Positions 1-64,000 of a stretch of 64,000 nt of DNA are shown piece after piece (the first letter of the stretch is position 1; each line of letters opens with the position of its first letter). The translations under genes and the position numbers were made by a program. Source of the stretch: Nemertoderma westbladi. Its lineage: Eukaryota > Animalia > Xenacoelomorpha. Location of the stretch: contig JAUCBJ010006656.1 of assembly GCA_032718475.1 (NCBI GenBank), forward strand, positions 2,667 to 66,666. Reading direction: 5' to 3'. The notes under the pieces are model-generated. The model was not told the origin of the DNA and did no database searches. It was given only the letters and a program-made list of their open reading frames with translations.

Positions 1-247
1 TTGATGCAAGTTCAGAAGTTGTCTGTCCAATACCTAGGACTCGGACATACCATTTAACATACAGTAGTAGTCCTAAGTTAAAGTGTGGTTGGCACCGGGA
101 CAGAGAACCCTACCGGTACCTGCCAGGGTAGGTACCTAACCAGGACCCAGCTCTTTATATTTCAGTGCTGCAGTACGCAGGTAGGTACCGGTACCTATGT
201 TGTACCGACGTGTTGTACCGTACGTCATGTACAGTACGTACGGTAAT

Positions 248-1461
248 TGTAAAAGCTTTTGCGGAATTGCCCGGTTATTTTTCCTTATTTTTCCCGTAAA
301 ATACTCTGTAGTTGGTTTAGTAGGCGTAAGAGGCCGTATTATTGCTGTATCGGTGTTTTTTAGAGGACCTAAGAGCTATTTCTTCCGTATGTGTACTTTG
401 GGGGACATGGTTGGTGATTCTATGGCAATTCTATGACGCAAAATAGCTAGATCCTCTTGAAACAGTAGTTACTATGACGACGGTTAACAGCTGAGCTGTA
501 TACGTGTCGATTTTCTTTGTTCTACGGTGCCTCTCAGTTCAGTCAACCAATCAGAGCGTTTTTACTGTTCTTGTACAGAAATTTCCTAGAAATCACGCAA
601 TGCTTTATGGGCAGTGTTATCATTCAGTCCTGAGCCAAGAAAGAACGGCTTTTGGAATATTTGTGCTTTTCTGCTTTTAGCCTAACACTAGTAGGCTTAA
701 TTATAAGGACATATATCCGTTATCCTGGGTAACTCAATGGTTAACAACTTACTCAATGCTTGGCTGGTCTTGTCGTGCATACTTTTATAACGTTATACTG
801 CTATTTACTGTCGGTTATTCATTATATGGTTGATGAAATATTATATTTGGAATAACGAGAAATAACCCCGAAAACCCAATATTCTTGATATACCGAAGGT
901 AAGAGAGACAGGTTACATATAACGATTGTGACTTATGTTAAAGTGGTTTGAAGTGAATCTAATGTTATCTGATAGACCCTACATGAGTCGGTCTGTGTTC
1001 CTTTTATATGTGACTAAAATCAGTGAAGATCGGCAGATCAGTGTGCAGTATTGTGCAGCATTGTGTATGAGTGAGACTGATAACGAAGCATTTCCTAAAG
1101 AATGCGCCATATATGTGAATTGTAACTAAGCCATATCGTTGCATGTAGTTTAAGTCATAGCTCTGTTTATATAGATAGAGCGCCACGTCCAAAAGGAACT
1201 GTTAATATTCCCCGAAGGTGAATAATATTGTCAGAGATTATATAATACTGTCAGTCGAATAATACATTAGGCTTACATAGCAATAAGATTAAGCCGTCGA
1301 AGTCAATCTCCCGGGTATATCCAGCGGGTGAATGATCGCGCACAGATTGGTTTCAACTAGTGTAGTGAATCAAATACTTGTCAGAGGCTAAAAGCGATTT
1401 ATTATCTAGAAGACATCCTAATTTGGCGGGTTAAACTGCCAAAGGTCTGAAAGCGCGAACA
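248..1461 (+). repeat. 5' LTR of BEL/Pao element 1 (1214 bp)
   Basis: Starts TGTAAAAGC, ends GCGAACA; direct repeat of 11841-13053 with about 3 substitutions and one 1-bp indel seen by eye. Confidence 0.95.
712..723 (+). promoter_or_regulatory. Candidate self-primer sequence inside the LTR (TATATCCGTTAT)
   Basis: Exact reverse complement of 1462-1473; homologous site in the sibling LTR (59501-59511) is complementary to that element's own post-LTR sequence. Function is inferred. Confidence 0.7.
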
Positions 1462-1473
1462 ATAACGGATATA
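1462..1473 (+). promoter_or_regulatory. Non-tRNA primer-binding site (ATAACGGATATA)
   Basis: Directly follows the LTR-terminal CA; lacks the TGG of a tRNA PBS; perfectly complementary to 712-723. Confidence 0.7.
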
Positions 1474-1525
1474 GCTTCTTTATTGCAGTAAGCAATAAAG
1501 TTGAAAGTACCGGTCAACCGGTAAA

Positions 1526-1655
1526 CCTGAACCGGTACTGCGGTACGTCTGTAGGCCCAACTGCCTGAACCGGTACTGCTGTAGGTCTGTAGGCCCAACT
1601 GCCTGAACCGGTACTGCTGTAGGCCCGTAGGCTCAACTGTCCTAACCGGTACTTC
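1526..1655 (+). repeat. 38-bp tandem repeat (~3.4 copies) in BEL leader
   Basis: CCTGAACCGGTACTG units start at 1526, 1564 and 1602, with a degenerate unit at ~1641. Confidence 0.85.
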
Positions 1656-1830
1656 CAGTACAGGTATAGCAGTATTATTCGATTTTGATTATTATATACC
1701 AGTAGGCCTTAATAATTAATCAGGGAGGGCCCGCCCTGGTTTTTTATTGAGATTTTACTTATTTCTGTCAGTTTTATTTATTTGTAGGCCAATATTGAGC
1801 AGAAGGCGTGTAAGCCTGCTCAGATTGTAC

Positions 1831-2405
1831 AGATAATTTGTAGGCTTGACTGTTGGCTAACTGTTGATTAGGTCTGAACGGATTGCAGTGCATGTAGAGT
1901 GTATGTCCGATAAAGAACGGTTAGGAAGTAGGGGCAGCCATAGCTGTAAGGTAAACCCCCATCTAAAGAATAAGTCGTACTACTGGGTTAGAACGCATAC
2001 TACTTAACCATTTCGGAGTCTGCATGTCCTGTGGTTTATTTAGGCCTGATAGGAGTCCGCCAGCGTTTGGTCTGTACTTTGTTTGTGTAGTCTGTACGGG
2101 TAGCGTATAATTTTATTTAGATAATTTGTAGGCTGGATAGTTGTCTGGCTGTTGTTGGGTTTGAGGAAATTTCGGTGTGTGTAGAGCATCTGTCCGATAA
2201 AGTGCTAAGTTAGGAAAGTAGGGGCTTCAAGTGCTGTGAGGTAAACCCCCTGTGAAAGAATAAGTCGTACTACTGGGTTAGAACGCATACTAACTAATCA
2301 TTTTGGAGTCTGCATATACCGTAGTTTGTTTAGGCTTGATAGTAGTCTGTCAGTATTTGGTCTGCATTTTGTTTGAGTAGTTTGTACGCGTAGCGTAATA
2401 TTTAT
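1831..2405 (+). repeat. ~288-bp tandem dimer in BEL leader
   Basis: AGATAATTTGTAGGCT at 1831 and 2119; shared core AAGAATAAGTCGTACTACTGGGTTAGAACGCATACTA; also present in the sibling (~60552-61125). Confidence 0.85.
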
Positions 2406-3741
2406 TATTCAGAGTTTATGCGATTATTCGCAACATTCATTCCCCAAGTTTGTTCCTACAGTAATTGTGTTTGTTATACATACCGTTATAGTTAAACTAA
2501 CCCCGGTACTACATCAGGGCTGCTCGGCGTAGGTAAAGACTGGAGATTTTATGCTTTGGTCACTCCGGCAGATACCGTGGTTCTTTTGGCTGTTCAAGTA
2601 TTTTTAACTACTGATTATTTGTTGTACAAGTACTTGTACCTAATTTAGGGTTTAGTGTACAGTACTTTCCGAAGGTGATTAGTGTGTAGGCAGTATATTT
2701 GTGTTGTAAAGTGGTTAATAGGCACGTTGGTTCTGGTAGACCGCGGTAATTAATCTCTAGGTAGGAACACTCCGTGATACATAACGTAGTACCTATAGCG
2801 ATACGGCTATAGGTCGTCAGGCAGTGGTATTTTCCTATCTGGACAGCGCAATATATTTACTACTACTTATTATTTTCAAATACCGTAGTAACCTGTCCGT
2901 TGTAATAACCAGATATTCTAACCCTTTGTTAGGCTGGTTAGTAGACTTCTTGTAAAATTACCCTAAAAATTTGTATTTGTGTATTTGTAATTAAATTTTT
3001 GTGTTTATTTAGAGATTGTAATCTCAACCCGAATTGTACGTAATTTGTAGTATTAAGTAACTTAGGTAAATTATAATTATTTGTTTTAGTGTCTAACAAG
3101 TAGCACTCCACTGAGAGCGCACAGCTTATGTGTAGTGACTCCCCCAGAAATAATAACATTTATTTCAAACATTGACAAAACCCATTAAACGGGTATATAT
3201 ATATTATAAATCAACTCAAACGATTTATAAATAGTAGGCCTGCCATACAACAATTAGGTCTCAATATCAGTTGGACTACTGCTTAAATAACGGCAATAAA
3301 GTAAGTTAAAGTAACCAAGTAACCCTTAAAATTCAGAAATTCAATTATTTAAAATAATTGATATACCGGTATTTACAATAGGCTTATTATCTTTATTTTC
3401 ATAAACTTAGCCTGAAATCATACCGGTATTCTGTAATTAATTTTAGTTAATAATTATACTTATATATACTATAAGTGTAAACTGCATACCGGTATCCACG
3501 ATAGGCCTATTATATATTTATATATATTTGTGCTAAAATTATATACCGGTATTCTGTAAAAAACCTAGTCTGTAATAATACTTATATATACCATAAGCAT
3601 ACCGGTATTCTAATATTATATATATTACGCTACACTGAGTAGCAGTATCGGTAATTAATTACTAGGCTAGCAGTTAATACTGAATTACTAGACTTGCTTG
3701 GACTGTAATATAGCAGTAGGCATTCAACTGTGCAAACAAAC

Positions 3742-6700
3742 ATGTCTGATACTAAGCAGAACATGTCAGACAGTTTATTAGATGTAACTATCTGCGACTC
3801 AGATAAGGGTGTAGAACCGTCTACACCTAAGTTCAGTTCACCTCCCACTGTGAGGAAGGTCATCCCTCCAGTAGTAATAACAGAACCGAGGCTGGTCCAA
3901 CATCGTAGGTCTATCATAGGCACTCGAGCTCAGGTCAAGCGGGACCAAGAAGCAGCGGAACAGCAACAACCCGCGAGCCAAGAACTTATTTCTCAGCGGC
4001 CCGACAGCTCCAGTAGTGAGGATACTGTAGAGCTAACACCCGAGCGCGGAGCAAGGATGACGGATGCGGTTTATTCGGATCCCCTTCTCATCCTTCCTGC
4101 ATCCGTACTCACTAGGTTATTGATCGCGGTGGAAGAACACCAGATTGATTGGGCGAGAAGTAAGCGATCCACTAAAGATAGTTATGAGGGATACACAAAG
4201 GAAGAACTGAAATCTATTGTCGAGTCGCAATGGAACTTCCCCGGACCCGGACTCCCGTTTGATTTATCAGAAGCTGCCTGGGAAGACATACACCAGATGG
4301 GAGTAGCCAAGGAAACCATCGATCCAGCTGTGTGGAAGAGGTCCGCAGCCGGATACGCACAGGGATTCTTCAGCTCTATGGAGCGAGTAAAAGAACAACT
4401 GTTTCAACAACCGCAAGGACCTCAAGAGCAGGGACAACTGCTTTATCAAGTTAGAGAAAGAATTCTGCGAATTAGGCTAATCTTATCGGCCTTTGAGGAG
4501 GCTTCTAAAAGAAGACAAGACACGTCATTGCAAGTTGCCGTAAAGACTTGGTTTCAACGGGTGAGTCGCCAGGTTCAAGGAACAGCGCAGTGGAAAGCTC
4601 AGCTGGAGGAGCGCTCAACCCATGGAGAATCAACAGACGCTACATTTTCCCAAGTGGAGAGTGAAGCGACAGCAGAGAAACCGCATAAGAGGGATGCCAT
4701 TGACATCTATCTGTCAGACTATCAGCGTTTTTTAGGAGATGAAGAGTTTAGGAGAAGGTTAGATGGACTTAGCCCTAATAGCGAAGGAACTCAGCGTGTG
4801 TTGGATGCCATCGATGTGGACATGAGGGCTGCGAACCAGGCTAAATTTGATGAACGCCTCCGCATCACTAGAGTCCAAGAAGAACAAGTAAAGAAAAAAC
4901 GTATAGAAGACAGAAAGGCAGCGGCAGTAGCAGCAGCAGTGGCATCGGCAGAAGCTGAAAGAAAGGCGGCCGAAGCGGAAAGAAAGGCGGCAGCGGCAGA
5001 GGCAGAAGCGGAGAGAAAAGCGGCCGAAGCGGAAAGAAAGGCGGCAGCGGCAGAAGCGGGGAGAAAAGCGGCCGAAGCGGAAAGAAAGGCGGCAGCGGCA
5101 GAGGCAGAAGCGGGGAGAAAAGCGGCCGAAGCGGAAAGAAAGGCGGCAGAGGCAGTAGCAGAAGCAGAACGGAGAGCGGCTGAAGAAACCACCCAACTAG
5201 AATTGGAAAACATTCAGGAGAATCAAGACTGCATAAATAAACAGTTAACAGCTAGTAATATGCAGATGATGAATCGATCTACTCCCAAAAGACAGGGATA
5301 TACATCATCTGAGGAAGGCGATACCACCGATACTGAAGGCAAAGGAAATAGATCTCACCTAAGCAGACGTAAAAGAACATCCCACCGTCAGAAATTGCCT
5401 GATTTGCCTCCAGCTGTTCGAAGGCAACTAAATAACACCAACTTAGGTAGTACAGAACCCACAGACCAAATAATTACAATAGAGAGACTCCCTACTATAG
5501 TAGATGAGCCTGAAATAATTAGGCCTGTTCCCGAAGCCACCCTTTCGGTCGTAGAGACACCTGTACTCCCTGAACCTACCTCTCAATTCCCTTTGCACAG
5601 CACTAAGCTACCTGTGCCCAGCAGAACAGCCCATGAGACAGTTCATGCCCTGGACTCCGAGCGAAATATTCACGATTTGTCGCCCGTTGTCCCTCGTCCG
5701 CCCGCTACAACGTTGGCGAATCCCGCTTCGGCGGTTGAATGGGTGGATGAGAGACGACGGGGGATGGATCTCCTGCTCAGACAGATGCAGGAGACCGTTC
5801 AGCAATTCAAGGGCACAGTAAGGGAAAGTAGGCTAGAGTTGCAAGAAGTGCAGCAAAGTATCGCGTTAGAACGCGATAAATTAGTAAATACACAAAAGGG
5901 TATACCACCACCCCCTGTAACAATGTGTCAACCTGTTAGGTCTGAATGCGTATCTCATGCGCAAGGTGTGGAGCCTACACGCATCTATACTGCTAGCGAA
6001 GTAGAAACTCCTATAGTGAACCCTATTAAGAGTAATTATAGACCTGTTGATAATGATATTCCCTATAGACCTGATCATAATCCGAGAAATTTATATACCG
6101 ATAACTCGATATTAAATAACACGATGGCCCAAGAAAGTTTTACGCGTCAAATGGCTAGAACTGAAGCCCGGCAAGCGGTAAAGGTGGGAGAGATAGTCAA
6201 GTTCAATGGAGATGAGATGAAATGGTTACCTTTTAATGAATATTATAAAGATAACATACAGAACTCTGTACTATCTAATGGAGAGAAACTTAGATTCCTC
6301 ATCGAGTGTTTGGAAGGATCTCCCAAGTTAATGGCGTTAAAGTTTATTGGACATCCAGACGGATTAAGACAAGTTTGGGATACACTAAACATCAGGTATG
6401 GTAATAGGAATAACATAGCTGGGTATTTGTATGCAAAGTTGGTAGCGCCCCGAAAGTTTATTAGCAGCGGGATTATAGAGTTTTCCGATGAAATTCAGGA
6501 GATCTGCAGACAATTAGATTGGCTAGGTAAGTCTCATGAGTATCAGAGTGCTATGGTTATTAGAGCAGTGGCTTCTACTTTACCGAAGGGTGGAGTAGGT
6601 ACACGCTGGGACAAGAAAGTGTTATATATGATGGAACAACAACGACGAGACCCTACCATGGCTGATCTCATGTCATTCTTAGATGGAGAAGTGAAATTAC

Positions 6701-8772
6701 AGCTCCTAAGGCAGTCCAGAGAGAAGACACTGGAAAACAAGGTAAGTGAGAAACCCGTTTCTAGGAGAAGGGTAACACCAGTGTGTTATACAGACGACGG
6801 CGAAAGCCAGACTTCTCAAGGAGAGGATAGCGGGAAAGACACTGAAAGATCTTATTATGTCAATAAAACGCCTAAAGACCAGGTAAGTAAATTCAAGTCT
6901 CGAACCAATGACAGGAGAGAACAGGTAAGAAAAACTCCTCCTACGTCTCCCAAGAGAATTCAGGTGAGAAAGCCCGAGGAAAGAACGAACGTGCACCACA
7001 CAGCACATGTTAAAGTAAGTAACATCAAGCCCAAATGTGTGCTGTGCGATGGGCCCCACCGTTTAAGTGCGTGTGATGAATTCCTGAGGAAATCTCTAAA
7101 GGACAGACGTGAAGTCATGTGGGATAAGCGGTTGTGTTATAATTGCCTCAGACGAGGACACCAACGGCGAACCTGTTACTCCGACGCAAGGTGTGCAAAG
7201 TGCGGTGCGAAACATCATATCTTGTTGCACACTGAATTCGAGCGAAATAGTCCAAGTCAGGTGAGTGATTCCGAACTACATGTCCAATTCAGTGATGTGA
7301 ACGACACTGATCAATCTGAGATGGAAGGATTCTATACGGACGAGTTCTCCGACGAAAACGAATCCTGTTACATGATAAATACCGCAGTGTATCGAGCACT
7401 CACTTATGAAAAAGATACAGAAAGTGACCTCACTCTAACTACTTCTGATCGACAACCATACTGGAAAGCGCCACCTTCCAATGTAGGAATCCGAGAATTT
7501 CCTGTAGTCCAGTTACGGGTCCACGGACCTCAGAAGAGCTATATAGTGAACGCCCTCCTGGACTCCGGCAGCACAGGAACATTCATCGATAAAGAACTAG
7601 CCGAAGACATCTTTGCTGGACAACCCAAGTTCCGAACCAAGCTAAACATGTCAGGGATCATGCAGGTTTGGAAATCTGCTGTGGCTGCCGACTATTATAT
7701 AGGTGAGTTGTCCACTCCACAGGATAAACTAGGAGAACACAGTATAAGGTCAGTCAAAATGGTGGCAATAAAGAACTTCGCTACCACCCAAGTGGAACCT
7801 TATAATTGGGACGAAGATGATCATGCCCAACGACTTAACATTCCTAGATTCGACACCGATTATCCTGGAGTACAAATATTAATCGGTCAAAACGCGCATG
7901 AGGCGCTGGAGACATTGGAGAAACGACCTGCTCAACCGCAACCACTTCAGACCCATGCGGTAAGAACTAGAGTAGGTTGGTACCTTACTGGACCTTCCCG
8001 AAGAACGCTCAGAGAAAGACTGCTTCAAGATCGCGTCTGCCAGGTGAGTGAATGGGAAGATGATACTAGTGAGGGAGACGACCCAACTGAGGGAACACCA
8101 TACTCCTCAGATAATGACGATATTAGCTCCAATGTAGATCAATGGAGATATTGCCCCAAGAAGTTTAATCCAACTGACATCGCTTCCAGAGGAGCAACTC
8201 CTCAAGAACTGACAGATACTACAGACCGGTTAGGTGAACCCGACTTCCTGAGTAAGGAGGATGAATGGCCTCCCCATCTTACTCCGACTGAGATTAGACC
8301 AGCCAAGGGAGCGGAGAAAGTCAAACCTAAAACCCAGACGGGTGGATCGGAGTTATTTGAACCCGGGATAGATCTGTCGGTATTACATATTGCCAGGGAC
8401 GACGCCGTGGATCTGGACCTCCCCACCGCGAGTGGATCCTTCATGAAGATCAGAGAGAGCGATTGGAGCTCTGGAACATCAGACGTCTCGCAGGGACTCT
8501 CACCTCTCCTGCAGGGAGCGACGGACCACTATAGCTCCTGGATTCGGCTTTGTAAGGCCGTCGTGTACCTAGAGCGATGTTTCTATCGTCACTATTCCAG
8601 GACGAAGAGGAAACCTGGAATTGTATTCGGGATGCAGCGACTCAATCACCCAGTCGGTCGTTTGTGTTTACCGGAAGGGAATGGAGGACTCTCCGGAAAC
8701 TGTGGAAGGCAAGATTCTCTTCCCATGACCACCTCCCTAATCCTTCAAACATCTAGGGACTCCATAACGTAA
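3742..8772 (+). CDS. gag: BEL/Pao Gag-protease polyprotein (1676 aa) with long N-terminal extension and in-frame loss of RT/most RNase H/integrase
   Basis: ATG at 3742 is conserved in the sibling. BEL Gag core (KFNGDEMKWLPF..EKLRFLIECLEG..WDTLNIRYG, DUF1759-like), knuckles CVLCDGPHRLSAC/CYNCLRRGHQRRTC/CAKCGAKHHILLH, protease ALLDSGSTGTFI..ILIG..RTRVGWYLTG, then RNase H C-terminal remnant QWRYCPKKFNPTDIASRG..PDFL..EWP and linker YSSWIRL. Confidence 0.9.
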   Translation: MSDTKQNMSDSLLDVTICDSDKGVEPSTPKFSSPPTVRKVIPPVVITEPRLVQHRRSIIGTRAQVKRDQEAAEQQQPASQELISQRPDSSSSEDTVELTPERGARMTDAVYSDPLLILPASVLTRLLIAVEEHQIDWARSKRSTKDSYEGYTKEELKSIVESQWNFPGPGLPFDLSEAAWEDIHQMGVAKETIDPAVWKRSAAGYAQGFFSSMERVKEQLFQQPQGPQEQGQLLYQVRERILRIRLILSAFEEASKRRQDTSLQVAVKTWFQRVSRQVQGTAQWKAQLEERSTHGESTDATFSQVESEATAEKPHKRDAIDIYLSDYQRFLGDEEFRRRLDGLSPNSEGTQRVLDAIDVDMRAANQAKFDERLRITRVQEEQVKKKRIEDRKAAAVAAAVASAEAERKAAEAERKAAAAEAEAERKAAEAERKAAAAEAGRKAAEAERKAAAAEAEAGRKAAEAERKAAEAVAEAERRAAEETTQLELENIQENQDCINKQLTASNMQMMNRSTPKRQGYTSSEEGDTTDTEGKGNRSHLSRRKRTSHRQKLPDLPPAVRRQLNNTNLGSTEPTDQIITIERLPTIVDEPEIIRPVPEATLSVVETPVLPEPTSQFPLHSTKLPVPSRTAHETVHALDSERNIHDLSPVVPRPPATTLANPASAVEWVDERRRGMDLLLRQMQETVQQFKGTVRESRLELQEVQQSIALERDKLVNTQKGIPPPPVTMCQPVRSECVSHAQGVEPTRIYTASEVETPIVNPIKSNYRPVDNDIPYRPDHNPRNLYTDNSILNNTMAQESFTRQMARTEARQAVKVGEIVKFNGDEMKWLPFNEYYKDNIQNSVLSNGEKLRFLIECLEGSPKLMALKFIGHPDGLRQVWDTLNIRYGNRNNIAGYLYAKLVAPRKFISSGIIEFSDEIQEICRQLDWLGKSHEYQSAMVIRAVASTLPKGGVGTRWDKKVLYMMEQQRRDPTMADLMSFLDGEVKLQLLRQSREKTLENKVSEKPVSRRRVTPVCYTDDGESQTSQGEDSGKDTERSYYVNKTPKDQVSKFKSRTNDRREQVRKTPPTSPKRIQVRKPEERTNVHHTAHVKVSNIKPKCVLCDGPHRLSACDEFLRKSLKDRREVMWDKRLCYNCLRRGHQRRTCYSDARCAKCGAKHHILLHTEFERNSPSQVSDSELHVQFSDVNDTDQSEMEGFYTDEFSDENESCYMINTAVYRALTYEKDTESDLTLTTSDRQPYWKAPPSNVGIREFPVVQLRVHGPQKSYIVNALLDSGSTGTFIDKELAEDIFAGQPKFRTKLNMSGIMQVWKSAVAADYYIGELSTPQDKLGEHSIRSVKMVAIKNFATTQVEPYNWDEDDHAQRLNIPRFDTDYPGVQILIGQNAHEALETLEKRPAQPQPLQTHAVRTRVGWYLTGPSRRTLRERLLQDRVCQVSEWEDDTSEGDDPTEGTPYSSDNDDISSNVDQWRYCPKKFNPTDIASRGATPQELTDTTDRLGEPDFLSKEDEWPPHLTPTEIRPAKGAEKVKPKTQTGGSELFEPGIDLSVLHIARDDAVDLDLPTASGSFMKIRESDWSSGTSDVSQGLSPLLQGATDHYSSWIRLCKAVVYLERCFYRHYSRTKRKPGIVFGMQRLNHPVGRLCLPEGNGGLSGNCGRQDSLPMTTSLILQTSRDSIT
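4915..5180 (+). repeat. Coding tandem repeat encoding an (AEAERKAA)n Ala/Glu/Arg/Lys-rich helix
   Basis: Repeated GCGGCCGAAGCGGAAAGAAAGGCGGCAG units; shorter version in the sibling at ~63580-63725. Confidence 0.85.
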
Positions 8773-10265
8773 CAACATATGGAGTGGGTGTGTGACTCTA
8801 TTATTTTGTATTTGTTTTAATTTTATATTTATGTATGTATTATTATGTAATTTTATTTTAATCGTTTTATTTAATTTTATTTAGTAGTATGGTATTTTAG
8901 AGATTATTTAGTAGATTAGTGCAATATATATTCGCGTTTATTATTTAATTACGTATATTATATATTTAGTGCGACGGCGAGAAATAATTCTTTTTCTCTT
9001 TCCTTACTGCCCGTATCATATTATAAATACGTGACTACAGTAAGATGAAATATCCGTACTTATTAAAGTACAATAAAGCCACTACTATATTTAAGTATTA
9101 TTGGTAGGCAGAGTATTAGGAATGCAAAGTTCAGATCCTCGTGTCTCGGCTAAACCAAGCTCTGGGTAGACCTTGGAAACGACTTGCCTCTTCACACTGA
9201 CATTGCTTCGTGCGATATTGCTCTCATACCGTATATTAAATAATACATATAGTAGCGTGATGTCCCTCTAACAGTAGCGTGAAACGCAAATAAATCTGTT
9301 AAACCTTTTGACCATCTGTAATTCTAGTCGATTAAGATATCGCGGCACCCACCGATATACTTGAAAGACAAATTCTAGAATCAGTGGTTAATGTCCCCAG
9401 ACATGTTCTAGAATCAAAACATGTCAATTTAATTATCAAATAATAAAATTTCAGGGAATAAATTTAAATTCATGCCTTTTAATGAATTTAATAAATTGCC
9501 ATTTTTACGCAATTTATAACATTCCCAAAATTCCATTAATTAATAGATCAAGGGAGCGGAGATTTATCTTCTTATGCGTATGAGTGTGCGAAAGTCTCCC
9601 AAACATAGTCAATAGCCGATAAAATTCATAAAGCCATGTATAAAACAGGACATTGACCATTAAAGAATTACTATTAAATAACATCCCAGATCTGTATGCA
9701 TTGGAATTACCCTAATTCTACCGCTAGCTTTGCATAATGTCACCATAGCAACAACCACGCTAGAATTAGAATTGAGTTAAAAGAACAATAGAAAGCTTGT
9801 CCCATTGAATAGCATAGGGAATAAATAGCGCACTGCTAGTATCCAAGGATACATGATAATAACGTGACATTCTGGAAGGCACTGACTAACGGACAAGTGA
9901 CCCGAGTGTGTGTAATTTGTGACAAGTTGTGTGTGTGGTATTTGTGAGTTTATAGGCGAATGTTACTACTAAGGTGTGTTTACAGTAGCGAGTCGCAATT
10001 GTGAAAGTAACCCTAACTCTCCAGTAAGAACCTGAGGTGTATCTAAGCCTTTGGGACGGACAGTCGAGTGACTTGTGCCGGTTGTCGTTGTCGTTGTGCG
10101 GCTACGTCGTTGGCGAAAGTACAGCGGCGACGACACATCGGCGCTGAGGATCTCGCACTGTCCGGGGGCTGATTGGGGTAGGCAGCGACGCTCGCTAGCC
10201 TAAATATAAACTCATTATAATATTAATAAACTCATATATAGCAGATATGACGGAGTTGATAGAAG

Positions 10266-11204
10266 ATGGTCTTGGTATCAGGGAGCGATATACTCTACTT
10301 TCAAGCATTTGTTGATAGCTTGATACGCGGTGATACTAGTCCAACTACTACGGAGGATGATGGTCGTTATATCGAACCTACGATTTCCTGGAAGTAACTT
10401 ACGCGTGAATTGGACTATGGAAAATTCACCGCTCGCTATACGCATCGTAATGGTACGTATATGGACTTCTTGACTACTGGTCATCCTATTGATTTACACG
10501 ACACCGACGATATAGACACCGAAAGGGAAATGGTTTTATTTAAATATCATACCCAGCGGAGTCGAAACGATAAATCGAGAATAGAACACGAGAACTCTAT
10601 TCGAAACAGACTCGAGAGGGAAGACGTTGAAGAACCTGATAAACGTCGCGACTTCAACGACTATCTAGAATTCCTAAGAGAGACCTATCTCAATATTGCC
10701 AGTCAACAAAACCTCGAAACTCGATATCCTCAAGGTATACATCCAGACCCTATGATGGAACTCAAACGGCTCTATTTTACGATGATGTATCTTACCGCCG
10801 ATCGACCGCTACCTGTCGTTCCAGATAGCTTCGAACAGATGGAGGAATATTGTAAAACTGGAGAGCGATCACCCGCGTTTCCCCTTCAAGACGTGCGTCT
10901 TTGGTATTATTACGATAAATGCCCTAGACCCAGCCAATAAACAGAAAGACATAAACATCCACGGAAACGTTGTGTTAAACACAGTTGTGCTCGTTATATT
11001 TACTGGAGTTTCGAGCGAAACTTGTTTGACGTATCACCTATGCTCACTCGGCTCGAACGATCCTGGAGTAAACCTACGATCAGAGTCCCGGAATACTCGG
11101 TCAAACCTCCTCATTCCTTAGTTGGACCTCAGACCTGCGATCCTGGTGGTGTCGCGGATCCTCGCGGACTGTATTCACTGTTCAAAGATCTAGTGCTACC
11201 CTAA
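10266..11204 (+). pseudogene. Degenerate accessory ORF of unknown function in the 3' internal region of the BEL element
   Basis: ATG at 10266 and ORFs 10410-10940 and 11022-11204 share one frame, broken only by TAA at 10395 and 10938; no recognised homology. Confidence 0.45.
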
Positions 11205-11832
11205 CAATTAATTGGTAACACTCCGACAGAGATTTCTAGCTAGCCGCTCATCTTACCTAGCCGGATTGTGACGCGGACACCTAATATCACTATCCAACCG
11301 TATGGTCGTCCCCGTTTAACGCGATACAACCCTTCATCAAGGTGAAGGAGAGCATTGTACGAAACGAGTTAAACGCTATTCTATAAAGATCAAAAAAGAA
11401 ACCTGCGTTTGTTCAGATAAACGTAAGTTATAACAGTAAGTCCAATCGATAAACGAATTGGCCTTATCTCAGTTCGATTGGGAAATCTCGAAACTCTAAG
11501 AAGATATCAAGCTTAGAAAATCCTATTCTCTGCGAGAGTTTTGGACGAACGTATCCCATGACAAGCGGAGGAAAATCAGCTCGAGGAGAAGCATATCGAA
11601 ATGGACGAGACACCGACCGTAAACCCAAACCTTCTAATGCAATTGTATTGCACCCTTTACCCAGAGTTATAGCCTTTCTAGTAAAGTGGCTCGCCCCAAA
11701 GAGAAAAGGACTCTTGCTGGCCTCGGGAAACTGCGTGAACGCCGTCCGCGCAAGAAAACTAACTGTTTAGAGTATCTTTATGTTTTAGAAACTGTGATTT
11801 TTATATTTTATAGACTGAAAATCCCATTTTCT

Positions 11833-11840
11833 GGGAGCGG
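11833..11840 (+). promoter_or_regulatory. Short polypurine tract (GGGAGCGG) before the 3' LTR
   Basis: Purine-rich run immediately 5' of the 3' LTR TG. Confidence 0.55.
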
Positions 11841-13053
11841 TGTAAAAGCTTTTGCGGAATTGCCCGGTTATTTTTCCTTATTTTTCCCGTAAAATACTCT
11901 GTAGTTGGTTTAGTAGGCGTAAGAGGCCGTATTATTGCTGTATCGGTGTTTTTTAGAGGACCTAAGAGCTATTTCTTCCGTATGTGTAATTTGGGGGACA
12001 TGGTTGGTGATTCTATGGCAATTCTATGACGCAAAATAGCTAGATCCTCTTGAAACAGTAGTTACTATGACGACGGTTAACAGCTGAGCTGTATACGTGT
12101 CGATTTTCTTTGTTCTACGGTGCCTCTCAGTTCAGTCAACCAATCAGAGCGTTTTTACTGTTCTTGTACAGAAATTTCCTAGAAATCACGCAATGCTTTA
12201 TGGGCAGTGTTATCATTCAGTCCTGAGCCAAGAAAGAACGGCTTTTGGAATATTTGTGCTTTTCTGCTTTTAGCCTAACACTAGTAGGCTTAATTATAAG
12301 GACATATATCCGTTATCTGGGTAACTCAATGGTTAACAACTTACTCAATGCTTGGCTGGTCTTGTCGTGCATACTTTTATAACGTTATACTGCTATTTAC
12401 TGTCGGTTATTCATTATATGGTTGATGAAATATTATATTTGGAATAACGAGAAATAACCCCGAAAACCCAATATTCTTGATATACCGAAGGTAAGAGAGA
12501 CAGGTTACATATAACGATTGTGACTTATGTTAAAGTGGTTTGAAGTGAATCTAATGTTATTTGATAGACCCTACATGAGTCGGTCTGTGTTCCTTTTATA
12601 TGTGACTAAAATCAGTGAAGATCGGCAGATCAGTGTGCAGTATTGTGCAGCATTGTGTATGAGTGAGACTGATAACGAAGCATTTCCTAAAGAATGCGCC
12701 ATATATGTGAATTGTAACTAAGCCATATCGTTGCATGTAGTTTAAGTCATAGCTCTGTTTATATAGATAGAGCGCCACGTCCAAAAGGAACTGTTAATAT
12801 TCCCCGAAGGTGAATAATATTGTCAGAGATTATATAATACTGTCAGTCGAATAATACATTAGGCTTACATAGCAATAAAATTAAGCCGTCGAAGTCAATC
12901 TCCCGGGTATATCCAGCGGGTGAATGATCGCGCACAGATTGGTTTCAACTAGTGTAGTGAATCAAATACTTGTCAGAGGCTAAAAGCGATTTATTATCTA
13001 GAAGACATCCTAATTTGGCGGGTTAAACTGCCAAAGGTCTGAAAGCGCGAACA
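11841..13053 (+). repeat. 3' LTR of BEL/Pao element 1 (1213 bp)
   Basis: Near-identical to 248-1461; followed by TSD GTAAT. Confidence 0.95.
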
Positions 13054-13447
13054 GTAATGGGCCTAACTTCCTAATTCATATCCTCAACAATCAGTCCCAG
13101 ACCAATAGACCAAGCTATTCCAGTACACAGGCAAATAGGCCTATTAACTAACCCGCTATTACTATATATGTGACAGGTACGGTACCCGGTAGGCTTCCCT
13201 ACATAATTTATTATACAGTATACAGCAGTACACAACAAATAATAGGCATACCTGATAAGAAATTAATATTTAATTTGGCGACAATTTTATTCAATAATTT
13301 CGTGAATTGTCTTATAGAAAAGCAACGCGCGCCTTATTTTATCTAAAAGTTGATACCCGGGGTTATTTTTTTGTGCTCTTTCTATTTTCGACTGTATTCG
13401 ATTGTGTTCGGCAGTTTTTGGAGTGTGTTGGGGTGTATCTGCAAATC

Positions 13448-14285
13448 CTGCAAATCATTGTAAACAAATACACATATTACTGCAATTAGTAATCCTGTTA
13501 CCGTTAGGGCCGACCGGTAAACTGGTATGAGCATTGTTATGTTATGGGTAAAATAAATATTAATTTAGCGATGTTATATGCACCAAAATTTTCATTTTAT
13601 TAAAATACTTAATCAAATACAATATTTATTTTCACCTGGGTGGTAGTACAATATTTAACTATAATATCCATCTGGGATTCCCCGAAAAAAACAATTCCTC
13701 TACATAAGATAAACATTAGTCTAAATGATCAACTTTGTGGGTGTCTATAAAGAACTAAAGGAACTTACCCGGAATCTCAGCTAAAAGTACAATCAATAAC
13801 GCAACAAAATAGTATAACTTGGTCATATTGACTGACAAAATAATATATGGCTTGTTGCTCTAAAATTATATTGTTTTAACTCTCAGATAATATTTTACTG
13901 GTTTTGCTCCAAGTACAGTAAAAATAAGTTCAAATGTACTACATAAAGTATAAATACTAAGGTAGTTCCAGACAGAGATAATGAAACGACTAAATGGTTC
14001 ACATCTGCTCCCATGCACTCATTACCTTCCTATATGTGGATGTCTAAAAGGACACGTCGTCACTATCCTGCACTCATTAAATATCTTCCTTCCTATATGT
14101 TTGATGACTAAAAGGTTGTCACCATCCTGCACTGATTATCTTCCTATGTGTTTGATGTCTAAAAGGACACCGTCACTATCCTACACTCCTTATCTTCCTG
14201 TGTTTGATGACTAAAAGGATGACACTATCCTACACTCATTATCTTCCTATATGGTTCATGACTAAAGGATGACACCATTCTGCCA
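13448..14285 (+). repeat. Segmental duplication block A ending in a ~50-bp minisatellite; paralogue at ~32996-34000
   Basis: Long near-identical stretches (e.g. ATCTGGGATTCCCCGAAAAAAACAATTCCTCTACATAAG) in both places; tandem unit GACTAAAAGG..CCATCCTGCAC..TTCCTATATG. Confidence 0.9.
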
Positions 14286-14329
14286 GTTTATGTCGTTTCC
14301 TAAAAATCTATTGTCTTCCTAATAGTGAA

Positions 14330-14948
14330 AACGGTTTTAAAAAATATTGTGAAGTTTTCTAGTTATAGCACCATATTTTAATCCTACTTTTGGCACTTTT
14401 TTGAGGCGGTTTTTTGAAAATTAAATTTCATGAACTAAGATTTGTAACATCCTATAATTTTGATTTACACCGGTTTTTGGAGTTTGCAATTATAAGGAAT
14501 TCATATAAATTAATTTACAATTTTTTGGCCGGGTGCCAAATATTGGTGCCAATACCAAATTTCGAAATATGTTGTAATTTTGTTCAATTTTGTAAATTGA
14601 TTGTTTGATCCTGTTTTTTGGGCAATAGGGGTATTTTGGGGTTCTGGTTTCTATGGAATATATAATAGTTGCACCAGGCGTATCAAACTTCTGTTTTTCG
14701 GTGCTGTATTCAAAATTTCGTGCCAGCACGAAATTTTGAAAATCCATTCAATAGTTCCATTGTTTATGAAACTTATTTCTCGCGTTTTAGAGGTTTGTGG
14801 CGGTTCTGAATTCAATGGAATAAATAATTTTCTAACTAAACATCCCAAACTTGTATTTTTCTGAAGTGGGTGCAAAATTTGGTGCTAGCACCTAATTTAA
14901 AAACCATCAAATATATCAATTGATTGTGTCACCTTGTTTCTTGCGTTA
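14330..14948 (-). mobile_element. Distal part of the non-autonomous repeat interrupted by Mag element A
   Basis: On the minus strand it continues TAACG-CAAGAAACAAG, the subrepeat unit seen in 17365-17644. Left boundary is approximate. Confidence 0.55.
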
Positions 14949-16390
14949 TATAGTATTGAGAAGGCAATGATATATATATAATACTGATCATTCATACCGG
15001 TAGGTCCCATACCATACTACACTACTTTCCTTCTCAACAAAATAATCTCTCAATCAATCTAATACACACATATACTAAAATTTCTAGCAACGGAAAATAG
15101 TCAATAAACAACATTATGAATCCATGAGTGTTTACATTTATACCATACATGACTCAGTGAAATGAGTATATAGTCTAGGAGTATGTTCTAGGCGAACCCA
15201 TAGTACTGCAGGGGCATATGGATACGAATTGGATATGATCGTACGTTGTTGTCTAGGGCGCATGGTTGTTGCTGAGGTGAGACCTGTGGCAGATTATCAC
15301 CGCCGCCTCCGATTAGTGGAGCCCCGGATTCGACAGCTGGGAGGTGAGTGTCAATAGGAGGGGTCCCAGATCCAGTTGAGTTGGTACCGTGGAATGTGCC
15401 CACAGGTTCATCATATAAATGGGCGTGTTGTGGGTCTACAGGTTGGACCATCCGACGGTTTCTACTAATGGTGGCACGGTGTCGACCTTCAAGGAGGACT
15501 TTATCACCCATTATGTCTTTAACACGATGACCCGAGTATGAGTAGCCACGCCGATCAAAGTTCTTCACCATAACAGGTTGATTAATTTCCAGGGATGGGA
15601 GAGCTCGAGCATTATGCCTGGAGTTGAAATCTTCTGCAATCTTCTCACGTCGTGACATACATGCACTACATGGCTGAAGTGGTGGCAGTGGCAATTGTGG
15701 CAATCGACCTTGGCGGTGCTGGCCAATATGACTGTAGAGAACTTTAGCAGGTATATCCCCAGTGATACGATGTTTTGTGTTACGTAGTGTGAAGAGTACT
15801 GTAGAGAGACGTGATGAGAATGAAGATTTCTGAAGAATTCTGAAAAATGAAGATTTGTACATCATTTTCTTAATTTCCCTATGGATTCTCTCCACCATAC
15901 CATTAGACTGAGGATAGCGAGAAGATATTTCTACTAAGTTACACCCAATTGTGGTTAGGTATTTCTTAAATTCATGGGATCGAAATTCTTCAGCATTGTC
16001 TGAGACTAATGAACGTGGTAGACCAAACCTGGCAAAGATTTAATCTAGCTTCATAATAACTGTTGTGGTTTTGGAATTGTGGACAGGGATTGCCTCAATG
16101 TATCGTGAACCATAATCAACTAATGTTAAACACTTTACACCTTCCATAAAGGCACAGTCTATAGCAATTCGTTCCCAGGGATGATAATCGGATTGTTTAA
16201 GACTCTGAGGTGGTAAAGGGTCATGGGCTAGTTGGCAGTTATAACAGGATGAAACAAACAAGTGAACCGATTTAGCCATTCCAGGCCACCAAACATTAGC
16301 AACTAGTAATTCCGTCATTTTAGTTATCCCAGGATGCCTGTCATGGGCCAGTTTTAGAACCAAGGGTCGCAGGGATTGTGGTACAACCAA
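14949..16390 (-). mobile_element. 3' part (integrase, PPT, 3' LTR) of Gypsy/Mag-like element A, now inverted relative to its 5' part
   Basis: Integrase HHCC region (LAHDRHPG..WWPGM..CYNC), core (SDNAEEF, PQSNGMVER), purine tract AGAAGGAAAGTAG, 73-bp LTR 14949-15021, then TSD TAACG. Confidence 0.85.
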
Positions 16391-16399
16391 CTGTACAAC

Positions 16400-17130
16400 C
16401 AAGCTGTCTACTCCCTTGGTTCCTCGAGCTTGGGTACTGCCCAATAGTACTATCCCGATCCACCCCAGCTCCTTCAAGGCCGTGTCGATTTCCGTTAGCG
16501 ATAGACATAGATTGTCTTTCACCTCCATTAGTAGAAATAGGCCTAGTTGATACGTTGTTTCTTCGAACAGGTTTAGAACTCAGTGCCTCTGTTTGCCCTC
16601 ATTCCCATTGGTCCCTCTGATTATTTACCACCTCGGTCCATTCTCTCGCATCTTCGGATTGTCTCCGCTGACCTTGAGCCAACTGCCTACTAGTACTACT
16701 GTTTCTCGAAGACGCACTGCACTGGTAGGCAGCATACGTGGATGAGCTCCTGGTGGTATTCGCGAAGATTGCGGCAGGTCTTTGTTCGATTCCGATTGGA
16801 TTGGATGCTTGGCCTTCCAATAGTGATAGGGTCCCTTGATTCTGCTTGGAGTATCAGCATATCCTTGCAAAATATGACTTCATTCTTGGCAGCAAGAGTT
16901 TATAATGTCGCGTCAGATAAACGTCCGAGCGCCTTAACATACAGGGCGTTCATGTTGGTAAGATTCTCTATCATTGTGCGTTCATCCTCACTTGACCTGC
17001 CTCGCTTTTCTTTGGTAACCTTTATCGTTGAAACAATGTTCTGCAGGAAGGCCGCGAACGCACTCCCCTCTGATTATGTCGCCATTACTATAATTGAAGT
17101 TCACTATCATATATTCCTCAATTAAAATCA
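16400..17130 (-). mobile_element. Probable 5' part (ORF1 and start of endonuclease) of the LINE at 21255, inverted
   Basis: Degenerate minus-strand ORFs ending LCLSLTE..STQARG, resembling an AP-endonuclease N-terminus; joins 21255 when the inversion is undone. Confidence 0.5.
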
Positions 17131-17360
17131 ATAAAGTAATAAAATAAAGTCGTAAAATTGTAAAAGCAGTACAGCAGTACTGGAGTATTTATGCTGTTAT
17201 TAAGTAGGCAGGTAGGCTATCCTAATGGCAAATAAACATGTGACTAAGTGTTACAGCTGTAACACTACTTAGTCCTTAAGGAAGAATGTGAAATGATATC
17301 AACGAAGTCGAATCGCATTTCAATGAGTGAAGGGAAAAAAAGCGCAGCTAGACTACATCC

Positions 17361-17644
17361 TTAACCCTATTAAGTAATTTGGCAAATTTCGTACCCATCA
17401 CCAAAAAGTACAAGTTTGCAATGTCCAGTGCTGTTTTTATGGATTCCATCGGATTCAGGACCCTCATAAACCCGTATAACGCAAGAAACAAGATGATACT
17501 ATCTTCTGATCAATTTACTCATTTTCCAAAATTTGGTGCTGGCACAACAATTTTCACCCAAGGCCGAAAAATACAAGTTTGAAAACTCTTATGCAATTTT
17601 TACTATTCCATTGAATTCAGAAACCCTCACAAACCCGTATAACG
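17361..17644 (+). mobile_element. piggyBac-like non-autonomous element end (TTAA|CCCTATT)
   Basis: TTAA followed by CCCTATT; the same terminus occurs inverted near 41540-41549; internal subrepeats. Confidence 0.45.
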
Positions 17645-20600
17645 TGTAGTATGGTATGGGACCTACCGGTATGAATGATCAGTATTATATATATCATTGC
17701 CTTCTCAATACTATACTGGCGCAGTGTGTAGTTCAGTAGTTACCGGTACTGCGGTATTTAGGCTGGTCTGGCATCTGGTGTTCAGTACCGGGTTGCAGTA
17801 CCTACCGTGTGGATAATATTGGCAAACATATTTATTTGCTCGAACTGTGAACTGGCTGGTCGGTATGATTATAATTTTGATTATCAGTTTATTGTTGGCC
17901 TAACTGCCTGACTTAACACTTTCGCGGTGTAACTCTGAACTCTTTGGCTTAATCGGAACTGGCTGGCAGGCTGGCAAACCTCCTGGACTGCTGGACGGAT
18001 TGTTGCTGTATTTCTGTATTTGATAGGCCTACCGCTACTACTGCTGTACGGTGGATGAACGAACATACTGGTACTTACAAACAACAAACATACCAGTACT
18101 CACAAACTGACAGCGTATTGGTACAACACTATATCTGGACATAACTTACCGGTACAGCCCTATGGCGATGGCGAAGTACCCAGTACCCCCGGCATTGGAT
18201 GTCAATGCTGAAGATATGGCTTTAGAATTTGGAGAATGGCGTCAAACATTTGATTTCTGGGCAGATGCAACCGACCTACGTAATACAGATAATGTAGAAT
18301 CCCGAAAGGTTGGTGCACTGATGACATGTATTGGTAAAGCAGGTCAGAAAATTGCCATCCAAAATTTTACCTATACTGCAGATCGTCCATGCACTCTCAC
18401 TAATCTGTTGGATGATTTTGCAACCTATTTTGAACCCCTGCGCAATTTGTTGGTTATGCGCCACCTTTTTATGTCTCGTAAGCAGCGAGATGGGGAAACA
18501 GTTTCTGATTTTTTAACTTCACTGAAACAGTTAGCTAATTATTGTGAATTACAAAATGAAACACCTGACACTAAAGTTCGAGATATGTTTATTGTAGGGA
18601 TTCAAAATGAAGAATTGCGTAAACAGTTGTTGCAGCTTCCTGCAGATGCAACTCTACCTCAGGTGCGCAATTTAGCAGGGGCATTTGAAGCAGCTCAGTG
18701 GTCATAAGGAACTTAAATTCTCGGGAGAGGAGAAGGGTACCACATCTGATGTACTGGCAGTTAGACGCTGCCCTGTTCAATGGCGCGAATCTGGTACTGG
18801 TGCCAGTAATAGTAGCCTAGGTAGGCCTACTGGAAAACCTCTGACTACTTATATACCCAACCAGCGAAATCGTATGTCAGGGTGGGATGTTTTTCGGTTT
18901 TGCTGTCAGTCTCATCGAAAAGGTTCATGCCCTGCCTATGGTCTGTTTTGTCAGCAATGTGGGTTGCGTAATCACTTCAGGGGCTCCCCACTCTGCAGAC
19001 AGGGTCAGGGAATAGGGAAATCCACGCCCAACTCATTGCAAGCAGTACCACCTTCTGGTGTTTCCCGGCGGAATCTTCCATCTCATAATGTTAGATATGT
19101 TGAGGATGAATTTTGTGCAGTTGATGCTATAGTTCAGGACTCGTTTTCTCAGCTTGACATTGATGCTGACCATGAGGTTGAGGTATATGGCTCAGACCAT
19201 GATGATGTGTCATCATATGACATTCAGACAATTAAGCATGTCATTTCGCAAATTGGTGTTGATACATCTAAGTGGATGGTTTCCTTGTATGTATTAGGTC
19301 CATCACAAGGTATGTATATTGTATATACCATTTTTAGTGGATACTGGTACTAAGCACAGTATAATTCCCAGTAAATTCATATCTCCTATGATTATTCAAT
19401 CTGCACCTGCAGAACAACTGCGTGGCTATATGTCCCAATGTTCATTACCATTGTTAGGGACGGCAACTGTTACTCTAACCTATTCCGGAGTTACAATTAG
19501 CACCAACATATATGTTGTCCGTGATGCACCCCTTTCCCTTCTTGGCCAGGACGATATAGAAAAGTTAGGCCTCATCAGCTGTCATTTTAAGCCACACCAC
19601 TCAAATGTTGTCCATTCAGTGAATTCTTCTTATTCAAACATGTATTCGTCTGGAGAGAATAGAGAATTGCCTCCAATGAAAATACCCTGTGTTGATATTA
19701 AGATTAAGCCAGATGCCCTTCCAGTCCAACAGCCTATTACGTCGCATCCCATTTGGTTTATTGCCTGAGCTAAAGGAGGAAATCCTTCTTTCTTAGTGGG
19801 AATTGTTTAGAGGGAATTATTATACGTGTGGAATCAAAAGAGGAAAGAGAAAATCCCAGTGAATGGGTAAGCCCAGTGGTATTAGCCCGAAAACCTAGTG
19901 GGAAACTTAGGCTATGTTTAGATCTTCGGGTATTAAATAAAGCAGTAGTCCATTCACGGATTCTTATCCCAACTCCAGAGGAGCTCTTTGCCAAGGTTGA
20001 AGGATGTTGCAATTTTTCGAAATTGGATGCATACTCTGGATTCCATCAAGTGTGACTTTCTCCCTCAGCCTCACAGCTAACAACTTTTGTTCTTCCATTC
20101 GGTACCTTTAGATATGTTTGCCTCCCATTCGGTATTACTAATGCACCCGAATTATATCATCAGTTAATGGCTGAAAGCTTGGAAGATATCAAGGGTGCTG
20201 ATGTTCTGGAAGACAATGTTCTTATTTATGCAAAGACCTTAGATGAGCATGATGCAATATTAGCAATGGTAATGCAGCGCTGTAAGAATATGTCTATCTA
20301 CTTAAATCCAGCGAAGTGTGAATATAGGAAGTCTGAGTTGAGGTACCTGGGCCATATCATTCCAGCTGAAGCTTGCTTTGCTTTTTTTGCTGCAAAGATT
20401 CAGGCAGTGACTTAAATGTCCTCACCAACCTCAGTGGCAGAGTGCCGTCGATTTCTAGGGATGGCAACATATTTGGCCAAATTTGTGCCAAGGTTTAGTG
20501 AGATTTCCACTCCCATCCGTAATCTGCTGAAGGGAAATATTGTCTTTTATTGGTCTTCTGATTGCGAAAAAGCCTTTAGTGACATCAAGAACCTGCTTAC

Positions 20601-21254
20601 TAAATTTCCTACATTAAAGTTTTATAATCCCGACCTTGACTCATATATCCAATGCGATGCTTCGCCTTCAGGCTTGGGTGTTGTTTTGCTACAATCTGAC
20701 CCTAGTACTTGTACTATACGACCTGTTGCATTTGCCAGTCGGTCTCTGTCACCCACAGAGCAGCGATATTCCCAAATAGAACGGGAGACCTTAGCTATTT
20801 CATTTGGTGTCCATAGGTTCCGCCAGTATGTTCTTGGATTGAAGTTCACAGTCCTCTCTGACCATAAACCATTGAAAGCAATATTTGACAAACCCCTTGA
20901 TAAATGTCCTGCTCGGATAATGAAGTTCTTGGTTAACCTACAACAGTATTCGTTTGTTCTCCAGTTCATTCCTGGTAAGACTAATATAATTGCGGACACC
21001 CTATCCAGAGCTCCCCTTCCTAATGCACAGGATGACATAGGTTATGATTCGTACATCAATGTAATCCTCCCGTCTCACTTTGTGGATATAGAACAATTAG
21101 CTCAGGAGACATCCAAATGTTCTGAGGTGTCTAGTATTATCCGACGACTTCAGCTAGGTGATTGGACATTGTTAACAGAAGTGGAAGCGAGATATAAAGG
21201 TATCTTAAATGAACTGTCTGTGATAGATGCTCGGGATTCAGCTGTATTGATCTG
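17645..21254 (+). mobile_element. Gypsy/Mag-like LTR retrotransposon A, 5' LTR to RNase H, decayed
   Basis: TSD TAACG at 17640-17644, 71-bp LTR 17645-17715, PBS TGGCGCAG at 17717, Gag from 18162 (FMSRKQRDGETVSDF, paired Zn knuckles), protease VDTG, RT (WVSPVVLARKPSGKLRLCLDLR, LDAYSGFHQV), RNase H (CDASPSG, YSQIERE, SDHKPL); frameshifts and stops. Confidence 0.9.
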
Positions 21255-23650
21255 ATGGAACAGGATGCAGTTAATAAAGTAAAAAGTCTATGTAAGGGGA
21301 CCATATTTACAGCTGGAGACTTCAATTGCCGCATTGACGACCCATGTAATCGTGGTGACCAGCTCAGTGGAGGTCTAATTGGCGCTGTACTACACTGTTT
21401 AAACAATCCCACTGAACCGACATATCATTGCTGGAATGAGCAAAGCACGATCGATTTGATCTTTGTTGAAGAACCTTTAATAGAAAACACAGTTATAGAA
21501 ACCCTACCAACCTTTAACACTAAACACGTATGGGTTAAGGCGGAGGTGGCCCTTAATCAGATAAACCGAAGACAGCGGCGAGCTGTTAAGATAAAATACT
21601 TGGATGTCAATAAACTAGAAGAAATACTAAACATTAGTGATTTTGAGGCTGAACTAAACAATGGTGCAATGGCAGCATGCAGTTGCATTACAACAGCACT
21701 ATCGCAGGCATCTAAAGAGCAGAGCCCAAGACAATCCAAACCGTGGTTTGATAGCAAGTGCCATGAGGAAAGAAGAAGGGTTGCAATCAAGTACAAAGAA
21801 ATGATAGCTTCACCCACAGCTCAACTGCGAGAAGAACACAACGCAATAAAGCGCTCATATAGGTGGCTATTGTTGAATAAGAAGAAAGTGTTTGAACTGA
21901 GAAAGGAATACAAACTAGTTGAGGATTGCGAGTCAAACAAAGCAAAGTTTTGGGATATTATCAAACCACGACAGGTCAAACCCGCTTCTCAGCAAGTTTC
22001 CCAAGAAGACTGTACTGCCCACTTGAGGGGACTGCTGAAGGCGAAAGAAGCACCCAACATGCCCGATCTGCCGGAAAACCCGGTGATGGATGACCTGGAC
22101 CGCTCATTCAGATGTTGAAATATCTGAGGCTATCTTAAAACAAAGAATAATAAGGCTACGGGGCCAGATGGAATTACAAATGAGGCATTAAAAATAGGGC
22201 TGCGACATCTACTTCCATTTCTTCTCGCACTGTTTAGCATATGCTTCTCTGCTGCTACTAGCCCCCTCCAATGGCTATTATCATATCTTATCCCACTTTA
22301 TAAAGGTAAAGGGCCAGAAGTCATCACCAGATAACTACCGTGGTGTCGCTCTTTTATCGTGTCTGTACAAGGCCTACTCTGGAATGTTGGCCACTACACT
22401 CTACCTTTGGGCAGAATTAAATAATAATCTTCGTGATGCGTAGTTTGGTTTCCGCAGAGGATGCTCGACTCTTCTAGCTGTGAAACTCTGGTACAACCGT
22501 CTTCAAACAGCAATTAACCCATCCGGGGGACACATTTATTGTGTATTCGTTGACTTTAATAAAGCTTTCGACTCTGTAAACCGGGAAAAACTTGTCCGCA
22601 AGCTATCAGCGATTGGAATCAGCAGGAAATTTATCACTGCAATTTGGGTATTTCTTGCAATTAATTTTGTTTGTATAAGTATTGCAGGTTACATTCTAGA
22701 TGCAATAGAACAGACCATCGGGCTAGTGCAGGGAGACAAATTGTCTCCGCTACTGTTTAGTTTGTTCATCTCAGACCTTCCTGCGGTACTGACAGCGGTC
22801 TGCTGCTGGGTAATTATGTTTGCCGACGATCTTGTGATCATAGGAAACTCAATTGAGGATGTTCAAACGAGTCTCGATAGATTGGCTGAATACTGTAATT
22901 CGAACGATCTCGTTGTTAATTTAAAAAAGACAAAGGCTGTGAAATTTCGAAAAGGTGGTCCACTGTCAAGAAGTGATGTTTTAACTTACATGGGGAATCC
23001 AGTTGAGTTTCAGAACTCCTACTTATACCTCGGTGTACTGCTATCAATGAAAAATGGCCCATCAAAACACTACGACCATTTGTACAACAAAGGCCTCGTT
23101 TGCTGTGTTCGCCTAGCAACCACGATTTGCTTAACAACCATCGGCATGAACTCAGCACAACACCTATGGAAATCTATTGTTATCCCATCGATTACATATG
23201 GTTGCAAAACATTTACTCCTGATAGTGAACAGCTAAATGAAAATGAATAAGAACATGTCAGAAAAATCCGAGGCCTATTCTGGAAAATGTGGTGCGGGAT
23301 CAGTAAATACGCCTCTACAACCACAATCTTATCTGCAATCGATCAGGCAACTACATTGGAACCCCACCTTCAACCCCTGACGGGGTATCGACGACGGACA
23401 GCTGCGCAATTAATATCAAACAGGTACCACCATAAGATGTGTTCAAACGAGCGATGTTGGCGACAGACTGACACTTGCATCTGTAGACTGTGTCTCGCGC
23501 CTGTGACGAACAGCCTCCACTACGAACTATGCAAATATATCCCGAAACTGACATCCAAGCTACGTTGTGCCATCTTTCTAGATAAATTACAATTACCTTC
23601 CACTGAGAATGATCTGTGACCGAATAACTTATTTATTTTATTATTACTTT
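21255..23650 (+). mobile_element. Non-LTR retrotransposon ORF2 (RTE-X-like), decayed
   Basis: Endonuclease GDFN and STIDL; PWFD; RT motifs FVDFNKAFDSV, QGDKLSPLLF, FADD, YLGV; C-terminal CRLC..H...C; AT-rich tail. Clade call is tentative. Confidence 0.85.
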
Positions 23651-23730
23651 TAAATGGCCTTTTATCCAATATGTATATCTATATTTTCCTTCGAAATTTT
23701 TGTTGGTGCTAATTTTAACTCGATTATGAA

Positions 23731-24190
23731 TCAATTAAATACTGATACATTCAATTCGGTATTCAGGACTCCCTCCAGTCCAATTCGGTATTCAGGACTC
23801 CCTCCAGAAATAAGTTTGACTTTGTGTTTCGTAATGTCCTTTATAAGTCCAGTCAGATCTTCATAAAACTTAACTGTTTGTTCTGGCTCTGAGGCATTGG
23901 TTGGACTGTAGCAACATATTACTGTTGTCTTGGGATTCCTATCAAATGTTGCAATCATGACCCTGGAATTTATAGATTCGATGTTGTTTAGGGTCTGAAG
24001 TGCAAATGGGCTTAGCAGAATTCCTACTCCACCAATTGATGCTTTGCTCAAATTTCTGCTTTCTGCTGAGTTTGTTACTAACGTCCATCCATTTCCAATG
24101 TCATTATACTTGATGCATCCATCATCTTCATGACAAATACAACGTACTTGAATACAGATTATGTTGATGTAATATTCCATAGTCAAATAA
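23731..24190 (-). mobile_element. RTE-like LINE endonuclease fragment (paralogue at ~34420-34686 and ~36770-36890)
   Basis: GGVGILLSP..SRVMIATF..VICCYSPTNA..FYEDL. Confidence 0.8.
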
Positions 24191-24476
24191 TGTTATCCAA
24201 TTGTTGACACTTTTAACTTGTATAATTATTGTTAACTACACTTTTACCATATGAATGGCAACCATCTTTTTGTAATTCTGATTTTGATTAATTGATAAGG
24301 CTGACCCTAAATAGGTCTATATTTCCTCTGTATTTCATTCGGATCCATGATTTTTATGTAACTATAATTATTCTCTGTTGTCAACTTTTGTTTGGGCATA
24401 CTACTTTACTAATGAAATGACTGTCGATGAACACCGTGGTACTTAATTTATTACATTTTATTATTATCGATTTTAC

Positions 24477-27400
24477 TGTGATAGACCAATATAATTAGGT
24501 CATACTTAAGCTGGTGGAGGGTAACTGTTTTGGTTACATATAATATTAATATATGACATACCGTGCTCCAGTATTCAGTGTACTGGTTTAAGGGTAATAG
24601 CGGTTACCGGTACTGATTAACATGTGAGGATTGACAATTATATATAGACATGTATGGCGTTGTTATATTATATTCCTCTCTCTGAGTGTCCAGTGATCCA
24701 CAGAAGGACGGAGACATAAAATGGCGCAGTGGTTATAGACTCGTTCCTACAGCCACAACTGGATAACCGAAAACAAGCGGCGGGTTGAGGGATGAACGGA
24801 CTGAAAAGTAACTGAGTTACGGGTAGGCCTACTGGACTTCTCACCGTCAGAGTGTTGTACCGGTACTGTAAAATTTACCTATCCCCTACCGCCCTAATAT
24901 GTCACAGATGATCGGAGATGACGATTATCTCGATTTATCATTGGAAGATGTCGACAAACTGGATCGACCACAACTTATCACCCACTGTAAAAATGGTGGT
25001 ATTCCCTTCGAACCAAGAACATCATCTGTCACGCTACGGAAACGTCTCACGAAATTCCTTTCAACCGAAGACGAACCTAAACCTAAAGTGATGACAGCTC
25101 CGCCGACTGATCTCACTACTCTCATTGTACAAATAGAACAACAGCGGAGGGATGACGAACTTCAACGGGAAGATCAATGCCGGGAGGATGAACAACGATG
25201 TGCAGACGAACGAGCCGAGATGGTTCAACTTTTAGCTCGATTAAATATACCTGGCTCAGCGCCGGTACCCGCCGGCAATGTGCCACACACAATGCACCTG
25301 CACGACCAACCTGGGGCAAGACTCCAACTCCGACAACCGGATATACTCGATGTCGGTATGCGTTTTCGGCAGTTTAAACACTGGGAAACATCCTGAAACA
25401 ATTACGTCCAGGTAATGAAACTATCGGATAAACCGAGGAGGGACCAGGTCGCTGCCCTATTCTCTTACTGTCACCCGGATTTACTTAACCGCATTCATTA
25501 CACAATGGGTATCGCCCAGGATACGGATAAAACTATGGATGAAATCCTCACGGACATTCGGGTTTATCTTCGAGAAGAACAAAATATCACCGTGTATCGA
25601 TACGAGTTGTTGAGACAAAAACAACTCGACGGTCAAACCTTCGAGGAGTTTCATGTTCACCTCCAAGAGATGGCAGATGATGCCATGATTGAACAGATGA
25701 CTCCAGATGTTGGATTACAACTCTCCTGGTTTGCGGAATTTGCGATGACGAAACTCACCGGGAAATTTTCAGGAAAAAACCGCCACTCGATTTACCTCAG
25801 ACTATCGATTTATGCCACCACCGGGAGCTGGCAACGAAGGAGGGAAACCGTCTAAAAAACAGCTCAGTCGGGGCTGTAAAACACAGCGATGGGGTTCATT
25901 CGGGACGTCCTCAATTTAAAAGTCGTTACAAAAAATCAAAGGAGAATCGAATCGCAGACAGATCCCCATCTTCCTCGCGCTCGCACTTGCGCGCAGCTAA
26001 ACTCGGACAATGCTCGCGATGCGGCGACCCCTGGCCACATAGTGGAGGGAAACTATGCCGCACTAAAGGAAAAGTATGTTCAAAATGTGGTAAAATGAAT
26101 CACTTACTTAAGATGTGCCGCACACCTACAGATACCAAGGTATCGGGTTCCATTCATATAGCACACATAGGGGAGGAGCGTAATAAACCCATAATTCCTA
26201 TTAATTTTTACAAAATTGGGGGAGAATTTTTGGGTAATAAACTGTGTGTAGCAGATACTGGTGCTCAAATAATAGCTGCTGGTCCCGAGGTTCTCTATGA
26301 CTGGCATATGGACCGATATAGACTAAAAAATTCAGATTCCCCACTCACTGCGGTCAATGGTAAACAAATGAAATTTAAGGGAGGGCCGCATGGAGATGGT
26401 GCTAAAGCTCAGAAACAAAGAAGTCCGGGAATGGGTATACTCTATACATTTGTCCTGAAATTGCCCATGGGTCGGTTTTTCTATCCCTATCTGCCTGTCT
26501 AGGGTTGGGAATCGTACATCCAGACTTTCCTCGCCCCATTTACCAAATGAACTCATTAGAGTGCAATGAGACACCTACCTACATTGACGCGTCACCCACT
26601 GACATTGATTCCACTGTTACCAACAGGTCACCCACTGTCACTATTGAGACACTCACTGGTAACACAAATAGCACTGTAACAGAGAATGTAGAAGATATTA
26701 AGAGTAAACTTCTCCACGAGTTCAGTGACGTATTTGGGAATGGCCAAAGTTTAAAAACAATGGTGGGCCAGCCAATGAAAATAAAGTTGAAGGATAATGC
26801 AATTCCTTTCAAACTCTATACACACCGAGCTGTGCCTTTCCATTATCGGGCCAAAACAAAGGAGACCATAGACCAGATGGTCACCAATGGTGTCATAGAA
26901 CGTGTTGGGGATAGGTCAACCGAGTGGTGTCATCCAATGGTTGTTTGTCCCAAACCCAATTCCCCTGGTGAAGTACCAATAACCGTAGATTTGACCAGAC
27001 TGAATAACCAAGTAAAACGGACAGTACATAACTCACTTTCTCCACGTGACATAGTCTCCGACAGAACACTTGGATCTTGTCTCTTCACCACCTTGGATGC
27101 AAAAACAGGTTACTGGCAAGTCGACCTTGAAGAGGACTCCCGTGACCTCACTACATTTATTACACCTTGGGGGTGTTTTAGATACTGTAGGGCACCCATG
27201 GGGTACTGGGGACGCCTACAATTATAGGGGGGACTTGGCCTTACAGGGCTTACATCCACAAGATCGTGGACGACGTACTTCTTGAGAGTACAAACATCAG
27301 TGATCACATTGAGTTGGTACGCAATGTACTTCAGTGTTGTCGTGACAACTCAATCACCCTAAATCCAAAAAAATTTAATTTCGCACAAAAGCGAGTTAAA

Positions 27401-29776
27401 TTTGCTGGTTTTATAATATCAGCAGACGGGACCGAGGCAGACCCTGAGAAGGTTAGAGCAATCCAGGCGAAACCCACGAAACTCCACGAAACTCCACAGA
27501 CCATAACAGATCTGCGAAGTTTTATGGGATTAACTAACCAACTTGGTTGTTTCTCCTCGGAAGTAAGCGTGGCTGCATCGCCATTGTGGGACCTTCTCCG
27601 AATGCGTAATGAATTGGTATGGACGGCAATGCATGACGAGGCATTTCAAAAACGTCAAACTTGCATTAATAAAACCACCTGTCCTTGCACCATTCGATCC
27701 AGATCGTGAAACCCATCTGGAAACAGATGCCAGCCGTAAACACGGATTAGATTACGATTTACTCCAGCGCCACGGCAATATCTACAAACTAATTGCATGT
27801 GGCAGTCACTTCCTCACCGATCGCGAGTCAAGGTGGGCCACAATTGAGCTGGAGTGTGCAGCTATTAAATATGGCATTACCAAGTGTAGACTATACCTTG
27901 AAGGATTACCTGGATTTACAGTAGTTACGGACCACTGGCCCTTACTCACCATGTTTAATTGCTACACGCTGGATCAAATCGATAATCATAAAATCCAAAG
28001 AATTAAAGCAGACTTGCAATCTGCCTACCAATTCCACCTAGAGTGGAAACCTGGTAGTAAACACCTAATAGCGGATGGATTCAGCCGCCATCCAGTAGAT
28101 GATCCACAGGTCGACGAAAAAGATGAATCCATGTCACTAGGGATTCATCAAATGATATGGCAATAGGGGCCAATGAACCGAATGAGGGGACCACAAAGGA
28201 GCCATACGACCCTATTGTGGATGAACTTCGCCATATCGCATTGGCGGACCCTGAATACACTGAGTTAATCGATCAGATCCTTGTGGGATTTCAAACAATC
28301 CATAAGGCATCAGACTCAGTCAAACTTTTTAAATCAATAAGGGACTCCCTGTCGGTAAACTACAACCTCGTCCTATTCGGTGATCGCTTAGTCATACCAA
28401 AGGCTGCTCGAAGCGATATTCTAGAATGCCTACATAGCCCTCATCAAGGAATGACGAGGACAAAACAATGTGCGCGCCAAACGGTATACTGGCTCGGAAT
28501 TGGCCGGGACATTGAGGCAATGACACGGGAATGCGAAGACTGTAAGCAGCGATTGCCAAGTCTACCGAAAAAAACTCTCAAGGCGTATGACCCACCTACC
28601 CGACCATTTCAGCCCGCATCTGCAGACCTATTCGAATTGAGGAGACGTCATTTCTTGGTATATACCGACTGTTGTCTGGTTACCCAAGCATCACGGAGTG
28701 GTAAAGAACACCATGTGCCAGACTAGTAACCTCTGCATTACGCAAACACTTTGTAGACTTGGGGGTTCCCACGGTATTAAGAACCGATGGGGGACCACAA
28801 TTTTCAGCCCGTTTCACCAGGGATTTCCTGAAACGTTGGGGCGTTGCCTGGAAACCTAGCACACCCTACTACCCAACCAGTAATGGTCACGCTGAGGCGT
28901 CAGTAAAACGTCTCAAGTCATTACTGGCAAAGTGTTCTCAACCCGACATTCACTTGGAGGAATTCCTCCAAGGACTTGTGGAACTCAGAAATTGTCCTCG
29001 CAGTGACGGAGCATCCCCAAGTGAACGCGTGTTTGGTAGATTATTACGAACACGCTTACCTGCCCACCATACGCGGTACGCACAGAGATGACGAGATGAG
29101 GCTGATGAAACAGACACAGCTGCTGCCTCTCACCTTGAGAAAATGGAGGAATTATTCAACCGCACCGATACTGATCTACCCAGCTTCAAATGCGGGTCTA
29201 ATGTTCGTATACAAGACTCAAATACCAATCGCTGGACATATATTGGTTGGTACGATCGTTGGTGTGGGTAGAAACCGGGATTATATGGTTAAACTACCAT
29301 CGGGATGCACCTGGTGGTGAAACCGACGCTTTCCTAGACCATATTGCATACCACTGAAGAAAGATTTAGATATTACACCAGATGAGTACGTAAATGAAAG
29401 TAATACTGAAACCGAAAGTAAACCTAACCTCGGCGAAGCGAACGGCTTCAAAGCAAAAAAGTTCACTGGTGAATTTACTTCACCAACGATTTAGACTGTC
29501 AAAATCGAAAGAAAAAAAAGGAAAGGGCGTTGTGATAGACCAATATAATTAGGTCATACTTAAGCTGGTGGAGGGTTACTGTTTTGGTTACATATAATAT
29601 TAATATATGACATACCGTGCTCCAGTATTCAGTGTACTGGTTTAAGGGTAATGGTGGTTACCGGTACTGATTAACATGTGAGGATTGACAATTATATATA
29701 GACATGTATGGCGTTGTTATATTGTTATTCCTCTCTCTGAGTGTCCAGTGATCCACAGAAGGACGGAGACACAACA
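24477..29776 (+). mobile_element. Gypsy/Mag-like LTR retrotransposon B, full length, decayed
   Basis: ~245-bp LTRs 24477-24721 and 29531-29776; PBS TGGCGCAG at 24722; PPT AAAGGAAAGGGCG; Gag with double knuckle, protease ADTG, RT (LDAKTGYWQV, VDD), RNase H (ETDAS), integrase (TDGGPQF, SNGHAE); many frameshifts. Confidence 0.92.
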
Positions 29777-30249
29777 CATACCTTATTTCTCCTAAAACTC
29801 GTAGGATAATAAATTCTCTGGGGACTATTTTTACAGAGTCTCTTTCCAACTCCGCTACAGGGGTCTGCCAAAAGTTACAAAATTTAGGATATAGTAGGCC
29901 TATATATATATAAAATATATAGGATTTACAGAATACAGAAAATTATGTGGAATATTAAAGAACGATTGTTTTTATCCAACAATTTGTATCATGTTCATCA
30001 CAAATCTTGCTTCAGCGCTGCTACGAGTTGCAATTACTCTATACTTTATCTTCCTCGGCGATGACATGGTGATTTATTTAACAAAACGTAAAAAAAAGAG
30101 AAAAAGTTAAAAGGAAAGAAAAAAGTCTAAATCAACTACACAATTGGCTTCAAGCAAATAATGTGCGGCTAATCTTTAAATAACTGAAAAATAAAATTTC
30201 GCCGCGGCAGAAAGATTTCCAGCAACGCATATGATGGCATATTATCTTG

Positions 30250-30480
30250 GGACTCGAGAATAGATCTATTGGAGCTCAGTATGGCGTGTTGGCTCGGCTC
30301 GAGGCGCAAAAATAGATCAAATGGAGCACTGTAGGCCGTGTTAGCTCGCCTTGGGGCGCGAGGATAGATCTAATGGAACGCAGTTAGGGCGTGTTGGCTC
30401 GGCTCGGGGCGCGAGGATAGATCTAATGGAGCGCAGTTAGGGCGTGTTGGCTCGGCTTGTAATGTGAGAATAGATCATAT
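30250..30480 (+). repeat. ~53-bp minisatellite (~4.5 copies)
   Basis: Unit GAGGATAGATCTAATGGA..GGCGTGTTGGCTCGGCTCGGGGCGC at 30360 and 30413, with degenerate flanking copies. Confidence 0.85.
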
Positions 30481-31212
30481 AGAATAGGCCTACAGTAGAT
30501 TCATATAAATGAATAAAAATAAGAATGAAAAAAAATTAATACAAATGTACAAAAAAACGTATCAAATTTAGGCCTACAGTAGTCTGTTAGTGGTTATTAA
30601 GTTGAGTTTCTAAGTTCTGAGTCTGAATTGTTCTGAGACAATACTTTTTATCTTTGATATTTTATAAAAATATTTTGGATTTTCTGGGTTGGGAAATACT
30701 GTATAATGATATTATAGATTAGGGGCTATAAATGGCCCGATTCCTTACCGGTTATTGTAAGATTGAATTTATTTGGAAAATTACTACTGTAGTCATAACG
30801 TTATTCTTTCATCCTTTGACGAAAAATTTATATCCTTGAATACCTCTTTGCGGCCAATGCAAGAATTTATAATCTTGATTTGAAATGCTGCTTCTGTTGG
30901 AATCGGTATGGAGGATTATGTAATAAAAGAAGGTGAGCAAATTTTTGTTTCTCTTATTTTTAAAGGGGAAAACCGCTATTTATATTACATATACTGTACA
31001 TATACATATATTTAAATGCACAAGCGCTCAGAAATATTTTTATAATAAATAAATATAACTTTAGCAGAAAAGTCCCATAACCTTATGTTTAATTCATAGT
31101 GTTACATTACTGTTCAGTATATCCTAATACTGAAACATAGAGCACTAATTCAACAGCGACGTACAGTAAAAAGTTTAGGGAATTTTTTTTTACTTTTAAT
31201 AAGAGAGTTCAG

Positions 31213-31873
31213 TTAACTTTCTTTCAAGATGTCCGAAACAATCATTGGTGCAATAATTTCCTTTAACGCCTCTTTCTCATCGGCGGCACGCTTCTGCACA
31301 TCCACACTCGCTTCCCCGCCGTCACGGGCCTTCAACTCCATCTCGGGGCAAAGTGGATGATAGCAACCTGATCTAGCATCTGAAATTGACCAAATATATT
31401 TTTATATATTATATAAAATTATTTACAGGGAAAATAGCAAGGGGAGGGGGGGTTGTCCTCGTTTCGATAATTTCTGCTCACAATCCACAATTTCCATGTA
31501 TTATAAAGTTCTACAGTACTGTATAATAACAATATAAATCATAACAGCACCAACTGCAGGAATGCAATATATTACATATGCCTTAGGCATCCTCTTCAGG
31601 CAGTCTGTCGTACAGATTAAGAAAGCTAATAGTGTAACAATCTACAAATTACAAAAACACATATTACCGGTATTTACTGTTTTGTACAGTACGGTTAGGT
31701 TAGCAAATTGCCAATTGGGTTGTCGTTTCAACCTTCTTATAGGGTTAATGTTAAATTAATATTGAAAAATTTCTACCTAAAAGTAAAAATTTTACTGTAA
31801 ACTGTGTTCCTAAATTTAGTTTATTGTTTTTGTTAGAAAAGTTTGCCATTATAACCTGCTACTGTACTTTCAT
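31213..31873 (-). pseudogene. Possible spliced secreted-peptide precursor remnant
   Basis: Putative exons 31873-31856 (MKVQ*Q), 31641 onward (IVTLLAFLICTTDCLKR) and 31379-31213 (ARSGCYHPLCPEMELK..QKRAADEKE..); plausible splice sites but in-frame stops. Confidence 0.3.
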
Positions 31874-31935
31874 TTAAAATAAAGTACAGGAGAAGAAATA
31901 ACGCAGCTCGTTCCTCATTGTGCCCATGTTTCCTA

Positions 31936-32935
31936 GGAGACGTTAAACACAGCTCGTTCCTCATTGTGCCCATGTTTCCATTCTTGCCGATTAGTGGAAT
32001 GGTTACATCGCTATTACTTACTAAACATAGACTCGAGTTCGATCCCGGCCGTATCTGTTAATTTTTTAATATTATTTAGCAATCATCACTTAAAATCGTC
32101 AATAACTTAAACAATAGTTTTATACAGAGATGAAGAAGTGGGTACGTTTAATACCGCAAGGAACGACATAGACTGTCAAAACCACAGCAAACTCATAATC
32201 TAGACAATCTTAGTTCCCAATCAACTTAGATCTTAAGCTATGGCTGTATGGGGTCGCTGAAATTTAGTTAGGTCCTGTATGTCGGTCGGTCTTTCTGACT
32301 ATCCGACAATCTGTCCGTCATAAATATAAGAAAGAACACACCATTTAGCTAATAGTATAGTTATTGGGGTTTTCGTGGCCGCAGAACTTATTTCTAGTGT
32401 CAGTTGTAACATTTGATGACTTCCCCATTATCTGTTTGGCTCTCAGGCTGTCGGTTATATTTTGACGGGCAGACTGACAGTCATACAACTGTACAAACAA
32501 AAACAACAATGCCAAATTTGAATACTGACATCAGAAATGAAGTCACGGATCAAGATAACGCCGATATAGGAAATTTTTCCAGACAGATATGCTTTCTATT
32601 GTTTTGGAGACACATACTGACTGACCGACGGACAGACCGACAGTCAAACGGACAGACAGCTATATCTCGAGAAATAAGAGAGATCTTGCTAAACAGTTTT
32701 CAAATTTGGAATCTTGATCAAAATCTGTTATAGAGGAAATAGAAAAAAACAATTTGATATTTGATATTGTTGCTATTTCTCATATCAAATGATTATCATA
32801 TCATTTAGGCAGTCTGGTACCAGTACCAGTATTGCTGTACTGCAGTAGTGTTGAACCTCCTAGGCCTACAGGCACAGGAATAATTTAAAATGGAAACATG
32901 GGCACAATGAGTAACGTGCTGTGTGTAACGTCTCC
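31936..32935. mobile_element. MITE-like element with ~45-bp TIRs and TA flanks
   Basis: GGAGACGTTAAACACAGCTCGTTCCTCATTGTGCCCATGTTTCCA and an imperfect inverted copy at 32891-32935; TA on both sides; contains tRNA-like A/B boxes at ~31990-32046. Confidence 0.7.
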
Positions 32936-32995
32936 TACTGTATGAAGTACAAGCCTACAAGCATGCCTACAACTGCAATACTTGTAGGCCATGCC

Positions 32996-35900
32996 TGCAA
33001 ATCATTGTATACAAATACACAAGATACTGCAATTAGTAATCCTGTTACCGGTAACGGTAAACTGGTATGAGCATTGTTATGTTATGAGTGAAATAAACAT
33101 TCATTTTGCGATGTTTTATGCCCCAAATTAACATTTTATTAAAATACTTAATCAAATTCAATATTTATTTTCCCCTGGCTCGTAGTACAATATTTAACTA
33201 TAATATTCATCTGGGATTCCCCGAAAAAAACAATTCCTCTACATAAGATAAACATCAGTCTAAATGATCAACTTTGTGGGTGTCTATAAAGAACTGAAGG
33301 AACTTACCCGGAATCTCAGCTAAAAGTACAATCAATAACGCAACAAAATAGTATAACTTGGTCATATTGACTGACAAAATAATATATGGCTTGTTGCTCT
33401 AAAATTATATTGTTTTAACTCTCAGATAATATTTTACTGGTTTTGCTCCAAGTACAGTAAAAATAAGTTCAAATGTACTTCATATAAATACTAGTAGTTC
33501 CAGATAGAGATAATGAAACGACTAAATAGTTCACATCTGCTCCGCACTCATTACCTTCCTATATGTGGATGACTAAAAGGTTGTCACCATCCTGCACTGA
33601 TTATCTTCCTATATGTGGATGACTAAAAGGTTGCCACCAACCTGCACTCACTATCTTTCTATATGTTTGATGACTAAAACGATAACACCATCCTGCACTC
33701 ATTACCTTCCTATATGTGGCTGTGGATGACTAAAAGGTTGCCACCATCCTGCACTCATTACCGTCCTATATGTGGATGACTAAAAGGTTGTGACCAACCT
33801 GCACGTGAGTGCATGGTTGATGACTAAAAGGATAACACCATCCTGCATTCATTACCTTCCTATATGTGGATGACTAAAAGGTTGGCACCAACCTGCACTC
33901 ACTATCTTCCAATATTTTTTATGACTAAAAGGTTGTCCCCATCATGCACTGATTATTTTCCTATATGGTTGACGACTAAAAGGATGACACCATCCTGCAC
34001 TTATTAAGTTCCGATAGAGGGGTGGAGGGGGGGGGGGGGGGGGGGGGGCAACTCAAATCCTATCTAGGCGACTTTATATCTCGTCTCAATGTTAAATTAT
34101 CTGTTTTAAGGAAAATATGCTGGTTACAGAGGCACGTTATTCGTTAATCGTTATTCTCGATTGCTGCAAAGCTTGCTGGATCTTAAGAGGAGTCTGACCT
34201 CTGCAGGCAAGATACTGTGGTCTGAGAAAATTAGCTGGAGTGAGTTGTATGCCTTGCAGTTGATCATTCTATTCCTCCACTTTTTTTTATTAAGGATGTA
34301 GCTAGCTGCGCTTTTGTTCCTTTCACGTATTGAAAGTTCCACAGCATCGACTTCGTTGACATCATTTCACATTCTTCCTTAAGGACTAACTAGTGTTACA
34401 GCTGTACTGTAACACTTAGTCCAATTCGGTATTCAGGACTACCTCCAGAAATAAGTTTGACTTTGTGTTTCGTAATGTCCCTTATAAGTCCGACAGATCT
34501 TCAAAATCTTGACTGCTTGTTCTGGCATTGATGCATATTTATGCAACATATTTATTCTGTTGTCTTGGGATTCCCATCAAATGTTGCAAATATGAAATTG
34601 TAATTTGTAGATTCGATGTTGTTAAAGGTCTGAAGTGCAAAGGTGCCAATTGATGCTTTGGTCGAATTTCTTTCTGCTGAGTTTGTGGGGCAAGCGTCGA
34701 AAGTAAGCGAGCTTAGCATACAGGTACCACTAACTCAATCGGTGTGTCTGTTGTTCTGTTGTGTCCAATTTTAAACGTTAATAACTCAGCCAAATGTTAA
34801 TGAAATTTAAACAAACTTGGTACACATGTAGTCTGGCCAAAGTTTAGAAATTTTCCAAGTTCAATTTGCGTGTGGTCTTCGTGCAGCATCTGTGTAACTG
34901 TCCTACAGTTATAATAAATTTATCTACCCAAAAATTATTAGGCTTGGCATCAGCTGGTTGCTAGGAGACTAAATCAGCTTGGTTTCTGGCAAATTATGAA
35001 ATTACAGTAACATTGTTGGCCTGTCTGCCTGTACCTGTACTATACTCAATCCCTGAATCTGGAATCAGACAATACTATCATACCGTATTCAGTGTTTTAT
35101 GGTACTGACTGACTGTTACCGTGGTACCGGTGCAGTGATTTTAGATCACGTCTACTAGTACAGGACAGGCCTAATTCTGTAATTCCTGAATTCTGTAGGC
35201 CCTAATTAGCCATGCACTGCAGTGCGGACTGCGGTCCTGAATTAGTTTAGAGGGTCCGTTGGCGCCGTACCGCCCTACTACTGTCAGACTGTACAACCGG
35301 CTGACCGGACCGGTAGCAACTGCCAACTACATAACTACCGGTACGGTACTGAACTACGACAGCACTATCGCATTTCCACGCTCCTGTCAGCAATGAAAGA
35401 AAATTAATTTCTTCGTTTACGGTTTCTGCTCTTGTTAACGGTTTAATATGTTAATTAAAGACTATGTATTGGTACGACCGACGGCACCGGCAACTGGTAT
35501 AATCAGATGTAGATGTACATACCAATCTGCCAATACAACAATAGCAATAGGGCTACCCCTACCAACCATCCATCGACTCGGCAACTGCAACCATGGAAGG
35601 TATGCGGACTAACCAGCTGACCGGCATGCGGCAACCAACTGACAGGTATCACTAACTCAATCGGTGTGTCTGTTGTTCTGTTGTGTCCAAATTTTAAACG
35701 TTAATAACTCAGCCAAATGTTAATGAAATTTAACCAAACTTGGTACACATGTAGTCTGGCCAAAGTTTAGAAATTTTCCAAGTTGAATTTGCGTGGGGTC
35801 TTTATGCAGCATCTATGTAAATGTCTTACAGTTATAATAAATTTATCTATCCAAAAATTATTAGGCTTGGCATCAGCTGGTTACTAGTCAGGTGGGTTTG

Positions 35901-37735
35901 AAATTCAGCAATACCAGTACAATGCAGCAATAATGTGGCCTTGGGTTAGTTTTTGACCATTGTGGTAGGCCTATTTCACTTACAGCCATTTCAACATTTC
36001 CAGGTTGCTGCAGAGTTCAGAGTACGACACCGGTGCCATGAGATGCCTGTACTGCTCACTGATCACTGCTCATTATGTGGTAGGCCTAGCTTTCTAGACT
36101 GGTTGTCAGTCTGTCAGTGTGGTACTGCTACTGCATTATCTGAGTATGGGTATGTGCGGTAGTGTAGAAGGAGTCCTGCAATTGCCTGAGTGATGTCTGA
36201 ATTGCGATATCGCGACTATTCAGCCATATCATGTAATGACGGCATGGTACTTTAATCTGGTTAAACATATGTGGCGCCACCCACCAATCGGCTCTGCAAC
36301 GGCAACCATGCAGCCATGGAAGTTTTGAAATTATGCGGACTTAAGACAGACTGACATATTGTCAGGTTGTACCAGCTGACCTTTATTTCATGTTCCGGTA
36401 TCCACTACTGCACTAGGTGCCCCAACAGCCCAATAGGGCAATACCAAGCAACGTTTTGGAATTGTAACGGTACTCAAACATATCGCCATCAAGGCCACCG
36501 CCTCTGTCTGTGGCAGTGTCGTTGACGACCTCGACTTTTGTTGGACTAACCGATGAGCGAGACCCGAGGACAGAAGAATGCATTGAATTTTTTGACTGTG
36601 GACTTCTATGACATCGATGCCAAGCTGCCAATGCGAAAGTTTTTTTCTAAGGTTAAATTTTCTTAATTATTTATTTAAATTTCTTAAGTACCGATTTTGG
36701 GATAGAATTGCTCACTTTTAATCTGTATCTAATAACTGCACCTCGTCCTGCACGATGGCCCCAAGAACGTGTTACAAACGTCCATCCATTTCCAATATCA
36801 TTATACTTGAAGCATCGTCTTCATGACAAATTCCAAGTACTTGAATACAGATGATGTCGATGTAATATTCCATAGTCAAATAATATTTCCCAATTGTTGA
36901 CACGTTTAACTTATATAATTATTGTTAACTACACTTTTACCATATGAATGTCAGCCATCTTTTTGTAATTCATCAGCCTAAATATATTTCCTATGTATTT
37001 CCTTCGGATCCATGATTTTTATGTAACTAATTATTCTCTGTTGTGTCAACATTTGTTTGTGCGCACTATTTTACTAATGCAATGACTGTCGAGGCAAATC
37101 GCCGCACTGAATTATTACATCGCATTATAATCGAATCTATTTCTGCTCTTACTACAACTAATTATTTTCGGTTGTTAACTTTTGTTTTTGCGCACTATGT
37201 TACTAATGCAAGTGTCTGTCCAGGCAAATCTTGGTACTGAATTTATTACATTTCATTATTATCGATTTTATTGGTGCTCCTACTACAATACTTCCCGTGT
37301 CTGACTGTTCACCATACCTTAATTCTCCTAAAACTCATACGATAAGAAATACTCTTGGGACTATTTTTACAGAGTCTCTTTCCAACTCCGCATATATAGG
37401 ATTTACAGAATAGGCCTACAGAGAATTACGTGGAATAGTTAAGAACGATTGTTTTTATCCAACAATTTGTATCATGTTTATCACAAATCTTGCTTTTGCG
37501 CTGCTACGAGTTGCAATTACTCTATACTTTATCTTCCTCGGCGATGACATGGTGATTTATTTAACAAAACGTAAAAAAAAGTGAAAAAGTTAAAAGAAAA
37601 GAAAAAAGAAAGACCCACATACAAGTCTAAATCAACTACACAATTGGCGTCAAGCAAATAATGTGCGGCTAATCTTGAAATAACTGGAAAATAAAATTTC
37701 ACCGTGGCAGAAAGATTTCCAGCAACGGATATTAT
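32996..37735 (+). repeat. Paralogous copy of the 13448-30230 backbone, lacking the Mag and RTE-X insertions
   Basis: Collinear matches to 13448-14285, 17240-17312 (reverse), 23777-24476 and 29777-30230. Confidence 0.85.
34687..36762. mobile_element. Unclassified insertion into the RTE fragment, with a ~240-bp internal direct repeat (34720-34960 / 35642-35882)
   Basis: Absent from the paralogous site (~24075); imperfect terminal inverted GGGGC..GCCCC. Confidence 0.5.
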
Positions 37736-37842
37736 GGCGGACTACCTTTTGCGGTTTATATTACATCTAATTAATTTGATATCACACTCCAACCTACAAT
37801 ATATTATCAGAGGTCAAACAACGTCAACTAAAATAATAAGTA

Positions 37843-38215
37843 TAGTGGTAACAAGGACAATGGACTACAGTGGTAACAAGGACAATGGACTACAGTGGTA
37901 ACATGGACAATGGACTACAATGGTAACAAGGCCGTTGACAACAGTGATAACAAGGACAATGGACTACAGTGGTAACAAGGACAATGGACTACAGTGGTAA
38001 CAAGGACAATGGACTACAATGGTAACAAGGACAATGGACTACATTGGTAACAATAACAAGGACAATGGACTACAGTGGTAACAAGGACAATGGACTACAA
38101 TGGTAACAAGGACAATGGACTACAGTGGTAACAAGGACAGTGGGCAACAGTGATAACAAGGACAATGAACTACAATGGTAACAAGGCAGTGGACAACAGT
38201 GATAACAAGGACTGT
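37843..38215 (+). repeat. 25-bp minisatellite (~15 copies)
   Basis: Unit ACAAGGACAATGGACTACAGTGGTA. Confidence 0.95.
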
Positions 38216-38597
38216 GGACCTCAGAAGGGGTTGCAGCAGTCTTATTAACAATTTAACATAGATAGAGAGAAACCCATCACCAATTGCAACATGTTGAAAT
38301 GCTACAAATATTGGAGGGAAATTAAAAACGTATTTACCTGTATTAATTAATAATGGCAGTGATTTTTTATGTCCTATTATTTGACTTTTTTTTGTCCTTT
38401 TTTTTACGAATTATGCATAATGACTTTTGTTGTCCTTTTAATGACTTTTATTGTCCTTTTAATGACTTTTTATGTATGTATTTCTTCAAACTGTCAGACT
38501 GCTGATTTCTGGACTGTCAGACAGTTGATTTCACTATGCCTGTGCCAAAACATTCCATGATTCCATGATTTATAGACTATGAGATAGATTTCCATAT

Positions 38598-38862
38598 GCG
38601 CAGTGTCGCAGTGTCCGAGTGGATACGGCGCCTGAACTGTTTACACAATAGTGTTTGGTGGCGCAGACTAAAGGCTGTAGAAATTTCGCACTGTTGTGTC
38701 CCTAGGCAAGACACTTTAGACATTAGTGCCTACGTCAACCCAGCGGTATAATGGGAACCTGGCTTTGCTGGGGTAATGCTAATACTGTAAAAGCGCTTTG
38801 AGTATGCTGAGCGTAGAAAAGCGCTATATAAATAACCAATATTATTAATATTATTATTATTA
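38598..38862 (+). mobile_element. tRNA-derived CORE-type SINE with L2-like tail
   Basis: A-box-like GTGTCCGAGTGG, CORE-like GTGTCCCTAGGCAAGACACTT, tail AAAGCGCTTTGAG..AAAGCGCTATATAAAT and (ATT)n. Confidence 0.75.
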
Positions 38863-38949
38863 TGCGCCTGTGGTAAAAAGACTCTATATTTAATAGTTTG
38901 TGGTTGTTGTCGATAATCTATTACCACATGACGTAGCAAAACACTCATT

Positions 38950-39610
38950 TTATAGCCAAAAACAATTACCAATTGATGGAAAGGAGCAGGTTAAGGCCGA
39001 GTTTTCTAACCAAAACAATAAACAGTCACTTTACCAAATCAGGGAAAGGAGCAGGTTACAGAGACGAGATTTTCTAACCAAAACAATAAACGATCACTTA
39101 ACTAATTGAGGGAAAGGAGCAGGTTGCAGAGGCGGGATTTTCTAACCAAAACAATAAACGATCACTTAACTTATTGAGGGAAAGGAGCAGGTTACAGAGG
39201 CGGGATTTTCTAACCAAAACAGTAAACGATCATTTAACTAATTGAGGGAAAGGGACAGGTTACAGAGGCGGAATTTTCTAACCAAAACAATAAACGATCA
39301 CTTAACTAATTGAGGGAAAGGAGCAGGTTACAGAGGCGGGATTTTCTAACCAAAACAATAAACGATCATTTAACTAATTGAGGGAAAGGGGCAGGTTACA
39401 GAGGCGGGCCTTTCTAACCAAAACAATAAACGGTCACTTTACCAATTCAGGGAAAGGATCAGGTTACAGAGGCGGGATTTTCTAACCAAAACAATAAACG
39501 ATCATTTAACTAATTGAGGGAAAGGGGCAGGTTACAGAAGCGGGATTTTCTAACCAAAACAATAAACGATAATTTAACTAATTGAGGGAAAGGAGCAGGT
39601 TACAGAGACG
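38950..39610 (+). repeat. 68-bp minisatellite (~10 copies)
   Basis: Unit CTAACCAAAACAATAAACGATCA..GAGGGAAAGGAGCAGGTTACAGAGGCGGGATTTT at 39006, 39074 and onward. Confidence 0.95.
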
Positions 39611-40429
39611 ATAAAACTAATACAGTAATAGGCCTAAATTATGTGAAAGGTATATCCACATTTTCCACAATCCTGCAATCCAGTTTGGCCTATCAATTAT
39701 TTAAAATTTATTAGCACAACCGGTAGGCCTACCATTACCGTATTTAAATGGTAGGCTACACAGTAGGCCTATAGCAGTACCGGTGCCGGTACCGGTACTA
39801 AATTACAGAAATACCTGCTTTATACCTACATCTGTACATACAATACAGCAAAATAGTGCTACTATATACTAATACCGGTACTGATAGCCTGAGAGAACAG
39901 CAGTAGAGAAACCGGTAGCATGGAACCTAACATTAGACTTTTGGAGGACATAAAAAATAAAAAAAAAGGACAAAAAAAGGATTTAAACGGACAATAAAAA
40001 TTATTGCGATTAATAATTGTTATGGCCTAGACTAACTGACCTACCTACTTGCTACTACTGTTCTGAAACGCCATGGAGGGGAGACCAGCGCCTTCCTCTA
40101 GCCCCAGGCCACTGCGCCACCGCGTGCGGGATCCACGCACACAGTGGGATGTGCCACGGACGATGGCGAATAATATTCGCGTCCGGACCCATTCCATGAC
40201 TGTCGCGTAGGGTTTCCCCCAGGATCCATGGAGTCTGGTGGCTATAGTGGTAGGTCTAGTGGTAACAAGGACAACTGCTCATGATGTACATATTATGTAT
40301 GAAGCAACTTTTACCATTCCACCAACACCCCTCTGATTGTATTGTATATAGGCCTTTCTAAATTTTGGACCAGCCCATTCTTTACGAGGATTAGTCAAAT
40401 TTAATGACGCATCTTTTGCAAAAAACGGC

Positions 40430-41549
40430 GTTGCAATTAGATTTCAACTTTTCGATGTGGGTGCCACCTCAAAATTAGGTCCCCAGCACAAATTTTTTTG
40501 AAATTTTCGAATTTTACAAGGTCAATTAATTGTGAGGTAGTAATTCTTTATGTTGGGGCTTTTTTTATTGATTCTGATTCGTATGGAGCACTATACTACT
40601 CTATATAAGTACGTAAGGGAAGTGGTACGTCATTTTTGTTGCACTAAAATTAGGGCGTGGCACTTCAAATTTTCAAAATTGCAATATTCGTTAAATACTC
40701 CGAAGTTTTGATTTCAACGCATTTTTATGGGTTTTCTGGCCCGCTTAATCGATTGAAAGTAATATAGAAGACTCAATTCTTAGTGGTACATCATTTTTGG
40801 TACACCACAATTAGGGCGTGGTACTTTTTCAAAATTTGAAAAAGTGCCACTTCCTAATTTTGGTGCACCAAAAATGCCGAACCACTAAGTCTTCAGGCTT
40901 CTATAATACTTTCAATTGATTCAGCGGTCCAGAAAACCTATAAATGTGCGTTGAAATCTCAACTTTGGTTTATTTTCCGAATCTCGTATTTTTCAATATT
41001 TGAAGTGCCACACCCTAATTTTGGTGCTCCAAAAAGGACGATCCACTAAGTCTTCAGGCTTCGAATGAATAATATTTTCATTCGATTCAGCGGTTCAGAA
41101 AACCTATAAAAACGAGTTGAAATCAAAAGATGGGGGTATCTTCTGAATATCGTATTTTTCAAAATTTGAAGTGCCACTTCTTAGGTGCACGAAAAATAGC
41201 ATCCAGTTCAATTTTCGGAAATGGAATATAATCACATTCGATTCAGCGTATAGTGAAAAACCTACTAATGCTAGCCAACAATGCCAATGCCACACTATCA
41301 GTTTTTAGAATATCAAAAAAAATGTATATTTTGTCCTGGGACTACTTCTATTTTTCATGAAAATTATTATACCCACGTTATGAAATTTTCATTTTTTTGG
41401 ATTTGAAAATGTTCTTCGATAACTTTTTCACCTACAGTCCAAATTTCGTAGGATTTTATTGGATGATTACAAAAATACAGCGGGGGGGCCGAATCGACCC
41501 CCCGCAAGTGGTGCTAATGGTCTAAACACCCCAGTGGTAATAGGGTTAA
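40430..41549. mobile_element. piggyBac-like non-autonomous element with internal subrepeats
   Basis: Right end ATAGGG|TTAA, GGGGGGCCGAATCGACCCCCC hairpin near the end, repeated AAGTGCCAC/GGTGCAC blocks in both orientations; left end unclear. Confidence 0.45.
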
Positions 41550-43233
41550 CACACGTAACACATGACGTATCGATGAATCAATTTCCAGTTTAGGTTGAAT
41601 CACCTTAATTTAGGGTTCATTATAAAGGCATTCCGAATTCTCGTTGAACTGATGTTGGAGCTGCAGTATGAAGCTGGTTTTTTACGTTTCAATGGAACCG
41701 CGATGGTATGGAGTGGAGAAAATGCTTTGGGACGAAATTCATAGATCTTTGAAATTATTTTCCATTTTCACACTGAGTGCTTTGCATTCTTATTAATACA
41801 GTATATTCGCGATGCAAATTGGCAATACAAATTTTTCGCGTGCCAATACCACTATTATCTTTAAAAAGATCTCCACTCCAACTGTATTGACCATTGCTGA
41901 AGCCATAAATTAACTTTATAGTTCAACCAAAATGATCCAACTAGAATAGGGTTCATCGTATAGTTCTTTGTAATTGCGCAGCTACTGTATAAGTGAAATA
42001 CAGTATGATACTGAAATAATAGTGAGCTTAATAAATATTAAATATAATATTAAAATATTGTTTATGACGGTTGTATTCCATATATTATTTGTTATCAGTC
42101 TCTCCAGTCTAATTATCTAGCCATCCTCGTAGATAATTTGATCATTCCAGATCAAAATAAAGGGTAAACACAAACGTCTTCTCCTATTCCCCTCCTGGCG
42201 GGAATGAATTGGAGACAGCCGACCAAGAGATTTGTCGACGCCAGCACTGGATATCCGGGTTCTCAATTAGGCCTACTTGTTATTTTGTATTTGTTGGGTG
42301 AAACATATCAATTTATTAAAACATGTAAGGCATTTTGGAATTATTCATTAGTCCTACTTGTAGTTTGTTGGTAGTGATAGTGATAAATAAAAATATGTTA
42401 CAGGGTGTTAATAAAATCAATGACAGACGACAAGATAGAGGTCCTGAATGTCATGGAATTAGCTGTTTCCATATTTAACATTGTTAAATTTATCCAGCAT
42501 TATTAATATGGTAAACCAATATTGTAATGCAATGACTTTTATATGCTTCTGTGCTTTAGGGAATGTGACACATGTAATCTTTATTTGACAACTGACTCAT
42601 TGGCCAATTGACACAATGTGAATTTGACAGATAACCTCAGCGCGGACCTGCCTCCAGTAAATAGCAAATGAATTTGGCTTTCAATATATTATTGGAGGCA
42701 AATTATTATTGTCAGACAAAATATAATCTCCTTTTATCTTTAATATTTGACTGGCATTCCTGCAAGTCCTATTCCTGTAAATCCCTCCGCCACCCCTGTC
42801 TTAGTATAGTAGACAACGGAATTTCCCAGGGGGGAGTGTTTTAGTAAAGATAGGCAAAAACATGTATTGAAACTACATGATATCTTTTCGAAAGGTGCAC
42901 TCTGAATAATTACTTTTAAAATACATATTAACACTCCGTATTTTGCATTAATTTTAAATTCATTGATAATAAAATATAGATCACAGTAGATGACCATAAT
43001 TAACCTACCACATACACATTTAATACATTTTGGTCTTTGCAATTTTAAAATGCTACTCAATTTGTTTCCTATTTAGGAAACTTTTCCGGTTTAACAGTCA
43101 GGTTTAATCTCGGAGTGACAATAATCTAGGGAAGATAAGATTAAATTCTTCCAAACAAATCTAAAGTAAACTTAGTGAAAAGTCACATTTCTGTATAAGT
43201 GGTGACATTCCCGCTGGAGTGAGGTCCCATTCC

Positions 43234-43292
43234 ATGCAATTTTTGGCAGGATGGGGGGGGGGGGGGGGGGCCCATCCTGCCAAAAATTGCAT
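43234..43292. repeat. Perfect 22-bp inverted repeat with poly-G loop
   Basis: ATGCAATTTTTGGCAGGATGGG-(G)n-CCCATCCTGCCAAAAATTGCAT. Confidence 0.9.
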
Positions 43293-44739
43293 AACTCAGA
43301 ATCGTTGCCCTATGGCACTACTGTGGTGAGATTGCAGGTGATTCCAACATACATCATCATCGTCCATGTCCATGCCTTACCCTGTATCACACTCGGACCT
43401 TTGTTATCTTGAATCCATGCTGGGGCAAGAGGGGCGCAAACAAACCTTTGCGAACTATCTTCACTTTGGTGGCATCATTGTCAATGTCAATACTGGGCAT
43501 CATGGTTACAGTTTATTTTAGGTCGAATAAGGCTGTTGATCGCATGGGAATGTGGATGTCCACTTGCGGCATGCATTAATTTGCCAGTACTCTTGCTATG
43601 GATAGTGAAGTCTCAAAGTGAGGGGAAGGTGAAATCCATGTCGAAGCCAATCCTCTCTATATTGTGTATATAAATGGTTTAGTGTTTGATATCATCGTTC
43701 CAACCAAATTCGGAATGGCTGTCTGGCTCAGCGAGCAAAGTGGTAATTTCAAATTATTGTTTCAATATCAAAAATTTGAATTGGTTTGGTTTTTCTATTT
43801 TTTTCCTCCTTTCTCCGTTATTTTAATATAATTATTATTAATATTAAAATAATAATTTCAATATTTTTGGGGACCCGCCCCAAATCTACGTGGGGCTTGG
43901 TACTGCAGTCCAAAACTGCCGTCATTAATACGGCCCTGAATCAGTTCTTTCTTCCGGAATCGACCTCACTTTGACATATTCACTCTAAACTCCCATCCTG
44001 ATATTTTGGTTTGGATTGATGATAATATCAGAAAGGAAAATGACAATTGGCTATACATTCACCGCCAATTAACTGCCATCGCATCGCAATATGTGGGAGT
44101 TGTCTTTCTGCCTAAAATATCTCAAGTGTGTATGTAGAGCTTCAAGATGTGTTACCGAATGCATGCACAGTTGAATACAAAACTAATAATCAGGAAATTA
44201 ATTGGAAGTTTCTTCTGAGGATTTTCTAGACCTTGGCTAAGCAACTATATTTCATTTATTTCGTATTTGATGTTTTAAAATGAATGGGAACTGTCTGGCT
44301 GTCTCGTTTCTAACAATCAATTTATACAATAATGTTGATATTATCATGTATATAATATATATATATAATGTATGTATTAGGTTTTATGATTATCTATTAT
44401 TTACTAATTCAGTTTTATACATATCCAAACAGCTTGACTTTTTAACACCATATTAATGTTTATTGAATAGTTTGGGTAGGGGATTTTTGGATTCATTTAT
44501 AGTAATACTCTCATTATTTTATAAATACAATACTTGATATTTTTGTTATGAATTTACGTTCAACACTCACATTATATTTGTATAATAATGTACTAATATT
44601 ATTGTTCATATAACTTTTAAAAAAGTAAACTTGGAGAAGGAACTTAAATTTAATGGTTAAAGATCATACGCATATTCCTATGATTTAGTTACTTTTCACA
44701 CAATTTCATCAGGAGACAGAGAAGTTATAATACTTCACA

Positions 44740-46068
44740 ATGAGAGCAATATCAATTATAATTGTAATGGGTATATTTGAGAGAGTCTATAACAACAGCC
44801 ATCAAGTTAATAGAACTATAATGAAAGCAAGTACTGAACTAAATAATAAACTGTTTACTGATTATTTTTCTCATACACGACCAATTAACAACCAGAGTAA
44901 TGTTATAAATGTCGGAGTTTTATTTCAGCTTACGCATCTTCTTGACATTGACATGATCCACTCTACACTGACATTTTCTGCCTGTGTCACTATTTTCTGG
45001 AAGGATGAAATGCTTCAATGGGACCCTGATGAGTACCTTGGTATTACCGAGATTATTGTTGATCCAAACAAGGTATGGACTCCTCACATTGTATTGGAAG
45101 GCATGTTAGATGTTTGGATAGGTGATGAAGTAAACTATGTTGCCATAGAGTCTACCGGTGAGATGAGATGGTATCAGAGTTGGAAAATGCATTCAATTCA
45201 GAATTTGGTGGCAACCTATTTCCCATATGATATTCAACCTCTCATGTTCAACATTTCTTCATGGACCTACAATGATAGTTTTGTCAATCTGACTTGGAGT
45301 GAAACTCTTATGCTTCCAATAATGATGTCTGTTGACTTATCATCAAATGAATGGCTTTGGGATCACAGTATAATAACTTCTCAGCTACATGAACGCCTCA
45401 CAAAGCCTGGAAAAGGACCAGATCTGTACACAACCCTTGTTTATGCTATAACTTTACACAGAGCCCCACAATTCCACTTCCAGACCACAATATTTCCGTC
45501 CATCATTATAAGTTGCATCATCCCCTTCATATATGTCATACCACATGAACAAGGTGATCGCATCAGTCTTGTTTCGGCAGTTTTCTTTGCCCAACTTCTC
45601 AATATGGTTGTAGTGCAGGATTACCTCCCGCCTTCAGGAAAGACACTACCTATTCTTTGTCAATTGTATTACTTTAATGTTTTGTTTACTCTAATCTGTG
45701 TCATTTTGTGTGTGATTATATCAAAAGCACGTTCTTTTGTTGACAAAGTGGTATTAAAGAGTGACAGTTCATCTACTGTTGTAATTGAAAATGTGGTACA
45801 TGAATCAAATGGTTTTGTATGTCCCCCTCAGAACAATATTAGATGGTATAAGCGCCAAAACGTTTGGCAAAAGGTTCTTAATTTTACTGACGTCTGCCTG
45901 TTCATGACGATGGCCATCGTTGCAACCACCGTCAACCTTTACATTGCGCAAAAATACTACAGTGGGAAAACTAGTGAGCAGATTGTGAACGACTTAATGG
46001 CGGCTTATGGCGGAGGACATGTGGTTCTGGAGGCATCACTATATTCATCCAGAGAAACTGTTGATTGA
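44740..46068 (+). CDS. Intronless nicotinic acetylcholine receptor-like pentameric ligand-gated ion channel subunit (442 aa), lacking Cys-loop cysteines
   Basis: WKDEMLQWDPDEYLGI, VWTPHI, FPYDIQ, SSWTY, pre-M1 LHRAP, four hydrophobic helices, M2 GDRISL..DYLPP; single uninterrupted ORF. Confidence 0.9.
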   Translation: MRAISIIIVMGIFERVYNNSHQVNRTIMKASTELNNKLFTDYFSHTRPINNQSNVINVGVLFQLTHLLDIDMIHSTLTFSACVTIFWKDEMLQWDPDEYLGITEIIVDPNKVWTPHIVLEGMLDVWIGDEVNYVAIESTGEMRWYQSWKMHSIQNLVATYFPYDIQPLMFNISSWTYNDSFVNLTWSETLMLPIMMSVDLSSNEWLWDHSIITSQLHERLTKPGKGPDLYTTLVYAITLHRAPQFHFQTTIFPSIIISCIIPFIYVIPHEQGDRISLVSAVFFAQLLNMVVVQDYLPPSGKTLPILCQLYYFNVLFTLICVILCVIISKARSFVDKVVLKSDSSSTVVIENVVHESNGFVCPPQNNIRWYKRQNVWQKVLNFTDVCLFMTMAIVATTVNLYIAQKYYSGKTSEQIVNDLMAAYGGGHVVLEASLYSSRETVD

Positions 46069-46259
46069 CATAATTTATTATAAGTGAAGATATTACACTG
46101 CATATTAATCATAAATACAACATTGCAATATTCTACTGTTATGGAGTGTGCAACAAAGTAAGCGAGTCTGGCATCTGTTTCAACCATTATTGTCTGTTTG
46201 TCTGTCGAAGGCAGTGGTGGTACGGCTACACTGTCACTACTCAACAAGTCGTGATATGG

Positions 46260-47135
46260 CTAATTTTCGCGTTACGACTAATCTATTGTTTTGGTTCTTG
46301 GTTTTACATATGGAATCATTATTGGTATTATTATATGGTGTTTATATACAGATGAGGTCCGAAAAATGTAGTAATGTATTACAGCACGGGAGTATCCGGG
46401 GGGGGGGGGGGGGGGGGGTACCATCTTTCCTATGTTCTTCGACAACCTCACATTCAATATATTGTATATATTCCATCAGCAATATGTGAATTTGTTATAA
46501 ATAATTTATTATTTACCTGTTAGAAGATGTAGTTTTCCTCATTAATGGTTGGGTTATTAGCAGAAGCATAAGTACAGCGAAGATTTTACGATGAGATGAG
46601 ATGTTGCGGTCATCCTCCTTAAGTCCTGATTTGCCCAAAGAGAGAACATTTAGCGTTTCACCAAAATTGTTCATAGTTATCCAGTAAGTATATATTGTTG
46701 GATTTTAATAATTAAAGTCTTCAATTGCTCTGCATGGGGGCGTAAATTAAAAAAATATATATATTGTAGGACCAGTAAAAATATAAAGTGTGGGAATGCG
46801 TGGCAAGGAGAATTGCGAAGTAATTATATATAATACAGTTGGGGAATGACAAAATGAAAGTAAATTCAAATCTGAATGGAATCCGTACCTGTGCTTGAGA
46901 CAGTAACTAAGGATGTGCTGGTACCTCATAGAATACAATATATTGAATGTCAGGTTGTTGAAGAACATAGGGAAGATGGTAAATGCACCCCCCCCCATAC
47001 TGGATACTCCCATGCTGTAAAACATTATTACATTACAATTTTAGGACGTCGTCTGTACGTAAACACCATAGAATAAAATTGATAATGATTCCCTATGTAT
47101 AACCAAGACAATAAATTAGCCGTAACGCGACAATA
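46260..47135. mobile_element. Foldback/MITE-like element with long imperfect inverted arms
   Basis: ~46260-46470 is the reverse complement of ~46930-47135 (e.g. CTATGTTCTTCGACAACCT / AGGTTGTTGAAGAACATAG). Confidence 0.7.
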
Positions 47136-47297
47136 ATATATAAATAATTAATAATAACGCAACCCACGGCTAGACATGCTGACAAGGTCGGCGGAAGGTA
47201 ATCAACCAACGGCGACCTACTGCGAAGACGCTTGTAGGAGTTGCAACCACAAGCGGTTTACTCTCGCATCTAAAAGATATGAGTATGAGAACAGTCA

Positions 47298-49840
47298 ATG
47301 GATGAAAACCAGTCCACCGATTCAATATACCAGAATATAATAATAGCCCACAAGGAATCAGCTAAGAGGCATATCCCCCAGAAACCCAAACGAAAACAGT
47401 ATGTCCCATGGCAAAACTCTGAGGTTACTTGTAAGAGAGAAGATCTTAAGATAGCCTACAAAGTAAAAACTGAACAACTGACAACCGAAAACATTAACAA
47501 GGTTGAGAAAGCTAAGGACAATCTTAAATTGGCCTACAACATCAGCCAGGAAAAGTACATACGGGATAAAATTGAAGCAATTACAACTGCTCACATACAG
47601 CAACAATCAAGACTTACCTGGCAAACTGTGAATGAGGTATCTGGTCGGAAAAGTTGTGCAAAGGGGCGCCTCAAAGCTGATAGTCCCGAAGAACGTGTGG
47701 GGAAGTGGAAAAATCACTTCAGCAACTTGCTTGGGCAGCCACCAAACATCGAGGTCAGCCCTACAAGGAAAATATATGACAAGACACTACCTATAGAGAC
47801 AGGGGACTTCACACATGCAGAACTCCAAAGAAGCATTAAAAGCATGTCCAATAATAAAGCGAGTGGATTAGATGAAATCACAGCGGAGGTATGGAAAACG
47901 GGAGTGCTAAACAGACCATTATTGAATGTTTGCACTACTACTACTACTACTAGGATCGGCATGCTGCATTGCAGCTGCATTTTTAAGAATGCTGTGCCGG
48001 CTTGTCAACAAAATTGCACCGCCACAACTCCCTATCACCCATGACATTTGCTAGATCATCCGCATCTTTAAGGCCAGTGTCCTTTAAGATGCGTCTCAAG
48101 AAAGTCATGGGCTGTCCACCATGCTTATTCACTCCATGAGGCTGCCAAAGTACAAGATTATGCACTGGCTGGTCCTCACGGCGAAAGCAATGTCCTGCAA
48201 AGCGGAGGCGATTTTGTTCTAGTGTCAAGCTTGGGGGAACCAATGAGACACCTCCAATGTTATATAGTGTCTGGTTGGAGATGTGTGCATTGTACTTGAC
48301 ACAATGTACCCGGCGTAGCATTCTTGTGAATGTGCCATCCAGAGATTTGGTGTCCTCAGCAGTTAGAGCCCAGCATGGACTCCCGTAGAGGAGTACTGGA
48401 GCTACTGCTGCTCTAAATAATCGGACCTTAAGTTTCCGATTAATTCTAGGTGACTTCCAAATCCTGGAAAGCCTATTCAAGGCTGCCCATGCCTTTCCCT
48501 TACGTATTTGAAGGTCCTCACCTGACTTCCGGATCCATGATCCCAGGTAACAGAAGTCGTCCACATGCTCAAGCATACCATCCTTTGAGCTTATGCTCAT
48601 CCGATCAGAGACTTGCTGAGGACTTTCAAAGTTAACTGTCAGAATTTTGGTCTTTCTGGAGTTAATAAAAAGACCAACACTAGAAGCAGCATGTTCTAAT
48701 GAGCTGAGGAGCCTGAGCTGATGAGCTGAATGTTTGCAACCGCATGTTAAAAGGGGAAAAGCCTCCACCAATTTGGACTAAAGGTCAAAACTAAAGCCTC
48801 TCCTCAAGAAAGGAGACCTCGGTATACCAACAAACTATCAAGGGATCTGTCTGCTTGTGGTAGCTGCTAAAATATACAATAAAATGATTCTATATAGGAT
48901 TAGGCCTCACATAGAGAAACTACTGTGTAAGAGCCAAAACGGATTTCGACCAAGTAGATCAACAATTGCTCAGATACTTGCACTATGGAGACTGATTGAA
49001 GGAATTAAGTCAAAGAATCTCACTGCAGTCATGACTTTTGTGGACTTCAAGAAGGCATTCGACTCCATCCTTAGAGGTAAAATGCTTGAAATCCTAAGAG
49101 CTTATGGAATACCAGAAGTAATCGTTGCTGGTATTGGATTGTTATATTGTGACACAGAAGCACAGGTACTCTCACCAGATTCTGAAACTGAGTGTTTCTC
49201 AAACCTGGTTGGCGGACTGCAAGGTGACACATTAGCACCATTACTATTTGTAATTGTACTGAATTACGCAATGAGGATGGCCACAAAGGGTGAAGATCTG
49301 GGATTCATACTTCAAGAACGCAGAAGTAGTAGATATCCGGCAACTACAGTCACAGACACCTACTTCACAGATGACATCACCCTGCTCTCTAATACGCTAG
49401 CAGATGCAAAGCTTCTACTAAATAAAGTGGAGAGGGCTGCTAAGGAGGTTGGATTGCATATAAATGCTTCCAAGACCGAATTCATGACTTTTAATGTTGA
49501 AGGAAACTTGACAACCATTGATAATAATCAACTAAGGAAGGTTGACGACTTCCAGTACCTAGGATCATGGATAGAGAGTAGCAAAAAAGACATAGAAGTT
49601 AGGAAAGCAAAGGCTTGGGTAGCTCTATCAAAAATGGATACCATCTGGAAATCAAATCTCTCCAGGCACCTGAAGACTGATTTCTTTCGAGCCACAGTGG
49701 AAAGTGTATTTTTATACAGGGGTGAGACCTGGACACTGACTAAATCACTTGAACAACGAATTGATGGTTACTACACAAGACTACTAAGGGCAGCCCTAAA
49801 CATCCGCTGGAGACAACACATGACAAATGCCGAGCTTTAT
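47298..49840 (+). mobile_element. RTE-like LINE family A (RT region), interrupted
   Basis: KASGLDEITAE, QNGFRPSRST, FVDFKKAFDS, GGLQGDTLAPLLF, FTDD, FQYLGS. Confidence 0.88.
47935..48726 (-). mobile_element. 5'-truncated RTE-like LINE family B inserted antisense into family A
   Basis: (TAG)n tail; 12-bp TSD TGAATGTTTGCA at 47923-47934 and 48727-48738; near-identical to 49848-50612. Confidence 0.92.
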
Positions 49841-51405
49841 ACTACTTCTAGGATCGGCATGCTGCATTGCAGCTGCATTTTTAAGAATGCTGTGCCGGCT
49901 TGTCAACAAAATTGCACCGCCACAACTCCCTATCACCCATGACATTTGCTAGATCATCCGCATCTTCAAGGCCAGTGTCCTTTAAGATGCGTCTCAAGAA
50001 AGTCATGGGCTGTCCACCATGCTTATTCACTCCATGAGGCTGCCAAAGTACAAGATTATGCACTGGCTGGTCCTCACGGCGAAAGCAATGTCCTGCAAAG
50101 CAGAGGCGATTTTGTTCTAGTGTCAAGCTTGGGGGAACCAATGAGACACCTCCAATGTTATATAATGTCTGGTTGGAGATGTGTGCATTGTACTTGACAC
50201 AATGAACCCGGCGTAGCATTCTTGTGAATGTGCCATCCAGAGATTTGGTGTCCTCAGCAGTTAGAGCCCAGCATGGACTCCCGTAGAGGAGTACTGGAAC
50301 TACTGCTGCTCTAAATAATCGGACCTTAAGTTTCCGATTAATTCTCGGTGACTTCCAAATCCTGGAAAGCCTATTCAAGGCTGCCCATGCCTTTCCCTTA
50401 CGTATTCGAAGGTCCTCACCTGACTTCCGGATCCATGATCCCAGGTAACAGAAGTCGTCCACATGCTCAAGCATACCATCCTTTGAGGTTATGCTCATCC
50501 GATCAGAGACTTGCTGAGGACTTTCAAAGTTAACTGTCAAAATTTTGGTCTTTCTGGAGTTAGTAAAAAGACCAACACTAGAAGCAGCATGTTCTAATGA
50601 GCTGAGGAGCCGTTGGGCTCGCTCTAATGATTCTGAGAGTACTCCTAAGTCATCAGCAAAGTCTAGATCAGTTAGGTACTTGGCAAGATTTCCTCGACTT
50701 CTGGAGCCAGTAGGTGGAGTTATCATCACCCCATCATCATTATGATGATCTAAGGACATGCATAGAACATAGTCAACCACAATAATGAACAAGAATGGTG
50801 CAAGTGTGTCTCCTTGGAGGATGCCCCATAACACTTCAAATGGTTCTGTTTCACCGTCAACAGTAGACACAAATGTTGTCGAACCATCGTATACTGATCT
50901 GATTACTGCAATAATTTCATCAGCCATCCCATATAATGAAAGTATGGTGAACATACGTGAGCGAAAGACTTGAAAAGGCCTTGAAGAAGTCAACAAAGAT
51001 AACAGCCAGATACCTATCTTTCTTTTTTGATAACTCTTCAATTATCCTTCTAAAAGCCAAAATGGGCTCCAAGGTCCCACGACCTTTTTGGAACCCATTC
51101 TGATTTCCACCGAGCAGTCTCTGAATGGGATCTCTGATGCGATTTAATAGAATTCTATTGTAAAGCTTTGCAGCAATCGAGATCAATGAGATTCCCCGAA
51201 AAGAACCATAGAGTGATAGATGCCCTTCTTGGGAACTGGCACCAACATATTTGTTTTCATTTCTTGTGGGACTCTTGTTGTTCGGTACATGTCTACTATG
51301 ATAGGATAAATGAGCTCCAAACATTCAGGTGTTTTAAAGACCTCAGGGGGGACACCATCTACTCCACTGGCACGATTGGTCTTAATGCTCTTTGCAGCAG
51401 CTAGC
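49841..51405 (-). mobile_element. RTE-like LINE family B, longer copy (RT), frameshifted
   Basis: RASGVDGVPPE, QNGFQKGRGT, GILQGDTLAPFLF, FADD, FCYLGS, RLCFAGH. Confidence 0.9.
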
Positions 51406-53201
51406 AGCAGAAAGAATAACTTGAATATAACTGACACTGACAATCAATCAATCAATCAATCAATGGAGCTCAACCGGGAAATGAAGTAGTTTTTCGTGGT
51501 AACAGATCTAGTTTTGTATGTGTGAACCGTAGATGTCTGTCTGAAAAGAGACGTAATGAATAGTTGTTTTTTATTATTATTAATGTGTATAATAAAATAA
51601 TTCTGTATAATTGCCGTGGCCGCAGCCAGAGGTAAATATTTTATCTTAAATTTCTAAATGATACGGTAGAAATGATTATTGATAAAAATTATTAGTACAT
51701 AAACTCTATTACACCATTGAAATATTATGTTTATTATTAATTAGAACTTATTGAAATACTTATTAACAGCATTTGAATTCACTGGTTTAATATTCGTGTT
51801 CTAATACTACAGTGAGATTTCATTTTTATTTCAACCTTTTTAGTATTTTAAGCATATTAGTTGATCATTTTGTAGTTTTTGTGTTTAAGAAATAATGCAG
51901 AATTATAATAATATGTAATTTATGTTAATGTTTCGGCTTTTGAGTTATTGATAATAGGCGACTGGAATCCACCAACGCATTGTACACTGAGCTTCCAACT
52001 GGATCTAAGGGAAATTCCAACCAGGGAATGTCCAATTTCTACTTTTTTCAATTTTCTTGTCCTTGTTGAACAGCCGCCAATCAAAACGAATTTTTCACTG
52101 TTGATTCTTGCCTTTCGATCAAACAAAGGTAAATGTTTAAAAGGCTGATGATTTCTGAACTGAAAGGACTAATGCGGTTAAAGGACTACCGGCACCCCCT
52201 ACGGGCGTAATTGTCAGTGCTAAAGTAAAGAAGTATAGTAAATCTTCCAACTACAATCTACTAAACTCTGCTAAACAAAACCCCGCGAACTAATAAATCT
52301 TCTTATTCCTACGGGTGAATGATTAATATTATATTTAAAGATACCCAGTGTGTGGTAGAATCTGAAACCACTCAGTTCAATAGAAACCAGGTTTATATCT
52401 ACAATTTGTCCAAAAGATACAAAATCTTACTTGAAGATTACTACACACTGTGAAAGAAATTGTAATTACGATTGACGAAATCAATAAATGCAATTAATTG
52501 CCGCCTATTATACCGTTGTTCCCATACAGTAGTCTATGATTCGTTGACAATATCTGGAGTTGGAGTCAAATAATTATTACTTTTTCGGCCGAATATAGCA
52601 CAAAATCGGGAACAAAGAGAGTACTTTTTATAATATATCCAATATTGGTTTATGTAGTTAAGCGGCTCTCGAATTACGTAACAAATATTCGAAATCATTA
52701 AATTACTTAACATTGAGTAAGTCTGTATCGAGAGTTGAAGAGTACACTAATTTGGATTGCTGTAACTATGGAAGCAATTTAGTAAAATACTGCTTACAAT
52801 TTATTTTAACACTTTTTCGTTTTATTTCGGTATTAATAAAAATTAATTTTAACCATAAAACTTACATATTAATAATTATAAATTCAAATATTTAATACAT
52901 GGCAGTACTAATAATTAACAATACATATAATAGAATATAAAACAAGAGACAAACTATAATAACAATAATAGTAAGTATTACACACTCCTAGCATACAAAC
53001 TAGTTTAATATGTATAATAAATGTTTAAATTTATTATAGAAAATACTAGTAAAGCTAGCAAGCATTATACTTAATACTTACATAATTAATGTAGGTACAA
53101 TAAAAATAAAATAAAAACAGTTGGTTTTTTATATTTTTAAGTCCAACACCTAAATGAACTTATCTTTATAAAGGCCTAATATATAAAAAGTATTAATTTT
53201 T

Positions 53202-53360
53202 TTAATTGTAATATTCTTCATCACAGCAGCCAATGGCGCATTCTATTGATTGTGTCGCATTCGGTGTCAGGTGGGTTGGCTGCTACGTATTCAGGTAGAC
53301 ACATCGGTATTAATGACGTTGGAAGTGTGAATACTGAGGCCAAGTCGTGGGTTTTTGGAA
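53202..53360 (-). pseudogene. Ly6/three-finger-like terminal exon remnant (paralogue of 57619-57820)
   Basis: PMCLPEYVAANPPDTECDTI / frameshift / ECAIGCCDEEYYN*; upstream TTCCAG acceptor. Confidence 0.45.
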
Positions 53361-53449
53361 CTGGAATATGACGCAGCGTCATCGTGTATTGTTACCAAGC
53401 TAGCAATTTGGCGAAAGTAATTCAGTTTTTGATTGGCTGGCTACAGCCG

Positions 53450-55930
53450 TGTCAGGGAGTCCGCCGCCGTAGTCTAAGGTCGAAGTGATAAATTGTTATA
53501 GATTATCAACATTCGAATACAATAAATTATAAATTAATGTGTAAATTTACACAGTGTCGTGCGGGCGCACAGTGATGAATTATTTCACTATAAGGTAGCA
53601 TTTGTAGTTTAACTTTAGCGTAAAAACTTTTGAAAATCCGACGTATTTTGATTAAATTACAGTAATGTAATATGCCGATTTATATTTGTACACATAAAAC
53701 CCTTAGGTACTCTCGTGGCGTAGTGGTCAGATGGTTAAGGCGTTGGTTACATTACGTAGGTTACGAGTTCGAATCCCAGTCGGGAAATTTGTATTTTGGG
53801 GCCATTTATTTTCGTTTAGGTGCTAATTGGTAGGCCAATGAGAAGCGTACAACGTAGCGGATAATGAGCCAGGCCAATCATAGGGCATAAATTACCTTAT
53901 TGCTCAAATGTGAGGCAGTGGAAAATTCTGTTAGGATTCCATGTCCCTGATTAGTGTAAGGGCCGGACTGCGTTGAACGATGAGCTGGGCCAATCATAGG
54001 GCACGACGTACTTCATTGCTCAATTGTAAAGCTGTGGAAAATTTTGTTTAGTTTCCATGTGCAATTTCTAGTATAAAAGGCCGGTTTGCCTTCGGTTATC
54101 ACCTCTTACTGTCGTTATACACTTCTACCCCTTCGTTACTCTCACTATTAGTTAAATTGTTATTTAGTTTATTCGGTTTCTTGTTGAAACTTACTTTGAT
54201 AAATCCTTTGTTAAAACTGTAAATATACTGCAATTTCCTGACATGTTTTCTTTTGGTCCGACTTCGGGACAGCCGAACACCAGGGAGATGGCAGCCTAGA
54301 CCGTTAGGCCGTAAGCAACGCAGGGAAGGGATGTCCACAACACGCTAGCGCCCACATTGGATTGACCGCGCACCCCCTTTGCCCCTTCGAAATGCTCAAT
54401 TTGCCATGCAGCGCCCGCTTTGTGAGAAAGGTAAGACTTTGTTCGACGCCCTTGCCCGCCGTAAGACCTATAGATCAGGGTAAGCGTGACACCGCACTGG
54501 ACGCCGCAAATTTAGGATCAAATAATTATATCCAGACAACCCCACCCCTCTTGTCAGTCCTACGAATCCCTGGGTTAACCTGTACTTCCTACAGGTGCGA
54601 ACTATTGCCATTCGTCAGTACGCGAGTACACATTAGGCACGGACAGCATACGTTCCATAATTTAGTGATTCATAGCACTGACTGTTTGGTACCGGTTCGC
54701 TTTGTAGAACGTACATTAGTACCCCCCCCCCCCTTTGTCTGGAGTTAGCTATTTGATCAGGCAAGGAGCATTTCTGCTACCGGCACACTGCTTGGCCTAG
54801 GGAGGTTTATTAATATCCTACCGCGCCTTGCCACGTACTGATAGGTATTGCTGCTAACTACCGCAGCAACAAAATTCTAGAATTAAATTAGTATACCAGA
54901 TCAGCTAACGTACGGTAGCGATTAACCCCTATTCTTATCTTACAACCAGAATCTGGTATTAGTGCCGATCACGGGTGTAGTTACTAACACTGTGGTTGCC
55001 CATTGGGTTGTGGATAGGAAGGAGAGAGCTTTGACGTCATTCGTGAGTATAAAGTTCTACAAACGCGACTAGTTTATTTTAGTAGCTAGCGCACGGTATC
55101 ATTTAGTCAGAAAATCACTAAAACCTAGTAAAAGGAATTACTCGAAATTGTTTTATTTGTAACACACCCACACACACACGCCCTAAAACATATTGCCCTT
55201 AAAGTTCTACTAGCTATAGCGTACTATACATTACGTTAGGAGGAAATTATTTGTATTCGTACAATTAGGATCTGATTTGATTGCGGCAAGATAAGGAGTA
55301 TTTCACTTTCGTTATTAAACTGTTGTTTGTCTGGACAACGGTATTGTTACATTTAGGCCTGACCCTTTAGACTGATTTCGTACAGGGGTATCAGTTATTG
55401 TTACATTTAGGCACGACCGTTAGGCTGATTTCGACAGGGATGATCAGCATTGTTACACTAGGTCTGTTAACCACCTAGTTCGTATATAAACCATATAAAT
55501 CACACCGCGGCAAGTTACTGTATTTAGGACTGTCAGTGATAGTTAGGATTCGCTGCGCGGGGATTGTTTTCCCGTGAGTTTGGTCTGTTACGGTAACTGT
55601 ACATCTGCCTCACCGGTTAGAGGACAGGTATCCTTCTGTCTAGTACGTAGGCATTCGACCCGCTCACGTACATAGAATAGATACAAGGCTCTGTTCCTCG
55701 CCAGTAGTCGTTTGTGTACTATATCTGTTTGTTTAGATATCCTGGACTGGGATTTGTTGTCAGATACTGTACAAGCCCGTATACATTACTAGAGTCTCAT
55801 AGTAAGATACATCTGCTGACGCGAGGGCGAGTCGCCAACCGCCCCCCATGTCCTTAATCAGAACCTCATCAGTCTGTCCAGTCTGCATTCGGTGCTCTTG
55901 AACACCCACTGCGCATAAACTGTTCAGTAG
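53450..55930 (+). mobile_element. Probable 5' LTR (53450-54243), PBS and non-coding leader of a further LTR element, truncated
   Basis: TGTCAGG...CCTGACA termini, duplicated CCAAT blocks, TATAAAA at ~54073, TGGTCCGAC at 54254; no 3' LTR in the window; right boundary is approximate. Confidence 0.45.
53710..53787 (+). ncRNA. tRNA-like (Pol III A/B box) sequence, not a functional tRNA
   Basis: TGGCGTAGTGG A box, GAGTTCGAATCC B box, partial acceptor stem TCTCG/CGGGA, downstream TTTT. Confidence 0.55.
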
Positions 55931-56369
55931 GTCCAATAATCATAAAAAAATACCTTCTGAATTAAAATTTTGTGCTTTTTCTCGTGGAGACATCCAATTA
56001 GCACCACTGAGCACAGAAATTTGCAGAAATTGAATGCAAACCCCAAACTTCATCTCCTTTACCGATATCGCGATATATCGGAGCCAGTATCTTCTATCCC
56101 AAATATCTCGAAAACTAAGCAAGATATGGGAAAACGGTTTCCACATTTGGATTCAGCAGGAAATTCTGCATCAGATAGGATATGTTTCAAAAATTCAACT
56201 TTTTTGTCAGAAAATGCGCTACCCCCCCCCCCCCCCCCTTAAAACAAAGGTTTTGGAAAATCGTAATAAACGATGCAGCTTCACGGTATTGTATAAAGGT
56301 GCAGCTTCACGCTATTGGAACTTGGCGATAGTGCAGAACAACAGGTTATTGGTTACATTATATTCGCCG

Positions 56370-57170
56370 TGAGGACCTGAGCCAGTGCATAATCTGTTAC
56401 TTTGGCAGCCTCATGGAGTGAATAAGCATGGTCGACAGCCCATGACTTTCTTGAGACGCATCTTAAAGGACACTGGCCTTTAACATGGGGAATATCTAGC
56501 AAATGTCATGGGTGATAGGGAGTTGTGGAGGCGCAATTTTGTTGACAAGCCGGCAAAGCATTCTTAAAAATGCAGCTGCAATGCAGCATTGTATAACATT
56601 GGACGATTCAATGGCAAATGCCAATGAATATTTAATGCCGATTTTTAAATTTTAATGGCAAAATTGAGCAACACAAACATTGAATATAAACACTTGCTTT
56701 GATATGTTGTGGCACATAGACGCAGTGTTCAATCACTAACCTTGTAGTAAAGGACATATCTTCCATGCTGCAATCCCGCTTTGTTGCATATATTGACCCA
56801 CCGAAACTTCCAAGAAAAACAAAGGATCCCCACCAAAAATTAGGAAAATGAAATATGGAATGAGAAACGCGCCTGAAAATATAAACTATTAACATTGGAG
56901 GTGTCTCATTGGTTCTCCCGAACTATTAACATTGGAGGTGTCTCATTGGTTCTCCCGAGCTATTAACATTGGAGGTGTCTCATTGGTTCTCCCGAGCTAT
57001 TAACATTGGAGGGTCTCATTGGTTCTCCCGAGCTATTAACATTGGAGGTGTCTCATTGGTTCTTTCAAGCTTGACACTTGAGCAAAGCCGCCTCCGCTTT
57101 GCAGGATATCACGTTCTCCATGAGGACAAACCTAAGCACAATCTTGTGATTTGGCTACCCCATGGGGAAG
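56370..57170 (+). mobile_element. RTE family B fragments, including a 37-bp tandem array (56887-57065) derived from LINE coding sequence
   Basis: 56370-56589 matches the family B 3' end; unit TATTAACATTGGAGGTGTCTCATTGGTTCTCCCGAGC x5 continues into SLTLEQSRLRFAG. Confidence 0.8.
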
Positions 57171-57618
57171 TAAACCACCTATTCTAAAATATTTGTAATG
57201 ACATAACAATGATAAACACATTACTTCGAATTATTATTTCGGTTATAATAACACTTCAATTTAACAAATAAATTACTTAATTAATGTACAATAAATATAT
57301 TAATTTATTGTCCTTCCCATCTCTAGATATAGTTTATCGACGTCACAGGTAGCATTCACCCGTTAAATAAGTGATTTTGGAACGAGCGATAGATACCTGT
57401 AAGGCATACTTTATTAATTGCCAAATAAAATAATATATTTAAGAGAAAATATATTTGAATTATTGTTTTTTTACGAAGATATATATAATTTAGTTGTATA
57501 TACTTTACACAGGCAAATAGTTAGTTGTTTTTTAGAGACCTTTTTATTATTTTTAAATTCCATCACCTCACATTCAAAAAGAAAGTAGATAGTTCTAGTC
57601 TATTTGAAGTATTAATTT

Positions 57619-57820
57619 TTAGTTGTAAAGGTCTTCATCACAGCAAGTTGCGCTACAAGAAGTGTCTTGGGGTACATTAAAGGCGCTTATTGCTGCAGCA
57701 CAAATGTAGGTCTCTATTGTGTCGCATTCAGTGTCAGATAGGTGATCTTCTGAGTCTTTAGGTAAACACATCGGCATTGTGGTTGGAATTGATTCCGCCA
57801 TGGTGGTCTATGGTCATAGT
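57619..57820 (-). pseudogene. Ly6/three-finger-like terminal exon
   Basis: TTTCAG acceptor; MPMCLPKDSEDHLSDTECDTIETYIC..CSATCCDEDLYN*, resembling the CCxxDLCN terminus; apparent frameshift near the exon start. Confidence 0.5.
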
Positions 57821-58225
57821 CTGAAATAATAACATTGTCGGGAAATAAACCAACAGAGCAATACATTTCAAACACAAGAAATAAAATAAAAATAAACTAG
57901 AAAGCCATCAAGATGGCTTTAAAAGAAACTGCCTTTTGGGACTCAGAATAAGCGCTAACTTTCCCGAGTGCCAAACTCTTATAATAATAGATACGCATCC
58001 ACTCGATCCGTGCATTCGAGGGAGCATGTTTATCTTTAAGTGAAACCAATTTTTGTGACAATTCTGGTGATAATTAATTGTCATTTATAATGGTTGCGAG
58101 ATAAAAACATTCTAACAAGAACTAAAATATTAAAACGTTGTTCCTTTTTGTTGTTTCAGTTGGTTTTTATCGGAAGTGTATTGATTATAAAACAATAATA
58201 TTAATTAATCTATATCTTTCATATT

Positions 58226-58556
58226 TACTACTACTACTACTACTACTACTACTAGGATCGGCATGCTGCATTGCAACTGCATTTTTAAGAATGCTGTGCC
58301 TGCTTGTCGACAAAATTGCGCCGCCACAACTCCCTAATCACCCATGACATTTGATCGATCATCCGCATCTTTAAGGCCAGTGTCCTTTAAGATGCGTCTC
58401 AAGAAAGTCATGGGCTGTCAACCATGCTTATTCACTCCATGAGGCTGCCAAAGTACAAGATTATGCACTGGCTGGTCCTCACGGCGAAAGCAATGTCCTG
58501 CAAAGCGGAGGCGATTTTGTTCTAGTGTCAAGCTTGGGGGAACCAATGAGACACCT
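58226..58556 (-). mobile_element. RTE family B 3' fragment with (TAG)n tail
   Basis: Near-identical to 47935-48253. Confidence 0.9.
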
Positions 58557-60252
58557 ATGTTATTGGATAAATAATGTCATATTTATTAAGACAACAACAA
58601 ACACAGATACAGAACACAGACAGACAGACACAGAACACAGACAGGCTATAGAAAAAATTTATTATGATCTTTTCTTTGGATCTGATTGGATACTGATTAT
58701 TAAATCTTGCAACGTAACAGTAACGAGAAACAATTCAAATAAATATAAATACTGCTGTATGTATAGAATACCAAGTTATTGATACACATTAATAATTACA
58801 TTAATAATAATTACTGCCGCCAACTACCAAATTAATTAAAACTGAAATTAAAACATTACAGAGAAGGATTAAATCAACAAATCACATTAATTTATCTTTA
58901 ATTTATCTTTATCACAATTTTTGTACATTATTTATAATCAGTTGAGATACACGTTCGTGGGGCCTTCGCGCAGCATGAGAGCTTATATTAGAAAGTACAT
59001 TATACTAATCTCTATCATATATACGAAAAAAATATGAGCAAAGGCGAAGCCTCTGTAAAAGCTTTTGTGGGATAACTGATACGTTTGCCTTTGCTGGCCA
59101 GTTCCCCCCCAGTCGCTAGAATACTCTCAAAGGGATTTATAACTAAAATAGTGCAAGCTACCAGCTTATTGGCTGATGTGCTGTACGGAGATATCTGGGC
59201 TCAGTTTAATCGGCCAACTAGCTTAGAGAGGTTGCCTTAGCCTTGCTGTTCGTGTCGGCCAATAGAATTTGCGTAGGCGTTGATTTCGACCTATCCCAGC
59301 GCTACTGAACTGAATTTCCTATCTCACTGCTCATCCTCTGTGTTGGACGGGAGCTTCGGGGAATAAGAGTTTTTGGTATACTCGTATAGTGGTAGTAGTC
59401 ATATGATTTTATATGATTCTGTTGTTGTGTTCCCATTTTCGCCATAACATCGGCTTTTTGGGAAGAACTCTAGTAAAACTGCTTAAATTATCTTTAAGTA
59501 TAAACTGTTACCTAACCGAACTACCGATCAATCTAATCAATCAACCTACCTATTAATCATATTGTTTGTACTGTTATTTACTGTCAGTTATTAATTGTAC
59601 CTATTTGTTGATGGAAATATTGCTCTTTGGATAATACGGATAAATCACCCAAATTTCCCAATTTTCTTGATACACTACAGGTTAGAGAGACCGGCTATAC
59701 ATAACAATTGCGATTTATATCAATGTGGTGTGTATTGAATCTAATGTTATTTAGCAGACACTACATGAGTCAATTACTGCTCTCTTTATGTGTGATCAAA
59801 TATACTGACGGTCGGCAGAATAGTGTGTATGATTGTGATTGGTAACAAAGTATTTCCTAAAGAATACGCTTTATACTTTAATCATAAGCGGTATCGTTGC
59901 GTTTTAGTATAAGTCTTAGTTCTGTTTAAATAGATAAAGCGCCACGTCCTAAAGGAACTGTTAATATTTCCCGAAAGCCAATAATATCTGTCAGAGATTA
60001 ATTATTAACGATCTATCGAATAATACAGTAGGTATACACTGCAACCTTACACTGCAATAATACAATTTAAGCATCCGAATTCAGCCTCCCGGGTGTAGAT
60101 CCATCGGGTGAATGATCGCGCATGGGCTGCCTTCGGCTAATGTTTTGCGTATTAGCATAAAATATTGTCGTATGCTAAAGGTGTTTTAATTAACTAAAAG
60201 ACATATAAATTTTGGCAGGTTAAACTGCTAAAGGTCTTCAAAAGCGCGAACA

Positions 60253-60263
60253 GTAACAGTTTA
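60253..60263 (+). promoter_or_regulatory. Non-tRNA PBS of the sibling (GTAACAGTTTA), complementary to 59501-59511
   Basis: Exact reverse complement TAAACTGTTAC in the same LTR at the position homologous to 712-723. Confidence 0.7.
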
Positions 60264-62410
60264 GAATCTTATTGCAGTAGGCAATAAGGTTGAAAAAATA
60301 CCGTAGTGACTGGTAAAACTGAACCGGTGCTTCTGTAGGTCAGTAGGCCTAACTGTCATCACCGGTACCGGTACTGCTGTACAAGTACATTAGCATTATT
60401 CGATTTTGATTATTGTATACCGGTAGGTCTTGGTACTTAATCAGGGAACGGCCGCCCTGATTTTTATTTGAGATTCTACTTATTTCTGTCGGTTTTATTT
60501 ACTAGTAGGCTAATATTGAGCAGAAGGCGTGTAACCCTGCTCAGATTGTTCAGATAATTGTAGGCTGAGCTGCTGTCTGACTGTTGTTGAGTTTGGAGAG
60601 ATTACGGCGTGTGTAGAGTTTGTCTGATAAAGTGCCGTTAGTAAGTTGGGGCAGCCATATGCTGTAAGGTCAATCCCCTCTTAAAGAATAAGTCGTACTA
60701 CCGTGTTAGAACGCATACTAACTAACAGTTTCAGAGTCTGCATATACTGTAGTTTATTTAGGCTTGATCATAGTCTGCCAGTGTTTTAGCCTGTGTTTGT
60801 TTGTGTGGTCTGTTCAGGTACCGTAATAGTTATTACTCAGATATTTTGTAGGCTAGATTGTTGTCTAGCTATTCTTAGGCCTGAAGGGATTGCTGCGTGT
60901 GTAGAGTTGGTCTGATAAAGTGCCGTTAGTAAGTTGGGGCAGCCATATGCGGTAAGGTCAATCCCCTCTTAAAGAATAAGTCGTACTACCGTGCTAGAAC
61001 GCATACTAACTAACAGTTTCAGAATCTGCACATACTGTAGTTTGTTTAGGCTTGATAGTAGTCTGCCAGCGTTTGGTTTGTATTTTTGTTTGAGTATTCT
61101 GTACGGGTAGCGTAATATTTATTATTCAGAGTTTATGCGATTATTCGCAACATTCATGTCCCCAAGTTTATTCCTACAGTAATTGTGCTTGTTATACATA
61201 CCGTTATAGTTAAATTAACTCCGGTACTACACGGGCTGCTTGGCGTAGGACAAGACTGGTGACTTTGTGCTCTAGTCACTCCAGCAGATGCCGTGGTTCT
61301 TTTAACTGTTCAAGTATATTTAACTACTGATTATTTGTTATACCGGTACTTGTACCTAATTTAGGGTTTAGTGTACAGTGCTTTCCGAAGTAATTAGTGT
61401 AGGCAGTATATTTGTGTTGTAAAGTGGTTGATAGGCACATTCGTTAGCTCTATTAGCTTCTGGGTAGGAACAATCCGTGATACATAACGTAGTACCTATA
61501 GCGATACGGTTATAGGTCGTCAGGCGGTGGTATTTTCCTATCTGGACAGTACAATATATTTACTACTACTTATTATTTCAAATACCGTAGTACCCTGTCC
61601 GTTGTAATAACCAGAATTCTAACCCTTTGTTAGGCTGGTTTGTAGACTTCCTGTAAAATTACCCTAAAAATTTCGTACGTAATATTTTTGTTGTGTTTAA
61701 TTAGAGAATTAATCTCATCAGTATCGTAAGTAATTTGTAGTATTAAGTAACTTAGGTAAATTAGAATTATCCGTTTTAGTGTCTCAATAAGTAACACTTC
61801 ACTGAGAGCGCACAGCTTCTGTGTAGTGATTCCCTAGAAATAATAACATTTATTTCAAATATTGACAAAACCCATTTTAAACGGGTATATAAATATTATA
61901 AATCAAATCAAACGATTTATAAATAGTAGGCCTGCCATACAACAACTAGGTCTCACTATCAGTTGGACTACTGCTTAAATAACGGTAATAAAGTAAGTTA
62001 AAGTAACTAAGTAACCCTAAAATATTCAAGAATTCAATTATTCTAAAAATAATTGACCTACCGGTGCTTACCATAGGCTTATTATATTTATTTCTATAAA
62101 TTTGAGCTGAAATCATACCGGTACTCTGTAATTAATTCTAGTTCATAATTATACTTATATATACTATAAGTGTAAGCTGTATACCGGTATTCAAGATAGG
62201 CCTATTATATATTTATATATATCCGTGTTAAATTTATATACCGGTACTCTGTGACAAACCTAGTTTACAATACTTATATATATTATAAGTGCATACCGGT
62301 ATTCTAATATACTGCAATAAATTACCGGTACTAGGCCAGTGGTCATACTGAATTACTAGACTTGCTTTAACTGTAACTATAGCAGTAAGCCTTCAACTGT
62401 ATAGCTAAAC

Positions 62411-64000
62411 ATGTCTGACACTCAGCAAAACCTGTCAGACAGTCTGATCGATACAACTATCTGTGATTCAGATAGGAGTGTGGAGCGAATAAGAAAGGAG
62501 TTCGGCTCACCTCCTACTGTAAAAAAGGTCATCCCTCCAGTAGTATCAGACCCTAGGCTAGTCCACCATAGGTCCATCATAGGCACTCGGGCACAGGTAA
62601 AACGGGACCAAGAGGCAGTTGTCCTATCGCAGCAACATCTTGGTCAAGAACCTACTTCCCAGCGACCCGATAGCTCCAGCAGTTCGGATACTGTAGAGCT
62701 GACTCCCGAACATGGAGTGCAGATGGCTGATACAGTCTACTCGGACCCCCTTCTTACTCTTCCTGCTGCAGTGCTAACTACTATATTCATTGCGGTGGAG
62801 GAACATCAAGCCGACTGGGCGAAGAATAAGCGAGCGACCCAAGATAATTACGCGGGATACGCCAGGGAAGAATTGATATCTATTGTTGAATCACAATGGA
62901 ACTTTCCCGGACTCGGACTTCCGTTGGATATGTCCGAAGCTACTTGGGAAGATATACACAGGATGGGAGTGGCTAAAGATACAATGGATCCAGCTGTTTG
63001 GAAGAGGTCGGCAGCAGGATATGTGCAGGGATTCTTCGGATCTTTGGATCGATTGGAAGAACAACTGTTTCGACAACCGCACGGACCTCAAGAGCAGGAA
63101 GAACTGCTATATCAAATACGCGAAAGAACCCTACGCATACGACTAATCCTCTCAGCCTTTGAAGAAACTTCCAAAAGAAGACAGGACACGTCGCTGCAGG
63201 TTGCTGTCAAAACTTGGCTACATCGGGTAGATCTCAAAGTACAGGAAACGGCCCAGTGGAAATCCCAGCTGGCTGAGAGATCAACCTATGAAGAACCAAC
63301 TGATGTCACCCTTGCTCAAGCGGAAAGCGAAGAGGCCGCCGAGAAACCGCGAACTAGAGACGCTATCGACATTTATTTGTCCGACTATCAGCGATTCCTA
63401 GGAGACGAAGAGTTGAGGAGACGGCTGTCTGGACTTTCCCCTAATAGTGAAGGAACCAAGCTTGTGTTGGACTCAATCGATGCCGAAATGTTAGCTGCAA
63501 ACCAAGCTGAATGTGATGAAAAACTCCGCCTCACTAGAGTCCGAGAAGAACAAATAAAGAAAAGAAGGATAGAGGAACAAAAGGCGGCGGCTATGGCGGC
63601 GGCTATGGCTGAAGCAGAAGCAGAAAGAATAGCAGCAAGGGCAGCAGCGGCAGAAGCAGAAGCAAAAGGAAGGGCAGCGGCGGCAGAAGCAAAGGCGGAA
63701 AGGGCAGTGGCCGAAGCAGAACGGAGAGCCTCTGAGCAGACTACCCAACTGGAGTTGGAAAATCTGCAAGAGACACAAGACAGTATAAATAAACAGTTTA
63801 CTGCTAATCAAATGCAGATGATGAGAAAATCTACTCCCAAGCGCCAGGGATACACATCCTCGGAGGAAGGCGATACTACCGATCCTGAAGGCGGAGGAAA
63901 TAGGTCTCATCTAAGTAGGCGTAGAAAAACATATTACCGTCGCAAATTGCCTGATTTGCCCCCAGCTGTTAAAAGACAGCTAACTAGCACCGATTTAGGC
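62411..64000 (+). CDS. gag: Gag N-terminal extension of the sibling BEL element (530 codons, open to the window end)
   Basis: MSDTQQNLSDSLIDTTICDSD..VESQWNFPG..DPAVWKRSAAGY..DAIDIYLSDYQRFLGDEE..TPKRQGYTSSEEGDTTD; no stop before the window end, which likely explains its absence from the ORF track. Confidence 0.9.
   Translation, partial: MSDTQQNLSDSLIDTTICDSDRSVERIRKEFGSPPTVKKVIPPVVSDPRLVHHRSIIGTRAQVKRDQEAVVLSQQHLGQEPTSQRPDSSSSSDTVELTPEHGVQMADTVYSDPLLTLPAAVLTTIFIAVEEHQADWAKNKRATQDNYAGYAREELISIVESQWNFPGLGLPLDMSEATWEDIHRMGVAKDTMDPAVWKRSAAGYVQGFFGSLDRLEEQLFRQPHGPQEQEELLYQIRERTLRIRLILSAFEETSKRRQDTSLQVAVKTWLHRVDLKVQETAQWKSQLAERSTYEEPTDVTLAQAESEEAAEKPRTRDAIDIYLSDYQRFLGDEELRRRLSGLSPNSEGTKLVLDSIDAEMLAANQAECDEKLRLTRVREEQIKKRRIEEQKAAAMAAAMAEAEAERIAARAAAAEAEAKGRAAAAEAKAERAVAEAERRASEQTTQLELENLQETQDSINKQFTANQMQMMRKSTPKRQGYTSSEEGDTTDPEGGGNRSHLSRRRKTYYRRKLPDLPPAVKRQLTSTDLG

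Follow-up and report, generated by a model that had tools for sequence, protein, structure and literature searches.

Two related LTR retrotransposons, E1 and E2, lie in the window, the 64,000-nucleotide stretch of Nemertoderma westbladi DNA analysed here, and we propose that they prime reverse transcription in the manner of Tf1, with a word of their own LTR as the primer and with enzymes likely supplied in trans (probability about 0.65). We are clearly more confident that priming uses the elements' own RNA in one form or another. A first-pass annotation of this DNA had proposed tRNA-independent priming, which is supported here as the likeliest reading and strengthened by a control panel of BEL/Pao loci in which 11 of 11 TGG-type loci stand against the non-TGG loci.

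Self-complementarity at the LTR edge

Neither 5' LTR is followed by the TGG of a tRNA-type PBS, as the first-pass annotation had noted, and the nucleotides in that position are the exact reverse complement of a word inside the LTR, both in E1 and, in letters unlike those of E1, in its sibling E2.

712-723, + strand: E1 candidate self-primer (12 nt), exactly complementary to the PBS
1462-1473, + strand: E1 PBS position, 12 nt, without TGG, complementary to 712-723
59501-59511, + strand: E2 candidate self-primer, 11 nt, overlapped by TATAAA at 59499-59504
60253-60263, + strand: E2 PBS position, complementary to 59501-59511

The LTR complement is longest at offset 0, counted from the terminal CA, where it measures 12 nt in E1 and 11 nt in E2. 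The pairing, which was annotated as abutting the LTR end, does start at the first base past the terminal CA in both elements, and it extends neither into the LTR nor beyond the PBS. From other start offsets (-20 to +40) no run in E1 exceeds 8 nt; E2 has a single further run, 10 nt long and starting at +16, that forms a distinct U5-leader arm. Both duplexes are perfectly Watson-Crick with no G-U pairs, and their predicted energies are -13.3 and -11.5 kcal/mol, as compared with -2.7 and -5.0 kcal/mol when the E1 and E2 words are swapped. Among dinucleotide-shuffled versions of the LTR, the site occurs in 4 of 20,000 for E1 and 19 of 20,000 for E2, and in the window-wide background a 12-nt match is found at 64 of 62,773 positions (0.10%) and an 11-nt match at 121 of 62,774 (0.19%). 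A PBS at the LTR edge that is complementary to an LTR word of at least 10 nt, the sequence pattern of the Tf1 type, is thus present in both elements.

That the words of E1 and E2 are positionally homologous is supported by a shared short block (CTAGTA, then GCTTAA(A)TTAT, read from the sequences) that precedes both, and the complement ends in both at the same ATA context, with the boundary after the first A. Compared without gaps the words differ at 5 of 11 positions, as first counted, but allowing one gap reduces this to 3 substitutions and 1 indel; reading of the sequences shows these differences, indel included, to be mirrored in primer and PBS. The first-pass annotation took this for compensatory covariation, and for the two copies available to a direct comparison it holds that the letters differ and the pairing is kept, but the changes probably did not arise as separate compensations. 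Were the PBS templated from the primer, each mirrored change would need a single step, and the mirrored indel would be explained in the same way. The shared stop in the ATA context would fit a PBS copied from the primer as far as a fixed point.

Variation in the family was drawn from contigs of two DNA runs, in which depth is not copy number and primer and PBS cannot be phased; E2-type words are too unlike E1 to be placed, and a third covarying pair was not obtained. All 33 places that vary at 10% of depth or more are within 813-1428, and none falls in the E1 primer (712-723) or PBS in either of the two runs, which is weak evidence because only ~1.3 would be expected in these 24 nt. Directly beyond the word lies a region of a different character:

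724-792, + strand: hypervariable spacer, starting where the pairing ends, poorly alignable with E2

Depth in run X1 is 257k over 690-717 but 6.5k over 746-773, and the joints seen in contigs (3 of 3) start at 724, one base beyond the paired word. The word is common to the family and the sequence after it is not. The family itself is very abundant, with 13,239 contigs of X1 matching 248-1800, and its U3 types are mosaic.

Anatomy and identity of E1 and E2

E1 is complete at both ends, and E2 runs off the end of the window.

243-247, + strand: GTAAT target-site duplication, left copy, recurring at 13054-13058
248-1461, + strand: E1 5' LTR, TG...CA, 1214 bp, with 4 differences from the 3' LTR
3742-8772, + strand: E1 ORF of 1676 aa, with Gag (DUF1759), Cys-His knuckles, an aspartic protease motif and a short post-RNase H piece
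11833-11840, + strand: PPT position, a short purine-rich tract GGGAGCGG (8 nt) upstream of the 3' LTR
11841-13053, + strand: E1 3' LTR, with a second copy of the primer word inside, at 12305-12316
13054-13058, + strand: GTAAT target-site duplication, right copy
59054-60252, + strand: E2 5' LTR, 1199 bp, its distal part 81.5% identical to E1 and its U3 not alignable
62405-64000, + strand: E2 gag reading frame, truncated by the window end, with 78.8% nucleotide identity to E1

E1 occupies 248-13053 (12.8 kb), and since its LTRs are nearly identical (4 of 1214 positions unlike) and flanked by the 5-bp GTAAT duplication, it was inserted recently. Its assignment to BEL/Pao in the first-pass annotation is confirmed by a DUF1759 match in the ORF (E 1.9e-10), by the Pao domain PF05380 in all 33 of the E1 homologues found, and by a BEL/Pao profile built from 20 homologues, which matches E1 with E 3.9e-69 but only over profile positions 23-636 and 1182-1233. 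Positions 637-1181 and everything past 1233 are missing, and with them RT, the RNase H core and integrase; a profile search finds no BEL RT anywhere in the 64,000 nucleotides. E1 is a deletion derivative of BEL/Pao and, because RT, RNase H and integrase are absent, a non-autonomous member. Gag and protease homology, TG...CA LTRs, a short target duplication and a (short) PPT are the BEL/Pao features that E1 has; it has neither the PR-RT-RH-IN set nor an 18-nt PBS for the 3' end of tRNA-Arg or tRNA-Gly.

The leader (1462-3741) is unusually long, at 2.3 kb, with a 38-nt tandem repeat (1526-1653) and ~290-nt duplications, and its identity between E1 and E2 (88.6%) exceeds that of the distal LTR (81.5%) and of gag (78.8%). 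The possibility that the E2 PBS is a target duplication was considered and rejected, the E2 leader being so similar to that of E1. In the 3 kb after the ORF (8772-11840) there are open stretches at 10398-10940 and 10941-11204, in the same frame with one TAA between them, and a Pfam search of the 3' ORFs of E1 gave no match.

Elsewhere the window contains other retroelement fragments at 20416-27227 (Gypsy-type RNase H, endonuclease and RT pieces) and a host gene at 44731-46068, where 445 codons without interruption encode a neurotransmitter-gated ion channel subunit (PF02931). At 47289-51041 RT-bearing frames overlap on both strands, together with a 772-bp direct duplication (98.6%) that has further partial copies at 56355-58563.

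47983-48777, - strand: RT-bearing frame
48782-49942, + strand: RT-bearing frame (RVT_1)
49881-51041, - strand: RT-bearing frame

BEL/Pao elements of other animals

A scan of prokaryote genome records yielded 25 BEL/Pao loci (L008-L032), apparently animal DNA within MAGs; they resemble host-animal contamination, and one family is represented by near-copies in two MAGs that bear different names. Fourteen could be tested, 12 with both LTRs and 2 with a usable partial LTR, and the other 11 of the 25 (L010, L012-L015, L018, L019, L021, L024, L028 and L031) were left out as having no usable LTR-PBS junction. The 11 TGG-type loci represent 4-5 families, 7 of the 11 being near-copies of a single one; none has a match to its own LTR longer than 6 nt, and 115-274 of 300 shuffles do as well. 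A metagenome scan by LTR motif (2 loci) and a viral scan (5 loci) gave none resembling the window, and a protein scan of viral contigs gave no match.

The three remaining loci (L008, L009 and L011) lack TGG and have contiguous LTR matches of 7-8 nt only, but the PBS of each matches a splice junction predicted from the sequence inside the LTR. In L011 the match is 11 nt long at offset 0 (0 of 300 shuffles; L011:49-632), and this junction was predicted from the PBS before its donor was inspected. In L009 it is 11 nt at offset 5 from the LTR edge (1 of 300 shuffles; LTR positions 303-451 of the 3' LTR, with the PBS region at 141-160), and in L008 10 of 11 nt at offset 0, with a perfect run of 8 nt (21 of 300 shuffles; L008:5615-6180). 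The acceptor filter was relaxed after the L008 and L009 junctions had been spotted by eye, so that these two are not blind. The contiguous words of E1 and E2 score 1 of 300 shuffles each in the same test, and a self-complement is seen in all 5 testable non-TGG elements (12 nt in E1, 11 in E2, L011 and L009, and 10 of 11 in L008). A splice-junction primer for E1 and E2 themselves was rejected, there being no match among 76 donor-acceptor pairs in E1 and 5 nt among 33 in E2. At the LTR end of L008 (L008:6135-6169) a word that by eye resembles a tRNA T-arm stands directly before the terminal CA.

L009 has a TATA box and initiator ~65 nt upstream of its primer, because of which that primer would not be the 5' end of the RNA. 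This suggests that primers in the non-TGG clade need not be 5'-terminal, and the requirement would then be a start at or upstream of the word.

In a quick-search RT tree of 56 rows, L008, L009 and L011 form one clade with P0001, the best protein hit of E1 (SH-aLRT 99, on a long stem), and 11 TGG-labelled rows, which include L024 (labelled by motif alone) and exclude L032, are in another (95). The non-TGG clade contains nemertean and bivalve proteins and holds 10 of the 13 best hits of E1. The corresponding Gag tree, likewise a quick search, has 42 rows, 10 near-copy or long-branch names having been dropped, 9 of them among 51 rows; it puts E1 on the non-TGG side (98), on a long branch without firm position. 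E1 scores 207 bits on the profile of the non-TGG clade, as against 172 and 95 bits on others, the last of these built from 5 sequences only. These comparisons make it likely that E1 belongs with the non-TGG clade. The first-pass proposal that this lineage independently evolved self-priming is too narrow, for non-tRNA elements of other animals are self-complementary too and fall in the clade of E1's best hits.

Priming, its alternatives and known systems

In the mechanism that we favour, transcription would start at or upstream of about 712 and the word would pair with the PBS across ~740 nt, or fewer if a predicted intron is spliced, with U5 and leader arms assisting in an arrangement like the three-duplex pretzel of Tf1. 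A cut just 3' of the word, made by RNase H as in Tf1, would expose a 3'-OH, from which RT would copy U5-R starting at the LTR edge. In Tf1 the primer consists of the first nucleotides of the mRNA, RNase H cleaves on its 3' side, and the primer is retained. Plus-strand synthesis would copy the still-attached primer of E1 or E2 into the new PBS, and the two words would stay matched, indels included. Since E1 is without RT, RNase H and integrase, an autonomous relative would be needed to supply all three.

The features that might shape the E1 RNA are as follows:

899-1234, + strand: intron inside the LTR, predicted from sequence only; donor 899 is conserved in E2 (59681), and candidate acceptors end at 1174 or 1234
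1271-1287, + strand: U5/R arm, predicted partner leader 1479-1493 (pretzel-like), overlapping AATAAA at 1282-1287
1337-1341, + strand: CGCGC, predicted to pair with GCGCG at 1453-1457 at the LTR end, identical in E2
1422-1443, + strand: predicted U5 hairpin, maintained in E2 via two one-sided changes
1478-1500, + strand: post-PBS hairpin (predicted), alternative fold to the U5-leader arm and shared with E2

The primer helix reaches a probability of 0.91-0.98 only in a folded RNA that begins with the primer and stops no more than 150 nt from the PBS; a leader longer by 300 nt, or another 60 nt on the upstream side, lowers it to 0.00-0.02. The helix sits 4.7-5.3 kcal/mol above the free optimum, competing folds exist, and leaving out the predicted intron does not rescue the long-leader fold. 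Because the outcome depends on the window folded, folding neither proves nor excludes the primer helix. With the PBS held unpaired, a U5-leader duplex is predicted at homologous sites in the two elements (60042-60060 with 60269-60292 in E2), enclosing the PBS, and in E1 1337-1341 pairs with the LTR end under this constraint as well. Taken alone this arm is not significant (22 of 300 shuffles as good for E1 and 150 of 300 for E2), and for the CGCGC/GCGCG pairing 42 and 49 of 300 shuffles are as good. Rfam gave one chance match only (E 0.88). The distance from the 3' end of the primer to the LTR end is 738 nt in E1 and 741 nt in E2, in agreement with the ~740-nt loop first annotated, but the predicted intron that starts at 899 could make the loop shorter. 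That intron (899-1234 in E1, 59681-59994 in E2) is upstream of the likely poly(A) signal, the order being as in L008 and L011; the AATAAA at 1282-1287 recurs in the 3' LTR and is carried by 64% of X1 depth.

Where transcription starts bears on an unlikely but real alternative, in which the start is ~20-30 nt downstream of the word, the word is part of U3 and is present only in the 3' LTR copy of the RNA (12305-12316), and the primer is cut out of that RNA or out of another packaged with it; priming would be tRNA-independent and not Tf1-like. E1 and E2 do not share a TATA box 25-30 nt upstream of their primers, and the TATA-like words nearby (TATAA at 702 in E1, -10; TATAAA at 59499 in E2, -2, overlapping the primer), together with an initiator-like TCAAT at 734 (+22) and 59528 (+27), could place the start downstream of the word; the pairing would still finish at the LTR edge. 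Against this, the TATA-like words are in non-homologous places and match the consensus poorly, and TCAAT falls in the least conserved stretch of the LTR. A cut in the 3' U3 would also cost the RNA its 3' R, on which strand transfer depends, unless another RNA served, and the length of a primer copied from there would be unrestricted, yet it is 11-12 nt.

We give no greater weight to a structural role for the pairing, as a cyclisation element or folding switch like CYC5/CYC3 of Ty1, with the primer being, for example, the post-PBS hairpin or a host RNA. Ty1 requires a long-range pairing adjoining its PBS (PMC3592414), E1 and E2 share a conserved hairpin after the PBS as does the PBS-less fungal GalEa (PMC5445492), and the competing folds noted above are in keeping with such a switch. 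The Ty1 pairing, however, sits beside a tRNA PBS, whereas that of E1 and E2 occupies the PBS position itself; it starts at the LTR edge in E1, E2, L011 and L008 with no TGG site nearby, and it is perfectly Watson-Crick in both copies, as expected from copying. Far less probable is priming by a small host RNA, such as a fragment from inside a tRNA, with the match to the LTR incidental or a by-product. Half-tRNA primers do exist in Ty1/copia lineages (PMC6317226), but the two PBSs differ at 4-5 positions, so that two different host RNAs would each have to be identical to one of the words at the homologous LTR sites, and four 7-mers from the PBSs and primers are absent from a table listing 12-nt metazoan tRNA ends and PBSs, which covers tRNA 3' ends only. 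There are no tRNA genes within the window. Chance complementarity in AT-rich sequence is the least credible explanation of all: both words are AT-rich and come as two copies from one window, but the per-copy probabilities are 0.0002 and 0.001 by shuffling and 0.001 and 0.002 against the window background, the positions are homologous, and no such match is found in the 11 of 11 TGG controls.

If Tf1-like priming by the LTR word is correct, self-priming would have originated independently once more, in a superfamily described as tRNA-primed, and the elements would be free of tRNA supply and presumably of control by tRNA fragments. Such priming would explain why PBS searches fail on such elements, and the primer and cut site would be predictable from sequence. 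A broader proposal is tentative, with the odds a little against it: that tRNA priming has been replaced by self-priming throughout a BEL/Pao branch of aquatic animals in two forms, with a spliced primer in L008, L009 and L011 and a contiguous one, possibly after intron loss, in E1 and E2, with copying of the primer into the PBS and with the abundant, RT-less family of E1 spreading by means of enzymes supplied in trans.

The ICTV describes BEL/Pao elements as primed by host tRNA, with an 18-nt PBS for tRNA-Arg or tRNA-Gly (PMC8742986). E1 resembles the Belpaoviridae (Semotivirus) in its DUF1759 Gag, Cys-His knuckles, protease, 1.2-kb TG...CA LTRs and 5-bp target duplication, but E1 and E2 are without a tRNA PBS and E1 is 12.8 kb long and non-autonomous. 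We found no report of BEL/Pao self-priming in the literature searched, the scope of which left subscription journals, Repbase, GyDB and most supplements outside. The available parts of PMC3601003, PMC6934838, PMC5443660, PMC8220671, PMC13524379, PMC5445492 and PMC6238403 contain none, and the terms PBS, primer and tRNA are absent from those of PMC3118150, PMC554778 and PMC6238403.

Self-priming has been demonstrated in Tf1 and suggested for Tj1, Tosmo, Tcn1 and the Copia TAR lineage (PMC4600332, PMC10085805 and PMC6317226), and because it is known in Tf1 and predicted in plant Copia the mechanism proposed here is not new in kind. The fungal GalEa Copia elements, with their Conserved Hairpin Site, and the bivalve biv-TRIM also lack a tRNA PBS and have a hairpin just past the 5' LTR (PMC5445492 and PMC6934838). 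E1 and E2 have a perfect LTR complement, and the mechanism of biv-TRIM is not clear in the available part of PMC6934838. The plant Ty1/copia TAR lineage (Houba, Osr-1) and Tcn1 show, by prediction only, the same sequence pattern as E1 and E2, that of a complement of at least 10 nt at 0-5 nt from the LTR in the published predictor (PMC6317226); they belong to other superfamilies and other hosts, and they imply that self-priming arose more than once. Closest in arrangement are Tf1/Tf2 of Schizosaccharomyces pombe, Tj1, Tosmo1-3 and the Tf1/sushi group, in which the PBS after the LTR complements a short LTR word and there is no tRNA site, and the U5/leader duplexes of E1 and E2 can be drawn in the same nested order as the Tf1 pretzel (PMC10085805 and PMC4600332). 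Membership of Tf1/sushi, with its Ty3/gypsy polyprotein and chromodomain integrase, was rejected, all homologues being BEL/Pao. E1 and E2 are BEL/Pao elements in an animal and not Ty3/gypsy chromoviruses; their primer-PBS gap is ~740 nt with a predicted intron, their 5' end and cleavage are putative, and E1 is without an RT or RNase H of its own. At most they work like Tf1, and they are not members of its group.
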